64,000 nucleotides of DNA, taken from positions 85,336 through 149,335 of the forward strand of contig JAODND010000089.1 of NCBI GenBank assembly GCA_025465465.1, written 5' to 3'. The DNA is from Frankiales bacterium (GTDB lineage Bacteria > Actinomycetota > Actinomycetes > Mycobacteriales > SCTD01). The first letter of the stretch is position 1, and the number at the start of each line of letters is the position of its first letter. A program made the position numbers and the translations under genes. A model generated the notes under the pieces. The model had not been told where the DNA came from, searched no databases, and was given only the letters and a program-made list of their open reading frames with translations. Shown piece after piece: positions 1-64,000 of the stretch.

Positions 1-2
1 TG

Positions 3-1148
3 ACTGGGCTGCCCGAGGGTCCGGTTTTGACCTGCCCAGGTCCTGCAGTCGCCCTCGAAGGGACCTTGCTCGCACTCCGGACGCTCGCCCCGGATCGTGT
101 CCTTCCCGATGTGCGGCTGCTCGGTGAGCGCGCCGCCTGCGCCGGGCTCAGCCGTCAGGGATCGACCTCGTGCGGACGGAAGACGAAGCTGTTGGCGGCT
201 CGCGACGGGTGGGTCGCCGTCGCGCTGGCCAGGGCGGAGGATCACGAGCTCGTGCCTGCGCTCGTGGAAGACGATGTCGTGCCCGGCCGCGAGTGGGAGG
301 CAGTCGCCAGGTGGGTGGCGTCATCGTCCACGAGTGCTGCCCGAGAGCGTGCCAGGCTTCTTGGCCTTCCGGTGGCGGTGCTCGGCGAGGAGCCGGCGAC
401 CATGACTCCCTGGGTCGTCCAGCGCGTCGGGGCCGGCAGAGAGGTGCGAGGAAGGCCGCGTGTCGTCGATCTGTCGGCGCTGTGGGCGGGGCCGTTGTGC
501 GCGTCCTTGCTGGGACTGCTCGGCTGCGATGTCCTGAAGGTCGAGGATCCGCGTCGTCCAGACGGAGCGCGGGGCGGACCTGCTCGGTTCTTCGATCTGC
601 TGCACGCAGGAGCGAAGTCGGTCCCACTCGACCTTTCGGGTGCGGACGGACGGCGTCGACTGCTCGACCTCGTGCTTGCTGCAGACGTCGTCATCGAGAG
701 CTCCCGGCCCCGGGCACTCGACCAGCTCGGGGTGGTCGCCGAGGAGGTCGTGGCGGAGGCGGGAGTCACGTGGGTGTCGATCACGGCGCACGGTCGCGAC
801 CAGCCGGACCGGGTGGGGTACGGCGACGACGCGGCCGTTGCGGGTGGGCTAGTCGCGTGGACCGTAGGGCGGCCGGTGTTCGTCGCGGACGCAGTCGCCG
901 ATCCGTTGACCGGCGCCTACGCCGCCCTCGCGGCGTGGGCTGGGGTCCTGAACGGTGGCGGCATGCTGGTGGACATGTCGCTGAGCCGGGCTGCCGCGGT
1001 GGCCGCCTCGACGGTGCGGCAGGGGCCGGACGCCGTCGCGTGTGAGGGCGGCTGGTGCGTGTCGACCGACCGCGGGCACGTCGGGGTCGCGGCGCCCTGG
1101 GCCCGGCCGGCGATGGGTCGTGCACCTGCCCTGCGGCGGCCCAGGTGA
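3..1148 (+). CDS. Class III CoA-transferase (CaiB/BaiF family), probably 5'-truncated by window edge
   Basis: RVVDLSALWAGPLC, VLKVE, DVVIESSRP motifs; catalytic-position Asp in VADPLTG. Frame is open from base 3 (TGLPEGPVL...), so the true start is likely upstream of the window. Confidence 0.85.
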   Translation, partial: TGLPEGPVLTCPGPAVALEGTLLALRTLAPDRVLPDVRLLGERAACAGLSRQGSTSCGRKTKLLAARDGWVAVALARAEDHELVPALVEDDVVPGREWEAVARWVASSSTSAARERARLLGLPVAVLGEEPATMTPWVVQRVGAGREVRGRPRVVDLSALWAGPLCASLLGLLGCDVLKVEDPRRPDGARGGPARFFDLLHAGAKSVPLDLSGADGRRRLLDLVLAADVVIESSRPRALDQLGVVAEEVVAEAGVTWVSITAHGRDQPDRVGYGDDAAVAGGLVAWTVGRPVFVADAVADPLTGAYAALAAWAGVLNGGGMLVDMSLSRAAAVAASTVRQGPDAVACEGGWCVSTDRGHVGVAAPWARPAMGRAPALRRPR

Positions 1149-2434
1149 CGTTGCTGCTGGATGTGGAGCTGCCCGAGGGCCGCTGTGACGTACGCGTCGA
1201 TGGCCGACTCGTCGTCGAGGTCGGTCAGTTGTCCCGAGCCGCCGGCGAGGAGGCGGTCAACGGCAACGGGGGGGCGCTCTTGCCCGGCCTCCATGACCAC
1301 CACCTCCATCTGCTCGCGACCGCGGCTGCTTCCGCCTCAGTCGACGTCCGCGATGGTCTGGGCCCTCTCGCTTCCGCCGGGGAGGGATGGCTGCGGGCCG
1401 TCGGCTGGTCGGGCGACGGGGATCGGCATGTCCTGGACGCGGTGCAGCGGCGGCGACCGGTGCGCGTCCAGCACGGCAGCGGCGCCCTGTGGGTGCTGAA
1501 CACCGAAGCGATCGGGCTGTTGCAGCTCGACCGCTCCGACCACCCCGGCGTGGAACGTGATGCCCACGGTCAGCCCACCGGACGGCTGTGGCGCGCGGAC
1601 GCCTTGCTGGGCGAGCTCTTGGGGCGGGAGACACCCGACCTGGCGGGGCTCGGGCTGCGCCTCGCACAGCTGGGCGTCACCGGGGTCACCGACGCCACAC
1701 CCGCCCTCGAGCCCGGTGCCGTACGACTCCTGCGTGCGAGCGTGCCGCAGAAGTTGCAGCTGCTCGGCGACGCAGTCGGCACCGGGCCCAGGAAGATCGT
1801 CATCGCTGATCATGCGCTGCCTTCCTACCCGGAGTTGGTGGCGCAGCTCCGCGACATCCGGCCGCGTGCGGCAGCGATCCATTGCGTCACCCGCGAGGCA
1901 CTGATCCTGCTGCTTGCAGCGATGGAGGAGGTCGGGACGATCCTCGGGGACCGCATCGAGCACGCGGCCGTCATCCCAGAGGAGTTGCTCGGCCACTTAC
2001 CGACGGTGGTCACTCAGCCGGGCTTCCTGACCTGCCATGGCGACAGGTATCGGGCGGAGGTCAGCGACGACGACCTGCCGGATCTCTACCGCTATCGCTC
2101 GGTACTGCAGGCCGGCGGTCACGTCGTCCCTTCCAGCGACGCCCCCTACGGACCGATCGACCCGTGGCAGGTGCTGCGCGCAGCCCGGGACCGCCGCGCA
2201 GCCAGCGGTGCTGTCCTCAGCCGGTTCGAGCGAGTTCCGGTCCGAGTCGCCCTCGACGGCATGCTGCGACCGCTGGCCGACCTCACAGCGCCCGCGCGGG
2301 CCGTCGTCGGCGGCGCGGTGGCCGATCTCGTGCTCCTGCACGTCCCGCGAGACGAGGCGCTCGACCATCCCGAGGCCGACAACGTTCGCTGCACGTGGAT
2401 CGACGGCGGCCTCGTCCACGGCGATCCCGGGTGA
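1145..2434 (+). CDS. Amidohydrolase family protein (Amidohydro_3-like)
   Basis: PGLHDHHLH metal motif, IHC, RIEHA, SSDAP; GTG at 1145 overlaps upstream TGA (GTGA). Confidence 0.85.
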   Translation: MTLLLDVELPEGRCDVRVDGRLVVEVGQLSRAAGEEAVNGNGGALLPGLHDHHLHLLATAAASASVDVRDGLGPLASAGEGWLRAVGWSGDGDRHVLDAVQRRRPVRVQHGSGALWVLNTEAIGLLQLDRSDHPGVERDAHGQPTGRLWRADALLGELLGRETPDLAGLGLRLAQLGVTGVTDATPALEPGAVRLLRASVPQKLQLLGDAVGTGPRKIVIADHALPSYPELVAQLRDIRPRAAAIHCVTREALILLLAAMEEVGTILGDRIEHAAVIPEELLGHLPTVVTQPGFLTCHGDRYRAEVSDDDLPDLYRYRSVLQAGGHVVPSSDAPYGPIDPWQVLRAARDRRAASGAVLSRFERVPVRVALDGMLRPLADLTAPARAVVGGAVADLVLLHVPRDEALDHPEADNVRCTWIDGGLVHGDPG

Positions 2435-3462
2435 ACGCCGTCGCCCCGCTCCTACGGCCGCATGAACTGGCCGGCTCGCGGCTGCTTGAGCTGGACTCAG
2501 ACGGGCTGCCGATGGCGCCCCTGCTGCTGGTCGACCTGTCCGCACCCGTCCCACCGGACGCCGTTGAGGTCGCCCGTGTGACTTCCAGAGTGCTGCTTGG
2601 CATCGCGCCCGGCGGCGTGCCAGATCACGCGCGACAGCTGAGCGAGGCGCTCACGTGCACCCTCGTGACGGGTGGCGCGTCCGCAAGATGCGAGGTCGAC
2701 GTCGACGACCTCGAACGCGCCCTCTCGACCCTGACCCGGCGGGTGGCCGAGACGCCGCGAGCGGCCAGTGTGCTGGTGAGCCTTTTGAGGCTGACGTCGG
2801 TGCTGCCGGTGCGACAAGCGCTGGAAACGGAGTCGCTGGCGTACTCGCTGCTACTCGGCGGGCCGGAGTTCGGCCGATGGCGTCTGTCTCGGCCACGTCG
2901 GGACGTGCCGGCAGAGGCCGGACCGGTCGTGCGGGTCGAACGAGCCGGTCGGCAGCTTCGGCTTGTGCTCGACCGGCCCGCACGTCACAACGCGTTCAAC
3001 CGCGAGATGCGCGACGCTCTCGTGGAGGCATTGCGTTTGGCCGTCGCCGACCCCGATCTGCAGGTTGGCATCTCCGGCACAGGTCCTTCGTTCTGCAGCG
3101 GAGGTGACCTCGACGAGTTCGGCACCGCGCAGGATCTCGTCCGCGCGCACCTCATCCGCACGGAGCGCAGCGCCGGGCTGCTGCTGCACCTGCTCCGCGA
3201 CCGAACCGACGTCCTTCTACACGGTGCTTGCATCGGTGCGGGCCTGGAGCTGCCGGCCTTTGCGGGGCGTGTGCGGTCCCGTCGGGACGCCAGCTTGCAG
3301 TTGCCCGAGCTGGCTATGGGTCTCGTGCCCGGCGCCGGAGGCACCGTCAGCGTCCTGCGCAGAATTGGCCGGTGGCGGACAGCGCACCTGGTCCTCACCG
3401 GAGAGCCGATCGACGCCGCGACGGCCCTGGCCTGGGGCCTCGTCGACACAGTCGAGGATTGA
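2431..3462 (+). CDS. Enoyl-CoA hydratase/isomerase with N-terminal extension
   Basis: FCSGGDL, GAGLE and PELAMG (both canonical Glu); GTG at 2431 overlaps upstream TGA. Confidence 0.88.
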   Translation: MNAVAPLLRPHELAGSRLLELDSDGLPMAPLLLVDLSAPVPPDAVEVARVTSRVLLGIAPGGVPDHARQLSEALTCTLVTGGASARCEVDVDDLERALSTLTRRVAETPRAASVLVSLLRLTSVLPVRQALETESLAYSLLLGGPEFGRWRLSRPRRDVPAEAGPVVRVERAGRQLRLVLDRPARHNAFNREMRDALVEALRLAVADPDLQVGISGTGPSFCSGGDLDEFGTAQDLVRAHLIRTERSAGLLLHLLRDRTDVLLHGACIGAGLELPAFAGRVRSRRDASLQLPELAMGLVPGAGGTVSVLRRIGRWRTAHLVLTGEPIDAATALAWGLVDTVED

Positions 3463-3512
3463 GATCCCCCTGGGGCGTCCGCGATGCCGGTGGCACTAGC
3501 GCGGGTCGGCTT

Positions 3513-3530
3513 TCTCGTAGAAAGTATACG
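3513..3530. promoter_or_regulatory. Putative GntR/FadR operator (motif 1)
   Basis: TCTCGTAGAAAGTATACG upstream of SDR; near-copy at 7813. Confidence 0.6.
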
Positions 3531-3563
3531 AAGCATCGCCGGTGATGCCCAGAAGGAGGACAC

Positions 3564-4424
3564 GTGAGCGGCACGGAGACCAAGAGGATGCACGGCAAGG
3601 TGGCTCTGATCACCGGTGCGGCCCGCGGCCAGGGTCGGGCACACGCGCTCCGCCTTGCCGAGGAGGGCGCGGACATCATCGCTGTCGACATCTGCGAGAC
3701 GCCGGACAGCATGAACTATCCACTCGCTACCGACGAGGACCTGGCTCAGACGGTCAAGGGCGTCGAGGCTCTGGGCCGCCGCATCGTGGCCCGCAAGGGA
3801 GATGTGCGGATCAAGGCCGACCTCGTTGCAACGGTGGAAGCTGGCCTCGCCGAGCTCGGCAGACTGGACGTCGTCGTTGCCAATGCCGGCGTCACCGCCA
3901 TGAACTCGCCCACGCTGCTGCAGGCCTTCGTCGACGGCGTCGAGATCGACCTCGTGGGGGTGCTCCACACGGTGTCGGCGACGCTGCCGCACCTCACAGC
4001 CGGGGCGTCGATCATCATCACCGGCTCGACAGCGGGACTCATGAAGGGTCTCGTCGACAACCCGAAGATCGGTCCGGGAGGAGCGGCCTACGCGTGGTCG
4101 AAGCGCACTCTTGCCTCCTATGTCGAGAGCATCGCGCTGCAGCTCGCGCCAAGCATGATCCGCGTCAACGCGGTGCACCCGACGAACACCAACACCGCGC
4201 TCCTGCACAACGACGACATCTATCGCGCCTTCCGGCCCGACCTCAAGCAGCCGACCCGCGAGGATGCGATGCTGGCCTTTCCGGCGATGCAGGCCATGCC
4301 GATCCCCTACGTGGAGCCCGAGGACATCAGTGCGTTGGTGGCGTTCCTTGCCAGTGACGAGTCTCGCTACATGACGGGTTTGAACCTCCGGGTCGACGCG
4401 GGCGCGATGCTCAAGGGCTCATAG
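3564..4424 (+). CDS. Mycofactocin-coupled SDR family oxidoreductase
   Basis: TGAARGQGRAHA, AVDICE...YPLATDEDL insertion typical of the mycofactocin-dependent SDR clade, YAWSK; RBS AGGAGG before GTG. Confidence 0.85.
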   Translation: MSGTETKRMHGKVALITGAARGQGRAHALRLAEEGADIIAVDICETPDSMNYPLATDEDLAQTVKGVEALGRRIVARKGDVRIKADLVATVEAGLAELGRLDVVVANAGVTAMNSPTLLQAFVDGVEIDLVGVLHTVSATLPHLTAGASIIITGSTAGLMKGLVDNPKIGPGGAAYAWSKRTLASYVESIALQLAPSMIRVNAVHPTNTNTALLHNDDIYRAFRPDLKQPTREDAMLAFPAMQAMPIPYVEPEDISALVAFLASDESRYMTGLNLRVDAGAMLKGS

Positions 4425-4458
4425 CCTCACGCGGCTCGCTTCCTGCGGTCAGCGAGGA

Positions 4459-5886
4459 TCACAGACGTGCGCGCAGCGCCTGGCGATCGATCTTGGACAT
4501 GGCCGTCAAGGGCAGCTCGGGCAGCCAGCGCACCTCCACCGGGTGCTTCCAGCGCGCCAGGCGCGGCCCAAGGAAGCCCATCAGCTCGTCCAGGGACGGC
4601 GCGGGGAGCGTCGGGCGCGCAACGGCGAATGCGACGCCGACCTCGCCCATGATCGGGTCCTCGCGCGCGACCACAGCGACATCCGCAACGGCCGGGTGCT
4701 CGCACAGCGCCGTTTCGACCTCAGCCGGGTAGACGTTGTACCCGCCGCGGACGTACATCTCCTTGCTCCGCCCGACCAGGGCGTACGTGCCGTCCACGCG
4801 GGCCACCGCTCGGTCCCCGGTGCGCAGCCATCCCGCCTGCAGGGTCTCGGCCGTGGCCTGCGGGTCGCGGAAGTAGCCCGCCATCACCGTGGGGGACCGC
4901 AGCCAGAGTTCGCCCGGCTCGTCGACGGGCTGCAGCCGGCCCGTCTCGTCGCGCACCTGTGCCTCGACACCGCCACGTGGCCTGCCTACGCCGTCGAGGG
5001 CAGCTGCTTCGGAGTCGTCGGCGCCCGTGCCCAGGCCGCATCCGCCGGACTCGGTGAGCGAGTAGCGGACCAGGAAGGCATCGGCGAGGCGCTGACGTGC
5101 CTCGGTGACGAGCTGACGCGAGCTGGCTGCGCCGCCCACGACCAGGCGCCGCAGCCGCGGCGGCGGCGTGCGCCGGGCACCCAGTGCTCGGAGGAGCAGG
5201 GCGACCTGCGGCGCGACGGCGCCCAGCTCGGCCATCGCCTCACGCTCGACAACGTCCAGGACGTCGTCCGCGCGCCACCGGCTCAGCACATGGGTGCGCA
5301 GTCCGCGCTGCAGATACCAGGGCAGCTTCGTCATGAACCCGACGTGCGCGAAGGATGTGCTTCCCAACGCGGCCCCGCCCGGCGCCTCCGCCCACTCGCC
5401 ACCGGTGTCGGCCATCGTGACCGCCCGCAGTTGCTCGTCAGCGAACACCGCCGCCTTGGGAAGTCCCGTCGTCCCGGACGTGAACACCAAGATGCCCGAT
5501 GACCGGCCCGGGCGCACGGCACGTCCGGCCCCCTCCTGGGCAAGCGACCGGACATCGTCGAAGCTGCGCAGCCGTACGGCTGGGTCGGCGAGAGCCACCA
5601 GGCGTTCCTGCTCAGCGGGTGCCAGCGCGACGTTGACCCCGGCGGCGACTGCACCGACTTTGGCGGTTGCCGCGTAGGCGATGACGTAGTCGTTTCCGCT
5701 GGGCAGCTGGAGAACGACCCGCTGACCCGCGCCGACACCGCGAGCGGCCAGCGCGGCGGCGACCTCGTCGGACCTGCGGTCCAGGTCCTGGAAGGTGAGG
5801 CGCTCGCCGGAATCCTCCTCGACGAAAGCGGCAGCGTCGCCGAAGCGTTGTGCGGCACCACGGACCGCATCGGCCAGCCAGCTCAC
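4459..5886 (-). CDS. AMP-forming acyl-CoA synthetase (class I adenylate-forming enzyme)
   Basis: FTSGTTGLPK, YSLTES, WLRTGD, RGGYNVYPAEVE, terminal KI motif. Confidence 0.92.
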   Translation of the reverse strand: MSWLADAVRGAAQRFGDAAAFVEEDSGERLTFQDLDRRSDEVAAALAARGVGAGQRVVLQLPSGNDYVIAYAATAKVGAVAAGVNVALAPAEQERLVALADPAVRLRSFDDVRSLAQEGAGRAVRPGRSSGILVFTSGTTGLPKAAVFADEQLRAVTMADTGGEWAEAPGGAALGSTSFAHVGFMTKLPWYLQRGLRTHVLSRWRADDVLDVVEREAMAELGAVAPQVALLLRALGARRTPPPRLRRLVVGGAASSRQLVTEARQRLADAFLVRYSLTESGGCGLGTGADDSEAAALDGVGRPRGGVEAQVRDETGRLQPVDEPGELWLRSPTVMAGYFRDPQATAETLQAGWLRTGDRAVARVDGTYALVGRSKEMYVRGGYNVYPAEVETALCEHPAVADVAVVAREDPIMGEVGVAFAVARPTLPAPSLDELMGFLGPRLARWKHPVEVRWLPELPLTAMSKIDRQALRARL

Positions 5887-5944
5887 GGACCCTGCACCTC
5901 GCGGAGCGCCGGCGGTCGTCGAGAGCCCACGCCCAACACGGTGC

Positions 5945-5960
5945 CATAGTGAGTGCTGTG
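5945..5960. promoter_or_regulatory. Possible degenerate motif 2 site
   Basis: CATAGTGAGTGCTGTG about 60 bp upstream of acyl-CoA synthetase start. Confidence 0.35.
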
Positions 5961-5996
5961 GTCATCACGGACCGGCGACGGACCCCCACGCAGCAT

Positions 5997-6911
5997 CTAG
6001 AAGCGCATCCCGGGCGCGCGGGTCTCGAAGACCTCCTGGGACAGGATGGAGCCGAGCGACGCGGCGTCCCACCGCTTTCCGTTGGCACTCACGACGCGCC
6101 GTTCCTTCCAGCCCTGCATCCAGATGATCCGGTCCTCGATCGAGCGGATGACGTGTCCGGTGACGTGCGCGGCCTGGTCGCTGGCCAGCCAGGCGACGAG
6201 GGGCGAGCTGTTCGACGGATCCATCGGGTGGTAGTCGTCCTCGGCGATGTCGTTGGGCTCGAACGCCTCGCCCATCCCCGGCATGGTGGCTGTGATGCGC
6301 GTGAGGCCGGACGGCCCGACGGCGTTGACGGTGACTCCGATCTTGTGAAGCTCGAGTGCGAGCGTCTGGGTCAACCCGACGATCCCGGCCTTCGCGGCGG
6401 CGTAGCTGCTCTGCCCGAAGTTGCCGCCCAGGCCGGCGCCGGAGGTCGTGTTGATGATGCGTCCCCCAACATCGGCCTCTCCGCTCTTTGCCCTTCCGCG
6501 CCAGTGCACGGCAGCGTGGTGGCAGGTGGACCAGGTGCCCTTGAGGTGCACCCGAATCACCGCGTCGAAGTCGGTGTCGACCATGTTCCAGATCACGGCG
6601 TCCCGCACGATTCCGGCATTGTTGACGAGCACGTCGAGCTGCCCGAACTCAGTCACCGCGCGTTGCACCATGGCGGCCGCGTCCGCGTGGTCGCTCACGT
6701 CGCCGTAGTCGGCAACGGCCGTACCGCCGGCCTTCTCGATGAGGGCTACGGTCTCGTCTGCCGCCTGGTCCTGGCCTTCACCGCGGACAGAGCCGCCGAG
6801 GTCGTTCACCACGACCTTTGCCCCGTGCTTCGCGAGTTCGAGGGCGTGTCCACGTCCGATTCCGTGACCCGCACCCGTGACGAGTGCCACCTTGTCGTCG
6901 AGCAGACCCAT
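5997..6911 (-). CDS. SDR family oxidoreductase
   Basis: TGAGHGIG, VVVNDLGG, NNAGIVRD, YAAAK; start moved to ATG 6911 after GAGG RBS. Confidence 0.92.
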   Translation of the reverse strand: MGLLDDKVALVTGAGHGIGRGHALELAKHGAKVVVNDLGGSVRGEGQDQAADETVALIEKAGGTAVADYGDVSDHADAAAMVQRAVTEFGQLDVLVNNAGIVRDAVIWNMVDTDFDAVIRVHLKGTWSTCHHAAVHWRGRAKSGEADVGGRIINTTSGAGLGGNFGQSSYAAAKAGIVGLTQTLALELHKIGVTVNAVGPSGLTRITATMPGMGEAFEPNDIAEDDYHPMDPSNSSPLVAWLASDQAAHVTGHVIRSIEDRIIWMQGWKERRVVSANGKRWDAASLGSILSQEVFETRAPGMRF

Positions 6912-6930
6912 TGTTTCCTCCGACTTTTGG

Positions 6931-6943
6931 ATATTGTCTACAT
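6931..6943. promoter_or_regulatory. Putative GntR/FadR operator (motif 1, variant)
   Basis: ATATTGTCTACAT in divergent spacer. Confidence 0.55.
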
Positions 6944-6996
6944 GAGCCGGGATGGGTGATGCAAGGCTCGAGCGCAAGCACTGAGGAGGCGCCGCG

Positions 6997-7809
6997 TTGA
7001 CCACAGGGAGACCGCCCGAGGGCGACTGGCTCGGCACGCCCTACCTCAGGTTCGACCGGCAGGGCGCCGTGGCACGTGTCGTGGTCGATCGGCCACAGGC
7101 GCGCAACGCGATGACGGGCGCCATGTACTTCGGCGTCCGCTATGCCGTCGACCTGGTCAACGGTGACGACGGGCTCGGAGGACTGCTGCTGACAGGGTCC
7201 GGCGACGTCTTCATCCCGGGCGGCGACCTGGGAGGCGACACCGTCGACGACTGGGGGGCGCCGGCCCTGCTCGGGTTGGACAACGTTCCCTTCGACGCCA
7301 TCCGGTACAGCCCCAAGCCGGTCGTGAGCGCCGTCAACGGCATCGCTCAGGGCGGTGGTCTGCTGATGGCGCTGCTCAGTGACGTCGCCGTGGCAAGCGA
7401 GCGGGCGACGTTTCGTGCCCCGGAGCTTCTCCGTGGCATCGCCGACACCGGCTACGCAGCCTTCCTGCCAGCTCAGATCGGGCCGGGGCGGGCGAAGGAC
7501 ATGCTCCTCACCGGCCGCGTCGTGACCGCTGCGGAGGCGCTGGACTGGGGACTGGTGACTCGCGTGGTGCCGCACGCCGAGGTCGAGGACGCCGCGCTGG
7601 AGGCGCTGCACGACTGCATGCGGATGGCTCCGCAGGCCTACGGTGAGGTCAAGCGCGTCATCTCCACCGCATACGGCGCCATCGACCGCATGACGATGCT
7701 GGACAGCCTTGCGGGCCCGGAGGCGCTCGAGGGCTGGACCGCCTTCAAGGAGCGCCGCGAGCCGGCCTGGATCCGCCCGGAACTGCCACCACGCAAGGGC
7801 CGCCGGTGA
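6997..7809 (+). CDS. Enoyl-CoA hydratase/isomerase family protein
   Basis: RNAM, FIPGGDL, KPVVSAVNG, APE, GPGRAKDMLLTG. Confidence 0.9.
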   Translation: MTTGRPPEGDWLGTPYLRFDRQGAVARVVVDRPQARNAMTGAMYFGVRYAVDLVNGDDGLGGLLLTGSGDVFIPGGDLGGDTVDDWGAPALLGLDNVPFDAIRYSPKPVVSAVNGIAQGGGLLMALLSDVAVASERATFRAPELLRGIADTGYAAFLPAQIGPGRAKDMLLTGRVVTAAEALDWGLVTRVVPHAEVEDAALEALHDCMRMAPQAYGEVKRVISTAYGAIDRMTMLDSLAGPEALEGWTAFKERREPAWIRPELPPRKGRR

Positions 7810-7812
7810 CAG

Positions 7813-7830
7813 TCTCGTAGATAATATACA
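7813..7830. promoter_or_regulatory. Putative GntR/FadR operator (motif 1)
   Basis: TCTCGTAGATAATATACA just before thiolase-like ATG. Confidence 0.6.
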
Positions 7831-7838
7831 GTCATCGC

Positions 7839-8984
7839 ATGCGGGATACGGGGGTTGTCATCGCCGGAGTCGGATTGTCCGAGTGCGGCCGCGTCGACGG
7901 TATGACTCCGTTTGCGCTGCATCAGCAGGCGGCCAGCCGGGCACTCGCGGACGCGGGTCTGAGCCACGCCGATGTTGACGGCTTTGCGTCCACCGGGCTG
8001 GGGGTGCTGGCGCCGGTCGAGCTCGCCGAGTACCTCGGCCTGCGGCCGACGTGGGTCGACTCGACCGGTGTCGGCGGCAGCGCCTGGGAGGTCATGCTCG
8101 AGCACGCGGTCGACGCAGTGCGTGCCGGCACCGCTCACAACGTGCTGCTGGTCTACGCGGCGACGGCGCGTGCGGATCTGAAGAACAGGCTCCGGACCGC
8201 GAACCTGCAGTTGTCGTCGCGCGGCCCCAGCGCCTTCGACGTCCCGTTCGGTCACACCCTGATCGCGAAGTACGCGATGGTGGCGCGCCGGCACATGCAC
8301 GAGTTCGGCACGACGATCGAGCAGTTGGCCAACATCGCGGTGGATACGCGCTACAACGCAGGCCTCAACCCGGACGCGTTCTACCGCGACGCGATCACGG
8401 TCGAGGACGTGGCTGCCGCGACCATGGTCGCTGACCCGTTCACGAAGCTGCACTGCTGCATCCGCAGCGACGGCGGCGGCGCTGTCCTGGTGACGTCTGC
8501 CGAGCGTGGCCGCGACCTGCCCTCCCGGCCGGTCCGGGTGCTGAGCTGTGCGTCTGCCAGCGGCACCACGACGATGAGCCAGTGGGACGACCTGACCGTG
8601 TCGCCCGCCGCTGCTTCAGGTGCGCTCGCGTTCCGGCGAGCCGACATCACCCCGGCAGACGTGGACGTGTGCCAGTTCTACGACTCCTTCACGAGCACTG
8701 TCCTTCTCACGTTCGAGGCGCTCGGCTTCTGCGAACGAGGCGAGGCAGGCGCCTTCCTCGAGGGCGGCACGATGCGGGTGGGAGGTGCCCTGCCGACCAA
8801 CACCGATGGCGGCGGGCTGTCGGCGTGCCACCCAGGCATGCGCGGCATCTTCCTGCTCGTCGAGGCTGTCCGGCAGCTGCGCGAGCAGGCCGGCGCCCGG
8901 CAGGTGGCGGGCGCGAAGGTCGCCTGTGTGAACGGCACCGGGGGCTGGTTCTCGTCCGCCTCGACCTCGTTGCTCGCGGTCTGA
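7839..8984 (+). CDS. Thiolase-fold protein (SCP2/Ltp-like, no N-terminal catalytic Cys)
   Basis: VIAGVG, DGGGAVLV, FYDSFT, NTDGGGLSACHPG; STGVGGSA where classical thiolases have Cys. Confidence 0.88.
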   Translation: MRDTGVVIAGVGLSECGRVDGMTPFALHQQAASRALADAGLSHADVDGFASTGLGVLAPVELAEYLGLRPTWVDSTGVGGSAWEVMLEHAVDAVRAGTAHNVLLVYAATARADLKNRLRTANLQLSSRGPSAFDVPFGHTLIAKYAMVARRHMHEFGTTIEQLANIAVDTRYNAGLNPDAFYRDAITVEDVAAATMVADPFTKLHCCIRSDGGGAVLVTSAERGRDLPSRPVRVLSCASASGTTTMSQWDDLTVSPAAASGALAFRRADITPADVDVCQFYDSFTSTVLLTFEALGFCERGEAGAFLEGGTMRVGGALPTNTDGGGLSACHPGMRGIFLLVEAVRQLREQAGARQVAGAKVACVNGTGGWFSSASTSLLAV

Positions 8985-8992
8985 CCGGAACC

Positions 8993-9181
8993 TCAGCTGA
9001 CGGAGATCGCCTGCTTCGGGCAGCTGCGCACCGCCGCCACGACCTCCGGCCGAAGGTCTTCGCCCGGCGCCTCCTGCAGGACGTGCAACACGTCGTCGTC
9101 GTCCAGCTCGAAGACCTCAGGTGCGGCTGCCATGCACAGGCCGTTCGCCTCGCACACGTCGAAGTCCACCGTCACCCGCAT
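8993..9181 (-). CDS. Ferredoxin, likely [3Fe-4S] type
   Basis: C-EANGL-C...AP EVF...CP pattern with Asn replacing the second Cys; GGAGG RBS before ATG 9181. Confidence 0.9.
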   Translation of the reverse strand: MRVTVDFDVCEANGLCMAAAPEVFELDDDDVLHVLQEAPGEDLRPEVVAAVRSCPKQAISVS

Positions 9182-9195
9182 CTCGACCTCCATGA

Positions 9196-9211
9196 CATAG
9201 CACCGACTATG
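9196..9211. promoter_or_regulatory. Putative second operator (motif 2, TetR-like palindrome)
   Basis: CATAGCACCGACTATG in ferredoxin/DoxX divergent spacer; 14/16 identical to 42257-42272. Confidence 0.55.
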
Positions 9212-9282
9212 GACCACCATGGACCCTACTGGACCCCCGGGGTCATGTCTGGTGTCCGCCGCACCTTCCGAAAGGACCGCTC

Positions 9283-9822
9283 ATGACCGACGTGTCAGCG
9301 CCCGACGTGGCCGCCCTCCTGCTTCGCCTCGCGCTCGGCGTCACGATGATCGCCCACGGCTGGAACCACTGGCGCGGCGGCGGCCGGGTCGAAGGAACCG
9401 CGCGCTGGTTCGGGGGACTGGGGTTGCAGCCTGCCCGGCTGCATGCCTGGTCCAGCATCGCCGTCGAGCTCGGTGCCGGAGCCCTGCTGCTCGCGGGACT
9501 GCTCACGCCGATCGCCGCGCTCGCGGTGATCGGGGTGATGACGGTCGCGGCCGTCACCGCGCACCGTCCGAACGGCTTCTTCGTCTTCCGGGATGGGTAC
9601 GAGTACGTCGTGAACCTCGCGGTCGCGGCGGTCGCGCTGGGGCTCCTCGGAGCCGGCCGCCTGTCGCTCGATGACGCCTTCGGGATCGTCGTGAACGGCG
9701 CGTCCGGTGGGGCTGTCGCCGCCGCGGGGGTCGTCGCGGCGCTGGTGATGCTCGCAGTGTGCTGGCGGCCGGGCCGGCTCGCCGAGACGGCGCCCGCGGA
9801 TGCCCCCGTCGAGGTGAGCTAG
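9283..9822 (+). CDS. DoxX family membrane protein
   Basis: LLLRLALG..MIAHG, VELGAG.LL.GLLTP, GYEY; about 4 TM segments; GAAAGGA RBS. Confidence 0.88.
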   Translation: MTDVSAPDVAALLLRLALGVTMIAHGWNHWRGGGRVEGTARWFGGLGLQPARLHAWSSIAVELGAGALLLAGLLTPIAALAVIGVMTVAAVTAHRPNGFFVFRDGYEYVVNLAVAAVALGLLGAGRLSLDDAFGIVVNGASGGAVAAAGVVAALVMLAVCWRPGRLAETAPADAPVEVS

Positions 9823-10653
9823 ATGCCGACCTATGCGCAGTTCACCACCCTCCAGGTCACCGTCGACTCGGGAGTGGCCGAGGTGGTGCTGGACCGGCCG
9901 AAGGCGCTGAACGCGTTCGACGAGGTGATGATCGAGGAGCTGCACAGCTGCTGGCGTGCCTTCCGCGGGGACGACGACGTCAGGGCCGTGGTCTTGACCG
10001 GATCAGGTGACAAGGCGTTCTGCACCGGGATCGACCGCAACGCGGCCCAGGTCGGCGTGGCCGGCCGACGTTCGGCCATCGGTCAGCAAGGGGCGACTCC
10101 GCTGCACTTCGATGATCCCGGTGAGCGCATCAGCCCGAAGTCCGGAGCCGACTTGTGGAAGCCAGTGGTCGCGGCAGTCAACGGGATGGCCTGCGGAGGC
10201 GCCTTCTACCTCCTCGGCGAGGTCGACGTCATCATCGCCGCCGAGCACGCGACCTTCTTCGACCCGCACGTCACCTATGGCATGGCGGCTGTCTTCGAGC
10301 CGATGGCCATGCTGCAGCGGATGCCGCTCGGTGAGGTGCTGCGCATGTCGCTGATGGGCGTCCATGAACGGGTGTCGGCCCAGCGCGCGCTGGACATCGG
10401 CCTGGTGTCCGAGGTCGTTCCCGCGGATGACCTGCGGGTGGCGGCGCGGCAGGTGGCCGCGGTCATTGCGGGCCAGCCGCCGCTGGCCGTGCAGATGACG
10501 GTGCGAGCGATCTGGCAGGCGCTGAATGTCGGCTATCGGCAGGCCCTCGACCTCGGCAAGGTGCTGGTCCAGCTGGGCAGCGACGAGGCATCGCTCGCCG
10601 AAGGACAGCAGCTGTTCGCTTCAGGTGCGCGGCCTTCGTACCGGCTGCGCTGA
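9823..10653 (+). CDS. Enoyl-CoA hydratase/isomerase family protein (DPH-type)
   Basis: KALNAF, FCTGID, KPVVAAVNG, FFDPHV. Confidence 0.9.
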   Translation: MPTYAQFTTLQVTVDSGVAEVVLDRPKALNAFDEVMIEELHSCWRAFRGDDDVRAVVLTGSGDKAFCTGIDRNAAQVGVAGRRSAIGQQGATPLHFDDPGERISPKSGADLWKPVVAAVNGMACGGAFYLLGEVDVIIAAEHATFFDPHVTYGMAAVFEPMAMLQRMPLGEVLRMSLMGVHERVSAQRALDIGLVSEVVPADDLRVAARQVAAVIAGQPPLAVQMTVRAIWQALNVGYRQALDLGKVLVQLGSDEASLAEGQQLFASGARPSYRLR

Positions 10654-10668
10654 GTCTCGGGTGACGCG

Positions 10669-11889
10669 TCAGCCGAGAGCGCCGGCCTGCTTCAGGGCGG
10701 CGACCCGAGCATCGTCGTAGCCGAGCAGGTCGCCGAGCACCTCGCGGGCGTGCTGGCCCGGCGTCGGCGCGTGCGCGGGGACGGGCAGGAGCTCGCCGTC
10801 GATGCGCACGGGGAACGGGATCTGCTCGGCACCCAGCAGCTCGGCCGGGATCCACGGCAGCCGCGCCTGGAACTGGGGGTCCAAGCCGATCTGCTCTGCG
10901 CTGTTCACGGGCGACAGCGGGACGTTTGCCTCAAGGCCGAGCCGGACCCACTCCTCGTTGGTGCGGGTCACGAACAGCGCGACGAGCTCCTTGCGCAGCG
11001 CGGTGTTGCCGCGGGCGTGATCGGCGTACTCGGCCCCGGGATGGGCCTCGAAGAGCTCGTCGCGACCTACGGCCGAGCAGAAGGACTTCCAGAACTTCCG
11101 TTCGCTCGCCTGGAACAGGACGTGTCCGTCAGCGCTGGCGTACATCTGGTAGCGCACGCTGTCGCGCATGCCGCCCGTGCCTGGCGCCCTGCGCTCATAG
11201 CCGTCAGTGGGATTGCCTGTGACCTCGTCCTCGGGTCGCTCGTAGGCCTTCCATGTCTCGATCGCCATCCAGTCGGTCGCCGCAGCGGCGTCGGACTGGG
11301 CGACGTCCAGGTGGCAGCCCTGCCCGGTGTCGCGGGCGCGGAGCACCGCGGCCAGCAAGGTGAGTGCGCCGTAGAGGGGGCCGGTGTGGATGCCGACGGA
11401 GCGGTGCGCAGGCATCGTGGGCAGCCCGTCGACGAGCTCGGGCCCGACGACGCCGGCCCACGCGTCGTAGGCCACGCCGTGCGTCGGCAGGTCACGGTAG
11501 GGGCCGCTGCCCCCGAAGCCGCTGATGGAGGCGAGCACGATGCGGGGGTTGATCTGCTGGAGCCGGGACAGGCCGAGCCCGCGGCGTTCGAGAGCTCCCG
11601 GCCGCATGGCCTCGACCACGGCGTCGGCATGCGAGACGAGGTCGAGGAAGACCTCGACGCCCTCCTCTGTCCGCAGGTCCAGGACCACGCTGCGCTTGCC
11701 TCGTCCGAGGTGGAGGTGCAGCAAGGACACCCCGTCGACGAACGGCCACACCATCTTGCGTATGTAGTCGCCGCCCGGCGGCTCGACCTTCACCACGTCC
11801 GCGCCCAGGTCGGCAAGATGCGTCGTCAAGGCCCCCGGTCCCAGCATGCTGACGTCGACGATGCGCAGTCCGTCGAGCAGGCCTGGCAC
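10669..11889 (-). CDS. Class III CoA-transferase-like protein (catalytic Asp apparently absent)
   Basis: LDGLRIVDVS, LADLGADVVKVE, GKRSVVLDLR, DAVVEAMRPG; GTG abuts upstream TAG. Confidence 0.88.
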   Translation of the reverse strand: MPGLLDGLRIVDVSMLGPGALTTHLADLGADVVKVEPPGGDYIRKMVWPFVDGVSLLHLHLGRGKRSVVLDLRTEEGVEVFLDLVSHADAVVEAMRPGALERRGLGLSRLQQINPRIVLASISGFGGSGPYRDLPTHGVAYDAWAGVVGPELVDGLPTMPAHRSVGIHTGPLYGALTLLAAVLRARDTGQGCHLDVAQSDAAAATDWMAIETWKAYERPEDEVTGNPTDGYERRAPGTGGMRDSVRYQMYASADGHVLFQASERKFWKSFCSAVGRDELFEAHPGAEYADHARGNTALRKELVALFVTRTNEEWVRLGLEANVPLSPVNSAEQIGLDPQFQARLPWIPAELLGAEQIPFPVRIDGELLPVPAHAPTPGQHAREVLGDLLGYDDARVAALKQAGALG

Positions 11890-13119
11890 CTAGAGCTCCA
11901 GGCCGAACAGCTTGATGGCGTTGCCCCGGGCGATCTTGTCGATCTGGTCCTGGGGGAGATGCCCGAACTGCAGGGCCGCGGCCTCCCGGGTGTCGGGCCA
12001 GGTGCTGTCCTGGTGCGGGTAGTCGGTCTCGAACAGGATGTTGTCCACGCCGACCTTGTCGAGCAGGTCGATGCCGACCGCATCCTTGAAGAAGCAGCTG
12101 TAGACCTGCCGGTAGTAGTAGGTCGAGGGCAGCTCCGGACAGTTGTCCTTGCCGTGCGCCCAGCCGCGGTGGGTGTGCCACACATCGTCTGCCCGCTCGA
12201 GCACGTAAGGGATCCAGCCGATCTGCGCCTCCGCATACATGAGCTTCAGCGTCGGGAAGCGGTGCAGGACCCCACTGAACAGGAAGTCGACGAGGCTGGC
12301 GGCGCTGTTGCCGAAGATGATCGTGCCCGCGACGGCCTCGGGTGCGTCGTCGGATGTCTGGGGCGTCTTCGTGCCGGAGCCGATGTGCATGCAGACGACG
12401 GTGCGGGTCTCCGCGCACGCGGCGAAGAACGGGTCCCAGTAACGGCTGTGGATGCTGGGCAGCCCCAGGTAGGCCGGGATCTCGCTGAACGCGACCGCAC
12501 GGACCCCGCGTGCCGCGTTGCGTCGCACCTCCCGCACCGCGAGCTCGACGTCCCAGAGCGGGACGATGCACAACGGCAGCAGGCGTCCACCGCTGTCGCC
12601 GCACCACTCCTCGACCATCCAGTCGTTGTAGGCCTGCACGGACATCAGCGACAGCTCCTTGTCCTTGCCCCACAGGAACATCTGACCGCAGAAGCGCGGG
12701 AAGTTCGGGAAGCACAGCTGTGCCTGCACGCCGTTGAGGTCCATGTCGGCGAGCCGCTCGACCGTCTGATAGCAGCCGGAACGCATGTTCTCGTAGGTCA
12801 CGCCTTGCATGCCGACCTCGTCGGCGGGGAAGCCGGCGGCGGCGATGTAGCGCTTCAGGCTGACCTGCCTGTCCTCGTAGAACCACCAGGCGACGTCGGG
12901 GCCGTCGGTCCCAGGCGCCTCGACGTACGACGAGCCGACGAGCTTCACGTCGCCGCCAGGGGCGTAGACGATCCTCGGGCCGACGTCGCGAAACCTTGCT
13001 GGGAGCCGGCTCGACCAGACGTCCCTCGGCTCGACGACGTGGGCGTCGACGTCGATGATCGGCGGGATCCGCAGCAATCGCGACTCCAGCACGTCCTGCT
13101 CGACAACCTGCTCCGACAT
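11890..13119 (-). CDS. Amidohydrolase family protein (Amidohydro_2-like)
   Basis: IDVDAHVVEP, MHIGSG, FETDYPHQDS; GGAGG RBS before ATG 13119. Confidence 0.9.
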   Translation of the reverse strand: MSEQVVEQDVLESRLLRIPPIIDVDAHVVEPRDVWSSRLPARFRDVGPRIVYAPGGDVKLVGSSYVEAPGTDGPDVAWWFYEDRQVSLKRYIAAAGFPADEVGMQGVTYENMRSGCYQTVERLADMDLNGVQAQLCFPNFPRFCGQMFLWGKDKELSLMSVQAYNDWMVEEWCGDSGGRLLPLCIVPLWDVELAVREVRRNAARGVRAVAFSEIPAYLGLPSIHSRYWDPFFAACAETRTVVCMHIGSGTKTPQTSDDAPEAVAGTIIFGNSAASLVDFLFSGVLHRFPTLKLMYAEAQIGWIPYVLERADDVWHTHRGWAHGKDNCPELPSTYYYRQVYSCFFKDAVGIDLLDKVGVDNILFETDYPHQDSTWPDTREAAALQFGHLPQDQIDKIARGNAIKLFGLEL

Positions 13120-13162
13120 ACGTCCTCCAGGGGCCTGGCCCGGCACGATGTTTCGCGCGCGA

Positions 13163-13182
13163 CTCGTACATACGATATACAA
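13163..13182. promoter_or_regulatory. Putative GntR/FadR operator (motif 1)
   Basis: CTCGTACATACGATATACAA in divergent spacer. Confidence 0.65.
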
Positions 13183-13199
13183 AAAGCGGGAGGCTAGCC

Positions 13200-14387
13200 A
13201 TGGAACTGAAAGACAGCGAGGCCGACGCCCAGTTCCGCAAGGAACTGCGCGTCTGGCTTGCTGATGTCGTCCCGAGCCTCCCGTCCCCTCCCGACCCGCG
13301 TGACAGGTGGGCCTCGCGCCGGTTCGACGAGACCTGGCAGCGGCTCCAGTACGACGCGGGCTATGCCGGAATCGCGTGGCCGAAAGCGCACGGCGGACGT
13401 GGTGCGACGCCAACCGAGCATCTGATCTTCCTGGAGGAGCTGGCCCGCGCCGACGCCCCGGATGTCGGCTGCGGCTTCGTCGGCCAGGGGCACGCCGGTC
13501 CGACGCTGATCGCGGAGGGCAGCGATGAGCAGCGCGCCGAGCACCTCCCGGGCATCCTCGACGGGACGAAGGTGTGGTGCCAGGGGTTCTCGGAGCCCGG
13601 CGCAGGCAGCGACCTCGCCGGTCTGCGCACCCGCGCCGTCCGAGACGGCGACGAGTACGTCGTGACGGGACAGAAGATCTGGACGTCGTTCGCGCAGGTC
13701 GCTGACTACTGCGAGCTGCTCGTCAGGACCGACCCTGATGCCCCGAAGCACAAGGGCATCACCTGGCTGATCCTGCCCATGAGCAGTCCAGGCATCGAGG
13801 TGCGGGAGCTGGTCACTCTGCAGGGCGAGGCGGAGTTCGCCGAGACCTACCTGGACGAGGTGCGCGTGCCTGTCGCCAACCGGGTGGGGGAGGAGAACGA
13901 CGGCTGGCGCGTCGCGATGGTGACGCTCAGCTTCGAGCGCGGCACCGCATTCGTTCCCGAGATGCTGGAGTCCCTGCGACTGGTCGAGGACCTCGCTCGG
14001 CTCAGCGAGCGGCTTCGCCGTGGCCGTGGCCCAGCGTGGGAGGACGCCGGCATCCGGCGCGAGCTCGGCACCGTCGCCGCGGAGCTCGACGCCCTCTGGG
14101 CCCTGACGAAGAGAAACGTCACCCGCGGCGAGAGCGGCACCGTGCCCATCGTCGGGGGCTCCTCGTTCAAGCTGTACTACGCCGATGTTCGTCACCGGCT
14201 CGGTGACCTCGCGATGCGGGTGCTCGACCAGGCCGGCCTCGTGCTGGAGGACCTGCCCGACCTCACCGTTGGCCGGCACGTCGAGGGTTCGCTGCACGCG
14301 TTCGCCGTGAGCATCGCCGCGGGCAGCAGCCAGGTGCAGCGCAACATTCTCGCTGAGCGTGTGCTCGGCCTGCCGAAGGAGCGCTGA
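13200..14387 (+). CDS. Acyl-CoA dehydrogenase (catalytic-type subunit of putative alpha2beta2 pair)
   Basis: WCQGFSEPGAGSDL, GQKIWTS, TLSFERG, NILAERVLGLP; GGAGG RBS. Confidence 0.93.
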   Translation: MELKDSEADAQFRKELRVWLADVVPSLPSPPDPRDRWASRRFDETWQRLQYDAGYAGIAWPKAHGGRGATPTEHLIFLEELARADAPDVGCGFVGQGHAGPTLIAEGSDEQRAEHLPGILDGTKVWCQGFSEPGAGSDLAGLRTRAVRDGDEYVVTGQKIWTSFAQVADYCELLVRTDPDAPKHKGITWLILPMSSPGIEVRELVTLQGEAEFAETYLDEVRVPVANRVGEENDGWRVAMVTLSFERGTAFVPEMLESLRLVEDLARLSERLRRGRGPAWEDAGIRRELGTVAAELDALWALTKRNVTRGESGTVPIVGGSSFKLYYADVRHRLGDLAMRVLDQAGLVLEDLPDLTVGRHVEGSLHAFAVSIAAGSSQVQRNILAERVLGLPKER

Positions 14388-14388
14388 G

Positions 14389-15360
14389 GTGCACTTCGAC
14401 CTCGACGCCGGCCAGCGTGAGCTCCAGTCGGCCCTCACGCGGTTCTGCCACGACCTCTTCCCGGTAGCGGTCGCCCGCGAGTCGGGCGAGAAGGGTCTGG
14501 ACAGGGGGCTGTGGCGCAGGCTTGCCGACATGGGGGTCTTCGCGCTGGCACTCCCTGACAGCGACGGCGGCGCGGGCCTGACCGTCGTCGAGCAGGTGCT
14601 CGCCTTCGAGGTTCTCGGCGCGGGCCTCGTGCCCGGTCCCATCGTCGGGAGCACCCTGGCCGCCGGACTGGTCGAGGGTGCGAGCACAGGTGACGTGGTG
14701 GTCGCGGCCGTGACAGCCACGGACGGCCCGGTGCTCGTACCCGGGCTCCGTGACGCTGACTGGCTGCTCGTGCTGCACGACGACCGGGTGGAGCTCGTCG
14801 AGGCGGCAGGCATCCACGGTGACCTGGTTTCACGGCCACTGGATCCGACCAGTCCACTGACGCGCCTCGACGCGATTCCCTCCGGCGAGGTGCTCCTCCT
14901 CGGGGCGGCATCCGACGCGTTGTGCCGCACCGCGTCGCTGCTCACGTCCGCCGCCCTGCTCGGGATCGCGCGACGGACCACCGAGCTCGCGACCGACTAC
15001 GCGAAGACCCGCGAGCAGTACGGCCGGACGATCGGGTCCTTCCAGGCGATAAAGCACATGCTCGCCGACATGCTCGCGTTGGCCGAGGTCGCCAGCGCCT
15101 CCGTCCACGCGGCCGGTGTGATGCTGGCGGACACGAGTGCCGAAGCGGAGCGCGCCGTCGCCGGTGCCCGGGTGCTCGCCGGAAAGGCCGCGCTGCACAA
15201 CGCTGCCACCAACGTCCAGATCCACGGTGGCATGGGCTTCACCTGGGAGCTGGACGCCCACCTGTACCTCAAACGTGCGCGGCTGCTGTCGGTCAGCCAC
15301 GGAAACGTGGACGCCGCGGCCGAGACGGTCGCCACCCAGTTGCGAGGAGCGCTGCAGTGA
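14389..15360 (+). CDS. Acyl-CoA dehydrogenase, short partner subunit
   Basis: YAKTREQYGRTIGSFQAIKH, IHGGMGFTWE; lacks the SEPxAGSD motif; 323 aa; GTG 1 nt after upstream TGA. Confidence 0.9.
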   Translation: MHFDLDAGQRELQSALTRFCHDLFPVAVARESGEKGLDRGLWRRLADMGVFALALPDSDGGAGLTVVEQVLAFEVLGAGLVPGPIVGSTLAAGLVEGASTGDVVVAAVTATDGPVLVPGLRDADWLLVLHDDRVELVEAAGIHGDLVSRPLDPTSPLTRLDAIPSGEVLLLGAASDALCRTASLLTSAALLGIARRTTELATDYAKTREQYGRTIGSFQAIKHMLADMLALAEVASASVHAAGVMLADTSAEAERAVAGARVLAGKAALHNAATNVQIHGGMGFTWELDAHLYLKRARLLSVSHGNVDAAAETVATQLRGALQ

Positions 15361-16193
15361 CGGCCGTCGAACCGATCGAGCACGCGTGCGAAGGCCTCCA
15401 GGTCACGCTCCTGAACGGGGTGCTCACGCTGACCCTCGACCGTCCAGAGGCCGGTAACGCGATCAACTCCACCCAGCGCGAGGCGCTGCTCGAGCAGCTG
15501 GCGCGAGCCGACGAGGACGCCGCGATCCGCGTCGTCGTCCTGGCCGCCCGTGGTCGGTTCTTCTGCACCGGCGCCGACCTGCGCGGGACGCCGCCTTCGC
15601 CCCCACGTCCGGAGGGCGCTCCCGAGCGGCTCGTCGGGGACATCCGGCGCACCCTCATGCGCGCAGCACTGCGGCTGGTCTCGGCCGTGCTGGACTGTGA
15701 GAAGCCGGTCATCGCCGCCGTCCAGGGGACCGCTGCCGGCCTCGGCGCCCACCTGGCGTTCGCGTGCGACCTCGTCGTCGCCAGCGAGGACGCGACGTTC
15801 ATCGAGGTGTTCGCACGACGCGGACTGCTGGCGGATGCCCTCGGGACCTGGCTGCTGCCCCGCATGGTCGGGCTGCAGCGCGCGAAGGAGCTCGTGCTGC
15901 TCGCGGAGGATGTGCCGGCGCGCCGGGCCTACGAGATCGGGCTGGTGACCCGCGTCGTCCCCGCCGATGGGCTCGACGACGAGGTGCGCAGGCTCGCGGA
16001 CCAGCTGGCCGCCGGGCCCACGCGCGCCTTCACCGCCGACAAGTTCCTGCTCAACAGGTCCTTCGACGTCGACCGCCACACGCTCGCCGCCGAGGAGGCC
16101 TGGCTCGTCGACGCCCTGGCCGCGACGCATGACGCCCAGGAGGGCGTCGCCAGCTTCGTCGAGCGCCGCACGCCGCACTTCCGCGGCTACTAA
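15357..16193 (+). CDS. Enoyl-CoA hydratase/isomerase family protein
   Basis: GNAIN, FCTGADL, KPVIAAVQG, RRGLLAD; GTGA overlap. Confidence 0.9.
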   Translation: MTAVEPIEHACEGLQVTLLNGVLTLTLDRPEAGNAINSTQREALLEQLARADEDAAIRVVVLAARGRFFCTGADLRGTPPSPPRPEGAPERLVGDIRRTLMRAALRLVSAVLDCEKPVIAAVQGTAAGLGAHLAFACDLVVASEDATFIEVFARRGLLADALGTWLLPRMVGLQRAKELVLLAEDVPARRAYEIGLVTRVVPADGLDDEVRRLADQLAAGPTRAFTADKFLLNRSFDVDRHTLAAEEAWLVDALAATHDAQEGVASFVERRTPHFRGY

Positions 16194-16207
16194 GGAGGAC
16201 GAACCAG

Positions 16208-18331
16208 ATGACGCTGCCTCTCGACGTGAGTGGGCGCCCGCTCGCTCTCCGGGAGCTGGACTGGGACCGGCTGTATCGGCCACGCACCGTGGCCGTCATC
16301 GGTGCCACCGACACGGCCGGACCGCCGCGCAACCAGTGGGTGCAGGTCCGGGACCGTCTCGGCGCCCGCGGCGCGACCGTCGTGCCGGTGCACCCGAAGA
16401 AGACGGACGTCCTGGGGTCGCGGGCCTATCCGAGCGTGCTCGACGTGCCTGGTGACGTCGATGTCGCCGTGATCCTCGTCCGGGACCCGCTGCCGGCGCT
16501 GCAGGACTGCCTCGAGAAGGGAGTCCTGTTCGCGTTCGTGTTCTCGGCGGGCTTCAGCGAGGTCGGCACCGAGGAGGGAAGGTCCGCAGAGGCCCGCCTG
16601 AAGCAGATCGCCTCCGGCGCGATGCGGGTGATCGGGCCGAACACCAACCTCAACTTCTACGAGCCCTGGCGCCAGGACCTTCCTGGCCGCAAGCTCGCCG
16701 TGGTCACCCAGTCCGGCTTCCAGGGACGTCCGTTGGTGCAGGGTGAGGTCCTCGGCATTCCGGTGCACACCTGGGCGACTGTCGGCAACGAGGCCGACAT
16801 CGAATGGTCCGACATGGTCGCGCATCTGGTCTCCGAACCCGACGTCGGAGCCGTGGCCAGCTATGTCGAGGGCTTCGTCGACGGCCGCACCTTCATGCTG
16901 GCTGCCGACGCGGCAGCGCGCGCCGGCAAGCCGATCGTCTGCATCAAGGTCGGCCGGTCGGAGGAGGGCCGCGTCATGGCGCAGGCCCACACCGGCCACC
17001 TGACCGGATCCGATGCGGTGCACGACGCCGTCTTCGAGCAGTTCGGCGTCCTGCGAGTGGATGACATCGACGAGGTCGTCGAGATCGCCGGCATGTTCTG
17101 CCACCTCCGGGAGCTCCCGGCGTCTGGGCGCGTCGCCGTCTACGCCATGTCGGGAGGGACGGCCTCGCACGTCGCCGACCTGTGCGGCGTGGCTGGCGTA
17201 CCCCTTCCGACGTTCGCACCCGAGACGGTCGCGAAGCTCGAGGACCTGCTGCCGTGGTACCTCCGTAAGGACAACCCGGTCGACAGCGGCGGTGTCATCA
17301 CGGCGACGCCTCAGAACATCGAGGTGCTGCGCGCGATGCTCGCCGACCCTTCCGTCGACGTCCTGTTCGCACCGATCACCGGTGTGTTCCCGGGCATGAG
17401 CGACGCGCTCGCCCGCGACCTCATCACGTTGCACCAGGAGGGCGGCAAGCCGGTCGTGGCCTGCTGGAACTCGCCACTCCGCGACAACGACGCCTACCGG
17501 GCGCTGTGCGCCGCCGGGGTGCCGCTGTTCCACTCGATGTCCGCGTCGGTGAAGGGCCTGAAGGCGCTGGGGGACTGGAGCGCGTTCACGGCGGGGTACC
17601 GCAGTCCGTTCGACGCGGCACCGCGCGCAGCGTCGCCCGCGCGCGACGCCGTCCGAGGTCTGCTCGGCCGCGGTGCGCTCAACGAGGTCGACAGCAAGCG
17701 GCTCCTTGCTGCCTACGACATCCCCACAGTGATCGAGCACGTGGCGTTGTCGGAGGAGGAGGCGGTGCGTGCAGCGCAGGCTCTTGGACTGCCGGTCGTT
17801 CTCAAGGTGCTCTCCGCTGACATCGCGCACAAGTCCGATCTCGGGCTCGTGGTGGTGGGGGTGCAGACGGAGCAGGATGTCCGCGACACCTACCGGTCGC
17901 TGGTCGAGCGGGCGGCGGCCGCCGCTCCGGAGGCCCGGGTGGACGGCGTCGTCGTGCAGGCCATGGTCTCGGGGTCAGTCGCCGAGGCCATCGTGGGCCT
18001 GTCGCACCAGCACCCCTTCGGGCCGACCCTGCTCGTCGGCCTGGGTGGCGTCCTGGCTGAGGTTTATGCCGACGTCGCGCACCTGGTGCCGCCGTTTGAC
18101 GAGGACCGGGTACGCGCCGTTGTCGGCGGTCTGCGCGCCGCGAAGCTGCTGGAGGGCGTCCGTGGTCGTCCTGCCGGTGACATCGACGCCCTCGTCCGGG
18201 TGGTGATGAGCCTGCAGCGCCTCGCGCTGGAAATCGGTGACGAGCTGCTGGAGATCGACATCAACCCGCTGCTCGTGCTGCCCGAGGGTCAGGGCGTCGT
18301 CGCCGTCGACGCGCTCGTGATCGGTCACTGA
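16208..18331 (+). CDS. ADP-forming acyl-CoA synthetase (acetate--CoA ligase family, fused alpha/beta)
   Basis: VAVIGA CoA-binding domain, GPN, AHTG phospho-His motif, NPVD, PVVLK, HKSDLG, IDINPL ATP-grasp; AGGAGG RBS. Confidence 0.92.
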   Translation: MTLPLDVSGRPLALRELDWDRLYRPRTVAVIGATDTAGPPRNQWVQVRDRLGARGATVVPVHPKKTDVLGSRAYPSVLDVPGDVDVAVILVRDPLPALQDCLEKGVLFAFVFSAGFSEVGTEEGRSAEARLKQIASGAMRVIGPNTNLNFYEPWRQDLPGRKLAVVTQSGFQGRPLVQGEVLGIPVHTWATVGNEADIEWSDMVAHLVSEPDVGAVASYVEGFVDGRTFMLAADAAARAGKPIVCIKVGRSEEGRVMAQAHTGHLTGSDAVHDAVFEQFGVLRVDDIDEVVEIAGMFCHLRELPASGRVAVYAMSGGTASHVADLCGVAGVPLPTFAPETVAKLEDLLPWYLRKDNPVDSGGVITATPQNIEVLRAMLADPSVDVLFAPITGVFPGMSDALARDLITLHQEGGKPVVACWNSPLRDNDAYRALCAAGVPLFHSMSASVKGLKALGDWSAFTAGYRSPFDAAPRAASPARDAVRGLLGRGALNEVDSKRLLAAYDIPTVIEHVALSEEEAVRAAQALGLPVVLKVLSADIAHKSDLGLVVVGVQTEQDVRDTYRSLVERAAAAAPEARVDGVVVQAMVSGSVAEAIVGLSHQHPFGPTLLVGLGGVLAEVYADVAHLVPPFDEDRVRAVVGGLRAAKLLEGVRGRPAGDIDALVRVVMSLQRLALEIGDELLEIDINPLLVLPEGQGVVAVDALVIGH

Positions 18332-18340
18332 CCTCGCCGG

Positions 18341-19048
18341 TCAGGCGTCGAGGACGCCGTTCGTCCGCAGCAGCGACACAACGGCCGTCCCCTGCGCGCG
18401 GAGCAGCGTCAGCCACTCCGACTCGACCTGGTCGCGGTCGCGGGCGGTGATGGCCTTGGTGACGGCCGTGATGCCCTTCTTCTGCAACTCGCTGGCGCCG
18501 GGAACGCGCTCGAAGAAGTTGCCGGGAACGATCCCGGTGATGACCCGGGACACCGACGACAGCCGCGGTGACCGCGCCAAGCCGTACATGTGGCGGATGA
18601 ACGCCTCGTTGTGGCGCTGCAGCGACTCGGGGTCTGACGCCCCGCGCACGGCCTTCCGGAGGTCGTTGAATCGGCTGATCTGCTCGTCGGTGCCGTGCTC
18701 GGCGGCGCGTCGGCCGGCCAGGCCGTAGAGCATGCCCAGGATCTCGTAATGGTCGGCGACACTCTCGGTGTCGAGCCCGTTGACGTACGCCCCGCGGTGC
18801 GGCTCGATGGTCACCCAGCCCTCGCGGTCGAGGGCGATCATCGCCTCCCGGACGGGGATGCGACTCACGCGCAGCTCTCCAGCCACGTCGTCCTGGCGGA
18901 TCCGGTCGCCGCGGCTGAGGTGCCCGCTGAAGATCTGCTCCCTGATGTAGCTCGCGACCTGATCGCCGCTGCTACGGCGGTCGAACGCAGCCGCAGCAGC
19001 ACTGACGGGGAAGTCGGGGACGGCGTTCTCCGGCAGCGGCTGGCTCAC
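18341..19048 (-). CDS. GntR family transcriptional regulator (FadR-like, FCD effector domain)
   Basis: wHTH ELRVSRIPVREAM...RGAYV followed by helical C-terminal domain. Confidence 0.93.
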   Translation of the reverse strand: MSQPLPENAVPDFPVSAAAAAFDRRSSGDQVASYIREQIFSGHLSRGDRIRQDDVAGELRVSRIPVREAMIALDREGWVTIEPHRGAYVNGLDTESVADHYEILGMLYGLAGRRAAEHGTDEQISRFNDLRKAVRGASDPESLQRHNEAFIRHMYGLARSPRLSSVSRVITGIVPGNFFERVPGASELQKKGITAVTKAITARDRDQVESEWLTLLRAQGTAVVSLLRTNGVLDA

Positions 19049-19077
19049 CTAACAGGCCCCTCTGATCATCGAATTTC

Positions 19078-19091
19078 CAGTATATCGTATG
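19078..19091. promoter_or_regulatory. Putative autoregulatory operator of gntR (motif 1)
   Basis: Reverse complement CATACGATATACTG matches 13169-13182 at 12/14; about 30 bp upstream of gntR start. Confidence 0.65.
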
Positions 19092-19168
19092 CGTCGCCAA
19101 CAGCTCGCGACGCGCGATGTCCGGCCAGCCTCGCACGCGCCGGCTGGGCGTGCAGCGAGCCGCGCCGG

Positions 19169-19666
19169 TCATCGACGATGCACGAAAGTGGCGCGCGCCG
19201 TGACCAGCAGGTACCCGTCCTCGCTGCGGTACTCGGTGCGGACCGTCATCACGGTCAGGTCGGCGCGGCCGTCCTTGCCCGGCTTGTGAACCACGTTCTC
19301 GACCACACCTGTCACGTGCAGGACGTCGCCAACCCGGATCGGCGCTTCGTAGGTGAACTCCTGCTCGCCGTGCAGAACCATGCCGCCGTCGGCGCGCAAC
19401 GAGGTGACGAGATCCAGCAGGGTGCGCGCTCCGTCCGGAGGCGTCGGCTGAAGTTCGGGAAACAGCCCCCAGTGCGACGCCGCGAACAGGAACGTCGGGG
19501 GCACCGCGATCCCCTCGGCGTCGGCGGGCGAGACATGGGTGGAGCTGCTGTCGCGCACCGCCTCGGCGAACCGGGCTACAGGTCCCCGTTCCATCACGAG
19601 CACCGCCGGCGGCAGGGGTGTGCCGGGAACGGGTGGCGCGGACTGGACGGGCAACGTCGTCGTCAT
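19169..19666 (-). CDS. MaoC-family N-terminal (non-catalytic hot-dog) dehydratase-like protein
   Basis: ERGPVARFAEA, PPTF, VLHGEQEFTYEAPIRVGD; start moved to ATG 19666. Confidence 0.82.
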   Translation of the reverse strand: MTTTLPVQSAPPVPGTPLPPAVLVMERGPVARFAEAVRDSSSTHVSPADAEGIAVPPTFLFAASHWGLFPELQPTPPDGARTLLDLVTSLRADGGMVLHGEQEFTYEAPIRVGDVLHVTGVVENVVHKPGKDGRADLTVMTVRTEYRSEDGYLLVTARATFVHRR

Positions 19667-19673
19667 CGGGACC

Positions 19674-20108
19674 TCATGTGGACGGGCGGAAGAAGGGAAG
19701 CGCGAGCGGCCCGCCGAGGCCGATGGCCTCGCCGGCTTCCGGGTCCTGGTGCCAGACGAGCTCCAGTGACTGACCGACAACAAGCTGTTCGGGGGCACAC
19801 TCGACGACGTTCGTCATCAGGCGCGGCCCCTCGGCGAGGTCCACCAGGGCAGCCACATACGGCACCCGGTCACGGAACGGCGGCAGGTCGTTGCTGCGCA
19901 CGACCGACCAGGTGTAGAGAGTCGCCCGACCGCTGGCGTTCTCCCAGGTGACGTGCTGAGACCAGCAGGCCGGGCAGAAGGGCCGCGGGTAGAGGAAGGC
20001 GGTCGAGCACGCCTCGCAGCGCTGGATCAGCAGCCTGCCCTCCCGCGCAGCGTCCCACCACGGCCGGTGCTCGTCCTCGATCGTCGGCAGGTCGAAACGC
20101 ACGCTCAC
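19674..20108 (-). CDS. DUF35 Zn-ribbon/OB-fold protein
   Basis: WWDAAREGRLLIQRCEAC...PRPFCPAC, GRATLYTW, DLAEGPRLMTN; GTGA overlap. Confidence 0.92.
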   Translation of the reverse strand: MSVRFDLPTIEDEHRPWWDAAREGRLLIQRCEACSTAFLYPRPFCPACWSQHVTWENASGRATLYTWSVVRSNDLPPFRDRVPYVAALVDLAEGPRLMTNVVECAPEQLVVGQSLELVWHQDPEAGEAIGLGGPLALPFFRPST

Positions 20109-20524
20109 GGCCGCCGCCCGCCGACGCGGGCGGTGGCCTGCCCTTGCACCACGATGTTCCCGTCGCTGTCGACGAGCTGGCAGGAGACCTCCACCGTCCC
20201 GCTCGCCTCGTCTGCGCCGACTACGACAACCCGGGTCGACAGGGGGACGCCAGGCCAGACCTGCTTGGTGAAGCGCACGGCGAACCGGGTGAGGCAGTCC
20301 GGCCCCAGCCAGTCGGTGACCGCCGAGGCGAGGATGCCGGCGTTGAGCATCCCGGGGGCGAACACGCTGGGCATTCCCGCGGCCACTGCCTTCGTCTCGT
20401 CGTGGTGCATCGGGTTGAAGTCGCCAGAGACTCCGGCGTACCGGACGAAGTCGGTGCGGCTGAGCGCGATCTCTGTCGGCACCGCCTCGTCTCCGACCCG
20501 GACGGCTGGGCGGCTGGTCGGCAC
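20105..20524 (-). CDS. MaoC family dehydratase (R-hydratase)
   Basis: YAGVSGDFNPMHHD (D-x4-H dyad), APGM, VRFTKQVWPG. Confidence 0.9.
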   Translation of the reverse strand: MPTSRPAVRVGDEAVPTEIALSRTDFVRYAGVSGDFNPMHHDETKAVAAGMPSVFAPGMLNAGILASAVTDWLGPDCLTRFAVRFTKQVWPGVPLSTRVVVVGADEASGTVEVSCQLVDSDGNIVVQGQATARVGGRRP

Positions 20525-20555
20525 GGCGGCTCCAGATCCTTGTGACGGGAGACAG

Positions 20556-20577
20556 AAATATACAACATGTTGTAGAC
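20556..20577. promoter_or_regulatory. Putative tandem operator (motif 1)
   Basis: AAATATACAACATGTTGTAGAC; contains perfect 14-bp palindrome TACAACATGTTGTA. Confidence 0.65.
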
Positions 20578-20641
20578 GTCGCAGATCGGTCCGCTCGACA
20601 GACTCGGACCTAGGGTTGAGTGCGGCGCGCGGGGCGGCGTT

Positions 20642-20657
20642 ACATCATGTATACAAT
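20642..20657. promoter_or_regulatory. Putative GntR/FadR operator (motif 1)
   Basis: ACATCATGTATACAAT; 15/16 identical to 58939-58954. Confidence 0.7.
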
Positions 20658-20682
20658 CCTGAGCCGGATCTCTGGAGGTGCT

Positions 20683-22314
20683 GTGGTCAGCGGGTCATGG
20701 ACGAGCGGATCGCACCGCACCGTCACGGCACTGATGCGCGAGCGCCTCGCCAGTGCGCCCGATGTCCCGTACCTGGATGTCGGTGGCGAGAGCCTCAGCG
20801 CACGCGACGTCGCGAGCAGGGCGTTCGCCGTCGCCGCCGGCCTGCGGGACATGGGAGTCCAGCCCGGCGACCGCGTCGCGTCGCTGCAGGAGAACAGCCC
20901 GGAGGCGCTGGTCACCTGGTGGGGCACCCTGTTCGCCGGTGCGGTTGCGGTTCCCGTCAACACCGCCTACAAGGGGGAGTACCTGCGCCATCAGCTGTCC
21001 GACGCCGGTGCCCGAGTGCTCGTGGTCGCCGATGACCTGGCCCACCGGGCCGTAGAGGTCAGCGCACAGCTGCCGCAACTCGATCACGTCGTCGTCGTCG
21101 GCAGCGGCGACGTGCAGGTCACGGGCGCCAAGCAGCACGGTTGGGAGGAGGTCCTCGGGGCGGCCGCCGACGATCCCGGGCTCGAACGGCGTCCCTCAGA
21201 TCTCGCGACGTTCGTCTACACCGGCGGCACGACGGGCCTGTCCAAGGGCTGCATGCTCTCGCACGGCTACCACGAGGCCCTGGCTCAGCAGATCGGTCAC
21301 TGCTGGGAGCGCACGGCCGAGGACGTGGTCTGGACGCCACTGCCGATGTTCCACTACAACGCGCTGGTCACGGCCGTGGTCGGGACGCTGGTCTTCGGCG
21401 GAAGGGCGGCCATCTACCGTCGTTTCTCGGTCTCGAACTTCTGGCCGGAGATGAACCGCAACGGCGCCACGATCACCAGCACCCTGGGCACGATGGCGTA
21501 CTTGCTCGCACACGACCAGGACCGGCCGGAGATGCCGAAGTCAGGTGCCGCCGAAGCGAACCACACCTTGCGCTTGATGGGCGCGGCACCCCTGCCTCCC
21601 GAGGTCGACGACGTCCTCCGCGGCCGCTTCGGCATCGAGACGTTCAGCGGTGCCTACGGAGTCACGGAAGCGTCCCTCATCTCCTGGCAGCCCAGGGGGG
21701 TCCGCAACAAGCCTCGCGCTGCTGGGGTCGTCAACGACGACTACTTCGACGTCCGGCTGTTCGACGACGACGACAACGAAGTCGCCACCGGCGAGCAGGG
21801 CGAGATCGTGGTGCGACCAAAGCGGCCGCACGTCATGTTCGAGGGCTACTGGGGGCGCCCGGACGTCACCGTCGAGACCAGCCGCAACTGGTGGTACCAC
21901 ACCGGGGACATCGGCAGGATCGACGAGGACGGCTTCCTCTACTTCGTCGACCGCAAGGCGGACTACCTGCGGCGGCGCGGCGAGAACATCGCTTCCTTCG
22001 AGGTCGAGCGGATCCTGATGGGGCACGGCCAGCTCGCCGACGTCGCCGTGCACGCGGTTCCGAGCCCGCTGACGGAAGATGACCTGAAGGTGACGGCGAC
22101 TCTCGTCGAGGGCTCCACGCTCAGCCACGAGGAGCTGTTTCTCTGGGCTGTCGACCGGCTTCCGTACTTCGCGCTGCCCCGGTACATCGAGTTCCGGGAC
22201 GACCTGCCGCGCAGCCCAGTCGGGCGGGTGCTGAAGCGACAGCTGCGTGAAGAAGGCGCCGCTGCCGGCAGCTGGGACGTCGAGGCGTCCGGGATCACCT
22301 ACGAGAAGCGCTGA
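20683..22314 (+). CDS. AMP-forming acyl-CoA ligase (CaiC-like)
   Basis: YTGGTTGLSKG, YGVTEA, YHTGD, RRGENI, GRVLK; GGAGG before GTG 20683 (start approximate). Confidence 0.92.
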   Translation: MVSGSWTSGSHRTVTALMRERLASAPDVPYLDVGGESLSARDVASRAFAVAAGLRDMGVQPGDRVASLQENSPEALVTWWGTLFAGAVAVPVNTAYKGEYLRHQLSDAGARVLVVADDLAHRAVEVSAQLPQLDHVVVVGSGDVQVTGAKQHGWEEVLGAAADDPGLERRPSDLATFVYTGGTTGLSKGCMLSHGYHEALAQQIGHCWERTAEDVVWTPLPMFHYNALVTAVVGTLVFGGRAAIYRRFSVSNFWPEMNRNGATITSTLGTMAYLLAHDQDRPEMPKSGAAEANHTLRLMGAAPLPPEVDDVLRGRFGIETFSGAYGVTEASLISWQPRGVRNKPRAAGVVNDDYFDVRLFDDDDNEVATGEQGEIVVRPKRPHVMFEGYWGRPDVTVETSRNWWYHTGDIGRIDEDGFLYFVDRKADYLRRRGENIASFEVERILMGHGQLADVAVHAVPSPLTEDDLKVTATLVEGSTLSHEELFLWAVDRLPYFALPRYIEFRDDLPRSPVGRVLKRQLREEGAAAGSWDVEASGITYEKR

Positions 22315-22324
22315 GGAGCAGCAC

Positions 22325-23086
22325 ATGTCGGACAACAGCGCGCTGGTCACCGGAGCAGGCTCCGGGCTGGGGCAGGCGACCGCACGGCGGCTCGCCCGGA
22401 GCGGCCGCTACGTCGTGCTGTTCGACCGGGACGGTGAGGCGGCCGCTCGCACGGCCAAGGAGCTCGGCGACAACGCCGTCGCCGTCGGCGGCGACGCCCT
22501 CGTGGACGCCGACGTCGAGACGGCCCTCGACGCCGCCACCGCCGTCGCACCGCTGCGCGCGGTCGTGCTCTGCGCCGGCGGCGCGCCCCGCTCGGAGCGC
22601 ACCGTCACCCGCGACGGCACCCCGCACGACCCCGACCTCTTCCGGCGCGTACTCCAGCTCAACGTCGAGACGACCTTCAACGTGCTGCGTCTCGCCGCCG
22701 CGAGGATGGCGGCGCAGGAGCCGGCCCTGTCCGGAGAGCGCGGGTCGGTGGTCCTGACCAGCAGCATCGCCGCCTACGAAGGGCAGGTGGGTCAGCTCGC
22801 CTACGCCGCCTCCAAGGGCGCGATCGTGTCGATGACCCTCACAGCCGCCCGCGACCTTGCTGCCGCCGGCATTCGTGTCAACACCATCGCGCCCGGCACG
22901 ATGCACACCGCGGCATGGGATGGGTACGACGACATCAGGAAGGCCCTCGAGGCGAAGGTGCCGTTTCCGCCGCGTCTTGGGGACCCGGACGAGTTCGCGG
23001 CGCTGGCCGAGCACATGGTGACGAACGGCTACGTCAACGGCACGGTCGTCCGACTTGACGGGGCCATCAGGTTCGAGCCCAAGTGA
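22325..23086 (+). CDS. SDR, 3-hydroxyacyl-CoA dehydrogenase type II-like
   Basis: TGAGSGLG, TSSIAAYEGQVGQLAYAASKG, RLDGAIR; GAGGAG RBS. Confidence 0.9.
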   Translation: MSDNSALVTGAGSGLGQATARRLARSGRYVVLFDRDGEAAARTAKELGDNAVAVGGDALVDADVETALDAATAVAPLRAVVLCAGGAPRSERTVTRDGTPHDPDLFRRVLQLNVETTFNVLRLAAARMAAQEPALSGERGSVVLTSSIAAYEGQVGQLAYAASKGAIVSMTLTAARDLAAAGIRVNTIAPGTMHTAAWDGYDDIRKALEAKVPFPPRLGDPDEFAALAEHMVTNGYVNGTVVRLDGAIRFEPK

Positions 23087-24315
23087 CCGGCTCTGGACTG
23101 CGGGACGCGGTGATCTGCGAACCGCTGCGCACCCCGGTCGGCCGCTACGGAGGTGCGCTGAAGGACGTACCCGCGCACTCCTTGGCCGCCACCATCGTCA
23201 AGGCGGTCGTCGAGCGGGCCGGACTCGGACCCGAGGACGTCGACGACGTCGTCCTCGGACAGTGCTACCCGAACGGCGAAGCGCCCGCCATCGGGCGCGT
23301 CGCAGCGCTCGACGCGGGCCTGCCCGTCTCGGTCACCGGCATCCAGATCGATCGGCGCTGCGGGTCGGGGCTGCAGGCCGTGCTGTATGCCGCGATGCAG
23401 GTGCAGTGCGGTGCCGCCGAACTCGTGCTCGCCGGCGGCGCGGAGAGCATGAGCTCGGCGGCGTTCTACTCGACGCAGCTGCGTTGGGGCGCCACGGGCG
23501 ACGGCCTGAAGCTGCACGACACGCTCGTGCGGGGGCGCACCACGGCGGGCGGTGCCGGCTACCCGGTGCCGGGCGGCATGCTGGAAACGGCGGAGAACCT
23601 GCGCCGGGAGTACGGCATCCCCAGGCATGAGCAAGATGAGCTCGCGGTCCTGAGTCACGAGCGCGCCATCGCGGCCCAGCGCAGCGGCGCCTTCGCCGAG
23701 GAGATCGTCCCGGTCACCGTCAGGTCGCGCCGCGGGGTCGTTGTCGTCGACACCGACGAGCATCCGCGGGCCGACACCACCGAAGAGTCCTTGGCGCGGC
23801 TTCGGCCCGTGCTGGCGGAGCAGGACCCCGACGCGACGGTCACGGCCGGTAACGCGAGCGGTCAGAACGACGGCGCCGCCGCGTGCATCGTCACCTCGAG
23901 CGCGCGAGCCGAACAGCTCGGACTGCGGCCGCTCGCGCGGCTGGTCAGCTGGGGTCTAGCCGGCGTGCCCCCGCGCACCATGGGCATCGGCCCGGTGCCG
24001 TCGACCGCGCTCGCACTGGAGCGTGCGGGCCTGACGCTCGCCGACATCGACCTGATCGAGGTGAACGAGGCCTTCGCGGCGCAGGTCCTCGCCTGCACCA
24101 GGGAGTGGGGCTTCGGTCGCGACGATCTCGCGCGGCTCAACGTGAACGGCTCCGGCATCTCGCTGGGCCACCCGGTTGGCGCGACCGGCGTCCGCATCCT
24201 GACGACGTTGCTGAGGGAGATGGACCGCCGGCAGTCGCGTTATGGACTGGAGACCATGTGCATCGGCGGGGGGCAAGGACTCGCGGCAGTCTTCGAGCGG
24301 GTCAGCCGACCGTGA
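23083..24315 (+). CDS. Acetyl-CoA C-acyltransferase (thiolase)
   Basis: DRRCGSG, NEAFA, GHPVGATG, CIGGG - all catalytic motifs intact. Confidence 0.95.
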   Translation: MTGSGLRDAVICEPLRTPVGRYGGALKDVPAHSLAATIVKAVVERAGLGPEDVDDVVLGQCYPNGEAPAIGRVAALDAGLPVSVTGIQIDRRCGSGLQAVLYAAMQVQCGAAELVLAGGAESMSSAAFYSTQLRWGATGDGLKLHDTLVRGRTTAGGAGYPVPGGMLETAENLRREYGIPRHEQDELAVLSHERAIAAQRSGAFAEEIVPVTVRSRRGVVVVDTDEHPRADTTEESLARLRPVLAEQDPDATVTAGNASGQNDGAAACIVTSSARAEQLGLRPLARLVSWGLAGVPPRTMGIGPVPSTALALERAGLTLADIDLIEVNEAFAAQVLACTREWGFGRDDLARLNVNGSGISLGHPVGATGVRILTTLLREMDRRQSRYGLETMCIGGGQGLAAVFERVSRP

Positions 24316-24709
24316 TCTCGCGGCAGGACACGCGCCATCCGACAACCGTCCTGACCAGCGTGTCGCGGTAGTGCCCCATCGCCTGCAGCGTCGGGCTCGT
24401 CAAGGTCTGGGTGAAGAACTGCCAGTACGACTCGGCCACGGCGCAGTCGCCCTGCAGCCGGACGGCAGTCGTGCTCACCAGGTGACGTGAGGCGCTGCCG
24501 GGGCCGGCAGTGCCCGCGGCTCGTCGGTCCAGACCGCCCTGACGGATCTGCTCGTGGCCTCGGCGCGGACCTCCGGGCATGTCCCAGTGGGCGTCCTCGG
24601 TGAACAGCTGCACGTAGTCCTCAAGCTCGCCGGCGTCAGCGAGCAGAGCCAGCTGGGCCACGACGTTGCGGATCTCGAGCTCGTCCCGGACGGGATCTGG
24701 GTCAGCCAT
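24302..24709 (-). CDS. SnoaL/NTF2-like family protein
   Basis: DELEIRNVVAQLALLADAG...LFTEDA, RHLVS, GHYRDTLVRT..GWR; GGAGG RBS before ATG 24709. Confidence 0.87.
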   Translation of the reverse strand: MADPDPVRDELEIRNVVAQLALLADAGELEDYVQLFTEDAHWDMPGGPRRGHEQIRQGGLDRRAAGTAGPGSASRHLVSTTAVRLQGDCAVAESYWQFFTQTLTSPTLQAMGHYRDTLVRTVVGWRVSCREITVG

Positions 24710-24723
24710 GGCCACCTCCCTTC

Positions 24724-24738
24724 CATAATGTATACGTT
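24724..24738. promoter_or_regulatory. Putative GntR/FadR operator (motif 1)
   Basis: CATAATGTATACGTT in 51-bp divergent spacer. Confidence 0.62.
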
Positions 24739-24760
24739 GTGTCTCACCGCAGGAGGAACA

Positions 24761-26446
24761 GTGACCGCTGACAGCCCGGCGCATCCCGTCGGACCGACCT
24801 GGCAGGACCCGCGCGCAGATCTGCGCTGGCAGACCACGAGCGGACTGCTCCGCGACGCCGCACAGCGCCTCGGCGATGCTGAGGCCGTGGTCGACGGCGA
24901 GCTCCGCCTGACCTACCGCCAGCTCGACGAGCACGTCAGCCGAGCCGCGGCGGCGTTCCTGGCGGCTGGGGTCGGCCACGGCGACCGGGTCAGCATCTGG
25001 GGCCCGAACTGCGCCGGCTGGATCGTGGCCGCGCTGGGCCTTCAGCGCGCCGGAGGTGTTCTCGTGCCGCTCAACACCAGGTTCCTCGGTGAGGAGGCCG
25101 CGTACGTGCTGCGGACCAGCCGTGCCCGCGTGCTGGTCACGGTCAACGGGTTCCTCGGGCACGACTACCTGGAGATGCTCCGGGGCGCCGCAGGCGGCGC
25201 CGGCCAGGACCGGCCTGTCGCAGACCTGCCCGAGCTGAGCTCTGTGGTGCTCCTGGAGGGCGACCCTCCGGACGGTCCCGGTGTGCGGTCATGGGAGGAC
25301 TTCTTGGCACAGCAAGCGCCTCAGGCCGAGGTGCTCGAGCGGGAGGCCGCGCTCGGCCCTGATGACGTCTCGGACGTGCTGTTCACCTCGGGGACCACAG
25401 GGCGTCCGAAGGGTGCCGTGTGCACCCACGGGCAGACGCTGCGCGCCTACGCCGTCTGGTCCTCGGTCGTCGGCCTGCGGGAGGGCGACCGGTACCTCGT
25501 CGTGAACCCGTTCTTCCACGGGTTCGGCTACAAGGCAGGATGGCTGGCCTGCCTGCTCAGCGGTGCGACAGCGGTTCCCGCGCGCACCCTGGATGTGCCG
25601 GCCGTGCTGGACGCGGTGCGCCGCGAGCGCATCACGGTGCTGCCGGGCACCCCCACGCTGTACCAGACGCTGCTCGAGCATCCCTCGTTCAGCCGCGACG
25701 GGGTGGCCACGCTGCGGCTCGCCGTGACGGGGGCGGCCAGCGTCCCGCCGTCCCTGCTGCACCGGATCCGCGACGAGATCGGGTTCGAGCACGTCGTGAC
25801 GGGCTATGGGCTCACCGAGTCGTGCGCGATCGTGTCGATGTGCCGCTACGACGACCCGCTGGAGGTCGTCGCGACCAGCGCCGGGCACCCGTTGCCTGGT
25901 CTCGAGGTCCGGATCGTCGACCCCGAGGGTCGTGCCGTGCCGGCTGGCGGCGAAGGCGAGGTCGTGGTCCGAGGCTACACCGTCATGCGGGGATACCTCG
26001 ACGACCCGGAGGCCACGGCCGAGGCGATCGACGCGGACGGCTGGCTGCACACCGGTGACGTCGGGCGTCTCGACGAAGGCGGCCGCATCACGATCACCGA
26101 CCGGCTCAAGGACATGTACATCATCGGCGGGTTCAACGCCTATCCGGCCGAGATCGAGTCGCTGCTCAGCAAGCACCCCGAGCTGTCCCAAGTCGCTGTG
26201 ATCGGCGTGCCCGACGAGCGGATGGGCGAGGTGGGGGCGGCGTACGTCGTGCCACGGCGGGGAGCCGCTCCGAGCGAGGACGAGGTCATCGGCTGGTGCC
26301 GTGCGCACATGGCGAACTACAAGGTCCCTCGGGTGGTACGGGTCGTCGGCGAGCTTCCCCTCAACGCCAGCGGAAAGGTCCTCAAGAACGAGCTCCGCGA
26401 GCGCTTCTCGGCAGAGTCCTCCGCGACCGCAGCGACCAGCGCGTGA
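24761..26446 (+). CDS. Acyl-CoA ligase, FadD3 (HIP-CoA ligase)-like
   Basis: N-terminus (DAEAVVDG, WGPN, PLNTRF.GEEA, FLG.DY) recalls FadD3; FTSGTTGRPKG, FFHGFGYKAG, GGFNAYPAEIE; AGGAGG RBS before GTG. Confidence 0.85.
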   Translation: MTADSPAHPVGPTWQDPRADLRWQTTSGLLRDAAQRLGDAEAVVDGELRLTYRQLDEHVSRAAAAFLAAGVGHGDRVSIWGPNCAGWIVAALGLQRAGGVLVPLNTRFLGEEAAYVLRTSRARVLVTVNGFLGHDYLEMLRGAAGGAGQDRPVADLPELSSVVLLEGDPPDGPGVRSWEDFLAQQAPQAEVLEREAALGPDDVSDVLFTSGTTGRPKGAVCTHGQTLRAYAVWSSVVGLREGDRYLVVNPFFHGFGYKAGWLACLLSGATAVPARTLDVPAVLDAVRRERITVLPGTPTLYQTLLEHPSFSRDGVATLRLAVTGAASVPPSLLHRIRDEIGFEHVVTGYGLTESCAIVSMCRYDDPLEVVATSAGHPLPGLEVRIVDPEGRAVPAGGEGEVVVRGYTVMRGYLDDPEATAEAIDADGWLHTGDVGRLDEGGRITITDRLKDMYIIGGFNAYPAEIESLLSKHPELSQVAVIGVPDERMGEVGAAYVVPRRGAAPSEDEVIGWCRAHMANYKVPRVVRVVGELPLNASGKVLKNELRERFSAESSATAATSA

Positions 26447-27261
26447 CGTCCCCGCCTCTCGAGCCGCTCGTGGAGGGACTGCTGGTAGGCCGGGACGGGG
26501 CCCTGCTCGAGCTCGTCATCGACCGGCCGACGGCCAAGGGCAGCCTCAACGACGCCGTCGTCGCCGGCCTGATCGCGCAGTTGGAGCGTGCCTCGACCGA
26601 CCAGTCGCTGCGGGCTGTGCTGCTGCGCAGCTCAGGCGCCGACTTCTGCAGCGGCTTCGACATCGTGGGCCGCAACGCCGGGTCTGCCGAGCGGCCCCGC
26701 ACCGGCAGCATCCAGCGGCGGCTCCCGACGCAGGCACACCGCCTGGTCCCGCTGGTGCTGGGACTGCAGCTGCCGGTGGTCTGCGCCGTCCGCGGGTGGG
26801 CGGTCGGCATCGGTGCGCAGCTGGCCGCAGCGAGCGACCACGCCGTCGTCGCCGACGACGCGAGGTTCTGGTGGCCCTTCGTCGACCGCGGGTTCACCCC
26901 GGACTCCGCCAGCACCTGGCTGGTGCCGCGGCTGGTGGGGCCGGTCCGGGCGCGCGAGCTCCTGCTGCGCGGTCGGCGCCTGGACGGCGCGACCGCCGTT
27001 GAGTGGGGTCTCGTCGCGGAGGCGGCCCCCCCGGAGCAGGTGAACGCGCTGGCGCGTGAACGGGCGCAGGAGCTCGCGATGCGCGCCACGGTCGCGCTCG
27101 GCCTGACCAAGGCGTTGCTGGCAGCCGCGCCGGACAACACCCTCGAGCGTCATCTCGAGGCCGAAGCGATGGCCATGGAGCTGAGTTCACGCAGCCCGGA
27201 CTTCAAAGAGGGACTGCGCGCGTTTGTCGAGCGCCGACCACCGGACTTCAGCGGTCAGTAG
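26443..27261 (+). CDS. Enoyl-CoA hydratase/isomerase family protein
   Basis: FCSGFD, PVVCAVRG, RGFTPD, DFKEG; GTGA overlap. Confidence 0.88.
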   Translation: MTSPPLEPLVEGLLVGRDGALLELVIDRPTAKGSLNDAVVAGLIAQLERASTDQSLRAVLLRSSGADFCSGFDIVGRNAGSAERPRTGSIQRRLPTQAHRLVPLVLGLQLPVVCAVRGWAVGIGAQLAAASDHAVVADDARFWWPFVDRGFTPDSASTWLVPRLVGPVRARELLLRGRRLDGATAVEWGLVAEAAPPEQVNALARERAQELAMRATVALGLTKALLAAAPDNTLERHLEAEAMAMELSSRSPDFKEGLRAFVERRPPDFSGQ

Positions 27262-27265
27262 ACCG

Positions 27266-28087
27266 TCAAGAAAGACCTCTCACAGACCAGATCGGCTCAC
27301 GCTTCTCGCTGAACGCGAGAGGACCCTCGGTCTGGTCCGGGTGCCCCCACACCGAGACCAGCTCCTGCACGCCGGCCTTGCAGGCGTCGGTGAGGCCGCG
27401 CTCGAGGGCTCCCCACAGCGCGCGCTTGGTCGCGGCCAACGCGGCCGGGCTGTTGAGCGCGATCTTCTCGGCGAGTTCCTGCGCGGCTTCGTGCAGCCGT
27501 TCCGGCGGATCGACGACCTCACTGACCATGCCGAGTTCGAAGGCGCGGGCAGCGGACAGCCGCTCGTACCTGCCGACGAGAGCCATCCGCAGGACGGCCT
27601 CAGCGGGCATCTTGCGCATGAGCCCGATCGTCTCGACGGCGCTCACCTGTCCCACCGATACGTGCGGGTCGAGGAAGCTCGCGTCGGAGGCGGCGAGCAC
27701 GATGTCGGCGTCGGCCACGAAGTGCAGACCGCCCCCCGCGCACGCGCCGTTGACGGCCGCGATCACGGGCTTCCACACCCCGAGGTGCCAGGCGGTGAAC
27801 CCCAGGTCCCATGCCTCCAGCGACGTGCGGTAGCGCTCCATCCCGACGCCGTCGGTGGCGAGCTCCACGACGTCGGCGCCGGTCTGGAAGTCGCGTCCTT
27901 GTCCGCCGTTGACGATGACGCGCACCTCCGGGTCGGCGTCGAGGACGTTCCAGGCCTTCCGGAGCTCGTCGCGCATGCCGTTGTTCATCGCGTTGCGACG
28001 CTCCGGCCGGGCGAACAGGATCCACCCGACCCGGCCTCGACGCTCCACGACCAGGGTGTCGAACCCGTCGTAGCTGTGGACTGTCAT
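27266..28087 (-). CDS. Enoyl-CoA hydratase/isomerase family protein (DPH-type)
   Basis: RRNAMN, FQTGAD, KPVIAAVNG, FLDPHV; ATGA overlap. Confidence 0.9.
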   Translation of the reverse strand: MTVHSYDGFDTLVVERRGRVGWILFARPERRNAMNNGMRDELRKAWNVLDADPEVRVIVNGGQGRDFQTGADVVELATDGVGMERYRTSLEAWDLGFTAWHLGVWKPVIAAVNGACAGGGLHFVADADIVLAASDASFLDPHVSVGQVSAVETIGLMRKMPAEAVLRMALVGRYERLSAARAFELGMVSEVVDPPERLHEAAQELAEKIALNSPAALAATKRALWGALERGLTDACKAGVQELVSVWGHPDQTEGPLAFSEKREPIWSVRGLS

Positions 28088-29574
28088 GTGAGCTCCTCCA
28101 CGAGCACTCTCCTCAGTACCTTCCCGACCTCGTTGCGCGGGAAGTCCTCGCGCACGTGAACCGCCACGGGGATCTTGTAGCCGGTCAGCACCTCACGAAG
28201 TGCGCGCACGACGTCCTCCGCATCGACGTGAGCACTCGCCTCCGGGACGATCCACGCGACAGGGACCTCACCGAGCCGGTCATCCGGCACGCCCGCCACG
28301 CAGGCGTCCGCGACACCTGGGATGTTGCGCAGCGCGTCCTCCACCTCCTGGGGCAGCACCTTGAGCCCACCCCGGTTGATGACGTCCGCGACGCGACCCT
28401 CCAGCCACAGGAAGCCGTCCTCGTCGAGGCGACCCAGGTCACCGGTCCGCAGGTGGCCGTCCACCAGCCTGGCCGCGATCTCAGGGGAGGGGCTCGCTGA
28501 TGGCGAGGCAACCCAGATCTCGCCGACCTCTCCGACAGGCGCTCCCTCGCCGTCCTGCGTGAGCACCTTCAACGACACCCCGGAGTGCGGGCGTCCCACC
28601 GCGCCGAGCTTGTCCTCGCCGAAGGCTTCCAGGTCGGCTGCGGTCCAGCCGACCACCTCGCTGCCGAGCTCGGTCTGCCCGTAGCAGTTCATGACCCCGA
28701 CGCCGAACTTCTCCCGGAACGATCGGGCCTGCTGCGGCGTCAGGGGCGCGGTGATGCTGCGGACCCGGCGCAGTGGCGCCAGGTCGGTGACGTCCGGGTC
28801 GGCGACGAGCATCGCCATCATCGCCGGCGCGAGCACGGTGGACCGGATCTCGAAACGCCTGACCAGCTCGGCGTAGGCAGCAGGTTCGAAGCGGTCCAGC
28901 AGCACGACCGGAGCGCCTGCGCGCAGCGCGAACAACCCGTTCCACACGCCGGCCCACAGCGCCTGGCTCGACGGTACGAGGTTCGGCATCCGCGACCCGC
29001 TGCTGCGGCCACCCCGCAGGTTGTCGAGCACGCGGTCGATGCCGTCGAGAACACCCTCGTGCGACAGTGCGATCGTCTTGGCCTCGCCCGTCGTGCCGGA
29101 CGTCCGCATCAGCAACGCGGTGCTTTCGGGAAGACGCTCGCCGAACCAGGGGAAGCACGCTGAGGCGTGCCACTGCTGCGGTGACGTCTCCACCACCCAG
29201 CGCACACCGGTCTGCAGGGTCCGGGGCCTGCCGACGACGGCCGCGGGGCGCAACGCGTCGAGCGCTGCCTCCAGTTCGTGGTCGGTGGAGCGGCCGTTCA
29301 GCGGCACGTGCACGCCGCCGACCAGCCAGGTGCCGAACATCACCGCGATGGCGCTCACGCCGCCGTCCACGATGCAGGCCACCGGGGAACCAGCGTCGAC
29401 ACACGACGCTCGCAAGGCGTCGGCGACGCGTTCGGCCGCTGCCTTCAGCTCTCCGAGGGAGAGGCTGTCGTCGGGCGTGTGCAGGACTGCCTCATCGGGC
29501 CCCGCCGGATGGTCACGGAGCAGTGCTGCGAGCGGCGCCAGCACGTCGGGGTTCTCGTCGGCTGTCGTCGTCAC
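28084..29574 (-). CDS. AMP-forming acyl-CoA synthetase
   Basis: RTSGTTGEAK, YGQTE, LRTGD, RGGLKVLPQEVE, GKV; GTGA overlap at 29574. Confidence 0.9.
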   Translation of the reverse strand: MTTTADENPDVLAPLAALLRDHPAGPDEAVLHTPDDSLSLGELKAAAERVADALRASCVDAGSPVACIVDGGVSAIAVMFGTWLVGGVHVPLNGRSTDHELEAALDALRPAAVVGRPRTLQTGVRWVVETSPQQWHASACFPWFGERLPESTALLMRTSGTTGEAKTIALSHEGVLDGIDRVLDNLRGGRSSGSRMPNLVPSSQALWAGVWNGLFALRAGAPVVLLDRFEPAAYAELVRRFEIRSTVLAPAMMAMLVADPDVTDLAPLRRVRSITAPLTPQQARSFREKFGVGVMNCYGQTELGSEVVGWTAADLEAFGEDKLGAVGRPHSGVSLKVLTQDGEGAPVGEVGEIWVASPSASPSPEIAARLVDGHLRTGDLGRLDEDGFLWLEGRVADVINRGGLKVLPQEVEDALRNIPGVADACVAGVPDDRLGEVPVAWIVPEASAHVDAEDVVRALREVLTGYKIPVAVHVREDFPRNEVGKVLRRVLVEELT

Positions 29575-30713
29575 GCTGTCCCCCTGGTGCTGGCCGGTCC
29601 CAGTTCGTCGGCGAGTTGCCCGACATGGGCCGAGGGCCGACCGAGCAGTTCGCGGTCGGTGCGTGCCCGCTTGAAGTACAGGTGCGCGTCGTGCTCCCAC
29701 GTGAAGCCGAGACCGCCGTGCAGCTGGATGGCCTCCGAGGTGACGGCCACCGCGGCCTCCGCGCAGAAGGCCGCGGCGACGAGCGGCGCGATCGCTGGAT
29801 CGGGAGTTCCCGTGCTCACCGCCTGGGCTGCCGCGTGTGCAGCCGAACGCGCCGACTCGACCTTGATGAGCATGTCGGCAGCCTTCTGCTTCACGGCCTG
29901 GAACGAACCGATCGGACGGCCGAACTGGACTCGGGACTTGGCGTAGGCCACGGTCATGTCCAGGGCCCGCTGCGCGACGCCGACCTCTTCGGCGGCCAGC
30001 AGCGCGCGGCTGATGCGCAGCGCCTCCTCGAGCACCTGGGGGGCGAGCGCTGTGTCGCTGAGCAAGCTGGCGGACGCGGCCGCGAGGCTGAGCTTTGCCT
30101 GCCGACGGGTCAGGTCCAGCGACACCAGCGGGCTGGCCGTCACGTCAGGTTGCGCGGCGTCGAGGTGGAGCAGGACGGGGCCCGTCGGACCCTCCGCGAC
30201 GACGAGGAGGTCGTCGGCCGTCGCCCCGTCCACCACCGGGGCGATCGTGCCGCTGACGGTCCAGGTGCCCTCGTGTGCCCTGGCGCTGAGGGGCTGGCTG
30301 CTGAAGGGCCCTGCGCCGAACAGGACGGTCGCGGTCCGCTCGCCGCGGCACAACGGGGGTATCAGGGCATGGGCACGCTCACCTGCTGCCAGCAGCAGCG
30401 GGACGGCGAGCGCGGCGGTCGCGAACAGCGGCGCGCACAGCAGCGCGGCGCCGGCTTCCTCGAGGACCACGGCCTGCTCGCGCCAGCTGAGCCCCGAGCC
30501 TCCGAGCTGTTCCGGCACAGCGAGTCCCACGACGCCGAGCTCGCCGCAGAGGCGCTTCCACACGTGCGCCTCCCAGCCGTGCGGGGAGTCCATCGTCGTG
30601 CGGACCGCTTCCGGCGGGGAGAGCGAGCGCAGCGCCTGGCGCACCGTGTCCTGCAGCTCGGCGAGCTCGGCCGCGGTCGTCGTCGGTGCGACCACGCTGA
30701 CGGGCGCCGTCAT
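29571..30713 (-). CDS. Acyl-CoA dehydrogenase, partner-type subunit
   Basis: YAKSRVQFGRPIGSFQAVK, LHGGLGFTWEHDAHLYFKRA; ATGA overlap at 30713. Confidence 0.9.
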   Translation of the reverse strand: MTAPVSVVAPTTTAAELAELQDTVRQALRSLSPPEAVRTTMDSPHGWEAHVWKRLCGELGVVGLAVPEQLGGSGLSWREQAVVLEEAGAALLCAPLFATAALAVPLLLAAGERAHALIPPLCRGERTATVLFGAGPFSSQPLSARAHEGTWTVSGTIAPVVDGATADDLLVVAEGPTGPVLLHLDAAQPDVTASPLVSLDLTRRQAKLSLAAASASLLSDTALAPQVLEEALRISRALLAAEEVGVAQRALDMTVAYAKSRVQFGRPIGSFQAVKQKAADMLIKVESARSAAHAAAQAVSTGTPDPAIAPLVAAAFCAEAAVAVTSEAIQLHGGLGFTWEHDAHLYFKRARTDRELLGRPSAHVGQLADELGPASTRGTA

Positions 30714-31978
30714 CGGTTCACGTCGCGCTGCGAGAAGGCATCCGCTGCGGCGGCGACGGCCTCGGACAGCGTCGTCGCGCGACCGGGTGGCGACGGCAGC
30801 TCGACGGGACCGTGCTCGCGACTGGGCAGCAGGACAGTGGCCGTGGCCGGTGTCGTCTCGACCCCGCGCTGGTTGGTGCACCTGAGCGCGATCTCAACCG
30901 CAGGACGGCCGCCCTCGGCGAGGTAGGACCGGGTCACCTCGCCGGTGATCCACTGGACGTCGCCGACGTAGTTGAACTGCCGGAACTCCACCCGCAGCCG
31001 CCACAGCCACGCGTCATCGCCCATCCAGTCGGTCAGCGCGTGGACGAGCCAGGTCTCACGCATCCGGCCGTAGTCGAACGTGGTCGGGTTCCCGCTCTTG
31101 ACGGCGAACGCCGGATCCCAGTGGACCCGCTGCATCACGTCCGGCACGCCGAGCTCGTCGCGGTGGTAGAAGCGCGGCACGCGCTGACGGTTCTGCCAGC
31201 CGAGCCGCAGGGGCGACACGTCATACATGCCCATCCCCATGCCGACGTGCCAGCAGACCATGTCGGTGACGGTCAGCGGCCCCTTGACCAGAGGCGTGAT
31301 GGCGTCACCGACGGTGACCTCCTCCCACCAGCGCGGCTCCGCGCCACGCGGCCCTTCGGTTGCATAGGCCGCCTCGACGGTCGCGAGCGCATCCTCACTC
31401 CAGGGCTCGACGACGACACCGTCGTACTTCTTGCGCTCACGTGCCTTGGCACGCTCCGTGCGGTACATCATCTTGTACTGGGCGCCGAGCAGCGTCCCGT
31501 CGCTGGTGGCGAACGCCTGTGCGGTCCATTCCTCGACGGCCCGGCCGGCGAACTCGCTCGCGTGGTCCAGGACTCCCACCAGCGCGGTGCGACGTTGCAC
31601 CGTGCCGTCCGGCCGCAGCGGCGCCCACCACTCACGCTCGCTCGCCGCGTAGAACGCATGCACACCGCGCAGTGGGTCGCCACGCAGTCCCCGGGCCTGG
31701 TCGCGCTCGGCGTCCGTAAGCTGGTCCTCACCGATGAGGCTGTCGCCGCCGATCAACGGTGGCGGGGCCACACTGCCCTTCCATACCGAGGCGGCGGCAT
31801 AGTCCGGGTCGCTCCACAACGGGTTGTCGTCGCCGTAGGACCACGCGACGGTGCGGAAGGCATCCTCACCGGGACGCCGGTAGTGGGGCCGGACGGGGTA
31901 GGGCTGCGGGATGCCGATGCGCTGCCGAAGCTGTTCGACGCCCTCGTCTGTGATGCGACCGGTGCTGTCCTCCGTCAT
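30710..31978 (-). CDS. Double hot-dog MaoC-family dehydratase
   Basis: YGDDNPLW.D.DYA N-terminal hot-dog, and C-terminal RVHWD, YGRM, EFRQFNYVGD; about 422 aa; GAGAGG upstream. Confidence 0.8.
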   Translation of the reverse strand: MTEDSTGRITDEGVEQLRQRIGIPQPYPVRPHYRRPGEDAFRTVAWSYGDDNPLWSDPDYAAASVWKGSVAPPPLIGGDSLIGEDQLTDAERDQARGLRGDPLRGVHAFYAASEREWWAPLRPDGTVQRRTALVGVLDHASEFAGRAVEEWTAQAFATSDGTLLGAQYKMMYRTERAKARERKKYDGVVVEPWSEDALATVEAAYATEGPRGAEPRWWEEVTVGDAITPLVKGPLTVTDMVCWHVGMGMGMYDVSPLRLGWQNRQRVPRFYHRDELGVPDVMQRVHWDPAFAVKSGNPTTFDYGRMRETWLVHALTDWMGDDAWLWRLRVEFRQFNYVGDVQWITGEVTRSYLAEGGRPAVEIALRCTNQRGVETTPATATVLLPSREHGPVELPSPPGRATTLSEAVAAAADAFSQRDVNR

Positions 31979-32015
31979 GCATCCTCTCCCGCTGAGCCCG
32001 TGCGCCGACCCTACG

Positions 32016-32030
32016 TATGTTGTATACACT
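32016..32030. promoter_or_regulatory. Putative GntR/FadR operator (motif 1)
   Basis: TATGTTGTATACACT in divergent spacer. Confidence 0.68.
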
Positions 32031-32059
32031 TTGCAAGCGCGCAACGGCGGGAGACGACT

Positions 32060-32785
32060 GTGACGGAGGGCCTGCTGGTCCGACGCGAAGGGCCGGTCGG
32101 TTGGCTCGTGTTCGACCGCCCCGAAGCCGGAAATGCGATGGATGCGGCCATGATGGAGGCGCTCCCGGCAGCCTGGTCCGACCTCGACGAGGACGCCGAC
32201 GTGCGGTGCATCGTGGTCACCGGCAACGGCAGCTCCTTCCAGACCGGCCTGGACGTCAAGCAGCTCAGCCGGGACCCCGCGGCGTTGAAGGCGATGTCGC
32301 GCCGGACGCGCGCCAACGACCTGCGGCTGACGGCAGTCCACTGCGGTGTGCAGAAGCCGGTCGTCACGGCGGTCAACGGCGTCTGCGCAGGTGGGGGTCT
32401 GCACTTCGTCGTCGACAGCGATCTGGTTCTCGCGAGCACGACAGCGTCCTTCCTCGATCCGCACGTGTCGCTCGGTCAGGTGAGCGCCTTCGAGGGGATC
32501 GGCCTGGCCCGGCGAGCGGCCTTCGGCGACGTGGCCCGCATGGTGCTGACCGGCGTCCATGCGAGGGTCACCGCGGAGCGCGCCCTCCAGCTCGGCTGGG
32601 TGGGCGAGGTCGTGCCGCCGGACGCCTTGCGGCAGCGGGCCCAGCACATCGCTGAGCAGGTCGCCGCCAACGACCCGACGGCGGTGCGCCACCGGCGGTG
32701 GGCGTTGTGGGCAGCGCTGGAAGACGTGGACGTCCGACGGGTGCGGTTGGCGACTGCTGGACCGACTGCCGGAGACGCAGCATGA
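32060..32785 (+). CDS. Enoyl-CoA hydratase/isomerase family protein (DPH-type)
   Basis: GNAMD, FQTGLD, KPVVTAVNG, FLDPHV; close paralogue of 27266-28087. Confidence 0.88.
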   Translation: MTEGLLVRREGPVGWLVFDRPEAGNAMDAAMMEALPAAWSDLDEDADVRCIVVTGNGSSFQTGLDVKQLSRDPAALKAMSRRTRANDLRLTAVHCGVQKPVVTAVNGVCAGGGLHFVVDSDLVLASTTASFLDPHVSLGQVSAFEGIGLARRAAFGDVARMVLTGVHARVTAERALQLGWVGEVVPPDALRQRAQHIAEQVAANDPTAVRHRRWALWAALEDVDVRRVRLATAGPTAGDAA

Positions 32786-34068
32786 CGAGCGGCAATGCAA
32801 GGGCGGAGCTCGAGTCGTGCGAGACCGCCGCTGACGTCGCCGAGGCGGTGCAGCGCTGGCTTGCCGCAGGGGTGCCCGCGCACTGGCGCGATGCCGCGGA
32901 ACGCGGAGGACCGTCGGCCGTGCGGGAGGTGCGGACACCGGAGGACTACCGCGGCTGGTATCCAGCCTTCGCCGCAACCGGCCTCGTCGTGCCGCAGTGG
33001 CCGACCCCCTACGGCGGTCTCGGGTGGGACCGCCGGCTGGCGAAGGCCGCAGAGCAGGTCCTGTCCCGCTATCACCTGCCGAGGCTCAACCCGCTCGGGC
33101 TCAACCTGGTGGCGCCGGCCCTGTTCGCGCATGGCACCGAGGATCAGCGCCTGCGGTATCTGCCGCCCATCGTGGACAACCGTGAGGTCTGGTGCCAGCT
33201 CTTCAGCGAGCCTGGGGCAGGGAGCGACTTGGCCTCTCTGGCGACGCGCGCTGTGCGGGCCGGCGACAGCTGGCGCATCACCGGTCAGAAGGTGTGGACG
33301 ACCTGGGCGCACCTTGCGGACTGGGGGGTGCTGCTCGCCCGAACAGACCCCGACGTCCCCAAGCGCCAGGGCATCAGCTATTTCCTCGTCGACATGCGCA
33401 GTCCGGGCATCGAGGTGCGTCCACTGCGCCACATCGGCGGCGAAGTGGACTTCAACGAGGTCTTCCTCGACGACGTGGTCGTTCCCGACCGCCAGCGCGT
33501 CGGTGACGTCCACGGCGGCTGGGCAGTGGCCCGCGCGACCCTGTCGGGTGAGCGGCAGATGGTCAGTGGCGCCGGCTCCGGTGGCGTCGACCGGATCGGC
33601 GGTAGCGGCGCCGGCCGGCTGCTCCGGCTCGCACAGGACCGCAGCGCGGCGGGACTTCCCGGGGGCTGGGACGACCCGTTGGTGCGCGACACGCTCGTCC
33701 GGCTGTGGATGGAGGAGCAGATCCGGTCGTGGACGAACGGCCGCGTGCGCGAGGGCCTCAAGGCGGGCCTGGCTCCCGGCCCGGAGAGCTCGATCGGCAA
33801 GGTCGCCGGCAGTGAGTTGAACCAGCGCATCCAGGCGGCCGCGGCCGACCTGCTCGGGGCGGACGCGACCGCCTGGGAGGGCGCGCAGGGCAGCTATGCC
33901 GAGCACATGCCTGCCGAGGTCCGCGGCATGCTGCGCAGCCGCGCCAACACGATCGAAGGGGGCACTTCGGAGGTGAACCGCACCATCCTGGCTGAGCGTG
34001 TGCTTGGCCTGCCCAAGGACCCGGACCCGTGGGAGGGCCGTCCTTGGCGCGAGGTCCCGAGAGGCTGA
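32782..34068 (+). CDS. Acyl-CoA dehydrogenase (catalytic-type subunit)
   Basis: WCQLFSEPGAGSDL, GQKVWT, TLSGER, TIEGGTSE, ERVLGLP; ATGA overlap. Confidence 0.93.
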   Translation: MTSGNARAELESCETAADVAEAVQRWLAAGVPAHWRDAAERGGPSAVREVRTPEDYRGWYPAFAATGLVVPQWPTPYGGLGWDRRLAKAAEQVLSRYHLPRLNPLGLNLVAPALFAHGTEDQRLRYLPPIVDNREVWCQLFSEPGAGSDLASLATRAVRAGDSWRITGQKVWTTWAHLADWGVLLARTDPDVPKRQGISYFLVDMRSPGIEVRPLRHIGGEVDFNEVFLDDVVVPDRQRVGDVHGGWAVARATLSGERQMVSGAGSGGVDRIGGSGAGRLLRLAQDRSAAGLPGGWDDPLVRDTLVRLWMEEQIRSWTNGRVREGLKAGLAPGPESSIGKVAGSELNQRIQAAAADLLGADATAWEGAQGSYAEHMPAEVRGMLRSRANTIEGGTSEVNRTILAERVLGLPKDPDPWEGRPWREVPRG

Positions 34069-34100
34069 CGACGTCGCCTGCGGGCGCGAGAGGAGAACTG

Positions 34101-35252
34101 GTGGAGGACGCAGACGTGCGTGCCGTCGTGACGGCGGTGCGTCGGCTGGTGCGGGAGCGTGTGGTGCCGCTCGAGCAGCAGATCGACGAGACCGACGAGG
34201 TGCCCGGCGAGCTGCGCCAGGCCGCGGCTGACATGGGCCTGTTCGGGTTCGCGCTCCCTGAGGAGCACGGGGGCCTGGGCCTGTCCATGTCGCAGGAGGC
34301 GCTTCTCGTGATGGAGCTCGGTTGGACGACTCCGGCGTTTCGCTCCCTGTTCGGGACCAACAACGGCATCGCCGGGCACACCGTGAGCGAGGGCGGGACC
34401 GACCAGCAGAAGAAGGAGTGGCTGCCGAAGATCGCCAGTGGTGAGTGGACGGCATCCTTCGCACTGACGGAGGCCGAAGCGGGCAGCGATCCCGCCGGAC
34501 TGCGTACGACCGCGGTGCGGGAGGGTGACTGCTACGTGCTGACCGGCGCGAAGCGCTACATCACCAACGCGCCCGTGGCCGACGTGCTGCTCGTCTTCGC
34601 CAGGCACGGGCAGCACACCGACGCGAGCCGGGACGTCTCGGCCTTCCTCGTGCCACGGAACGCTCCGGGTCTGTCCGTCGGTCCGCGGGATCACAAGATG
34701 GGCCAGCATGGCGCGATGTCTGCCGAGGTGTTCCTCGATGACGTGCGCGTGCCGGCGTCGGCCCTGGTCGGCGAGGTCGAGGGCGAGGGCTATCGCACCG
34801 CGATGAGGAGTCTCGCGCACGGTCGTCTGCACATCGCGGCCCTGTGCGTCGGCATGGCGCAGCGGCTCCAGCGGGAGACAGTGCAGTACGCCCTCGCGCG
34901 GCAGCAGGCAGGTCATCCGATTGCCGACTTCCAGCTCATCCAGGGTCTCGTCGCGGACAGCCAGACCGATGTCGAAGCAGGTCGCGCGCTGCTGATGTCT
35001 GCCTGCGAGGCCTACGACAGTGGCGCAGACCGGCGGATGCTGCCGTCGTGCGCCAAGTACTTCTGCAGCGAGATGGTCGGTCGCGTCGCCGACCGGGCCG
35101 TCCAGGTCCACGGCGGCGCCGGTTACATGCGCGGCGTCGCTGTCGAGCGCTTCTACCGCGACGCCCGTCTGTTCCGAATCTACGAAGGGACCAGTCAAGT
35201 GCAGCAGGTGGTGATCGCCAAGCAGGCGTTCGCGCGGGCGGGCCAGGCATGA
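34101..35252 (+). CDS. Acyl-CoA dehydrogenase (homotetrameric type)
   Basis: FALTEAEAGSD, GAKRYITN, VHGGAGYM, RIYEGTS; GAGGAG RBS before GTG 34101. Confidence 0.93.
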   Translation: MEDADVRAVVTAVRRLVRERVVPLEQQIDETDEVPGELRQAAADMGLFGFALPEEHGGLGLSMSQEALLVMELGWTTPAFRSLFGTNNGIAGHTVSEGGTDQQKKEWLPKIASGEWTASFALTEAEAGSDPAGLRTTAVREGDCYVLTGAKRYITNAPVADVLLVFARHGQHTDASRDVSAFLVPRNAPGLSVGPRDHKMGQHGAMSAEVFLDDVRVPASALVGEVEGEGYRTAMRSLAHGRLHIAALCVGMAQRLQRETVQYALARQQAGHPIADFQLIQGLVADSQTDVEAGRALLMSACEAYDSGADRRMLPSCAKYFCSEMVGRVADRAVQVHGGAGYMRGVAVERFYRDARLFRIYEGTSQVQQVVIAKQAFARAGQA

Positions 35253-36715
35253 GCGAGCTGGTCACCGAGCCACGGATGCTCATCGACGGCAAGCTCGCCC
35301 CCGCGCTGTCCGGTCGTAGCTTTGCCAACGTCAACCCCGCCACCGAAGAGGTGCTCGGCACCGTGGCTGACGGCTCGGCCGAGGACATGGACGCTGCGAT
35401 CGACGCAGCCCGGACCGCGTTCGACCGGAGCGGGTGGGCCGACGACCTCGACCTGCGGATCCGTTGCCTGCGCCAGCTCGAGGAAGCACTCACCAAGCAT
35501 GCCGACGAGTTCCGAGCCACCGTTGTCGCGGAGGTCGGCTGTCCGGTGAGCCTCACCCGCATGGCGCAGTACGACACACCCGTCAAGGGCATCGGCTGGG
35601 TCGCCGACCTGGCCGGCTCCTACGCATGGGAGAGCTCACTGGGGCAGAGCGAGGCCTTCGGCATCCGTACCGAACGCACCTTGCGGCGGGAGCCGGCCGG
35701 CGTGGTCGGCGCGATCACCCCCTGGAACTTCCCCGTCCAGATCAACCTCGCGAAGGTGGCTCCCGCGCTGGCGGCAGGCTGCACGGTCGTCCTCAAGCCG
35801 GCACCGGACACGCCGTACTCCGCAACGCTTCTCGGCCGGGTGGCGGCGGAGGAGACCGAGCTGCCGCCTGGCGTGCTGAACGTGGTCACCTCCGCCGGCC
35901 ATGAGGTCGGCCAGCAGCTGTCCGAGGATCCGCGGGTCGATCTGATCTCGTTCACCGGGTCGACAGCAACCGGACGGCGCGTCGTGCAGGCGAGCGCCGG
36001 CAACCTCAAGAAGGTGTTTCTCGAGCTCGGTGGGAAGTCCGCCCACATCGTGCTGGACGACGCCGACCTGAGCGCAGCTGCCTTCGCCGCGGCCTTCCAG
36101 ATCATGGTGCATTCGGGGCAGGGCTGTGCCATCACGACGCGGTTGCTGCTGCCCCGGTCCCGCTACGACGAGGGAGTGGACGCCCTGGTCGAGATGATGA
36201 GGTCCATCCCCTACGGCGACCCCACCGATCCGGCGACGCTCGGCGGGCCGCTCATCCGTGAGCAGCAGCGCCAGCGGGTGCTGTCCTACATCCGCACCGG
36301 CGTCGAGGAGGGCGCCAGGATCGCCCTCGGCGGCGGCGTTCCGGCGCACCTGCCGAAGGGCTTCTATGTCGAGCCGACTGTGCTCGTCGAGGTCGACAAC
36401 GCGTCGACCGTCGCCCAGGAGGAGATCTTCGGGCCCGTCCTCGTCGTGATCGCCCACGACGGCGACGACGATGCCGTGCGGATCGCGAACGACTCGGCGT
36501 ACGGGCTGTCCGGCGCGATCACCAGCAGTGACACGGAGCGCGCCATGGCGGTCGCGCGCCGCATCCGCACCGGAACGATTGCCGTCAACGGCGGCGTGTA
36601 CTACGGACCTGACGTTCCGTTCGGCGGATACAAGCACAGTGGCGTCGGACGTGAGTCAGGCGTGCTCGGCTTCGAGGAGTACCTCGAAGCCAAGGTCATC
36701 GCCGGGGCGTGCTGA
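35249..36715 (+). CDS. Aldehyde dehydrogenase
   Basis: ITPWNFP, FTGST, LELGGKS, GQGC catalytic Cys, EEIFGPV; ATGA overlap. Confidence 0.95.
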   Translation: MSELVTEPRMLIDGKLAPALSGRSFANVNPATEEVLGTVADGSAEDMDAAIDAARTAFDRSGWADDLDLRIRCLRQLEEALTKHADEFRATVVAEVGCPVSLTRMAQYDTPVKGIGWVADLAGSYAWESSLGQSEAFGIRTERTLRREPAGVVGAITPWNFPVQINLAKVAPALAAGCTVVLKPAPDTPYSATLLGRVAAEETELPPGVLNVVTSAGHEVGQQLSEDPRVDLISFTGSTATGRRVVQASAGNLKKVFLELGGKSAHIVLDDADLSAAAFAAAFQIMVHSGQGCAITTRLLLPRSRYDEGVDALVEMMRSIPYGDPTDPATLGGPLIREQQRQRVLSYIRTGVEEGARIALGGGVPAHLPKGFYVEPTVLVEVDNASTVAQEEIFGPVLVVIAHDGDDDAVRIANDSAYGLSGAITSSDTERAMAVARRIRTGTIAVNGGVYYGPDVPFGGYKHSGVGRESGVLGFEEYLEAKVIAGAC

Positions 36716-37503
36716 TGGACGGCGTCGGTGGCCTGCGCGCGATCATCGCCGGTGCGTCGTCAGGGGTCGGCAGAGCGGTCGCGCTGCGCCTGGTGAAGGC
36801 TGGCGCGGACGTCCTCCTCGTGGGACGGGACGCCGACCGTCTGAAGGAGCTGCAGTACGCGGCCGGCGGCGGAGACGTGCTGGCGACCGATCTCAGCCTC
36901 CCGGACGGCGCCGAGCGGCTCATGGCCGCACTGGGCGACCGTCCCGTTGAGCTGCTCGTGAGCACCGTCGCTGTCGCCCCGCTGGCCTTCCTCGCCACCA
37001 CGACCCGGGCGCAGTGGGAGAACGCCCTCACCACCAACGTCATCGGTACCGCGTCGTTGTTGCAGGCCGTCGTCCCGCGGATGGCTCCGGCCGGCCTGCT
37101 CGCGGTCGTCTCGTCGGAGAGCGTCGGCCAGCACCGCACGGGTCTCGGCGCCTACGCCGCCAGCAAGGCGGCGCTCGAGGACATGATGGGCACCTGGCGC
37201 ACCGAGCACCCTGGCCTGCGCTTCACCACGGTCGCGCTCGGTGGAACCATGCCGACCGCGTTCTCCCAGGGCTTCGCCCCCGAGGTCGCGGCCGTCGCGG
37301 TGAACGACTGGGCCAGCCGCGGCCACATCCAGGAGCAGCTCATGCACACCGACGACGTGGCGGACGTCCTCACGGGGGTGCTCGTCTCCCTGATCGGGGC
37401 ACCGGGGGTGGGCGTTCCCCGCATCGAGCTCGCCTCGCCCTCAGCGGTGGCCGGCACGACCGCCCATCTCCGCAAGGTCGAGCAGCCCGTGACCCGCACA
37501 TGA
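36715..37503 (+). CDS. SDR family oxidoreductase
   Basis: GASSGVG, YAASK; TGATG overlap. Confidence 0.87.
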   Translation: MDGVGGLRAIIAGASSGVGRAVALRLVKAGADVLLVGRDADRLKELQYAAGGGDVLATDLSLPDGAERLMAALGDRPVELLVSTVAVAPLAFLATTTRAQWENALTTNVIGTASLLQAVVPRMAPAGLLAVVSSESVGQHRTGLGAYAASKAALEDMMGTWRTEHPGLRFTTVALGGTMPTAFSQGFAPEVAAVAVNDWASRGHIQEQLMHTDDVADVLTGVLVSLIGAPGVGVPRIELASPSAVAGTTAHLRKVEQPVTRT

Positions 37504-38231
37504 GTAACGACAAGGTCTACATCCACGAGTACATCGACATCACCAAGCAGGGCCGCGCGAAGTACATGCACCACATGACGGCCAACTGGAGCCCCCTGGC
37601 CCAGGAGCAACGAGGTCAGCTCTGCTACGGCGTGTGGGGCACGGTGGGGTCAACGGGCCGCTGGCCCCAGGTCGTGAACCTGTGGGAGGAGGACGGGTGG
37701 GACGGGCTGACCTCGTCGTTCGCCCACGAGCTCGCCGATCCCTCGCTGCAGGACCCGGCCCTGGCCACGTGGTGGGCGACCGCCGCTGACCTCCGCAGCG
37801 GCGGCGTGGACCGCATCCTCGTGCCACATCCCAGCACGCGGACCATCGAGGAGCTGTGTCGCGCGAGCACGACCTACGCCGCGTACGCCCACGAGATGCT
37901 GACGGTAGAGCCCGGCCGAGCCGACGAGTTTCTCGACCTGGCCGTGGACGGCGTCGGCGAGGCGTCGGACAGCGGGTGGGTGCTCATCGGGGCCTTCCGC
38001 ACCGCGATGCGCCATGACGAAGAGGCCCTGCTGCTGTGGGGAATCCCGGACTGGCCGAGCTGGGGCAAGGCTGAGCGGCGCATGGCGGAAAGGGCCGCGG
38101 ACGCGGTCCCTTCGGCAGCGCGAGAGCTGCTGCGGTCGCGCGAGCGGATCCTGCTCGTCGACGCACCGCTCTCGCCGTTGCGCACGCACCGCCAGCCGCA
38201 CCGTGAGGACCGCACCGGTTGGCAGGACTGA
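37500..38231 (+). CDS. NIPSNAP-like (dimeric alpha-beta barrel) protein
   Basis: Two repeated beta-alpha halves (YIHEYID...GVWGTVG..WPQVVNLWE; YAHEML...GAF...LLLW); resembles actinobacterial proteins I recall as NIPSNAP family; ATGA overlap. Confidence 0.6.
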   Translation: MSNDKVYIHEYIDITKQGRAKYMHHMTANWSPLAQEQRGQLCYGVWGTVGSTGRWPQVVNLWEEDGWDGLTSSFAHELADPSLQDPALATWWATAADLRSGGVDRILVPHPSTRTIEELCRASTTYAAYAHEMLTVEPGRADEFLDLAVDGVGEASDSGWVLIGAFRTAMRHDEEALLLWGIPDWPSWGKAERRMAERAADAVPSAARELLRSRERILLVDAPLSPLRTHRQPHREDRTGWQD

Positions 38232-38243
38232 CTCCTCGCTTCA

Positions 38244-39413
38244 TCAGTGCACCCCGAGGTCCGTCAGCTCGGCAAGCACCGCCTGGGTGTGCTGCCCCAG
38301 CGCCGGGACGGGCCCCGGGGCTACGTCCCAGGTGTCGGACTCTACGGGCGGGCGCAACGACAGGAAGCTTCCACCGGGGCACTCGGTGTCGCACCAACGG
38401 TCCCGCTCGACGAGCTGCGGGTGCTCCAGAACGTCGCTGACGGTGTTGAGGCGCGCATGTCCCAGGCCCGCCTGCTCCGCCGCCGCCCGTGCCTCGGCGA
38501 GGCTGTGCCGGCTCGTCCAGGCAGCGATCGCCTCGTCGAGTTCGGGGCGTCGCAGCACTCGGTCTGCGTTGCGTGCGTACCGCGGGTCCTCGGCCAGGTC
38601 GGCGCGGTCGAGGACCTGCTGGGCCAGCCGCCGCCACTCGCCGTCGTTGGTCGTGCCCAGCACGACCACCTGCCCGTCCTTGGTCCGGTAGGCCCCGTAG
38701 GGCGCCACCATCGGGCTGCTCAGGCCGTTCGGCACCGGGTCCTGGCCGCCGTAGCGAGCCTGGTTGAGCGCCCACCCGGCCCAGTCCGTCACGACGTCGA
38801 ACATGCCCACCGACAGCGCTGACCCGCTGCCGGTGCGCTCACGCTGCAGCAGGGCCGCGAGCACGGCCTGCGCGGCGTGCATGCCCGCGCCGATGTCGGC
38901 CAACGGGATACCCGGTTTGACCCGTGCGTCAGCGGTTCCGGTGAGAGCGCACGAGCCGGCTTCGGCTTGCACCAGCAGGTCATAGGCGCGGGCCGACTCC
39001 ATCGGTCCGCCGCGGCCGTAGCCGCTGACGTCGACGGCGATCAGTCGCGGGTACCGCATGAGAAGGCTGCGGGCGTCCAGCCCCAGCCGGGCCGCGGCAC
39101 CGGGAGCCAGGTTCTGCACCAGCACATCCGCAGTCGCGACGAGTTGCTCCAGGGCTTGCCGGCCGACGGGGTCCTTGAGGTCCAGCACGACGGACTCCTT
39201 GCCGCGGTTCGCCCAGGCGAAGTGCGCGGAGGTTCCGGCAACCACATCGTCGTAGCTGCGGGCGAAGTCCCCGCCCGCCTGGTTCTCGACCTTGATGACG
39301 CGCGCTCCGAGGTCCGCCAGCTGACGGGTGCAGTGCGGCCCTGAGACCGCCTGCTCGAGCCCGATCACCAGCACCCCGTCAAGGGGTGGCGAACCGCGAT
39401 CCTCAGGCGTCAT
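38244..39413 (-). CDS. Class III CoA-transferase (CaiB/BaiF family)
   Basis: LEQAVSGP, LADLGARVIKVE, NRGKES, YDLLVQA, PLADIGAG (Asp intact). Confidence 0.93.
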   Translation of the reverse strand: MTPEDRGSPPLDGVLVIGLEQAVSGPHCTRQLADLGARVIKVENQAGGDFARSYDDVVAGTSAHFAWANRGKESVVLDLKDPVGRQALEQLVATADVLVQNLAPGAAARLGLDARSLLMRYPRLIAVDVSGYGRGGPMESARAYDLLVQAEAGSCALTGTADARVKPGIPLADIGAGMHAAQAVLAALLQRERTGSGSALSVGMFDVVTDWAGWALNQARYGGQDPVPNGLSSPMVAPYGAYRTKDGQVVVLGTTNDGEWRRLAQQVLDRADLAEDPRYARNADRVLRRPELDEAIAAWTSRHSLAEARAAAEQAGLGHARLNTVSDVLEHPQLVERDRWCDTECPGGSFLSLRPPVESDTWDVAPGPVPALGQHTQAVLAELTDLGVH

Positions 39414-39431
39414 GTCGCGATCCCTCCCCAG

Positions 39432-39447
39432 TGTTGTATACAACATA
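39432..39447. promoter_or_regulatory. Putative GntR/FadR operator (motif 1, perfect palindrome)
   Basis: TGTTGTATACAACA perfect 14-bp palindrome in divergent spacer. Confidence 0.75.
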
Positions 39448-39466
39448 CGTGAAGGTGCGAAGCAGG

Positions 39467-40198
39467 ATGGACGACAACGGCGTGGCCTACGTGGAACTGG
39501 ATGACGCGGACAAGGCCAACGCCCTCGACAAGCGGCTGAGCGACGAGTTGGCGGACGCGGTGGCGGCTGCGGTGTCGGGCGGGGCTCGGGTGCTCGTGCT
39601 GTCGGCGTGCGGACCGGTCTTCTGTGCGGGCGGGTCGCTGATCGGCCTGCTCAAGCCGCAGCATCCGCTGTCAGCGCTGTACGCGGGCGTCGAGGCGCTC
39701 AGCGCCTGCTCGCTGCCGACGATCGCCCTGGTCGACGGAGCTGCGGTCGGCGCCGGTGTCACGCTGCCTCTCGCATGTGACGTGATCATCTGCACGCCTC
39801 GCGCCCGCTTCGACCCGCGCTTCCTCGACATCGCCATCCACCCTGGCGGCGGCCATCTGTGGCGGCTCGCCGGTCGGATAGGGGTCCAGGGAGCGGCGGC
39901 CCTGGTCCTGTTCGGCGACGAACTCGACGGCGAGGAGGCCGAGAGGGCTGGCTTGGCGTGGCGCTGCCTTCCGGCCGAGGAAGCGCGGGCCTTCGTCGAC
40001 CGCCTTGCCGTCCGGGCTGCGGGCCGACCGGCGGCGCTCGTGCGGCGCACGAAGCAGACCCTGCACGACAGCGCCCCGCTGCCGAACGCGACTGAGGCGG
40101 CCGTCCTGGAGCTGGCGGCGCAGGAGTGGTCGGTCCGGCAGCCGGAGCACCGACGGGCAGTGGAGGCACTCGCCGCTCGGTTCGGTCTCCCGGTCTAG
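39467..40198 (+). CDS. Enoyl-CoA hydratase/isomerase family protein
   Basis: KANALD, FCAGGSL, PTIALVDG, IHPGGG; alternative GTG start at 39449. Confidence 0.87.
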   Translation: MDDNGVAYVELDDADKANALDKRLSDELADAVAAAVSGGARVLVLSACGPVFCAGGSLIGLLKPQHPLSALYAGVEALSACSLPTIALVDGAAVGAGVTLPLACDVIICTPRARFDPRFLDIAIHPGGGHLWRLAGRIGVQGAAALVLFGDELDGEEAERAGLAWRCLPAEEARAFVDRLAVRAAGRPAALVRRTKQTLHDSAPLPNATEAAVLELAAQEWSVRQPEHRRAVEALAARFGLPV

Positions 40199-40214
40199 CG
40201 CCGGCTCCACGGGG

Positions 40215-41372
40215 CTACACCCGCTCGACGACCAAGGCGGACCCCATGCCGCCGCCCGCGCACATTCCCACGACGCCGAGCGTCCCGCCCGTGCGGGCGA
40301 GGGCGTTGACCATCGAGACGACCATCCTCGTGCCGGTCGCGGCGATCGGGTGACCCAAGCTGCAGCCGCTGCCGACCGGGTTCATCGTGAGGGGGTCCAC
40401 GCCGAGCGCCCGGCTGAAGGCGACCGGGACGGAGCAGAAGGCCTCGTTGATCTCCCACAGGTCGATGTCGCCGAGCGTCAGGTTCGCGCGCTCGAGTGCC
40501 CGGGGCGCGGCCACCGTCGGGGTCAGCCCGGTCCGGGCCGGATCCAGCGCCGCGTTCGCCCAGCCCCGCACGCGCGCGAGCGGCTTCAGGCCGTGGGCTG
40601 CCGCGTAGTCGGCAGTGGTCACCACGACAGCTGCGGCCGCGTCGTTCAGCCCCGCTGCGTTGCCGGCTGTGACCGTCGCGTCGGGGAGCTCGGGGTGCAG
40701 TGGCGCCAGCGCGGCGAGCGTGTCGGCGGTGACGCCGCGCCGCGGCTGCTCGTCGTCGACGACCTTGACGCCCTCCTCGGTGAGCACGGGGGCAATCTCG
40801 TCAGCAAAGTAGCCGCCGTCGATCGCCGCGATGGCACGTCCGTGGCTGTAGGCGGCCCACTCGTCGACGTCGCGGCGGGTCAGGCCGAGCTCGCGGGCGG
40901 TGTTCTCGCCGACCGTGATGGTCATGTCGTGCGACGGCGCCTCGGCTGTGGCGGGATGGCTGGGTGACATCCAGGCGGAGAGCTGACCGTCGGCGTTCCT
41001 CCGGCTGACCTGCGGCATGGTGCTCAGGCTCTCGGTCCCACCCGCGACGACGACATCCGCCGCGCCGGCGAGTACGTTCGCCACGGCCGTCTGAACGGCC
41101 GCCAGGCCACCTGCACAGTGCCGGTTCACGGCGAGACCGGGCACGCCGAACATGCCGAGGGAGACGGCGGTGTGGCGCGCGATCACGCCGCCGCCCTGCA
41201 GGGACTCGGCAAGCACGATGTCGTCGACGTCTGCCGCCGGCACGCCGCTGCGCTCCAGCACCGACATGACGACGGAGCGAGCGAGCGCGAACGCATCGGT
41301 GCCCGCCAAGGCACCCTTGCGGGCACGGGTGATGGGGGTGCGGGCAGCGGCGACGATGACGACGGAACGCAT
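40215..41372 (-). CDS. Thiolase (acetyl-CoA C-acyltransferase)
   Basis: NRHCAGG, NEAF, GHPIAATG, MCAGGG intact. Confidence 0.93.
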   Translation of the reverse strand: MRSVVIVAAARTPITRARKGALAGTDAFALARSVVMSVLERSGVPAADVDDIVLAESLQGGGVIARHTAVSLGMFGVPGLAVNRHCAGGLAAVQTAVANVLAGAADVVVAGGTESLSTMPQVSRRNADGQLSAWMSPSHPATAEAPSHDMTITVGENTARELGLTRRDVDEWAAYSHGRAIAAIDGGYFADEIAPVLTEEGVKVVDDEQPRRGVTADTLAALAPLHPELPDATVTAGNAAGLNDAAAAVVVTTADYAAAHGLKPLARVRGWANAALDPARTGLTPTVAAPRALERANLTLGDIDLWEINEAFCSVPVAFSRALGVDPLTMNPVGSGCSLGHPIAATGTRMVVSMVNALARTGGTLGVVGMCAGGGMGSALVVERV

Positions 41373-41404
41373 GAGAACCTCTTCTACTCAGATCAAGGAT
41401 CGAA

Positions 41405-41464
41405 CGACTCGCTGTCGAGTCGAACGGCAGCGGTGAGCTCGCTGCGACAGCGCTCGGAGAGCGC
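41405..41464. other. Three back-to-back inverted repeats in intercistronic spacer
   Basis: CGACTCG-ctgt-CGAGTCG (41405-41422), GCAGCG-gtgagct-CGCTGC (41427-41445), GCGCTC-gga-GAGCGC (41450-41464). Confidence 0.55.
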
Positions 41465-42202
41465 TCAGATGTTGCGCCCTCCCGCGACCTCGATGACGAT
41501 GCCGGTCAGGTACGACGCCAACGGCGACGCCAAGAACAGGGCGGCGTTGGCGACGTCCTCGGGCTCGCCGATCCGGCCGAGCGGGATCTCCTTCAGCCGT
41601 GCCGCCAGGACCGTCTGGTCCATCTTGGCCACCATTGCCGTGCGGATGAAGCTGGGCTGGATGGCGTTGACGCGGATGCCGACATGTCCGAGCTCCTTCG
41701 CGGCCGCCTTCGTCATTCCCACGATGCCTGCCTTTGCCGCGCTGTAGTTGGTCTGGCCAGGGTTGCCCACCTTGCCGCTGATGCTGGACATGTTGACGAA
41801 GCACCCTTCGATGCCCTGATCGCGCATGGCGGCCGAACCATGCTTCAGGCCTAGCCAGGTGCCGCGTAGGTGGACATCCATGACGAGCTCGAAGTCCTCG
41901 AGCGGCATCGTGCGCAGCGTCGCGTCTCGGGTGATGCCCGCGTTGTTCACCACGATGTCCGGACCACCCCATCGGTCCCGGCACGCGTCGATCATCGCGG
42001 CGACCTCGTCGGATGACGTCACGTCACAGCGCACCCCGTGCGCGCGTTCGCCTAGCTCGGCGATCGACTCCGCCAGCGCCGCGTCGTCGAGGTCGCCGAT
42101 CACGACAGCCGCGCCCTCGGCGAGGAACGTCCGCGCGACAGCCAGGCCGAGTCCCTGTGCGCCGCCGGTCACGACGGCGCTCTTGCCCTTGAGCAGTCCC
42201 AT
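41465..42202 (-). CDS. 3-oxoacyl-thioester reductase, FabG-like SDR
   Basis: TGGAQGLG, NNAGITRD, GQTNYSAAKAG. Confidence 0.92.
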   Translation of the reverse strand: MGLLKGKSAVVTGGAQGLGLAVARTFLAEGAAVVIGDLDDAALAESIAELGERAHGVRCDVTSSDEVAAMIDACRDRWGGPDIVVNNAGITRDATLRTMPLEDFELVMDVHLRGTWLGLKHGSAAMRDQGIEGCFVNMSSISGKVGNPGQTNYSAAKAGIVGMTKAAAKELGHVGIRVNAIQPSFIRTAMVAKMDQTVLAARLKEIPLGRIGEPEDVANAALFLASPLASYLTGIVIEVAGGRNI

Positions 42203-42218
42203 GTGCCGATCCTAGATC

Positions 42219-42234
42219 TTGAATACATTATATG
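42219..42234. promoter_or_regulatory. Putative GntR/FadR operator (motif 1, variant)
   Basis: TTGAATACATTATATG; reverse complement resembles the 24724 site. Confidence 0.5.
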
Positions 42235-42256
42235 CTCAGTGTTGTGGAGCAGATCA

Positions 42257-42272
42257 CATAGTACTGACTATG
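42257..42272. promoter_or_regulatory. Putative second operator (motif 2)
   Basis: CATAGTACTGACTATG with CATAGT/ACTATG inverted arms. Confidence 0.55.
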
Positions 42273-42324
42273 CTGATGCGGTCGGGTCCTGGCCCCACGC
42301 GCATGCTTCGTCGAAGGGAATGAC

Positions 42325-42591
42325 GTGGTCACAACGCCCTGCACCCAGGGTGCGACGCGCCGCAAGGGACCCTTGCGCGCCTGCACGCTGTGCACTGCTA
42401 CGGCGGTGCTGGGCGTGCCCACCGGGTGCCTGTGCGACTGGTCGGCATCGAACGAGGCGGAGGTCCGCCCTGACCTCATGCTGCAGGACCTGCCGTGCGT
42501 CAGCTGCGGAGCGCCGGTCGTCACCCTGCCGCCTCGCCGCGGCTGGGTGCGGGCGCTGCTTCTCGCCAGCGGACGTCCTCGAGGCATCTGA
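42325..42591 (+). CDS. Small Cys-rich hypothetical protein (possible Zn-binding)
   Basis: 88 aa with CTLC, CLC and CVSC; third codon positions mostly G/C as in real genes; GAAGGGA upstream. Confidence 0.5.
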   Translation: MVTTPCTQGATRRKGPLRACTLCTATAVLGVPTGCLCDWSASNEAEVRPDLMLQDLPCVSCGAPVVTLPPRRGWVRALLLASGRPRGI

Positions 42592-42668
42592 ACGCAGCGC
42601 GCCCGGAAGCTGCGTACGCGCCGGACCCGGGGAACAGCCCGACCTGCGCATCGGGCACCGTAGGCACC

Positions 42669-43646
42669 GTGAGTTCCGTGGCAGTGCCGCAACCGCTGCG
42701 TCGCCTGCTGTACCCGCCGTTGCTCGTGCTGCAGGCCGCCGCCCGCCCGCTCGCCGTTGCCGGTCTGGTCGCCGCCGTCGGCGCTGCGCGGGGGCGACGG
42801 CCCGCCGTCGCGGCCCTCAGCCTGGCGCCATCGGTCTGGTACGTGATGACGCGCGTTGGAGGGGTCGGTGCGCGGCGAAGGCTGGCTCCGACCGCTGACC
42901 CATCCGCCGATTCACGTGTCGACTCAGGTGTCGACTCAGGTGTGACTGTGCTGACCGTCAACCTCTGGTGCGACAACCGCGCGGCCGCCGCCGCAGCCGA
43001 GGATGTCGCGCGGGTCGGCGCCGACGTCGTGCTGCTGCAGGAGGTGCCACCCGACCATGTCGCCGACCTGACCCGGCAGCTGAGCGATGGCTACCCCCAT
43101 CGGCTGATCGATGCTCGACCGGGGTACTACGGGTCGGCGATCTTCTCCCGGTTCGCGCTGGAAGGTGCTCACGGGTTCCAGGTCGCTGGGGTGCCGATGA
43201 CCCGGGCCGACCTCATGACTCCGGCTGGGAGGGTGCACGTCGTCAACGTGCATCTGGTGGCGCCGCTCTCGCCTGCCCTCGCGGAGCAGTGGCACAGCCA
43301 GTTGGATGCACTGGTGGCCCTCAGCGCCGGTCAGCGCCGGCCACTCGTCGTGGCCGGCGACTTCAACGCCACGGCAGACCACAGAGTGTTCCGTGCGCTT
43401 CGACGAGTCGGTTTGCGCGAGGTCGGCCGCTCGTGGAGGGCCTCGGCCACCTACCCCCGCCACCCGTTGCTGCCCGCAGCGTTCGAGTTGGATCATGTGC
43501 TCGTTCGGGGCATGGTGGCCCAGGCACCTGTACGCCGCATCAAGGTCGCTGGTAGCGACCACTACGGGCTGCTGGCTGAGCTGGTCGCGGCCCGGCCCGA
43601 GCGTTCGCGTCGGGTCGGGCACTCCCGTTGGGATGGTATGGGCTAG
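42669..43646 (+). CDS. Endonuclease/exonuclease/phosphatase (EEP) family protein with N-terminal membrane segment
   Basis: LTVNL, VVLLQE, AIFSRF, NVHL, AGDFNA, LDHVL, GSDHY; start approximate (GTG 42669). Confidence 0.88.
   Translation: MSSVAVPQPLRRLLYPPLLVLQAAARPLAVAGLVAAVGAARGRRPAVAALSLAPSVWYVMTRVGGVGARRRLAPTADPSADSRVDSGVDSGVTVLTVNLWCDNRAAAAAAEDVARVGADVVLLQEVPPDHVADLTRQLSDGYPHRLIDARPGYYGSAIFSRFALEGAHGFQVAGVPMTRADLMTPAGRVHVVNVHLVAPLSPALAEQWHSQLDALVALSAGQRRPLVVAGDFNATADHRVFRALRRVGLREVGRSWRASATYPRHPLLPAAFELDHVLVRGMVAQAPVRRIKVAGSDHYGLLAELVAARPERSRRVGHSRWDGMG
42916..42947 (+). repeat. 12-bp tandem repeat (GTGTCGACTCAG x2 plus partial), in frame
   Basis: Seen directly; encodes VDSGVDSGVT in the EEP linker. 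Confidence 0.8.
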
Positions 43647-43731
43647 TTATGTCGTGCGTTGCGCGTCGCTCATTGTGGGGATTGTTGCGATCGCCATTCA
43701 GCCGCGACGCGAACAGGCCGATCCAGGCCAT

Positions 43732-46602
43732 ATGCCACACGGCGCATCGCGGGACTTCTCAGGGCTGAACACCCGCTTGGTGGTCGACCATGTCCGAGCG
43801 GTGCTCGGCGCGGACGGGGTGGCCGCGCTGCTCTCGGGGGCCCAGGAGGAGCGGCCGATCGAGTTGCTGCTCGACGACACGACGTGGAGTTCGTACGGGC
43901 AGTTCCGTCGCCTCCTGGAGGCGGCAGCCCGACTCCTCGCGTCGCACGGCGGTCTGGAGGTCATGGCCGGGCTGCCGAGCCTTGGGTCCAACCCGTCTCC
44001 CGAGCTTGCCCGCATGATGCAGGCGCTCGGCTCGCCGCTCGCCGTGGCGCTCACGACGACTGACGCGGCGCCCAGCCTCTATCCCTTGCTCGCCATGTCG
44101 GTGGAGGTGCTGGCGCCGACGCACGTCCGCTTCCACCGGCGCGTGCTGGCCGGCCACGAGCCGTTCCCCGAGCTCTGTGCCTTCTTCATCGGACTCGTGC
44201 CGCGCACGGTGCGACTCTTCGGTCTGCGCGTACTCGACGTGAGCGAGGTGCACTGCCAGCTGCGCGGCGACGAGGACTGCGTGACCGAGCTGCGGTGGGA
44301 TGAGACCGCCGACCTGGCGGTGCAGCGGGACCTCATGCGCATGAGGATGGAGATCGCGGAAAGCCGCCTGGAGGGGTTCCAGCAGACGGTCAACGACATC
44401 GTCTCGGCCGACGACCTGGGCGCCGTTCTGACGCGGATCGTGCAAAGCGCCGCCCGAGCGACGACCGCGCCCGGCTTCGTGCTGTCGGTCGACGCGCTGC
44501 CCCACGGGACCGGGATCTTCGCCGACGGGATCAGCGTCGAGGAGGCGGAGCGGGTGCTGGCCGATGCTGACAGCTACCTCTGCGTCGAGGTGGCCTCGGC
44601 GCGGCAGCGTTACGGACGACTGCTTGCGGTCGTGCCGCCCTCGTCCTCCTTCCACGAGCGAACCTCACTGGAGGCCTACGCACGGCTCGCTGCGACGGCC
44701 CTCGACTCCGCGTTCGCGCTGGAACAGGCCCGACGACAGGCGCAGGCGGCCGAGGCGCTGCTGCGGCTGTCGAGATCACTGGCCGACCTCACCTCCTCGG
44801 CGGAGCTGGCGGCGAAACTGACCCGAGCCGTGCCCGACGTGATCGACTGCGACGGTGCCGCGGTGCTGCTCATCTCAGATGGCGTGGCGCGGGTAGCCGC
44901 CCATTACGGCTGCTCGCCTGAGCTCGCCGACGAGCTGGACCGTCAGGAGTTCGCGGGCGATGAGCTGCTCCAGCTGCTCCAGTTGGACCGGCGGACTCCC
45001 GAGGACATGTCGCCACAGGGACGAGCTTTGATGGAGACCTTCGGCTGGCAGGCGATCGCCGCCGCTCCGCTGGAGATCGACGGCGAGACATACGGCATGC
45101 TCATCGCGTCGGTGCGCCACGACAAGGCGCGCATCCTCGACGACGAGAAGCTGACAGACCGCTTCGCGGGGCTTGCAGGACAAGCTGCTGTCGCGCTCCG
45201 CAACAGCCAGCTGATGGATCAGATCCGCCATCAGGCTCTCCATGATCCGCTGACCCACATCCCGAATCGGACGCTGCTCATGGAACGGGCCGAGCAGATG
45301 CTGGCCGACGCTCGAAGCGGTGACGGAACGGTGGCGGCGCTCTTTCTCGACCTGGATGGCTTCAAGGAGGTCAACGACACCCTGGGCCATGACATCGGCG
45401 ACGGGCTGCTGCAGGCGGTCGCCGAGCGCCTGCAGAGCCTCGTGCGCGACCAGGACACGGTCGGTCGGCTCGGCGGTGACGAATTCATCGTCCTGGTCGA
45501 GTGCGGGTCGATGGACTCCGACGTCACGGACCTCGCTGACCGACTCCTCCGAGGCATACGCGCACCGCTCATGCTGCCGGGCTGCGACCGGCCGATTGCC
45601 GTCGGCGCCAGCATCGGCATCGCGATCGGCGACCGTGCCTGCGCCGAGGACCTGCTGCACGACGCCGACATGGCGCTGCACCAGGCGAAGGCCAGTGGCA
45701 AGAACTGCTACCGCGTGTTCACGAGCGAGATCGGCGCCTCGGTGGTCCTGCGCGCGGAACTCGCGGGCGTCGCGGGGCATCTCCCTGGGCATGGCGAGCT
45801 TTCCATCGTCTATCAGCCGATGGTCGACCTCACCACCACGGCGGTCGTGGGGGTCGAGGCGCTGTTGCGCTGGCACCACGATGACCTCGGCCAGGTCTCG
45901 CCGACGACGTTCGTCCCGCTGCTCGAGGAGAGCGGGATGATCGTGGACGTTGGTCGCTGGGTCCTTCGCGAGGCATGCCGCGAGGCGGCAGCGCTCCGCG
46001 ATGCGGGACATCAGCTGACGATGTCGGTGAACGCGTCGGCACGGCAGCTCGAGTGCATCGAGTTCGTGGACGACGTCCGAGCAGCGCTGCGCGACAGCGG
46101 GATCCCGGGTGACGCGCTCGTGCTCGAGATCACCGAGACCGCCCTCGTGCGCGACATCCGCGCCACCCGCGACGTGCTCACCCAGCTCAAGCAGCTCGGC
46201 GTCGGAGTTGCGATAGACGACTTCGGTACCGGCTACTCGTCACTGGCCTATCTCCGAGACTTCCCCGTCGACATCCTCAAGATTGCTCGTGGCTTCGTCG
46301 CCGGCGGAACCCACTCAGCAGCCGCGCGCCAGCTCCTCAGCACCTTCGTCGAACTCGGACGGTCCTTGGGTCTGCGGACCGTGGCCGAGGGCATCGAGAC
46401 GCAGGCAGAGCTGCAGTGGTTGCGCCATATCGGGTGCGACACAGGCCAGGGGTACCTGTGCTCCCCGCCGCTGTCCGCGCACGAGCTCGCCGGCATGCTC
46501 GCCCGAGGGCCGGCACCCGCCCTGCCGGTGCCGGCGCCGCGCCTCGCTGAGCGGCCCGACGGCCGCGGTCCGCGCCTGGTCGTGCACGCACAGGACAGCT
46601 AG
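43732..46602 (+). CDS. H-NOX/V4R-like sensor + GAF + GGDEF + EAL c-di-GMP protein
   Basis: HDPLT..PNR, DLDGFKEVND..GH, RLGGDEF, EALLRW, DDFGTGYSS, VAEGIE; N-terminal C...E.HC...G...C pattern; start approximate (ATG 43732). Confidence 0.9.
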   Translation: MPHGASRDFSGLNTRLVVDHVRAVLGADGVAALLSGAQEERPIELLLDDTTWSSYGQFRRLLEAAARLLASHGGLEVMAGLPSLGSNPSPELARMMQALGSPLAVALTTTDAAPSLYPLLAMSVEVLAPTHVRFHRRVLAGHEPFPELCAFFIGLVPRTVRLFGLRVLDVSEVHCQLRGDEDCVTELRWDETADLAVQRDLMRMRMEIAESRLEGFQQTVNDIVSADDLGAVLTRIVQSAARATTAPGFVLSVDALPHGTGIFADGISVEEAERVLADADSYLCVEVASARQRYGRLLAVVPPSSSFHERTSLEAYARLAATALDSAFALEQARRQAQAAEALLRLSRSLADLTSSAELAAKLTRAVPDVIDCDGAAVLLISDGVARVAAHYGCSPELADELDRQEFAGDELLQLLQLDRRTPEDMSPQGRALMETFGWQAIAAAPLEIDGETYGMLIASVRHDKARILDDEKLTDRFAGLAGQAAVALRNSQLMDQIRHQALHDPLTHIPNRTLLMERAEQMLADARSGDGTVAALFLDLDGFKEVNDTLGHDIGDGLLQAVAERLQSLVRDQDTVGRLGGDEFIVLVECGSMDSDVTDLADRLLRGIRAPLMLPGCDRPIAVGASIGIAIGDRACAEDLLHDADMALHQAKASGKNCYRVFTSEIGASVVLRAELAGVAGHLPGHGELSIVYQPMVDLTTTAVVGVEALLRWHHDDLGQVSPTTFVPLLEESGMIVDVGRWVLREACREAAALRDAGHQLTMSVNASARQLECIEFVDDVRAALRDSGIPGDALVLEITETALVRDIRATRDVLTQLKQLGVGVAIDDFGTGYSSLAYLRDFPVDILKIARGFVAGGTHSAAARQLLSTFVELGRSLGLRTVAEGIETQAELQWLRHIGCDTGQGYLCSPPLSAHELAGMLARGPAPALPVPAPRLAERPDGRGPRLVVHAQDS

Positions 46603-46756
46603 CGTCCGACGCGCCCGGAGGGTGCGACGATCACCGCCAGGTCCGGGCCGTTGGCCATCCTGGGAGGGACCTCCGCGGGTCCCGCTTCGTCCCTGCCAGA
46701 CCGGGCCGAGGCGGTCTACCTGCCTTGTCACAACCGGATGGCGTGCGTAAGGTGCA

Positions 46757-46769
46757 TTTTGTATACAAG
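46757..46769. promoter_or_regulatory. Putative GntR/FadR operator (motif 1)
   Basis: TTTTGTATACAAG (TTGTATACAA core) upstream of ABC operon. Confidence 0.72.
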
Positions 46770-46843
46770 TTGCCGCTCTGTTACCTGTGACAGGCCCGGA
46801 CGGTGGCAGAAACCCAGAGTCTCTACCGAAGGTGATGGCGTCG

Positions 46844-48292
46844 ATGAGGGTTCGCACTAGCCTGGCCGCGGCGGTCGGGGTCGCGATGGCGCTGGCAGGC
46901 TGCGGGACGATGACGGACTCGGCGCTGCACGACCAAGCCGCCCGAGCCGCGCTCGGCGGCGGAGGCGGAACGCAGGTCGGCAGCGGCGCGGGGCCCAGCG
47001 CGACGGCCGGCCCCGGGAACGGCGGGGCGACCGGCACCACGGGTGCGGGTGGCGGCGCGACAGGGAGCAACCTCCCCGGGTCGGGCGGGTCGGGCGGCAC
47101 CACGGGCAGTACCGGCGGACCACAGGTCGGAACCCCGAAGGGGCCCGGTGGCAACGGAGGCGCCACCGCGCTCGGGGTCACGGCGACCTCCATCACGGTG
47201 GGGACCGTCGCCACACTCTCGGGACCCGTCCCCGGCCTCTTTCAGGGAGCGATCGCCGGCACAAAGGCGTACTTCGCGTACGTCAACAGCCAAGGCGGGC
47301 TGTACGGGCGCACCCTGAAGGTGGACGGCAAGGACGACGCGTTCAGCTGCACCACCAACGAGAAGGTCACGCAGGACGCCATCAAGAACGACTTCGCCCT
47401 CGTCGGCAGCTTTTCCATCTACGACTACTGCGGAGCTCAGGCCATCAAGGCCTCGCCAGGCGTGGCTGACGTCTCGATGGCGATCAATCCCGAACACACG
47501 GCGCTGAAGAACACGTTCCCTGTGCAGCCGGTGACGCCGGGCTTCAGGACCGGCGCCTTCGAGTACTACAAGGCGAAGTTCGGTAACGCCTACCAGACGA
47601 CGGGCGCCCTCTACGTCAACAGCCCCAGCGCCAAGTCGGCCTACGACAACGCCAAGGCGACCATGCAGCATCTGGGTTACAAGGTGGTGTACGAGCGGGC
47701 GGTGGCCGCGACGGACAGCAACTTCACCTCCGACGTCATCCAGATGAAGCAGAAGAACGTGAAGTTCGTCGAGATCCTCGCGAATCCACCGATCATCGCG
47801 AACTTCATGGCCGCCGCGGCCCAGCAAGGCTTCAAGCCAGTGATCACCACACCGGGGCAGGGCTACGACCAGGGGACGCTGAGCCAGGGCGGCTCCGCGG
47901 TCGAGGGCCTCTACACCGATACGCCAAGCGCGCTGTACTTCAACAAGGACGACGCGGCGCGCATCCCCGAGGTCGCCCTCTACCAGAAGTGGATGGGCAC
48001 GGCCGCGCCCGGCGTGGCGCTCGACCTGTTCTCCGTCTACGGGTGGGCGCAGGCTGAGCTGTTCGTACAGGCGGCACGCAAGGCCGGCGCCAAGCTGACC
48101 AGGCCGGCGTTGCTGGCGGCCCTGGGTGGCATCCCCACGTTCTCAGACAACATCCTTGCCCCGGGCGGACCGGCTAAGAAGCAGGCCGCGACCTGCTACG
48201 TGCTCACGAAGGTCGTGAACGGCGCCTTCGTGCGGGTCGACAGTCCTGCCAGCAGCTATCGATGCGACGGCACCTTCTTCCGCACCGGCTAG
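46844..48292 (+). CDS. ABC transporter substrate-binding lipoprotein (LivJ/K-like periplasmic binding protein type I)
   Basis: Lipobox LAGC, long Gly/Thr linker, ITVG, AYVNSQGGLYGRTL; followed by LIV permease and ATPases. Confidence 0.9.
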   Translation: MRVRTSLAAAVGVAMALAGCGTMTDSALHDQAARAALGGGGGTQVGSGAGPSATAGPGNGGATGTTGAGGGATGSNLPGSGGSGGTTGSTGGPQVGTPKGPGGNGGATALGVTATSITVGTVATLSGPVPGLFQGAIAGTKAYFAYVNSQGGLYGRTLKVDGKDDAFSCTTNEKVTQDAIKNDFALVGSFSIYDYCGAQAIKASPGVADVSMAINPEHTALKNTFPVQPVTPGFRTGAFEYYKAKFGNAYQTTGALYVNSPSAKSAYDNAKATMQHLGYKVVYERAVAATDSNFTSDVIQMKQKNVKFVEILANPPIIANFMAAAAQQGFKPVITTPGQGYDQGTLSQGGSAVEGLYTDTPSALYFNKDDAARIPEVALYQKWMGTAAPGVALDLFSVYGWAQAELFVQAARKAGAKLTRPALLAALGGIPTFSDNILAPGGPAKKQAATCYVLTKVVNGAFVRVDSPASSYRCDGTFFRTG

Positions 48293-48340
48293 CAGCCGAA
48301 CAGTCGGACGGCCATGCCCAGATCCTGACCAGGAGCCATC

Positions 48341-50230
48341 ATCGGAACTTTCTTCGCCCTGAGCGTCGCCGGCATCGTCTACGGCTGCGTGTACTCCATC
48401 ACGGCGTCCGGCCTGGTGGTCACCTACGCCACGTCAGGCATCTTCAACTTCGCCCACGGAGCGCTCGGCATGCTGGGGGCCTTCACCTACTGGCAGCTGA
48501 CCGTGGCCTGGCACGTGCCACCCCTTGCCGCTCTGGCACTCGTCCTGCTGGTGGTGGCGCCGCTGCTCGGCGCTGTCGTGGAGCGGGTGCTCATCCGGCG
48601 TCTCTACGGAACGTCGTTGAGCGTCACGCTCGTCGTGACGGTCGGGCTGCTGCTCGCACTGATCGGGGTAGCGAACCTGATCTGGAGCCCGGTGACCCCC
48701 AGGGTGCTCAAGCCGTTCTTCCCCAACAGCCTGATCCATCTGCCGGGTGTCAACGTCAGCGCCCACCAGGCGATCGTCGTGCTCGTGTCGCTACTGGTCG
48801 CGGTCGCACTGCGGGTCTTCCTCGCGCGCACCCGGACCGGTGCCACGATGCGGGCGGTTGTCGATGACCCAGGACTGGTCGCACTCACCGGGACCTCGCC
48901 GGCACGCGCCAGTCAGCTGTCGTGGGCGCTCGGCTCCAGCCTGGCCGCCCTGGCCGGCATCCTGCTCGCGCCCTTGGTGACGCTGAGCATCCTGACGCTG
49001 ACGCTCCTGGTCATCAACGGCTATGCGGCGGCCGTCGTCGGCCGGCTGCGCAGCCTTCCGCTGACTGCCGTCGGCGGGCTCGCCCTGGGGCTGGCCGAGT
49101 CCTACTCGACGGGCTATCTCGGCGGAGACCTGCCCAACCTGCTGCGGCCGGCGCTGCCGATGTTCCTGCTGTTCGTGGCGGTCGTCTTCCTCCGCGACAC
49201 GCGCCTGCGGGCTGGTGGCCGCATCGTGGGCTGGAGTCCGCGGGCCGTCGGCCTGGGCGAGTCCGTCCGCTGGTCGTCACTCCTGCTCGTCGTGGCTCTG
49301 CTGGCCGCCGCCCTCGCACCGGGTGGCCTGGTCGACTTCCTGTCGTCGACCTTGGCCATCGGCTTCGTGCTGCTGTCGCTCGTCCTTCTCAGCGGGTACG
49401 CCGGCCAGGTGTCGCTGTGCCAGCTCACGTTCGTCGGGGTCGGCGCCTACGTCATGGCCAAGGTCGCGCCCGGCGGGTCGGCTTTCGGGATCCTGGTCGT
49501 CGTACCTGTGTGCGCGCTGCTGGGCGTTGCTGTGGCAGTGCCGGTCCTGCGCCTTCGCGGCCTGTATCTCGCGCTCGCGACACTCGCGTTCGCCTCGGGG
49601 ATGGACACGATCTTCTTCCTGAACGCCTTCGGCACCGGAGGTGCGATCAGCGTGCCCCGGCTGTCCTTGCCAGGTGTCGACAGCAACCGCGGCTACCTGA
49701 TCCTGCTCACGCTGGCGTTCGCGGCCGGCGCCGTGGGGCTGCTGAGTCTGCGCCGTTCCCGGGTCGGGCGGCGGATGTCAGCGCTGAATGACAGCCCCGC
49801 CGCGTGCGTCACGCTCGGCGTCGGCGTGAACCGGACGAAGCTCGGCGTCTTCGCCGGCGCCGCGGCGATGTCCGGCCTGGGTGGGGTGTTGCTGGGCGGG
49901 CAGGAAGGACTCGTGAGCGGGAACGACTTCCAGATGCTCAACAGCCTCGTGCTGCTGCTCATCTTGACGATCGGAGGGGCGTCCACCGTCAGCGGAGCGT
50001 TGCTCGGGGCCGTCCTGTTCAGCGCGTTCCCGATCATTGCCGAGCACGTGTCCTTCCTCAGCCAGGCCTCGCTGCTGCTGACCGGGCTCGGAGCCGTCAG
50101 CATCGGTCGCAATCCCTACGGCATCGTGGGGGAGGCGTCACGTCGCTTTGCCGCCGCCCGCCAGGCCGGCCGTGGTGCCCTTGCCAGCGTGGTCATCCGT
50201 CCTTCGCCCCTCCGCGACGGTGTCCTGTGA
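48341..50230 (+). CDS. Fused LivH-LivM branched-chain-type ABC permease
   Basis: FNFAHG and GQVSL.Q..F.G.G motifs, many TM helices; start placed at ATC 48341 after AGGAG (ORF-track start GTG 48389 lies inside TM1). Confidence 0.9.
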   Translation: MGTFFALSVAGIVYGCVYSITASGLVVTYATSGIFNFAHGALGMLGAFTYWQLTVAWHVPPLAALALVLLVVAPLLGAVVERVLIRRLYGTSLSVTLVVTVGLLLALIGVANLIWSPVTPRVLKPFFPNSLIHLPGVNVSAHQAIVVLVSLLVAVALRVFLARTRTGATMRAVVDDPGLVALTGTSPARASQLSWALGSSLAALAGILLAPLVTLSILTLTLLVINGYAAAVVGRLRSLPLTAVGGLALGLAESYSTGYLGGDLPNLLRPALPMFLLFVAVVFLRDTRLRAGGRIVGWSPRAVGLGESVRWSSLLLVVALLAAALAPGGLVDFLSSTLAIGFVLLSLVLLSGYAGQVSLCQLTFVGVGAYVMAKVAPGGSAFGILVVVPVCALLGVAVAVPVLRLRGLYLALATLAFASGMDTIFFLNAFGTGGAISVPRLSLPGVDSNRGYLILLTLAFAAGAVGLLSLRRSRVGRRMSALNDSPAACVTLGVGVNRTKLGVFAGAAAMSGLGGVLLGGQEGLVSGNDFQMLNSLVLLLILTIGGASTVSGALLGAVLFSAFPIIAEHVSFLSQASLLLTGLGAVSIGRNPYGIVGEASRRFAAARQAGRGALASVVIRPSPLRDGVL

Positions 50231-50949
50231 GCGCCGACGCCGACATCCCGGCCCTCGAGCTCATCGACGTCCGCGCGGGCTACGGCCGGATCGAGGTGCT
50301 GCACACCGTCGACCTGGTCGTGCCGCCGGGCTCGGTCGTCGCCCTTCTCGGACCGAACGGTGCCGGGAAGACCACGACGCTGGCGGTTGCCAGTGGCCGC
50401 GTGGTGCCGACAGCCGGCTGCGTCCATGTCGGCGGGCGACACGTCAACGGGCTTCCGCCGGAGGCTTTCGTGCGCGGGGGCGTGTGCAGCATCCCGGAAG
50501 GACGTGGGGTCTTTGCCAACCTCACCGTCCGAGACAACCTGAAGCTCTGGAGTCACGGCACCAGCCGGTCCCTGTCCGAGATCGAGGACATGGTGTTCGC
50601 GCGGTTTCCGCGACTGAAGGAGCGCAGGCGGCAGCTCGCCGGCACGATGTCCGGAGGCGAACAGCAAATGCTTGCGGTGGCGCGCGCGGTCGTGGCCGAC
50701 GCGGGCCTGCTGCTCCTCGACGAGATCAGCATGGGCCTGGCGCCGCGCATCGTCGCCGAGCTCTACGAGCTCGTCGCACAGCTCGCCGCGGACGGGCTCG
50801 CCATCCTGCTGGTGGAGCAGTTCGCCCAGACAGCCCTTGCCGTCGCCGACCATGCGGCGATCATGACGTCAGGTGTCATCCGGGCCGTCGGCGATCCCGT
50901 GGACATCGCAGCGGAGCTCGCGGCCGCATATCTCGGAGGAGTGGCATGA
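50227..50949 (+). CDS. livF: ABC transporter ATP-binding protein, LivF-like
   Basis: GPNGAGKTT, PEGRGVFANLTV.DNL, MSGGEQQMLA, LLLDE; GTGA overlap. Confidence 0.92.
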   Translation: MSADADIPALELIDVRAGYGRIEVLHTVDLVVPPGSVVALLGPNGAGKTTTLAVASGRVVPTAGCVHVGGRHVNGLPPEAFVRGGVCSIPEGRGVFANLTVRDNLKLWSHGTSRSLSEIEDMVFARFPRLKERRRQLAGTMSGGEQQMLAVARAVVADAGLLLLDEISMGLAPRIVAELYELVAQLAADGLAILLVEQFAQTALAVADHAAIMTSGVIRAVGDPVDIAAELAAAYLGGVA

Positions 50950-52268
50950 GATCGATTCGCTGGTGTGCACCGACTGGCCTGATCATCGCGGCCTTCGCCG
51001 TGCCGCCTCTGATCCCGGCTGGGACCTCGACGGCCTACGCAGCCGTCGAACCCGGGTCCGGCTTCGCGTCCTACCGGCTCTCCGCCAACGCTCCGACCCT
51101 CAGCTTCACCGAGGACAACGACGGGGCGACCGCACATCCGGAGGCCGAGGGTGACCTGCCCGAGGCGGTCAGCACCCTCGGCAGCACCGGCGGCTCCTAC
51201 GCGCTGTCGAGCGCCGTGTGGCCGGGGGCGCTCGCGGGAAACCTCGGGACCCTGCTCATCGGAGCGAGCGGCGGCCAGGTGCCTGACCAGGCGAGCGTTC
51301 TTGACGATCCGGTTCGCGCCGAGGCCAAGAACAACGAGGGCAGCGTGAGCAACAAGAGCTACCCAGGTATGACCCTGCTCGCGGACTCGCATCCGGCTTC
51401 AGCCTCGGCGTCCGCGCACCTCCAGGGGGCGCAGGCCTCGGCAGCTCTGGCTCTCGGCGACACCAGCGCGGACAGCTCCACGGTGCTGGTCGGCGCCTTG
51501 ACGGCCAAGGCGACGTCCACCGGCAGCCTGCACGACGTCAAGCTGGCGGGCGGTGCCGTCAGCATCGCCTCCGTGCGCTCCACGGCGTCCGTTGTCAGCG
51601 ATGGTCGCAAGGCGACCGGGTCTGGATCCACGATCGTCTCAGGAGCCACTGTCGCAGGGCTGCCCGTCGCGATCGACGGTTCCGGCGTACATGCTGCCAG
51701 CGCGAGTCAGGCGCTTCCAGGTCAGGCGCAGCAGACCGTCAACACGGCGCTCCGCAACCTCGGCATGACCATCGCGCTCATCGGTCCGACCACCTCAACG
51801 AAGGCCGGCACCGTGAGCTACGTGGCAGCCACCCTCGTGGTGACATGGATGCCGCCGCCGGCGCCCGGTGGGCCGAACACCCACGAGAAGATCGTCGTCA
51901 CCGTCGGGGGAGCGTCCGCTGCGGCGTCCGCCGTGCCGGGCTATGTCGTGCCGACCACCGGTGACCTTCCCTCGACAGCCCTGCCGCCGACGCTCCCGGG
52001 CTCCCCGGGGTCGAACGGCCAGGTCGCGCCGCAGCCGAACGTGGGCGGCCCTGTCACCCAGCCCACCCTCGCCGCGGGAGGTGTTGGCCCTGCCATCGCC
52101 CCGGTCAACGCGGCGTCAACCCAGCTGCCTGCGATCCCCGGTCCGCTCGCCGTCGGGTGGCTGCTCGCGGGCATTGCGGCCGCCATCGTGCTCGGACTCG
52201 GCTACCTCCGTCGGCTTCCGACGGCGTTTGCAACGGCGACTGGACGATGCCCGTGGGAGGTCTCTTGA
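50946..52268 (+). CDS. Secreted, C-terminally membrane-anchored hypothetical protein
   Basis: N-terminal hydrophobic signal ending TAYA, Ala/Ser/Thr/Gly-rich core, Pro-rich stalk, TM AVGWLLAGIAAAIVLGLGYL then RR; ATGA overlap with livF. Confidence 0.8.
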   Translation: MRSIRWCAPTGLIIAAFAVPPLIPAGTSTAYAAVEPGSGFASYRLSANAPTLSFTEDNDGATAHPEAEGDLPEAVSTLGSTGGSYALSSAVWPGALAGNLGTLLIGASGGQVPDQASVLDDPVRAEAKNNEGSVSNKSYPGMTLLADSHPASASASAHLQGAQASAALALGDTSADSSTVLVGALTAKATSTGSLHDVKLAGGAVSIASVRSTASVVSDGRKATGSGSTIVSGATVAGLPVAIDGSGVHAASASQALPGQAQQTVNTALRNLGMTIALIGPTTSTKAGTVSYVAATLVVTWMPPPAPGGPNTHEKIVVTVGGASAAASAVPGYVVPTTGDLPSTALPPTLPGSPGSNGQVAPQPNVGGPVTQPTLAAGGVGPAIAPVNAASTQLPAIPGPLAVGWLLAGIAAAIVLGLGYLRRLPTAFATATGRCPWEVS

Positions 52269-52708
52269 TGACCGCGCTCGAACAACCCGGCACGCAGAGC
52301 CGACACAGCTTCCTGGTGCGCCGCATCGCGGCCGAGACCGACGGCGTCCGCCGATGGACGCTGTCGCAGGTGTTCTTCGCTACCGGCTCAGTGGCGATTC
52401 CCCTCGGTCTGGTGTTCCTGGCGCTCGGCTACTGGGGTGTCGCGCACACGACGCTGGTCTTCGACCAGCTGCCGTACCTCGCCTCCGGAGGATTGGTGGG
52501 GCTGGGGCTCATCATCCTCGGCGGCTTCCTCTACTTCGGCCATTGGCAGGTGCTCGCCGCGGAGGAGCGTCGAGCTGAGAGTCGCCGCCAGGCCGAGCGC
52601 GACCAGCAGCTGCTCGCCAGCCTCGACCGGGTGCATGAGGCCCTGCAGGCGCTGGCGGCCCCGTCCTCCCGGCGCGACCGAGCTCCGGGCCGCACCTCCG
52701 CTCCCTGA
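52268..52708 (+). CDS. Two-TM hypothetical membrane protein with charged helical tail
   Basis: Two hydrophobic helices flanking DQLPYLASGG, then EERRAESRRQAERDQQLL; TGATG overlap. Confidence 0.78.
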   Translation: MTALEQPGTQSRHSFLVRRIAAETDGVRRWTLSQVFFATGSVAIPLGLVFLALGYWGVAHTTLVFDQLPYLASGGLVGLGLIILGGFLYFGHWQVLAAEERRAESRRQAERDQQLLASLDRVHEALQALAAPSSRRDRAPGRTSAP

Positions 52709-52769
52709 CCGACCACCTGCGGGTGTCCCGAGACTGCTTGACATCGGCTGCGCAGCCTTCAGAATAAAT

Positions 52770-52783
52770 CAGATATACAACAT
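52770..52783. promoter_or_regulatory. Putative GntR/FadR operator (motif 1)
   Basis: CAGATATACAACAT upstream of livG-like gene. Confidence 0.65.
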
Positions 52784-52819
52784 GCACGATGCATTCTGCG
52801 GAGTGCTCCGAGGCAAGGG

Positions 52820-53638
52820 GTGAGGCGGACGACGACCTTGAGCGCGCCGAGCCCGGTTGACGGCCAGGGCGACGAGCCTACGGACCCGGCGCTGCAGGTC
52901 CATGACGTGTCGGTGGCCTTCGGCGGCGTCCGGGCGCTGGACGCGGTCAGCCTCTCCGTGCAGGCGGGTCAGGTCACCGGGCTGATCGGGCCGAATGGCG
53001 CGGGAAAGACCACGCTGTTCAACGTCATCACCGGCCTGCAGACACCGAACGCCGGCCGCATCGTGCTGCGTGGGCGCGACATCACGGCACGCACTCCGGT
53101 CCGCCGCGCCAGGATGGGGATGGCGCGGACCTTCCAACGACTCGAGGTCTTCGGCAGCCTCACAGCGCTCGACAACATCCTCGCCGCCGCGGAGTTCCGC
53201 CGGGGCTGGGCGCGCGATGGCAGCGACCCGCGTCGGGTCGCGGACGACATCCTCGACAGGGTGGGTCTACGGGAGGTGGCCGGCGAACGCGTCGACGGCC
53301 TACCTACCGGTCTGGCGCGGCTGGTCGAGCTCGGTCGGGCGCTCGCCACCCGCCCGTCCCTGCTCCTGCTCGACGAGCCTGGCTCAGGCCTCGACGGGAC
53401 CGAGAGCGCTGCGCTGGGCGAGCTGCTCGTCGAGACGAGTGCGACCGGGACAGCGGTGCTCATCGTCGAGCACGACGTGGAGCTGGTGATGCGCATCTGC
53501 AGCACCGTGCACGTGCTCGACTTCGGGCGTCTCATCGCGTCCGGAGCGCCGTCGCAGGTCCAGCGGGACCCAGCAGTCCAGGCCGCCTACCTGGGTGCCG
53601 AGGGCGGCTCGACCGCAACCGGCAAAGGCGTGACCTAG
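52820..53638 (+). CDS. livG: ABC transporter ATP-binding protein, LivG-like
   Basis: FGGVRAL, GPNGAGKTTLFN, RTFQ, LLLDEP, EHD, AYLG. Confidence 0.92.
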   Translation: MRRTTTLSAPSPVDGQGDEPTDPALQVHDVSVAFGGVRALDAVSLSVQAGQVTGLIGPNGAGKTTLFNVITGLQTPNAGRIVLRGRDITARTPVRRARMGMARTFQRLEVFGSLTALDNILAAAEFRRGWARDGSDPRRVADDILDRVGLREVAGERVDGLPTGLARLVELGRALATRPSLLLLDEPGSGLDGTESAALGELLVETSATGTAVLIVEHDVELVMRICSTVHVLDFGRLIASGAPSQVQRDPAVQAAYLGAEGGSTATGKGVT

Positions 53639-53886
53639 CGGGCTCGTGATCAGGAGGTCGGTCAGATGCGCCACTTTGCTCGCGAGTATGCGCTGCGGCA
53701 GGGGCATCCGGCGACGGAGCACTGGCCGTCCAGCGCCCGGCGCCGAGGCTCGACACAGGCAACTGGTGTTGGCCGGCACACTGGTCATCGCGCGGCATCC
53801 CCTGGATGGAGCTGGTCCGACGGTCTGCGGCGCATCTTCACCAGGTCCTGAGCACCTGCGGTTGCGGGCCACCTCTGACGGTCGGC

Positions 53887-55002
53887 TTAGGTCTCGCCTC
53901 CGAGGATGCACGCACCGCGGCCTGAGCTCATCAGCACGTGACGGGCGCCCGCCACCTGGTTGGCTGCTGTGCCGCGCACCTGCCGTACCGCCTCGGTCAG
54001 CAGGTTCATCCCGTGCAGGTAGCCCTCGCCGATCAGGCCGCCGTTCGTGTTCACCGGCACGATCCCACCCCGCCGGATCGCACCGCTCGCCACGAAGTCC
54101 TTGACCTCGCCCCGCGGGCACAGGGCCAGGTCCTCGAGACTGCTGAACACCTCGACGGAGAACGCGTCGTAGACCATGGCAGCGTCGAGGTCCGTGGGCC
54201 CGACACCGGCCTGCGCGTACACGCGGCCGGCAACATCGGCGGCTCCCACCCCTTGAGCGGCCCCGAGCACGACGGCGGGCCGCTGTCGCAGGTCGCGCGC
54301 CCGTTCGACGGTGCTGACGACGAAGGCCACACCACCGTCGGTCTCCTGGCAGCAGTCCAGCAGCCGCAGGACGGGTTCGATGATCCAGCGCGACGCCTGG
54401 TGTTCCTCGAACGTGATCGGCCGGTTGTGGAACCATGCGCTCGGGTTGGTCGCCGCAAAGTCACGGATGCCGACGACATACTCGGCGAAGTCCTCGTTGG
54501 ACAGCGCGTGGGAGCTCATGAAGGCCATGGCGTGCATCGACAGCGTCGCGGCGGGTGTGAGGGCTCCGTAGGGCGCATACCACTGCGCGAACGACCAGCC
54601 GGAGCCGACGCTCGGCGCCGCACCGGGGTCTCGCGGCTGCCCGAACCGACGGCCTGACCTCGCGTTCAAAGCCCGGTAGACGAGCACATGTCGCGCAGCG
54701 CCGGTCGCGACCGCCGCGGCTGCGTGGTAGACGGTCGCGCCCGATCCGCCGCCGCCGTGCGGGAGCCGGACGGAGTATCCGAGTGACGGCACGCCGAGCA
54801 CACGCATGAGCTCGACATCTTCGGTCGGGTCGACGCTGAACGTCACCATGCCGTCGATGTCAGAGACGCCCAGCCCTGCGTCGGCAAGCGCTGCCAGGCT
54901 GGCCTCCGCGGCGAGCTGCAGCTCGCTGCGACCGGAATCCTTGGAGAAGTCGGTCTGCCCGATCCCGACGATCGCAGCGTCCAGCGGCCGGGTGGTGCTC
55001 AC
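53887..55002 (-). CDS. Lipid-transfer protein / Ltp2-like thiolase-fold aldolase
   Basis: AAIVGIGQTDFSKDSGRSEL, LLDCCQETDGG, VYDAF, GGLIGEGYLHG; no N-terminal catalytic Cys; GTGA overlap at 55002. Confidence 0.88.
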   Translation of the reverse strand: MSTTRPLDAAIVGIGQTDFSKDSGRSELQLAAEASLAALADAGLGVSDIDGMVTFSVDPTEDVELMRVLGVPSLGYSVRLPHGGGGSGATVYHAAAAVATGAARHVLVYRALNARSGRRFGQPRDPGAAPSVGSGWSFAQWYAPYGALTPAATLSMHAMAFMSSHALSNEDFAEYVVGIRDFAATNPSAWFHNRPITFEEHQASRWIIEPVLRLLDCCQETDGGVAFVVSTVERARDLRQRPAVVLGAAQGVGAADVAGRVYAQAGVGPTDLDAAMVYDAFSVEVFSSLEDLALCPRGEVKDFVASGAIRRGGIVPVNTNGGLIGEGYLHGMNLLTEAVRQVRGTAANQVAGARHVLMSSGRGACILGGET

Positions 55003-55415
55003 GCGCGCACGGGACGGAACAGCGGCACGCCCAATGCTTTGTCGGTGGTAGCGGCGAAGCAGACCTCCACGGGCATCCCGAGCTCGAGCTCGTCCCGTGC
55101 GGCGTCGCAGATGTTCGTCGTCACCCGTGGACCTTCCTCGAGCTCGACCGTGCCGACGACGATCGGTAGTTCGAACGACGGGATGGGGGGGTGATGAATG
55201 ATGATGAAGCTCGTCAGCCGTCCGCGTCCTGACATCTGCTTGACGGTGCGCTGTGGACTGTGGCAGCTGGGGCACAGCGGCGCGGGCGGGTGGCAAAGGA
55301 CACCGCATCTGCCGCAGTCCTGGATGAGCAGCTCCCCCCGTCCGGCACCCTCCCAGTAGAACGCGGTGTCGCGTGTGATCGAGGGTGCCGGGCGTCGCGT
55401 CTCGTCGGTTTCCAA
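54999..55415 (-). CDS. DUF35 Zn-ribbon/OB-fold protein
   Basis: FYWEG, QDCGRC...PLCPSC, ELEEGPRV.TN. Confidence 0.92.
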   Translation of the reverse strand: METDETRRPAPSITRDTAFYWEGAGRGELLIQDCGRCGVLCHPPAPLCPSCHSPQRTVKQMSGRGRLTSFIIIHHPPIPSFELPIVVGTVELEEGPRVTTNICDAARDELELGMPVEVCFAATTDKALGVPLFRPVRA

Positions 55416-55420
55416 CTCGG

Positions 55421-56497
55421 TCAGGCCGACAACCCGTAGAGGCGTGACGCGTTCCCGGCGACGATGAGCTGCCGTTCGTCGGGAGGTACGTCAACGAAGA
55501 GACGGTCGACGCTCTCGCGGGAATGCGGCCAGCTCGAACCCGGGTGCGGGAAGTCGGTGGACCAGAGGATGTTCTCCACCCCGACCTCGTGTCGCAGGCT
55601 CAGGCCTTCGCTGTCACCGCCGACGAACGTCAGGAACATCTGCTCGCGGAAGTACTCGCTGGGCAACTTCTTGACGCCCGGGAACAACCGCTCGCCGCTG
55701 TGCTTGAACTGCCCGTCCAGACGGCGTAGCCACATCACGACGTACTCGATGCCCGGCTCGACGAACGCGATGCGCAGTGCCGGGAACCGTTCCAGCAGAC
55801 CTGTCATGATCCAGAACGAGATGTTCTCGACGAGCATGAGGGTCGGCAACGACGTGAAGATGCTCTTGTACGGCGTTGGGTCGCGCACGTAGACGTCGAA
55901 CAGGGTGTTCTTCAGTCCGATGTGCTGGCTGATCACCAGGTCGGTCTCCGACAGCGCCGCCCACAACGGGTCGTAGCGGCTGTCGAAGTAGTCAGGATGG
56001 CCGAGCTCGGCGGGGTAGTTGGGGAGGTGCACCGAACGCGCCCCCAGGGCGGCGAGACGCTGGACCTCGGCCACGGCGTGGTCGATGTCGAGGATCGGCA
56101 CCTGGTAGCTGGCGACCAGGCGGGTCGGGTCGATGCTGCAGAAGTCGGCCAGCGAGTCGTTGAAGGCGCGGGCGACCTCCTTCCAGTGTTTGCCGGCGAG
56201 TGGGAACTGGCGGAACGCGCTCAGCTCTGAGTACAGGACCTCGGCGTGCACGCCGTCACGGTCCATGGCCGCGAGCCGTGCCTTCGGGTCCCAGTAGCCC
56301 GGATCGGCCGCGCCGGGGGCCATGTCTGCGAAGTCCTCCAACTGCTGGCGCTTCCCGCCGCGCTGCTCGAGCTCGATCGCTTCCAAGGTCGCGACGGCGT
56401 CGTTGTAGGAGTCGATCGCTTGCGCGGGTAGCCGTTCGCGTACCCAGTCTGCGGTGATGCGGACATGGGAGTCGGCGGAGATGAGTCGCTCTGGCAT
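55421..56497 (-). CDS. Amidohydrolase family protein (Amidohydro_2-like)
   Basis: ISADSHV, HIG, WSTDFPH; AGGAG RBS. Confidence 0.9.
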   Translation of the reverse strand: MPERLISADSHVRITADWVRERLPAQAIDSYNDAVATLEAIELEQRGGKRQQLEDFADMAPGAADPGYWDPKARLAAMDRDGVHAEVLYSELSAFRQFPLAGKHWKEVARAFNDSLADFCSIDPTRLVASYQVPILDIDHAVAEVQRLAALGARSVHLPNYPAELGHPDYFDSRYDPLWAALSETDLVISQHIGLKNTLFDVYVRDPTPYKSIFTSLPTLMLVENISFWIMTGLLERFPALRIAFVEPGIEYVVMWLRRLDGQFKHSGERLFPGVKKLPSEYFREQMFLTFVGGDSEGLSLRHEVGVENILWSTDFPHPGSSWPHSRESVDRLFVDVPPDERQLIVAGNASRLYGLSA

Positions 56498-56537
56498 GGC
56501 ACTCCTTGCTGGTCGGTTGCCGGTCAGGGTCTGTCCG

Positions 56538-58886
56538 TCATGCTCGGGACCGGTCCAGGCACTCGGCGTCTACCGCGGCGCGCACATCCGCCGGGAGGCT
56601 GAGCTGCGCGAGCACCTCATCGGTGTGCGCGCCGAGTGCCGGCGCGAAGCCGATAGGCGCGGCGGGGGTCGCGGAGAAATCGAGGTACGGGCGCTGGAAC
56701 GCGGTGCTCGCGAAACGGGGCTTGGACACCTCCGCTGGGACGCCGGCCCGGTCCAGCACGCTCAGCCAGTCGGCGGCGCTCCGGCAGGAGAGAGCATCAC
56801 CGAGGCGCTTGCTGAGATCCTCGTCGTTGATCAGCCGGCTGGCCGGGTCCTCGAAGCGCGCGTCCGTGAGGAGGTCTTCGCAACCCAGGGTGGTGCAGAG
56901 CGCCGCCCAGTGCTGGGGGGTGACTGCGGCCAGGCAGAGCCAGCCGTCGGCTGTCTCGTAGAGGCGGTACAGCGCGGAGAAACCGAGCTGGAGGTCGTCG
57001 AGACGGGCGCGGTCAGGTCCGCTGCCGTCCGGGAACGCGAAGGTGCCGGACGATGTCGCGAGACAGGCTCCGAGGATGGAGCAGCCGACTTCCTGGCCCT
57101 CGCCCGTGCGCTGCCGGTCGTAGATCGCCGAGACGATCCCGATGGCCACGAGGAACCCGTTGCCGAGGTCTCCGAACGAGGTGCCGAAGAAGGGACGTCC
57201 GCCTCGTCCACATCCGCCGTCCTCCCACTCCTGGCCGGCGAGCGCCGATGCCGACTGGTCGGTGCCGGGAAGGTTGGCGGCGGACCGGGCACGGTCGAAC
57301 CCTCGGCTGGCTGCGTAGATGATGTCGGGCTTCAAGGCGCGCACGTCGTCGTAGCCGACGCCGATCCGCTCGGCGACGCCCCAGCGCATGTTGTGCGTGA
57401 CGACGTCGGCGGTCTTGACGAGCTCGTGGAAGGCGGCCAGTCCGTTGGGCTTGCCCAGGTTCAGCAGGACGCTGCGCTTGCCGCGGTTGGCCAGCTGTCC
57501 GATCCCCGTCGCGAGCCACGGCCCGTCCCAGGGTGCGTTGATCTTGATGACGTCTGCGCCCAGGTCGGCGAGCAGCGAGGAGCCGTAGGGCCCGGCGAGC
57601 GCGAGCCCGATGTCGAGAATCCGCACACCTTGCAGCGGCTTGCTGACGGGGGCGCGCTGGACACGGGCTGGAGATGCCTCATCGGTCGCTGCGGCCCGCG
57701 TCGCGGCGTCTCGCTGGACCAGCGCCGTGTGCTCGCCGCGACGGGGAGCCGGGCCCTGGACCGCGCCGGGCGAGCGGCTCAGCTCCGTGAGGACACCGAC
57801 GTGCCGGATGTCTCCCAGGTCGGGGTCCTGCACGCACACGACCAGACCCTCGTTGAGCAGCGTCGGGTCCGAGAGGGCCTGCTCGGGGCTGCGGACGATC
57901 TGGACGCCCTCGTGGACCCGCTCGGCCCAGCGTCGCCAGTCCTCAGCCGGAAACTTCTTGAACGCCTCTTGCATGAGCGGTAGGTAGTGGAACAAGACGA
58001 TGATGTTCTCAGGCTCCATGCCGATCCGGCTCGGATCCACCCGCCGGTGCGTGTACTCCGGGGCGGCTGCGTCCTCGAGGCGGTCGTGCTCGGCCGCCTG
58101 CACGACGGACAGCGGCTTGATCGGCCACTGGTGCACCCACCGGCCGTCCTGGCACTCGAACAGGCCTCGCGGTGCGCCGCGCAGGTTCATCCACGTCCCG
58201 CCCGTGGCACCGCCCGCTGGCAGCGCGGGAGCGAACGACGCACGCGGCAGCATCGACGCCTCGATGTGCTGCCCGGTGCCGGTTCGTTCACGGGCCACGA
58301 GTGCGGCAGCAATCGCGAGCGTCGCGGCGTAGAAGCCGTTGAGGCTCATCCAGGGTGAGGCGCTGAACAGCGGCCCGTCCGCGCGCGCCGCCTGCTCGGC
58401 GCCGTCGGGGATGGGCACGTCGGGCACACCGAGGTCTCCATGGGACATGATGCCGCCGCGTTGCGCCCATTGCGCACCGGTGCGGGCGGCGACGAGGGCT
58501 TCATAGCCAGGCCTGTCGCTGTGTTCGTTTCCCTCCCCATAGGCGGTGACGGAGCAGCTGACGAGCCGCGGGTTGAGGGCGCTCAGCTGTTGTGGGCCGA
58601 GTCCGAGCTGTTCCATGGCGCCCGGTCGCAGGGAGTCGATCAGTACGTCTGCGTTCCGGAGCAGCGCGAGCAGCACCTGACGGTCGGCGTCGTGGCGTAG
58701 ATCGAGGGTGGCGCTGCGCTTGCCGCGGTTCCAGACCCGGTACCCCGGGAGGTCAGCGAAGGGGTCATCCGGTCGCTCGACCCGGGTCACGCGCGCCCCC
58801 TGGTCGGACAGCATCATGCCGACCATGGGGCCGGCGACCCCTGACGTCAGCTCGAGCACTTCCAGGCCGCTGAAGGCACCTGTCAC
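56538..58886 (-). CDS. Tandem (two-domain) class III CoA-transferase
   Basis: Two repeats of the ..LE/LD...AGP...D.GA.V...NRGKRS motif; about 782 aa; GTG 58886. Confidence 0.9.
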   Translation of the reverse strand: MTGAFSGLEVLELTSGVAGPMVGMMLSDQGARVTRVERPDDPFADLPGYRVWNRGKRSATLDLRHDADRQVLLALLRNADVLIDSLRPGAMEQLGLGPQQLSALNPRLVSCSVTAYGEGNEHSDRPGYEALVAARTGAQWAQRGGIMSHGDLGVPDVPIPDGAEQAARADGPLFSASPWMSLNGFYAATLAIAAALVARERTGTGQHIEASMLPRASFAPALPAGGATGGTWMNLRGAPRGLFECQDGRWVHQWPIKPLSVVQAAEHDRLEDAAAPEYTHRRVDPSRIGMEPENIIVLFHYLPLMQEAFKKFPAEDWRRWAERVHEGVQIVRSPEQALSDPTLLNEGLVVCVQDPDLGDIRHVGVLTELSRSPGAVQGPAPRRGEHTALVQRDAATRAAATDEASPARVQRAPVSKPLQGVRILDIGLALAGPYGSSLLADLGADVIKINAPWDGPWLATGIGQLANRGKRSVLLNLGKPNGLAAFHELVKTADVVTHNMRWGVAERIGVGYDDVRALKPDIIYAASRGFDRARSAANLPGTDQSASALAGQEWEDGGCGRGGRPFFGTSFGDLGNGFLVAIGIVSAIYDRQRTGEGQEVGCSILGACLATSSGTFAFPDGSGPDRARLDDLQLGFSALYRLYETADGWLCLAAVTPQHWAALCTTLGCEDLLTDARFEDPASRLINDEDLSKRLGDALSCRSAADWLSVLDRAGVPAEVSKPRFASTAFQRPYLDFSATPAAPIGFAPALGAHTDEVLAQLSLPADVRAAVDAECLDRSRA

Positions 58887-58938
58887 GGCGGCCCCCCTTC
58901 CCCATCGAGGGTGGGACCAGTGGCACCGGGGCGGCGCC

Positions 58939-58954
58939 ACATCATGCATACAAT
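58939..58954. promoter_or_regulatory. Putative GntR/FadR operator (motif 1)
   Basis: ACATCATGCATACAAT upstream of tandem CoA-transferase. Confidence 0.68.
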
Positions 58955-58962
58955 ATGTTCGC

Positions 58963-60180
58963 TCATCTCGAAAGCGTTTGGGGGCGACCGGCACGGGGCG
59001 TGACGGACACCTGCAGCTGCTTCAACCCGCGAAGGTTGCCCTGCAGGGCGCGCACGGCGCCGCCTTCGACGAGCTCCCAGTCTGCGTAGCGCGTGAGGAA
59101 CTCCTCCAGCGCGACGCGGGTCTCCATCCGGGCGAGGGAGGAGCCCAAGCACATGTGCCGCCCGAGGCCGAAGCCGACGTGCCGCTCGAGCGGCCGGTCG
59201 AGGTCGTAGCGCTCCGGGTCCGGGAACTCCCGTGCGTCATGCAGCGCGGCGCCGGTCATGAGCAGCACCCGGTGGTCAGCGGGGATCGTGACGCCGTGCA
59301 GCGTCACCTCGCGGGTGGTCGTCCGGCCTTGGTAGTGGCTGGGCGGGTCCCAGCGGAGCGCCTCCTCGACCGCCTTGGGCAGCAGTCCTGGGTCGGCTAC
59401 CACCCGGGACCGCTCGTCCGGGTGCCACTTGAGGGCGATGATCGCGTTCGAGATGAGCTTGGCCACGGTCTCGTGGCCGGCGAACGCGAGCTCGAGAAAT
59501 CGGGTTCCCAGCTCGGCGTCGCCGGGCATGCGCGTGCCGCCGGCCCCGTCGTCGACCGGCGTCGTCATCAGCAGGCTGACGAGATCGCTTCCGGGTTGGC
59601 GGCGTCGCTGGGAGGCGAGTTCGACGAGCAGGACGGTGAGGCCCTTCGCGGCGACGGCCTCCTCCGGGCTCGCGTCGCGGCCGAGCCCGGACGCGACGAG
59701 TCCGGCGAGATGGACGATCTCGTCACGCAGTTCCAGCGGGATGTCCAGCAGCTCACTGATGACGTGCATCGGCAACCGGATGGCGAACTCATCGACGAAC
59801 TCGAATGTGTCGAGGCCGGCGAGTGGGTCGAGCAGCTCGGCGGCCGTCTGACGGATGAACGGTTCCAGCGCTGAGATGCGCCGAGGTGTGAACAACGGCG
59901 CCACGATCCTGCGGTGCAGGGTGTGCTCCGGCGGGTCCTTCACGATGAGCAGCGGCGTCGCGGCCTCGTCGCCCTCGATGGTGACGCCCTTGGCTGACGA
60001 GAAGGTCTCGTAGTCCAGATGCGCCTCCACGACATCGGCGTAGCGCGACAGCGCGTAGAACTCCAGCTGCTCGTTCCGGTAGACCGGCGCCTCGTCCCGC
60101 AGTCGGGCGTAGACGGGGAACGGGTTGTGGACGATCGCAGCGTCATAGGGGTCGTAGACGAGCTCAGGCCCAGCTCTCAC
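58963..60180 (-). CDS. Cytochrome P450
   Basis: DPPEHT..R, AGHET I-helix, EEALR ExxR, FGLGRHMCLG heme Cys; GAGGTG RBS before GTG 60180. Confidence 0.96.
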   Translation of the reverse strand: MRAGPELVYDPYDAAIVHNPFPVYARLRDEAPVYRNEQLEFYALSRYADVVEAHLDYETFSSAKGVTIEGDEAATPLLIVKDPPEHTLHRRIVAPLFTPRRISALEPFIRQTAAELLDPLAGLDTFEFVDEFAIRLPMHVISELLDIPLELRDEIVHLAGLVASGLGRDASPEEAVAAKGLTVLLVELASQRRRQPGSDLVSLLMTTPVDDGAGGTRMPGDAELGTRFLELAFAGHETVAKLISNAIIALKWHPDERSRVVADPGLLPKAVEEALRWDPPSHYQGRTTTREVTLHGVTIPADHRVLLMTGAALHDAREFPDPERYDLDRPLERHVGFGLGRHMCLGSSLARMETRVALEEFLTRYADWELVEGGAVRALQGNLRGLKQLQVSVTPRAGRPQTLSR

Positions 60181-60251
60181 TCGGGGGCCACCTCGCCGTC
60201 CTGTCGTCACTGTCCAGCCACGCCCATGGCGGGCATCTCGACTTGGTTGCA

Positions 60252-60264
60252 GAATGTATACTGC
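60252..60264. promoter_or_regulatory. Putative GntR/FadR operator (motif 1)
   Basis: GAATGTATACTGC in P450/carboxylase divergent spacer. Confidence 0.6.
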
Positions 60265-60524
60265 ATCACATTGCTCGATCCGTGGCCGCCTCGTACCCGG
60301 GATCTTCACCGCGTCAGACCTCGCCGGACCCGTTCAGACTTTCGATCCGCCATGCGGACGCTCCGACCGACCATTCGCCCGCGTCGAGCTCGGGACTGCC
60401 CACGCCGCAGGGCCCGGGCACGCGCGTGGCCGCCACGTAGGCCCCGTCGTCCTGGCCCGTTGCTACCGCCGAGTAGCGGCGGGGCAGGATGTGACGCAGC
60501 CGACACGTGGAGGATCACCGCCGG

Positions 60525-61310
60525 ATGAAGCCCGATCTCAGTTCGCTGCTGCACGACCTGGCGGCGGAGCACGCCGCGCTCGACGCGCGCGTCGCCGACC
60601 TGTCCGAGACGGAGTGGCGCAGCCCGACGCCGGCCGAGGGCTGGGACGTCGCCGACTGCGTCAGCCACCTGCACTACTTCGACGGGACGGCAATCCTGGC
60701 GCTCGTCGACGGCCTTGCGTTCACCAAGCACCTCGACGCGATGCTGAGCGGCGGGGTGCAGCCGGGGGCCGACGTGCAGTTCGGGCGTGACAACTCGGGC
60801 GGCCACCTGCTCGAGGACTGGCGCCGGGGACGGTCCGCGCTGCTGACCGCCCTCGACAAGGCCGATCCCGCTGCCCGCGTGCCCTGGTACGGGCCGCCGA
60901 TGAGCCTCGCGAGCTTTGCCAGCGCGCGGCTGATGGAGACGTGGGCGCACGGACAGGACGTGTCCGACGCCCTCGGGCTCGAGCCGGTCACGAGCGACCG
61001 ACTGCGGCACGTCTGCCACATCGGCGTGCAGGCCCGGCCGTACGCGTACCTGGTGCACGGGGTAGAGAACCCGGACACGCCCGTGCGGGTCGAGCTCACC
61101 GGACCCGGTGCGGGGGAGTGGGGTCCCGAGGACGCGACCGACCGCATCGCCGGGCCGGCTCTCGACTTCGCGCTGCTCGTCACGCAGCGCCGGCACCTCG
61201 ACGACCTCACGCTGACCGTCGAGGGCGACACCGCTGCCGGGTGGGCGCGCATCGCGCAGGCCTACGCGGGTCCCGCCGGCACCGGTCGCGCGCCGCTGGG
61301 GGCGGCGTGA
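60525..61310 (+). CDS. TIGR03084-like metal-binding protein (mycothiol-dependent maleylpyruvate isomerase superfamily)
   Basis: TPAEGWDV.D.VSHL, WYGPPMS, RLMETWAHGQD; start 60507 or 60525. Confidence 0.85.
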   Translation: MKPDLSSLLHDLAAEHAALDARVADLSETEWRSPTPAEGWDVADCVSHLHYFDGTAILALVDGLAFTKHLDAMLSGGVQPGADVQFGRDNSGGHLLEDWRRGRSALLTALDKADPAARVPWYGPPMSLASFASARLMETWAHGQDVSDALGLEPVTSDRLRHVCHIGVQARPYAYLVHGVENPDTPVRVELTGPGAGEWGPEDATDRIAGPALDFALLVTQRRHLDDLTLTVEGDTAAGWARIAQAYAGPAGTGRAPLGAA

Positions 61311-62932
61311 CCGTGCTGGGCACGGCCGTCGACCGTGCGTCGGAGGCCTACACCAAGAACCGCGAAGACATGTTGGGCCAGCTCGAGAAGCTCGACGAAC
61401 AGCTGCAGCTGTCCGGTCGGGGCGGCACCGAAAGGGCCGTCGAGCGGCACAAGGCCGCGGGCAAGCTGACCGTGCGGGAGCGGGTCGCGATGCTCATCGA
61501 TCCGGACACGCCGTTCCTCGAGATCGGTGCGCTGGCGGGCTTCTACACCGACTACCCGGTCGGCGGCGGCGCCCTCGTCGGGATCGGCAGCATCAACGGG
61601 ACGGAGTGCGTCATCTTCGGCCACGACCCGACGGTCCTCGGTGGCGCGCTGACGCAGACCAGCATCCCGAAGATCGACCGGGCACTGCAGATCGCCAAGC
61701 AGAACCGGATGCCCTATGTGCAGCTCATCGAGTCGGCCGGCGGCGACCTGCGCCCCCGCGGCAGCGACATCGAGGAGATCCTGAAGAGCTCGACGTTCCA
61801 CTTCGCCGGGTCCGGTGGCTTCTTCTACGAGACCACCGTGCTCTCCGGTCTCGGCATCCCGACCATCGCGATCGTCTTCGGCAGCTCGACGGCCGGCGGG
61901 GCCTACATGCCCGGCCTGTCCGACTACACGATCCTCGTCAAGGACCAGGCCAAGGTCTTCCTGGGCGGCCCGCCGCTGGTGAAGGTCGCGACGGGTGAGG
62001 AGTCCACCGACGAGGAGCTCGGCGGCGCCGAGATGCATGCGGCTGTGAGCGGCCTCGCCGACTACCTCGCCGAGGACGAGCTCGACGCCATCCGGCAGGC
62101 CCGCGACGTCGTCGGGCACCTGCACTGGCGCAAGAGGGGACCCGGGCCTACCGGTCCCGCTGACCCTCCGGTGCTGGAGTCCGACGACCTGCTCGGTCTG
62201 ATCTCGCAGGACTTGCGCCAGCCCCTCGACGTCCGCGAGGTGATCGGCCGGATCACCGACGGCAGCCGGTTCGAGGAGTTCAAGGCCCGCTACGGCACCA
62301 CGCTGGTCTGCGGCTGGGCCGAGGTCCACGGCTATCCGGTCGGCATCCTCGGCAACAACGGCCCGCTCTTCCCGGAGTCGTCGCAGAAGGCCTCGCAGTT
62401 CATCCAGCTGTGCAACAAGACCTCGACTCCGCTGGTGTTCCTGCAGAACATCACGGGCTACATGGTCGGCCGGGACTACGAGCAGGCCGGCATGGTCAAG
62501 TGGGGCAGTCAGATGATCAACGCGCTGTCCAACAGCGCGGTGCCGCACGTCACGATCATCCTCGGCTCGTCCTACGGCGCCGGCAACTACGGGATGGGGG
62601 GCCGCGGCTTCGGCACCCGTTTCGTGTTCCTCTGGCCGACGGCGAAGGTCGCCGTCATGGGGCCGCAGCAGATCGCCGGTGTGATGTCGATCGTCCGTCG
62701 CGCCCAGGCAGCCAGGCGCGGCGAACAGGTCGACGAGGCCCTGGAGAAGGTGATCACGGACACGGTCGCGGAGGTGCAGGAGCGGCAGTCGCTCGCGATG
62801 TACGCCAGTGGGCGTGGCGTCGACGACGGCGTCATCGACCCGCGCGACACCCGCACCGTCGTCGGGCTCTGCTTGAGCGCCTGCCACTCGGCCGAGGTGC
62901 GGGGCGCAGAGTCGTTCGGGGCGTTCCGGTGA
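61307..62932 (+). CDS. Acyl-CoA carboxylase carboxyltransferase (beta) subunit
   Basis: [49 protein letters not shown]; GTGA overlap. Confidence 0.93.
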
Positions 62933-64000
62933 TCCGTCGCCTGCTGGTCGCCAACCGCGGCGAGATCGCGCGGCGCATCATGCGCACCGCGCACGCCATG
63001 GGCATCGACACCATCGCCGTCTATGCCGATGGCGACGTGATGGCGCCGTTCGCCCGCGAGGCCTCGGTCGCTGTCGCACTCGACGGCCACACCGCGGCGG
63101 AGACCTACCTCGACGCTGACAAGGTCCTGGCCGCGGCCAAGCGCGCCGGTGCCGACGCCGTCCACCCCGGCTACGGCTTCCTGTCGGAGAACGCCCGCTT
63201 CGCGCAGGCCGTGATCGACGCTGGCCTGATCTGGGTCGGTCCGTCGCCGGAGGCAATCGCTGCCATGGGCGACAAGCTCGAGGCCAAGAAGCTGATGGCG
63301 GCCGCCGGCGTACCGACCCTGGACGCCCCCGAGGGTCACTTCCCGGTGCTGGTGAAGGCGGCCATGGGCGGTGGTGGCAAGGGGATGCGCGTCGTCACGC
63401 GTCCCGAGGAGCTCGACGAGGCGCTGGCCGGCGCCCGACGGGAAGCACTCGCCGCGTTCGGCGACGACACGGTGTTCCTCGAGCGCTACCTCACCGGCGC
63501 ACGGCACGTCGAGGTGCAGATCCTCGGTGATGCCCACGGCAACCTCGTGCACCTCGGCGAACGTGAGTGCTCGATCCAGCGTCGCCACCAGAAGGTCATC
63601 GAGGAGGCGCCGTCGCCTGCCGTCGACGAGCGGCTCCGGGAGCGCCTCGGCGACGCGGCACTCGCGGCGGCGAGGGCGATCGGCTACACGAATGCCGGCA
63701 CGGTGGAGTTCCTGCTCGCCGGCCGCGAGTTCTACTTCCTCGAGGTCAACACCCGGCTCCAGGTCGAGCACCCCGTCACCGAGCTGGTCACCGGCCTCGA
63801 CCTCGTGCGCGAACAGCTCCTCATCGCCCAGGGTGAGGCGCTGACCTTCGCCCAGGCCGACGTCACCCTCACGGGCCACGCCGTCGAGGCACGGCTCTAT
63901 GCAGAGGACCCCGCCAACGACTTCCTCCCCGTCACCGGGACGGTGCTGACCTGGGTGCCCGCGCCGGGCGCCAGGTTCGACAGCGGGATCGAGTCGGGCA
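62929..64000 (+). CDS. Biotin carboxylase (acyl-CoA carboxylase alpha subunit), truncated by window end
   Basis: Not in ORF track; my translation from GTG 62929 gives [61 protein letters not shown]. Confidence 0.93.

Follow-up and report, generated by a model that had tools for sequence, protein, structure and literature searches.

The gene at 10669-11889 encodes a protein of the family III CoA-transferase fold without the catalytic aspartate, and in alignments and trees this loss appears as the signature of a large monophyletic clade, not as a one-off substitution. Family III transferases need the catalytic Asp to form an acyl-anhydride intermediate; since the alignments place no carboxylate at the Asp site, the canonical aspartyl mixed-anhydride route cannot be used by the 406-residue product. 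The Asp-less clade, itself a variant of a known fold, is widespread, mis-annotated and uncharacterised. Residues kept from alpha-methylacyl-CoA racemases suggest, with about an even chance of being right, that the protein is an acyl-CoA enzyme with single-base or rebuilt acid-base chemistry in place of aspartyl-anhydride CoA transfer. The window in what follows is the whole stretch of DNA that was analyzed, 64,000 nucleotides of a contig from a Frankiales bacterium.

Gene, domain and predicted fold

10669..11889, minus strand: Asp-less family III CoA-transferase-fold gene ('HG clade'), from open reading frame, Pfam PF02515, AF2 and Foldseek

The gene is a single open reading frame of 406 aa, with a GTG start at 11887-11889, a TGA stop at 10669-10671 and a GC3 of 0.91, which is typical for real genes of the window. 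Residues 5-380 of the product cover positions 1-365 of the 366 in the Pfam profile CoA_transf_3 (PF02515, E 7e-80). With 24 close sequences as input, AF2 yielded a model of low confidence (pLDDT 69.8; TM about 0.43 in Foldseek); the monomer model from an 84-sequence alignment has a pLDDT of 95.7 and a pTM of 0.91, and superposes in Foldseek on YfdE, SUGCT, Frc, BbsEF and the racemase MCR with TM values of 0.7-0.84. Those to YfdE and SUGCT were 0.78-0.84 (E 7e-31), or about 0.8 with Frc included. The Pfam match and the fold similarity of about 0.8 both bear out the preliminary description of the gene as a class III CoA-transferase homologue, and its product is a complete, full-length family III protein and no fragment. 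Pseudogene formation or decay was considered and rejected because the frame is intact, GC3 is that of a real gene, and 99 of the 406 positions are invariant across 121 orthologues (the query and the best 120 database clusters, 62-98% identity), many of them polar and around the predicted site.

NCBIfam holds no specific model for the protein, all equivalog models scoring far under their cut-offs, and the ESM Atlas gave generic names only. Databases label the orthologues 'CaiB/BaiF CoA transferase' or 'carnitine dehydratase'. The sequencing runs that contain the stretch were soil-metagenome DNA only, with no RNA run listed.

The missing aspartate and the active-site motifs

The codons relevant to the predicted active site are the following, all on the minus strand.

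11584..11673: Arg73, Arg96 and Arg102, counterparts of MCR Lys62, Arg85 and Arg91 (by mapping; roles from PMC12246613)
11476..11481: His137-Gly138, replacing the transferase Y-D/E and the H126-D127 of MCR (alignment)
11464..11466: Asp142, a clade-specific acidic residue (alignment; invariant in the 121 orthologues)
11377..11409: A161-H162-R-S164-V-G166-I167-H168-T-G170-P171, the stretch where the Asp is expected (alignments; G166 starts helix 166-188 of the model)
11101..11106: Ser262-Glu263, Glu263 corresponding to MCR Glu241' (alignment; just ahead of model helix 264-273)

The Asp site was aligned by MAFFT with E. coli Frc, CaiB and YfdE, the paralogues of the window and of the genome, and 50%-identity representatives; phmmer alignments to solved structures were also used. 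By both methods, the column of the catalytic Asp falls in S164-V-G166-I167-H168-T-G170-P171, a stretch without any acidic residue. Residues 155-185 contain neither Asp nor Glu, and the only acidic residues within 151-185 are E151 and D154, both of which belong to a family-wide D-G hairpin. The Asp nucleophile at the start of a long helix (Asp169 in Frc and CaiB, Asp175 in Rv3272) is absent, and V-G-I stands where canonical enzymes have [LV]-[AG]-D. The lack of an Asp, already pointed out in the preliminary description, therefore holds in both kinds of alignment and throughout the 121 orthologues; the PLAD and VADP motifs with which it had compared the gene are indeed present in the genes at 38244-39446 and 27-1148, respectively. 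Its further statement that the Asp is replaced by Ile depends on the reference chosen: with positions counted backwards from a conserved Gly in the next helix, Ile167 is the counterpart of Frc Asp169, and Gly166 that of Asp156 in Mycobacterium tuberculosis MCR. Ile is thus correct in the Frc register and Gly for the closest relatives; phmmer aligned the Asp of two solved structures, Rv3272 and a Brucella CaiB/BaiF protein, with Gly166.

Other motifs are altered as well. The usual Y-D/E motif reads H137-G138, as had been claimed, the conserved Gln of canonical transferases is Asp142 (five residues past the active-site His/Tyr position), and the G-N-D of the small domain is S-E-R. An Asp or Glu placed at the active site by structural alignment had been named as evidence that would overturn the original reading. 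One acid, Glu263 of the other subunit (Glu263'), is predicted there by homology to MCR Glu241', but not at the nucleophile position; by the same analogy, it is predicted to be a hydrogen-bond partner of His137 and no stand-in for the nucleophile.

Residues kept from the racemase MCR

MCR residue numbers were carried over through the genome's own MCR orthologue, encoded on another contig (C109) and genuine by its match to M. tuberculosis MCR (E 1e-149). The 406-residue protein matches MCR at E 1e-23 and is not classed as an MCR orthologue. The roles of His126, Glu241', Asp156 and the CoA contacts of MCR have been described (PMC12246613, PMC10967716): Glu241' of the other subunit lies 2.6-2.8 Å from the catalytic base His126, Tyr130 forms a hydrogen bond to CoA and Ile16 contacts it, the backbone NH of Asp127 serves as the oxyanion hole, and Asn152 holds Asp156 (PMC12246613, PMC10967716). 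Moreover, Lys62, Arg85 and Arg91 bind the CoA phosphates, and His126 is located on helix 5, Asp156 on helix 6 and Glu241 at the start of helix 9 (PMC12246613). Their counterparts in the protein are listed below.

His126, catalytic base: H137, in 121/121 orthologues and 46/48 members of the wider clade
Glu241': E263, in 121/121 orthologues and 41/48 members of the clade, with Asp in 2 more
Lys62: R73, Arg in 118/121
Arg85: R96, in 121/121
Arg91: R102, Arg or Lys in 121/121
Tyr130: Y141, conserved
Ile16: L16, conserved
Asp127: G138, backbone NH still available
Asn152: H162, fixed in the orthogroup but varying across the wider clade
Asp156, second base: G166, Asp not kept
Met198, Met202 and Met216, methionine-rich surface: not kept

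H137 stands in the model at the start of helix 138-144, G166 at that of helix 166-188 and E263 at that of helix 264-273, in agreement with the positions published for His126, Asp156 and Glu241 of MCR. Retention of the His-Glu' dyad together with the CoA-binding arginines argues for catalysis and against a dead partner.

Place in the family

Among the best 150 of about 43,000 50%-identity representatives with E up to 0.001, 48 full-length single-domain sequences share the pattern H-G ... D142 (mostly) ... G166-x ... E263, the Asp-less clade making up about a third of these nearest representatives. Three types of sequence are distinguished by the residues at these positions.

Canonical transferases: Y-D/E at 137-138, [AG]-D at the Asp site, N/Q at 263
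Racemase-like sequences: H-D at 137-138, D at the Asp site, E at 263
Asp-less clade: H-G at 137-138, G-x at the Asp site, E at 263

Neither His162 nor His168 is conserved in the Asp-less clade at large. Trees were built from 64 sequences and 392 columns using FastTree and IQ-TREE (LG+G4), with the exclusion of frameshifted or partial sequences (P0124, P0151, P0160, P0215, P0251, P0258 and P0267) and of all two-domain proteins. The Asp-less clade was monophyletic in the FastTree tree (SH 0.895) and had a UFBoot of 96 in the IQ-TREE tree. Both trees unite it with the H-D...D...E sequences, apart from the Y-type transferases (SH 0.97-1.0; UFBoot 98 for the Asp-less clade plus all H-D sequences), and the racemase-like H-D set was paraphyletic in the IQ-TREE tree. 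Raw similarity favours the transferases (E 1e-38 for YfdE vs 1e-23 for MCR). As sampling was biased toward relatives of the query, the placement beside the racemases is supported, not final; on this evidence, the Asp-less clade would have arisen on the His-type branch, which holds the alpha-methylacyl-CoA racemases.

Conservation and distribution

The orthologues come from Frankia, Acidimicrobiia, Actinocorallia, Pseudofrankia and others. H137, G138, Y141, D142, W144, P160, H162, G166, G170, P171 and E263 are invariant in all 121 of them, and I167 is kept in 120. The GIHxGP motif that the preliminary description had singled out is thus a conserved one, G166, G170 and P171 being fixed and I167 nearly so. 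The fixation of G166, I167, H137, G138, D142, H162 and E263 implies that loss of the Asp was no chance event.

When one genome per species was scanned, at least 568 stretches proved to encode close relatives. The gene is patchy in the genus to which the window belongs (2 of the 18 genomes searched), and it was not found in 12 genomes from other families of the order. A literature search returned no paper on the Asp-less clade or on relevant Asp-less family III proteins; IsoG of isoprene degraders keeps the Asp.

Genomic surroundings

Several genes of acyl-CoA metabolism lie near the gene.

7839-8984: Ltp-like thiolase
13200-15360: two-gene ACAD pair
16208-18331: ADP-forming acyl-CoA synthetase
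19674-20524: ChsH2-type MaoC and OB-fold genes

Enoyl-CoA hydratases, SDRs, ligases and a GntR regulator are also carried by the window. These neighbours are hallmarks of, and suggest, side-chain or ring beta-oxidation of bulky lipids. Homologues of acyl-CoA dehydrogenases, hydratases, ligases or thiolases were found within 7 kb in 49 of 80 orthologue loci, and clade members on plasmid pDK3 of Rhodococcus sp. DK17 and on a Mycobacterium branderi plasmid sit in similar clusters. A conserved operon partner was also sought and rejected, the neighbours of 74 orthologues being highly variable.

These surroundings bear on an alternative that we consider unlikely, in which the protein would be a non-catalytic pseudo-subunit that forms a heterodimer with an Asp-bearing family III paralogue, the pair having one working site. 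Asp-less modules are common in this fold: most of 60 tandem two-domain representatives, and both tandem proteins on the contig, carry the Asp in only one of their two modules. Several canonical paralogues are present within the window, and a canonical Asp-bearing paralogue lies within 7 kb in five of the 80 orthologue loci, in one case (L044) directly upstream on the same strand. However, no catalytic paralogue occurs in the flanks of the other 75 loci, and none adjoins the gene studied here; this scarcity makes the role of a non-catalytic partner less likely. The Asp-less modules of tandem proteins lack the His/Glu signature, whereas the clade keeps it across deep divergence, and a subunit of purely structural function would have little reason to retain His and Glu. 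The 99 invariant positions, with many polar residues around the predicted site, also count against this alternative. The preliminary description had proposed either a new chemistry or a non-catalytic partner subunit; the pair of options was well chosen, new chemistry being favoured over a dead partner on homology and conservation, through the predicted His-Glu' dyad and the arginines, and the conserved pairing with a catalytic paralogue was not found.

The upstream gene, a probable oxygenase, and the junction

11890..13119, minus strand: amidohydrolase-related dinuclear oxygenase (ARO) homologue, 409 aa, from Pfam Amidohydro_2, best solved relatives and ARO motifs
11884..11901, minus strand: junction ...GGAGCTC TAG GTG..., the oxygenase stop followed by the CoA-transferase-like start

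The gene directly upstream was listed as a 507-aa open reading frame with a TTG start; the likelier start is the ATG at 13117-13119 behind GGAGGA, which gives 409 aa and leaves no overlap with the divergent ACAD gene. It had been described as an amidohydrolase, which does not stand: the product has an Amidohydro_2 domain, yet its best solved relatives are the diterpenoid hydroxylase DitZ (8uyr, 9e-58, 199 bits) and PtmU3 (6omp, 4e-36), and both ARO signature motifs as defined in PMC13154177 are present, namely D25-A-H27 (D-x-H) and DYPHQD at 366-371 (D-x-P-H-x-D/E), the second of which holds a non-aromatic residue as in the diiron class. These relatives and motifs indicate that the supposed amidohydrolase is probably an oxygenase, a homologue of the dinuclear-iron enzymes.

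The observation that the two genes abut was accurate, the TAG stop of the oxygenase gene being followed directly by the GTG start, with GGAG 6-9 nt upstream. The same TAG-GTG junction was found in a 99%-identical relative (G016). Adjacency to the oxygenase was rejected as a conserved feature of the family, since, of the 63 other loci that have room upstream, not one carries a homologue of the oxygenase there on the same strand. An operator search of the divergent intergenic region (13090-13230) detected no inverted repeat.

Proposed chemistry and role

In the reaction favoured here, acyl-CoA would occupy the customary pocket between the two subunits. There, Glu263 of one subunit would polarise His137 of the other, this histidine would abstract or donate the thioester's alpha-proton, and the backbone NH of Gly138 would act as the oxyanion hole. 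The outcome may be an epimerase-, isomerase- or eliminase-type reaction instead of CoA transfer. The second proton carrier could be His162, at the position of MCR Asn152, or a water molecule in the space opened by the change from Asp to Gly166; given that His162 and His168 vary in the wider clade, any second base would not be universal. We infer the geometry of H137, E263', H162 and D142 by analogy with MCR.

Plain 2-methylacyl-CoA racemisation would meet no obvious need, because a true MCR is already encoded in the genome. The colorimetric assay of MCR rests on an elimination reaction, and elimination by MCR with model substrates provides a precedent for elimination-type chemistry. A description of this assay is given in section 2.3 of PMC10967716. 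The surroundings suggest a role in degrading some bulky lipid acid, branched or polycyclic, by a route resembling beta-oxidation, and in this lineage the enzyme would be co-translated with the homologue of a DitZ/PtmU3-type diiron hydroxylase.

A broader proposal, which we advance tentatively and hold to be somewhat more likely wrong than right, is that the family III fold has, in addition to the CoA-transferases and the 2-methylacyl-CoA racemases, a third functional class, formed by the Asp-less 'H-G ... D ... G ... E' clade. Its members would enolise an acyl-CoA substrate through the His-Glu' dyad, with or without a second base that has moved elsewhere (His162, for instance). The terpenoid- or steroid-like acids being degraded would thereby undergo a step not described before, be it an epimerisation, an elimination, a decarboxylation or the isomerisation of a double bond or ring, and in some lineages a diiron hydroxylase of CoA esters would act alongside.

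It is improbable, in our judgement, that the protein is still a CoA-transferase whose nucleophile has moved to Asp142, to Glu263' or, in most orthologues, to Glu161. Asp142 is invariant in the orthogroup and takes the place of the Gln conserved in canonical transferases, the CoA-binding arginines are retained, and the genomic context needs CoA activation steps. On the other hand, position 161 is Glu in 105 of the 121 orthologues but Ala here and in a second, unrelated lineage, and Glu161 was rejected on this ground as an essential replacement acid. Glu263 is by homology a second-shell partner of His137 and would lie away from the thioester carbon (PMC12246613). Asp142, as inferred from helix geometry, would be on a helix face beside, not on, that of H137 and Y141, and the island already has ligases, one of them ADP-forming.

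Very improbable is an acyl-CoA-binding protein without catalysis (a carrier or chaperone for the diiron oxygenase or other pathway enzymes, or a sensor): the CoA-binding residues are kept, the gene is translationally coupled in this lineage to that of a DitZ/PtmU3-like oxygenase, and PtmU3 acts on a CoA-linked diterpenoid, but the coupling is confined to this lineage (0/63 elsewhere), an oxygenase homologue lies anywhere in the flank in only 9 of the 80 loci, and the conserved His-Glu dyad would be superfluous for binding alone.

An acid-base acyl-CoA enzyme, the preferred reading, matters for annotation as well as for pathway reconstruction. The orthologues are named as CoA transferases yet cannot work like family III transferases, and this annotation is widespread; the clade turns up repeatedly in the large and poorly understood islands for catabolism of lipids, terpenoids and steroids in Actinomycetota, plasmids of Rhodococcus and Mycobacterium among them. 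Knowing the reaction would correct the annotation and add a step to lipid, terpenoid and steroid pathways, and would reveal how the scaffold of a two-base racemase or of a nucleophilic transferase can be rebuilt once its key carboxylate is lost.

Comparison with known systems

The protein resembles the alpha-methylacyl-CoA racemases (M. tuberculosis MCR and human AMACR; PDB 1x74 and 9i2t among others) in fold and in its branch of the tree, and shares with MCR the His (H137), its partner Glu (E263), the basic residues for the CoA phosphates and the counterpart of Tyr130. It differs from MCR in having Gly166 for Asp156, Gly138 for Asp127 and His162 for Asn152, in the absence of a methionine-rich surface, and in being about 45 residues longer.

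With the canonical family III CoA-transferases (Frc/YfdW, YfdE, CaiB, SUGCT and Rv3272), it has in common the PF02515 domain, the length and the domain layout, and these enzymes are also its best matches in sequence and fold (YfdE, E 1e-38, TM about 0.8). Unlike them, it has no Asp nucleophile and carries H-G for Y-D/E, Asp142 for Gln and S-E-R for G-N-D.

The Asp-less modules of two-subunit enzymes (BbsEF type) and of tandem enzymes (about 800 aa, e.g., the one encoded at 56538-58994 of the window) are likewise complete modules without the Asp; however, they have an Asp-bearing module fused to them or next to them and no His/Glu signature, whereas the 406-residue protein is solitary and has kept it. 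The neighbouring ARO homologue, known here from its sequence, is like DitZ and PtmU3 in its Amidohydro_2 barrel, both signature motifs and the non-aromatic residue of the diiron class, but is only distantly homologous (199 bits to DitZ).

Upstream Gene and Divergent Intergenic Region

The upstream neighbour of the gene under study, which encodes the Asp-less family III CoA-transferase-fold protein, had been described preliminarily as an amidohydrolase; its motifs (DAH and DYPHQD) assign it instead to the homologues of DitZ/PtmU3-like dinuclear oxygenases.

11890-13119, minus strand: homologue of the DitZ/PtmU3-like amidohydrolase-related dinuclear oxygenases
13120-13199: divergent intergenic region of 80 bp, between the oxygenase-like gene and the acyl-CoA dehydrogenase (ACAD) pair

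The TTG start proposed by the ORF finder, giving 507 aa, is probably an over-extension, as the divergent ACAD gene would be overlapped, and the ATG at 13119, preceded by GGAGGA, fits better as the start. The intergenic region contains an AT-rich patch (TTTTTGTATATCGTATGTACGAG) within otherwise GC-rich DNA and may be a promoter or operator; a search for an inverted repeat within it found none.

Genes Accompanying the Orthologues

Two types of genes, a 235-aa protein and a canonical (Asp-bearing) family III transferase, were found beside orthologues of the gene under study in other loci.

L057, 6276-6983, plus strand: 235-aa protein
Window, ~37506-38216, plus strand: homologue of the 235-aa protein (57% identical), adjoining the canonical transferase gene at 38244-39446
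L044 (a Mycobacteriales MAG), 5784-6971, plus strand: canonical Asp-bearing family III gene ("GALGDIG")

The 235-aa protein, which has no match in Pfam or NCBIfam, is encoded directly upstream of the orthologue, in the same orientation, in seven loci and occurs nearby in 12; in L057 there is a four-base overlap between its gene and the start codon of the orthologue. In L044, the orthologue lies immediately downstream of the "GALGDIG" gene on the same strand, and the same canonical type is present a few kb from the orthologue in L017 and L071.

Members of the "HGxMM" subclade of Asp-less relatives were detected on plasmids.

L088, 9001-10239: Rhodococcus sp. DK17 pDK3
L089, 8998-10257: M. branderi plasmid

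In this subclade an acidic residue, Glu or Asp, stands one or two places ahead of the Gly166 position (Asp156 in the M. tuberculosis racemase MCR) and may have been re-acquired. Neighbouring genes encode ACADs, MaoC hydratases, HMG-CoA lyase, P450, and thiolase/OB-fold proteins.

Other Family III Proteins in the Genome

27-1148, plus strand: partial family III ORF
56538-58994, minus strand: tandem two-domain protein, 818 aa
L087 (contig C72, 79500-86500, just upstream of the window): tandem two-domain protein, open frame of 915 aa
Contig C109, 2920-4026 (L085, 327-1427, minus strand): alpha-methylacyl-CoA racemase

The first ORF, which contains "VADAVADP", represents a family III gene that has been truncated or rearranged: a ~140-aa unrelated N-terminal region is followed by a match to CoA_transf_3 that covers only the profile's first half, from position 5 to 201 of 366. 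Both tandem proteins have the catalytic Asp only in the C-terminal module; most of 60 tandem family III representatives likewise carry the Asp in just one module. The racemase is a genuine orthologue of M. tuberculosis MCR (E 1e-149) and retains all three of the residues His, Asp, and Glu.

Follow-up and report, generated by a model that had tools for sequence, protein, structure and literature searches.

A six-gene LIV-type ABC importer cassette with two conserved accessory membrane proteins in an acyl-CoA catabolic island of a Frankiales bacterium

Importers of the LIV/HAAT type are usually regarded as five-component machines. The stretch of 64,000 nucleotides from a Frankiales bacterium analysed here (GCA_025465465.1, in the following 'the window') raises the question of what two further membrane proteins, acc440 and acc146, contribute to such a transporter, and which substrate is taken up by a system encoded within a group of acyl-CoA catabolic genes.

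The cassette lies at 46.7–53.6 kb of the window, on the + strand, and encodes a substrate-binding protein (SBP), a fused LivH-LivM permease, a LivF-type ATPase, acc440, acc146 and a LivG-type ATPase, all six genes being found where the first-pass annotation had placed them. The SBP (46844..48292; alternative starts at 46835, 46832 and 46787) is a lipoprotein with a LAGC lipobox in its signal peptide and a Peripla_BP_6 domain (PF13458, E = 8e-38), as found in cluster-B binding proteins, the two being separated by approximately 94 disordered residues rich in Gly, Thr and Ser; in the AF2 model the pLDDT is <50 for residues 1–106 and >90 for the domain. The permease (48338..50230, annotated as 48389–50230) consists of two BPD_transp_2 halves, PF02653 being matched in two stretches, with the N-terminal half similar to LivH/UrtB and the C-terminal half to LivM/UrtC. 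The LivF-type ATPase (P0003, 50227..50949) matches the LivF and UrtE profiles (6.6e-53 and 2.7e-53, respectively), and the LivG-type ATPase (P0006, 52820..53638), which carries the BCA_ABC_TP_C tail (PF12399), matches LivG at 6e-57. A Peripla_BP_6 SBP, two BPD_transp_2 domains and two distinct ATPases are the components of the HAAT/LIV family (TC 3.A.1.4).

The genes from the permease to acc146 are joined by the GTGA, ATGA and TGATG overlaps that had been described earlier and that can be read directly in the sequence: GTGA at 50227–50230 between the permease gene and livF, ATGA at 50946–49 between livF and acc440, preceded by GGAGGAG, and TGATG at 52266–70 between acc440 and acc146, preceded by GGGAGG. 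The true start of the permease is probably an ATC at 48338 or 48341, 16–17 codons 5' of the annotated GTG (48389): AGGAG is found directly upstream (48331–35), the TGA-AGGAG-ATCATC arrangement is kept in two independent assemblies, and the N-termini of paralogous permeases extend approximately 17 residues beyond the annotated start. A canonical start farther upstream is excluded by the in-frame TGA at 48326.

The cassette also shares its operator regulon with the genes around it, as the first-pass annotation had proposed from operators preceding the SBP gene and livG. The operator is the palindrome TGCA-N3-TGTATACA-N3-TGCA; the pattern TGCATNTTGTATAYMW is matched 13 times in the window, with 0.3 matches expected and 13 reached in none of 100 shuffles, and all 11 operator sites are intergenic. 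Perfect matches lie at 46753 and 52771. The former is part of a 22-bp palindrome (TGCATTTTGTATACAAGTTGCC, 46753..46774; 0 mismatches on the + strand, 2 on the − strand), which overlaps the −10 element of a promoter-like site at 46725..46753 (−35 TTGTCA at 46725–30, 17-nt spacer, −10 TAAGGT at 46748–53) that was read by eye and is absent from the output of the consensus scan. With 29.5 bits in the position-weight matrix this operator is the highest-scoring site of the genome. The latter (52771..52786, 0 mismatches, 25.9 bits) is found just 3' of the −10 element of a sigma-70-like promoter upstream of livG (52738..52765, TTGACA, 16 nt, CAGAAT), which matches 10 of 12 consensus positions where 0.2 such sites are expected from shuffles; livG is thus predicted to have its own operator-controlled promoter. 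Throughout the 3.85-Mb genome 13 matrix matches exceed 20 bits, all of them within a 54-kb acyl-CoA catabolic island. The island encodes five CoA ligases, four family III CoA-transferases, acyl-CoA dehydrogenases, enoyl-CoA hydratases, thiolases, MaoC hydratases, an SCP-x-type thiolase adjoining an OB-fold (DUF35-type) protein and, likely, a P450. A GntR/FCD-family protein (18341..19048, − strand) carries the sole regulator domain detected among the 43 window proteins scanned, and is a candidate for the repressor that binds the operator, the T.GTATAC.A core of which we take to resemble known GntR operators; the sites may thus form a GntR/FadR-type repressor regulon.

That the two accessory genes form an integral part of this LIV subfamily is supported by gene-neighbourhood analysis, a check that had been proposed together with the reservation that the idea would fail if homologues of the two genes were unlinked to LIV transporters elsewhere. 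Starting from acc440, the pair was found within a LIV cassette at 20 of 20 loci (19 genomes from other actinobacterial families). Starting from acc146, acc440 was directly upstream at 77 of 80 loci, the remaining three being cut by contig ends, and the pair lay inside a LIV cassette at all 77 informative ones. Given this linkage, the reservation does not apply; among the 97 informative loci inspected, none had the pair apart from a LIV cassette. Three metagenomic homologues show the same association, which is seen in six gene orders and many actinobacterial lineages. The pair persists through the rearrangements: acc440 is found between LivG and LivF in L064, L066, L074 and L077, the accessory pair precedes the permease in L010, and LivH, LivM and LivF form one fused protein in L073 and L082. 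In a phylogeny of the permeases, the pair-linked ones cluster, with distant fused permeases that lack the pair as a long-branch outgroup. Five or six cassettes, paralogous to one another, exist in the genome of the window itself, and every one has an acc440 and an acc146 of its own; accessory pairs of paralogous cassettes within one genome are only 27–45% identical. Two close paralogues (C69 and C72:58.5–62.1 kb) are devoid of acc440, so that the core transporter would not be strictly dependent on it.

Both accessory proteins had been called unannotated, which holds in that each falls under every Pfam and NCBIfam threshold. From its sequence, the family alignment and the AF2 model, acc440 (50946..52268), a secreted, C-terminally anchored protein of 440 residues, is composed of a signal peptide (to approximately residue 32), a β-rich ectodomain (approx. 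40–330), a Pro-rich disordered stalk (333–402), a transmembrane helix (403–427) and, on the cytoplasmic side, a short tail in which a Cys is conserved (RCPWEVS). A sortase-anchored (LPXTG) wall protein was also considered and rejected: acc440 has neither LPXTG nor LAXTG, and the segment past the transmembrane helix is, family-wide, a conserved tail of 18–38 residues with one Cys. The family numbers approximately 2000 clusters at 50% identity, and the protein of the window yields no match in Pfam. In structural comparisons of the kind proposed earlier, the SBP model matches LIV-type SBPs with target-normalized TM values of 0.73–0.83, and no structure in the PDB resembles the modelled acc440 ectodomain (TM-scores 0.1–0.24). 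Acc146 (52268..52708), for which profile searches of Pfam and NCBIfam returned nothing above any cutoff, is a 146-residue membrane protein with two transmembrane helices and a predicted N-in, C-in topology, an outer loop that is conserved (HT..FDQLPYLASGG) and a charged cytoplasmic helix. In the family at large, acc146 proteins have a cytoplasmic coiled coil, to which a His-Cys3 motif is usually appended. The protein of the window is a short form without the His-Cys3 tail that most homologues possess, so that the function of this tail must be dispensable here.

A relation between the SBP and acc440 emerges from their dimensions. Across 65 cassettes the disordered SBP tethers measure 75–140 residues (median, 100) and the acc440 stalks 47–131 residues (median, 98), and the two lengths are correlated (Spearman 0.55, p = 2e-6, with phylogeny left uncorrected). 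In the two closest paralogues without acc440 the SBP tethers are of approximately 20 and 17–51 residues. The length tracking points to an extracytoplasmic partnership of the two proteins.

The explanation that we favour, and consider somewhat more probable than not, is that the cassette encodes a six-component variant of the LIV/HAAT importer, which serves as the uptake arm of the locally regulated acyl-CoA catabolic island for a carboxylic acid and has acc440 and acc146 as dedicated components. A repressor, probably the GntR/FCD protein of the island, would bind the palindrome on or just after the −10 element of both promoters, and thereby control two units, the operon from the SBP gene to acc146 and the separately transcribed livG. 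With the operator on both transporter promoters and across the island, we propose that transporter and degradation enzymes are therefore induced together. In the membrane, acc146 would sit beside the permease and hold the anchor of acc440, the ectodomain of which would act in the cell-wall zone level with the tethered SBP, either capturing a poorly soluble substrate and delivering it to the SBP or serving as a docking platform for the latter. These roles are close to those initially imagined for a surface protein that captures or shuttles the substrate and a two-helix protein that scaffolds the complex, for which the matching lengths of SBP tether and acc440 stalk are the sole new, and indirect, support.

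The cytoplasmic elements of the pair suggest a different assignment, namely a regulatory or assembly module that does not handle substrate. Acc146 would use its coiled coil and His-Cys3 motif to contact the ATPases or the permease on the cytoplasmic side and so gate or stabilize the transporter, and acc440 would sense an envelope or extracellular cue or position the complex in the wall. The most conserved parts of the proteins do include cytoplasmic elements, namely His-Cys3 in acc146 and the acc440 tail with its single conserved Cys; LivF is tied to the pair by its fusion to the permease at two loci and by acc440 lying between the ATPase genes at four, and close paralogues function without acc440. 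However, one diverged pair for each paralogous cassette is what would be expected of substrate- or SBP-specific partners more than of a generic regulator, the length of the SBP tether follows that of the acc440 stalk, and the acc146 of the window is without the His-Cys3 motif. We regard this alternative as rather unlikely.

The favoured explanation can be extended to a bolder reading, which we hold to be unlikely as it stands: acc440 and acc146 may be dedicated subunits on the envelope side of a binding-protein-dependent (type I) ABC importer, the first of their kind in single-membrane bacteria, with acc146 providing the coupling to the permease. The acc440 ectodomains, possibly oligomerizing via their long β-hairpins, would form a wall-located hydrophobic capture surface or conduit that collects poorly soluble acids and passes them to the SBP at equal height. 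If so, the system would be a Gram-positive counterpart of the relay through outer membrane and periplasm (FadL or Mce logic), with a LIV-type importer as its chassis.

As for the substrate, LIV-type importers of fatty and dicarboxylic acids are on record and the ligands of COG0683 binding proteins are commonly fatty, dicarboxylic or aromatic acids, and often not Leu, Ile or Val (PMC3223731), so that import of a hydrophobic acid by a LIV-type system would not be new. The best functional precedent for the substrate class is the LIV-type transporter RPA3723–3725 of Rhodopseudomonas palustris, a COG0683/LIV importer that adjoins the pimFABCDE β-oxidation operon and whose binding proteins have medium- and long-chain fatty and dicarboxylic acids as ligands; that system is, however, Gram-negative and periplasmic, and accessory membrane proteins are not reported for it (PMC3223731). 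The initial suggestion of a hydrophobic substrate in place of amino acids is made plausible by the co-regulation, by the gene neighbourhoods and by the profile search, in which the closest solved SBP is PDB 4N03 (E = 5e-26). Acyl-CoA dehydrogenases, CoA ligases and P450s flank cassettes elsewhere too, and acyl-CoA-type genes amount to 2.5 per 10 kb in the flanks of 80 cassettes versus 0.5 genome-wide in the genome of the window, a roughly five-fold excess that has a single genome as its background, includes many orthologous loci among the 80 and carries no correction for phylogeny. The structure of the SBP favours neither class of ligand, its model being placed by Foldseek as near to binders of pyroglutamate, Leu, Val and aromatic acids as to the fatty-acid binder. 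Since the cassette is predicted to be co-induced with a fatty-acid-style degradation island, an organic acid is probably imported rather than amino acids; most likely it would be a carboxylic acid of amphipathic or hydrophobic character, which would enter β-oxidation as its CoA thioester, Leu, Ile or Val being less likely.

An ordinary importer of amino acids, amides or peptide-derived nitrogen, placed in the island by general nutrient co-regulation and with accessory proteins unrelated to hydrophobic substrates, would account for the equal standing of the amino-acid binders in Foldseek and for the best matches of the core components, which are the LivH/M/G/F and Urt models. Yet the NCBIfam equivalog scores are all far under their cutoffs, Leu, Ile or Val are often not the ligands of COG0683 proteins (PMC3223731), the operator is confined to the island and sits on both transporter promoters, and the recurrence of acyl-CoA genes beside other cassettes goes against it. 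We consider it quite improbable.

Known systems share parts of the design. With E. coli LIV-I (LivJ/LivK-LivHMGF; HAAT, TC 3.A.1.4) the cassette has in common a Peripla_BP_6-type SBP, LivH-type and LivM-type BPD_transp_2 domains and two ATPases, with BCA_ABC_TP_C on LivG. It differs in the fusion of the two permease halves, in a separate promoter for livG, in having as its SBP a lipoprotein with a disordered tether of approximately 100 residues, in two additional conserved membrane proteins and in its predicted co-regulation, which is with acyl-CoA catabolism and not with the metabolism of amino acids. 4N03, entitled 'Fatty acid ABC transporter substrate-binding protein from Thermomonospora curvata', is the joint best structural match of the SBP (target-normalized TM 0.78, rmsd 3.3 Å, 22% identity), but its orthologues are encoded in ordinary operons (LivF-LivG-LivH-LivM-SBP) in which the permease is split, the SBP tether is short and both acc440 and acc146 are missing. 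The actinobacterial Mce lipid and sterol importers are ABC importers with accessory Mas/Mam and LucA proteins, which are envelope-spanning and small membrane proteins. The loose analogy with them drawn in the first-pass annotation survives as one of function, the apparent likeness being in the logic of an ABC importer for hydrophobic substrates with extra membrane proteins, but not of components: the SBP of the cassette is of the classical kind and its permease is a LIV permease of type I, and Pfam and NCBIfam detect no MCE domain, YrbE/MlaE permease or MceG-type ATPase among its six proteins.

A family to which acc440 shows a partial profile match is choice-of-anchor P (NF040603), which has no known function or reported link to transporters, and from which acc440 is set apart by its anchor, a transmembrane helix with a conserved Cys-containing tail. 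Residues 146–244 weakly match profile positions 23–123; the protein of the window (P0004) scores 23 bits (E = 6.5e-5) against a cutoff of 27 bits, and 9 of 17 acc440 homologues match at E <0.01 (best E = 5.8e-8). This distant relation of the acc440 centre would suit an independent surface structure, for instance an adhesin or an envelope protein together with a membrane partner, that is merely co-transcribed and makes no physical or functional contact with the transporter, a very improbable reading given that the pair never strays from LIV cassettes among the 97 informative loci and that its place within the operon, even between ATPase genes, and the translational coupling are hard to reconcile with it.

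The cassettes define a large and coherent LIV/HAAT subfamily with two further proteins, giving two new protein families to define, and a testable architecture in which a tethered SBP and a stalked partner have matching heights. In the collections searched the six-component cassette is confined to Actinomycetota, where it occurs in roughly a tenth of the sampled genomes with up to five or six copies each, and it is abundant in uncultured soil lineages (Frankiales-like, Mycobacteriales-like, Acidimicrobiia and Nocardioidaceae). Since these cassettes also tend to adjoin acyl-CoA catabolic genes, they may be a main uptake route for plant- or lipid-derived acids in soil actinobacteria. Nocardioides limicola DJM-14 is one cultured carrier that could be used for experiments, and the sequencing runs that hold the window sequence come from soil DNA only.

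The cassette at 46.7-53.6 kb is a variant of the LIV/HAAT-type ABC importer and includes two protein families that no curated model matches above its threshold. All six genes listed in the first-pass annotation were recovered by translation and Pfam/NCBIfam scans, namely those for the substrate-binding protein (SBP), a Peripla_BP_6 lipoprotein, a permease with LivH and LivM fused in one protein (LivHM), the ATPases LivF and LivG, and the accessory proteins acc440 (440 aa, carrying a signal peptide and, near its C-terminus, a transmembrane helix) and acc146 (146 aa, with two helices). The gene overlaps it had described, GTGA, ATGA and TGATG, are likewise read in the sequence, with a Shine-Dalgarno-like GGAGG ahead of ATGA and TGATG. 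Translation of the fused LivHM gene probably begins at a non-canonical codon. Within 48314-48389, an in-frame TGA (48326) precedes AGGAG (48331-35) and ATC ATC (48338/48341), and two independent assemblies (L012, L013) show the identical arrangement; if the first canonical start, GTG at 48389, were used, the first transmembrane helix would lose approximately 17 residues that are kept in the paralogues. The window (C72:85336-149335, G+C approx. 70%) comes from a 3.85-Mb genome of 115 contigs with an estimated completeness of 90%, whose closest named relative is a 'Frankiales bacterium' metagenome-assembled genome (MAG; P0007, 97% identical). The locus sequence was met in soil metagenomes only, and no RNA runs containing it were found.

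The coupling of acc440 and acc146 to LIV cassettes, which the first-pass annotation had proposed, is firmly supported by gene neighbourhoods. A profile search found acc440 in 38 of 401 Actinomycetota genomes, most of them small genomes of other families, with no match from the window's own order among the genomes listed; in the loci fetched (20, from 19 genomes), acc440 lies immediately 3' of the LIV core in every case, and acc146 is recognizable beside it in 14. The reverse search, with an acc146 alignment against a species-representative genome collection, yielded 80 loci, in 77 of which acc440 is directly upstream of acc146, the remaining three ending at contig ends, and a permease was found at every locus with enough upstream DNA. 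Six gene orders occur, one of which places acc440 between LivG and LivF. In metagenomic homologues the pair adjoins the fused permease, the ATPases and the SBP even with inverted order; at locus L010 the order is acc440, acc146, LivHM, LivG and LivF, with a divergent SBP gene. In another of the six orders, met in two Acidimicrobiia MAGs, LivH, LivM and LivF form a single protein of approximately 860 aa (L073:3856-6576, L082:3755-6580). Of the 80 loci, only L099 comes from a cultured carrier, Nocardioides limicola DJM-14. In a permease tree, the sampling of which is biased towards cassettes, the cassette-linked LivHM proteins fall in one group, with distant fused permeases that are not accompanied by the pair as a long-branch outgroup and a few pair-less relatives as long branches inside the group or at its base.

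By tblastn, three contigs of the same genome (C99, C55 and C8) carry the pair immediately behind SBP-LivHM-LivG-LivF, and C33 contains a weak variant; on C43, acc440 is present, the ATPases are absent and acc146 is not detectable. ATPase genes are missing from several cassettes, including that on C43 (42267-45318), and such cassettes presumably borrow ATPases from elsewhere. Two close paralogues do not contain acc440, one on C69, where nothing follows the LIV operon, and one on the window's own contig (C72:58.5-62.1 kb), so that the pair typifies the subfamily, although the core transporter does not strictly require it. The C72 operon is followed by a 130-aa two-helix protein (C72:62153-62545) that resembles acc146 only vaguely (16% identity, no FEQIPYLISGG loop); it may be remotely related to acc146 or may be a small membrane protein of other origin. 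All in all, the pair is very probably a functional part of the transporter. A literature search on accessory subunits of HAAT transporters and on the CamABCD family type returned nothing usable. What the transporter carries, and by what mechanism acc440 and acc146 contribute, is inferred.

No Pfam family was found for acc440 in a Pfam scan. Residues 146-244 weakly match the NCBIfam model 'choice-of-anchor P' (23 bits vs a cutoff of 27), which is also matched by nine of 17 acc440 homologues (best E = 5.8e-8). In the AF2 model, for which 17 sequences were used, residues approximately 40-330 form a confident all-beta ectodomain with long hairpins and one helix (mostly pLDDT 80-90), followed by a disordered, Pro-rich stretch (333-402), a transmembrane helix (403-427) and a short tail. 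In a Foldseek comparison with the PDB, nothing but outer-membrane barrels of the porin and FadL types came up (TM 0.08-0.24, rmsd 16-28 Å); we ascribe this likeness to long beta-hairpins in general and reject it as a fold match. A profile search found no relatives among PDB sequences. The cytoplasmic tail comprises 18-38 residues in the homologues and always contains one Cys, in variants that include CPxEE, C.LGAP.SVPNLR and CSHGLETGVPDLR; with LPXTG absent and the tail long and conserved, a sortase or other C-terminal sorting signal was discarded. HMMER, run in full against 1.84 billion representative proteins, gave 2,041 acc440 clusters with E ≤ 1e-3 (1,425 with E ≤ 1e-10), the full-length members among the best 150 listed being mostly of 405-475 aa.

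Homologues of acc146 share a strongly conserved core, LGWxGAxHT..FEQIPYLISGGLLGLALV..GGFxYFAYW, corresponding to the two transmembrane helices with a short loop on the outer side. The majority have approximately 180-190 aa and carry (as seen among loci L045-L124 and in the copies on C55 and C8) an additional cytoplasmic C-terminal motif, FVAT..G.MFHRPDC.VV.GR..L..V....L.PC.IC.PL, with one His and three Cys in a zinc-ribbon-like arrangement; the motif is missing from the acc146 of the window and from those of C99, L032 and L044. No Pfam or NCBIfam model scores above threshold with the protein, and none matches the His-Cys3 motif. Assignments to T2SS-M, PhaG/MnhG, COX14 or ABZJ_00895 were dismissed, all being sub-cutoff matches to transmembrane or coiled-coil segments only. 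At least 642 database clusters match acc146, and the listed matches are all named 'hypothetical protein' and come from actinobacterial MAGs.

The best available hint that SBP and acc440 cooperate outside the cell is a match in length. Every cassette SBP is a lipoprotein, in which the lipobox Cys is followed by a short conserved segment (GARLT.EQR) and by a long Gly/Thr/Ser-rich low-complexity tether; the signature ACG(A/S)RL(T/S)xEQRxA directly after the lipobox Cys is common to the cassette SBPs (L045-L123) and reads AGCGTMTDSALHDQAARAAL in the window, where residues 1-106 are disordered in the AF2 model. In 65 cassettes the tether measures 75-140 residues (median 100) and the acc440 stalk 47-131 (median 98), and the two lengths are correlated (Spearman 0.55, p = 2e-6, not corrected for phylogeny). 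In the two closest paralogues that lack acc440, the SBP tethers measure approximately 20 and 17-51 residues, and the Thermomonospora curvata SBP of PDB entry 4N03 starts only approximately 30 residues ahead of its domain. The matched lengths suggest that the SBP and the acc440 ectodomain would work equally far from the membrane, presumably inside the wall. That acc440 captures the substrate and hands it off is, in our estimate, rather doubtful.

The surrounding 54-kb island encodes five AMP-forming CoA ligases, one ADP-forming acyl-CoA synthetase, four family III CoA-transferases, acyl-CoA dehydrogenases (adjacent pairs among them), enoyl-CoA hydratases and thiolases, an SCP-x-type thiolase adjoining an OB-fold (DUF35-type) protein, a MaoC/hot-dog pair (FAS1_DH/MaoC), Amidohydro_2 proteins, short-chain dehydrogenases, an aldehyde dehydrogenase and a likely P450, of a family seen in the 97%-identical MAG. 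The dehydrogenase pairs, the FAS1_DH/MaoC hot-dog pair and the SCP-x-type thiolase with its 138-aa neighbouring ORF lie at 13200-15360, 19169-20524 and 53887-55415. We take these to resemble the sets for steroid side-chain degradation (ChsE, ChsH, Ltp2), and the counterpart of the 138-aa ORF in the 97%-identical MAG (L012) contains zf-ChsH2 and OB_ChsH2_C domains; the window showed no genes for ring opening. Acyl-CoA-type genes amount to 2.5 per 10 kb in the flanks of 80 cassettes vs 0.5 genome-wide in the window's genome, a rough comparison, given a single background genome and loci that are not independent of one another; the flank genes are mainly those for acyl-CoA dehydrogenases, ligases, short-chain dehydrogenases and P450s.

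With regard to the substrate, the nearest solved relative of the SBP family by profile is 4N03 (E = 5e-26), entitled 'Fatty acid ABC transporter substrate-binding protein from Thermomonospora curvata'. That this protein belongs to such a cassette was rejected, its orthologues being found in ordinary five-gene operons that lack the accessory pair. By structure, the AF2 model of the SBP (pLDDT 80, domain above 90) resembles binders of pyroglutamate, Leu, Val or aromatic acids just as closely, and thus favours no one ligand class. In a published screen, fatty, dicarboxylic or aromatic acids, and not Leu/Ile/Val, were often the ligands of COG0683 proteins, and one such transporter adjoins the pim beta-oxidation operon (PMC3223731). 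By analogy with these precedents a hydrophobic acid is a plausible substrate, and the suggestion to this effect in the first-pass annotation is thus not novel. We lean towards an organic acid, and not an amino acid, as the transported compound.

The operator motif is half of a 22-bp palindrome, TGCA-N3-TGTATACA-N3-TGCA, with 13 matches in the window against 0.3 expected, at 11 places, all in intergenic promoter regions, between 6928 and 58959. The operators that the first-pass annotation had placed before the SBP gene and livG lie at both promoters, and a scan of the whole 3.85-Mb genome confined the matches above 20 bits, 13 in number, to the island (6.9-58.9 kb), with none at the other paralogous cassettes. 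The livG operator directly follows the promoter TTGACA-N16-CAGAAT and that of the SBP gene overlaps, by our own reading, a TTGTCA-N17-TAAGGT site, positions that fit repression. A KstR-type (TetR) steroid operator was rejected: the palindrome core, TTGTATACAA, differs from KstR motifs, and no regulator domain other than GntR/FCD was found within the island. The GntR/FCD protein (18341-19048, - strand) is the likely repressor acting at the palindrome; no strong operator copy was found before its own gene. Sequence evidence gives good support to the view of the cassette as the putative uptake system of an acyl-CoA catabolic island under local regulation. A large GAF-GGDEF-EAL protein is encoded directly 5' of the cassette (43306-46602, + strand), with no operator copy in front. 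One palindrome (32014-32035) falls inside a 696-aa high-GC3 ORF with no Pfam hit (30710-32800, - strand), which probably represents two genes, or a shorter gene and its upstream promoter region.
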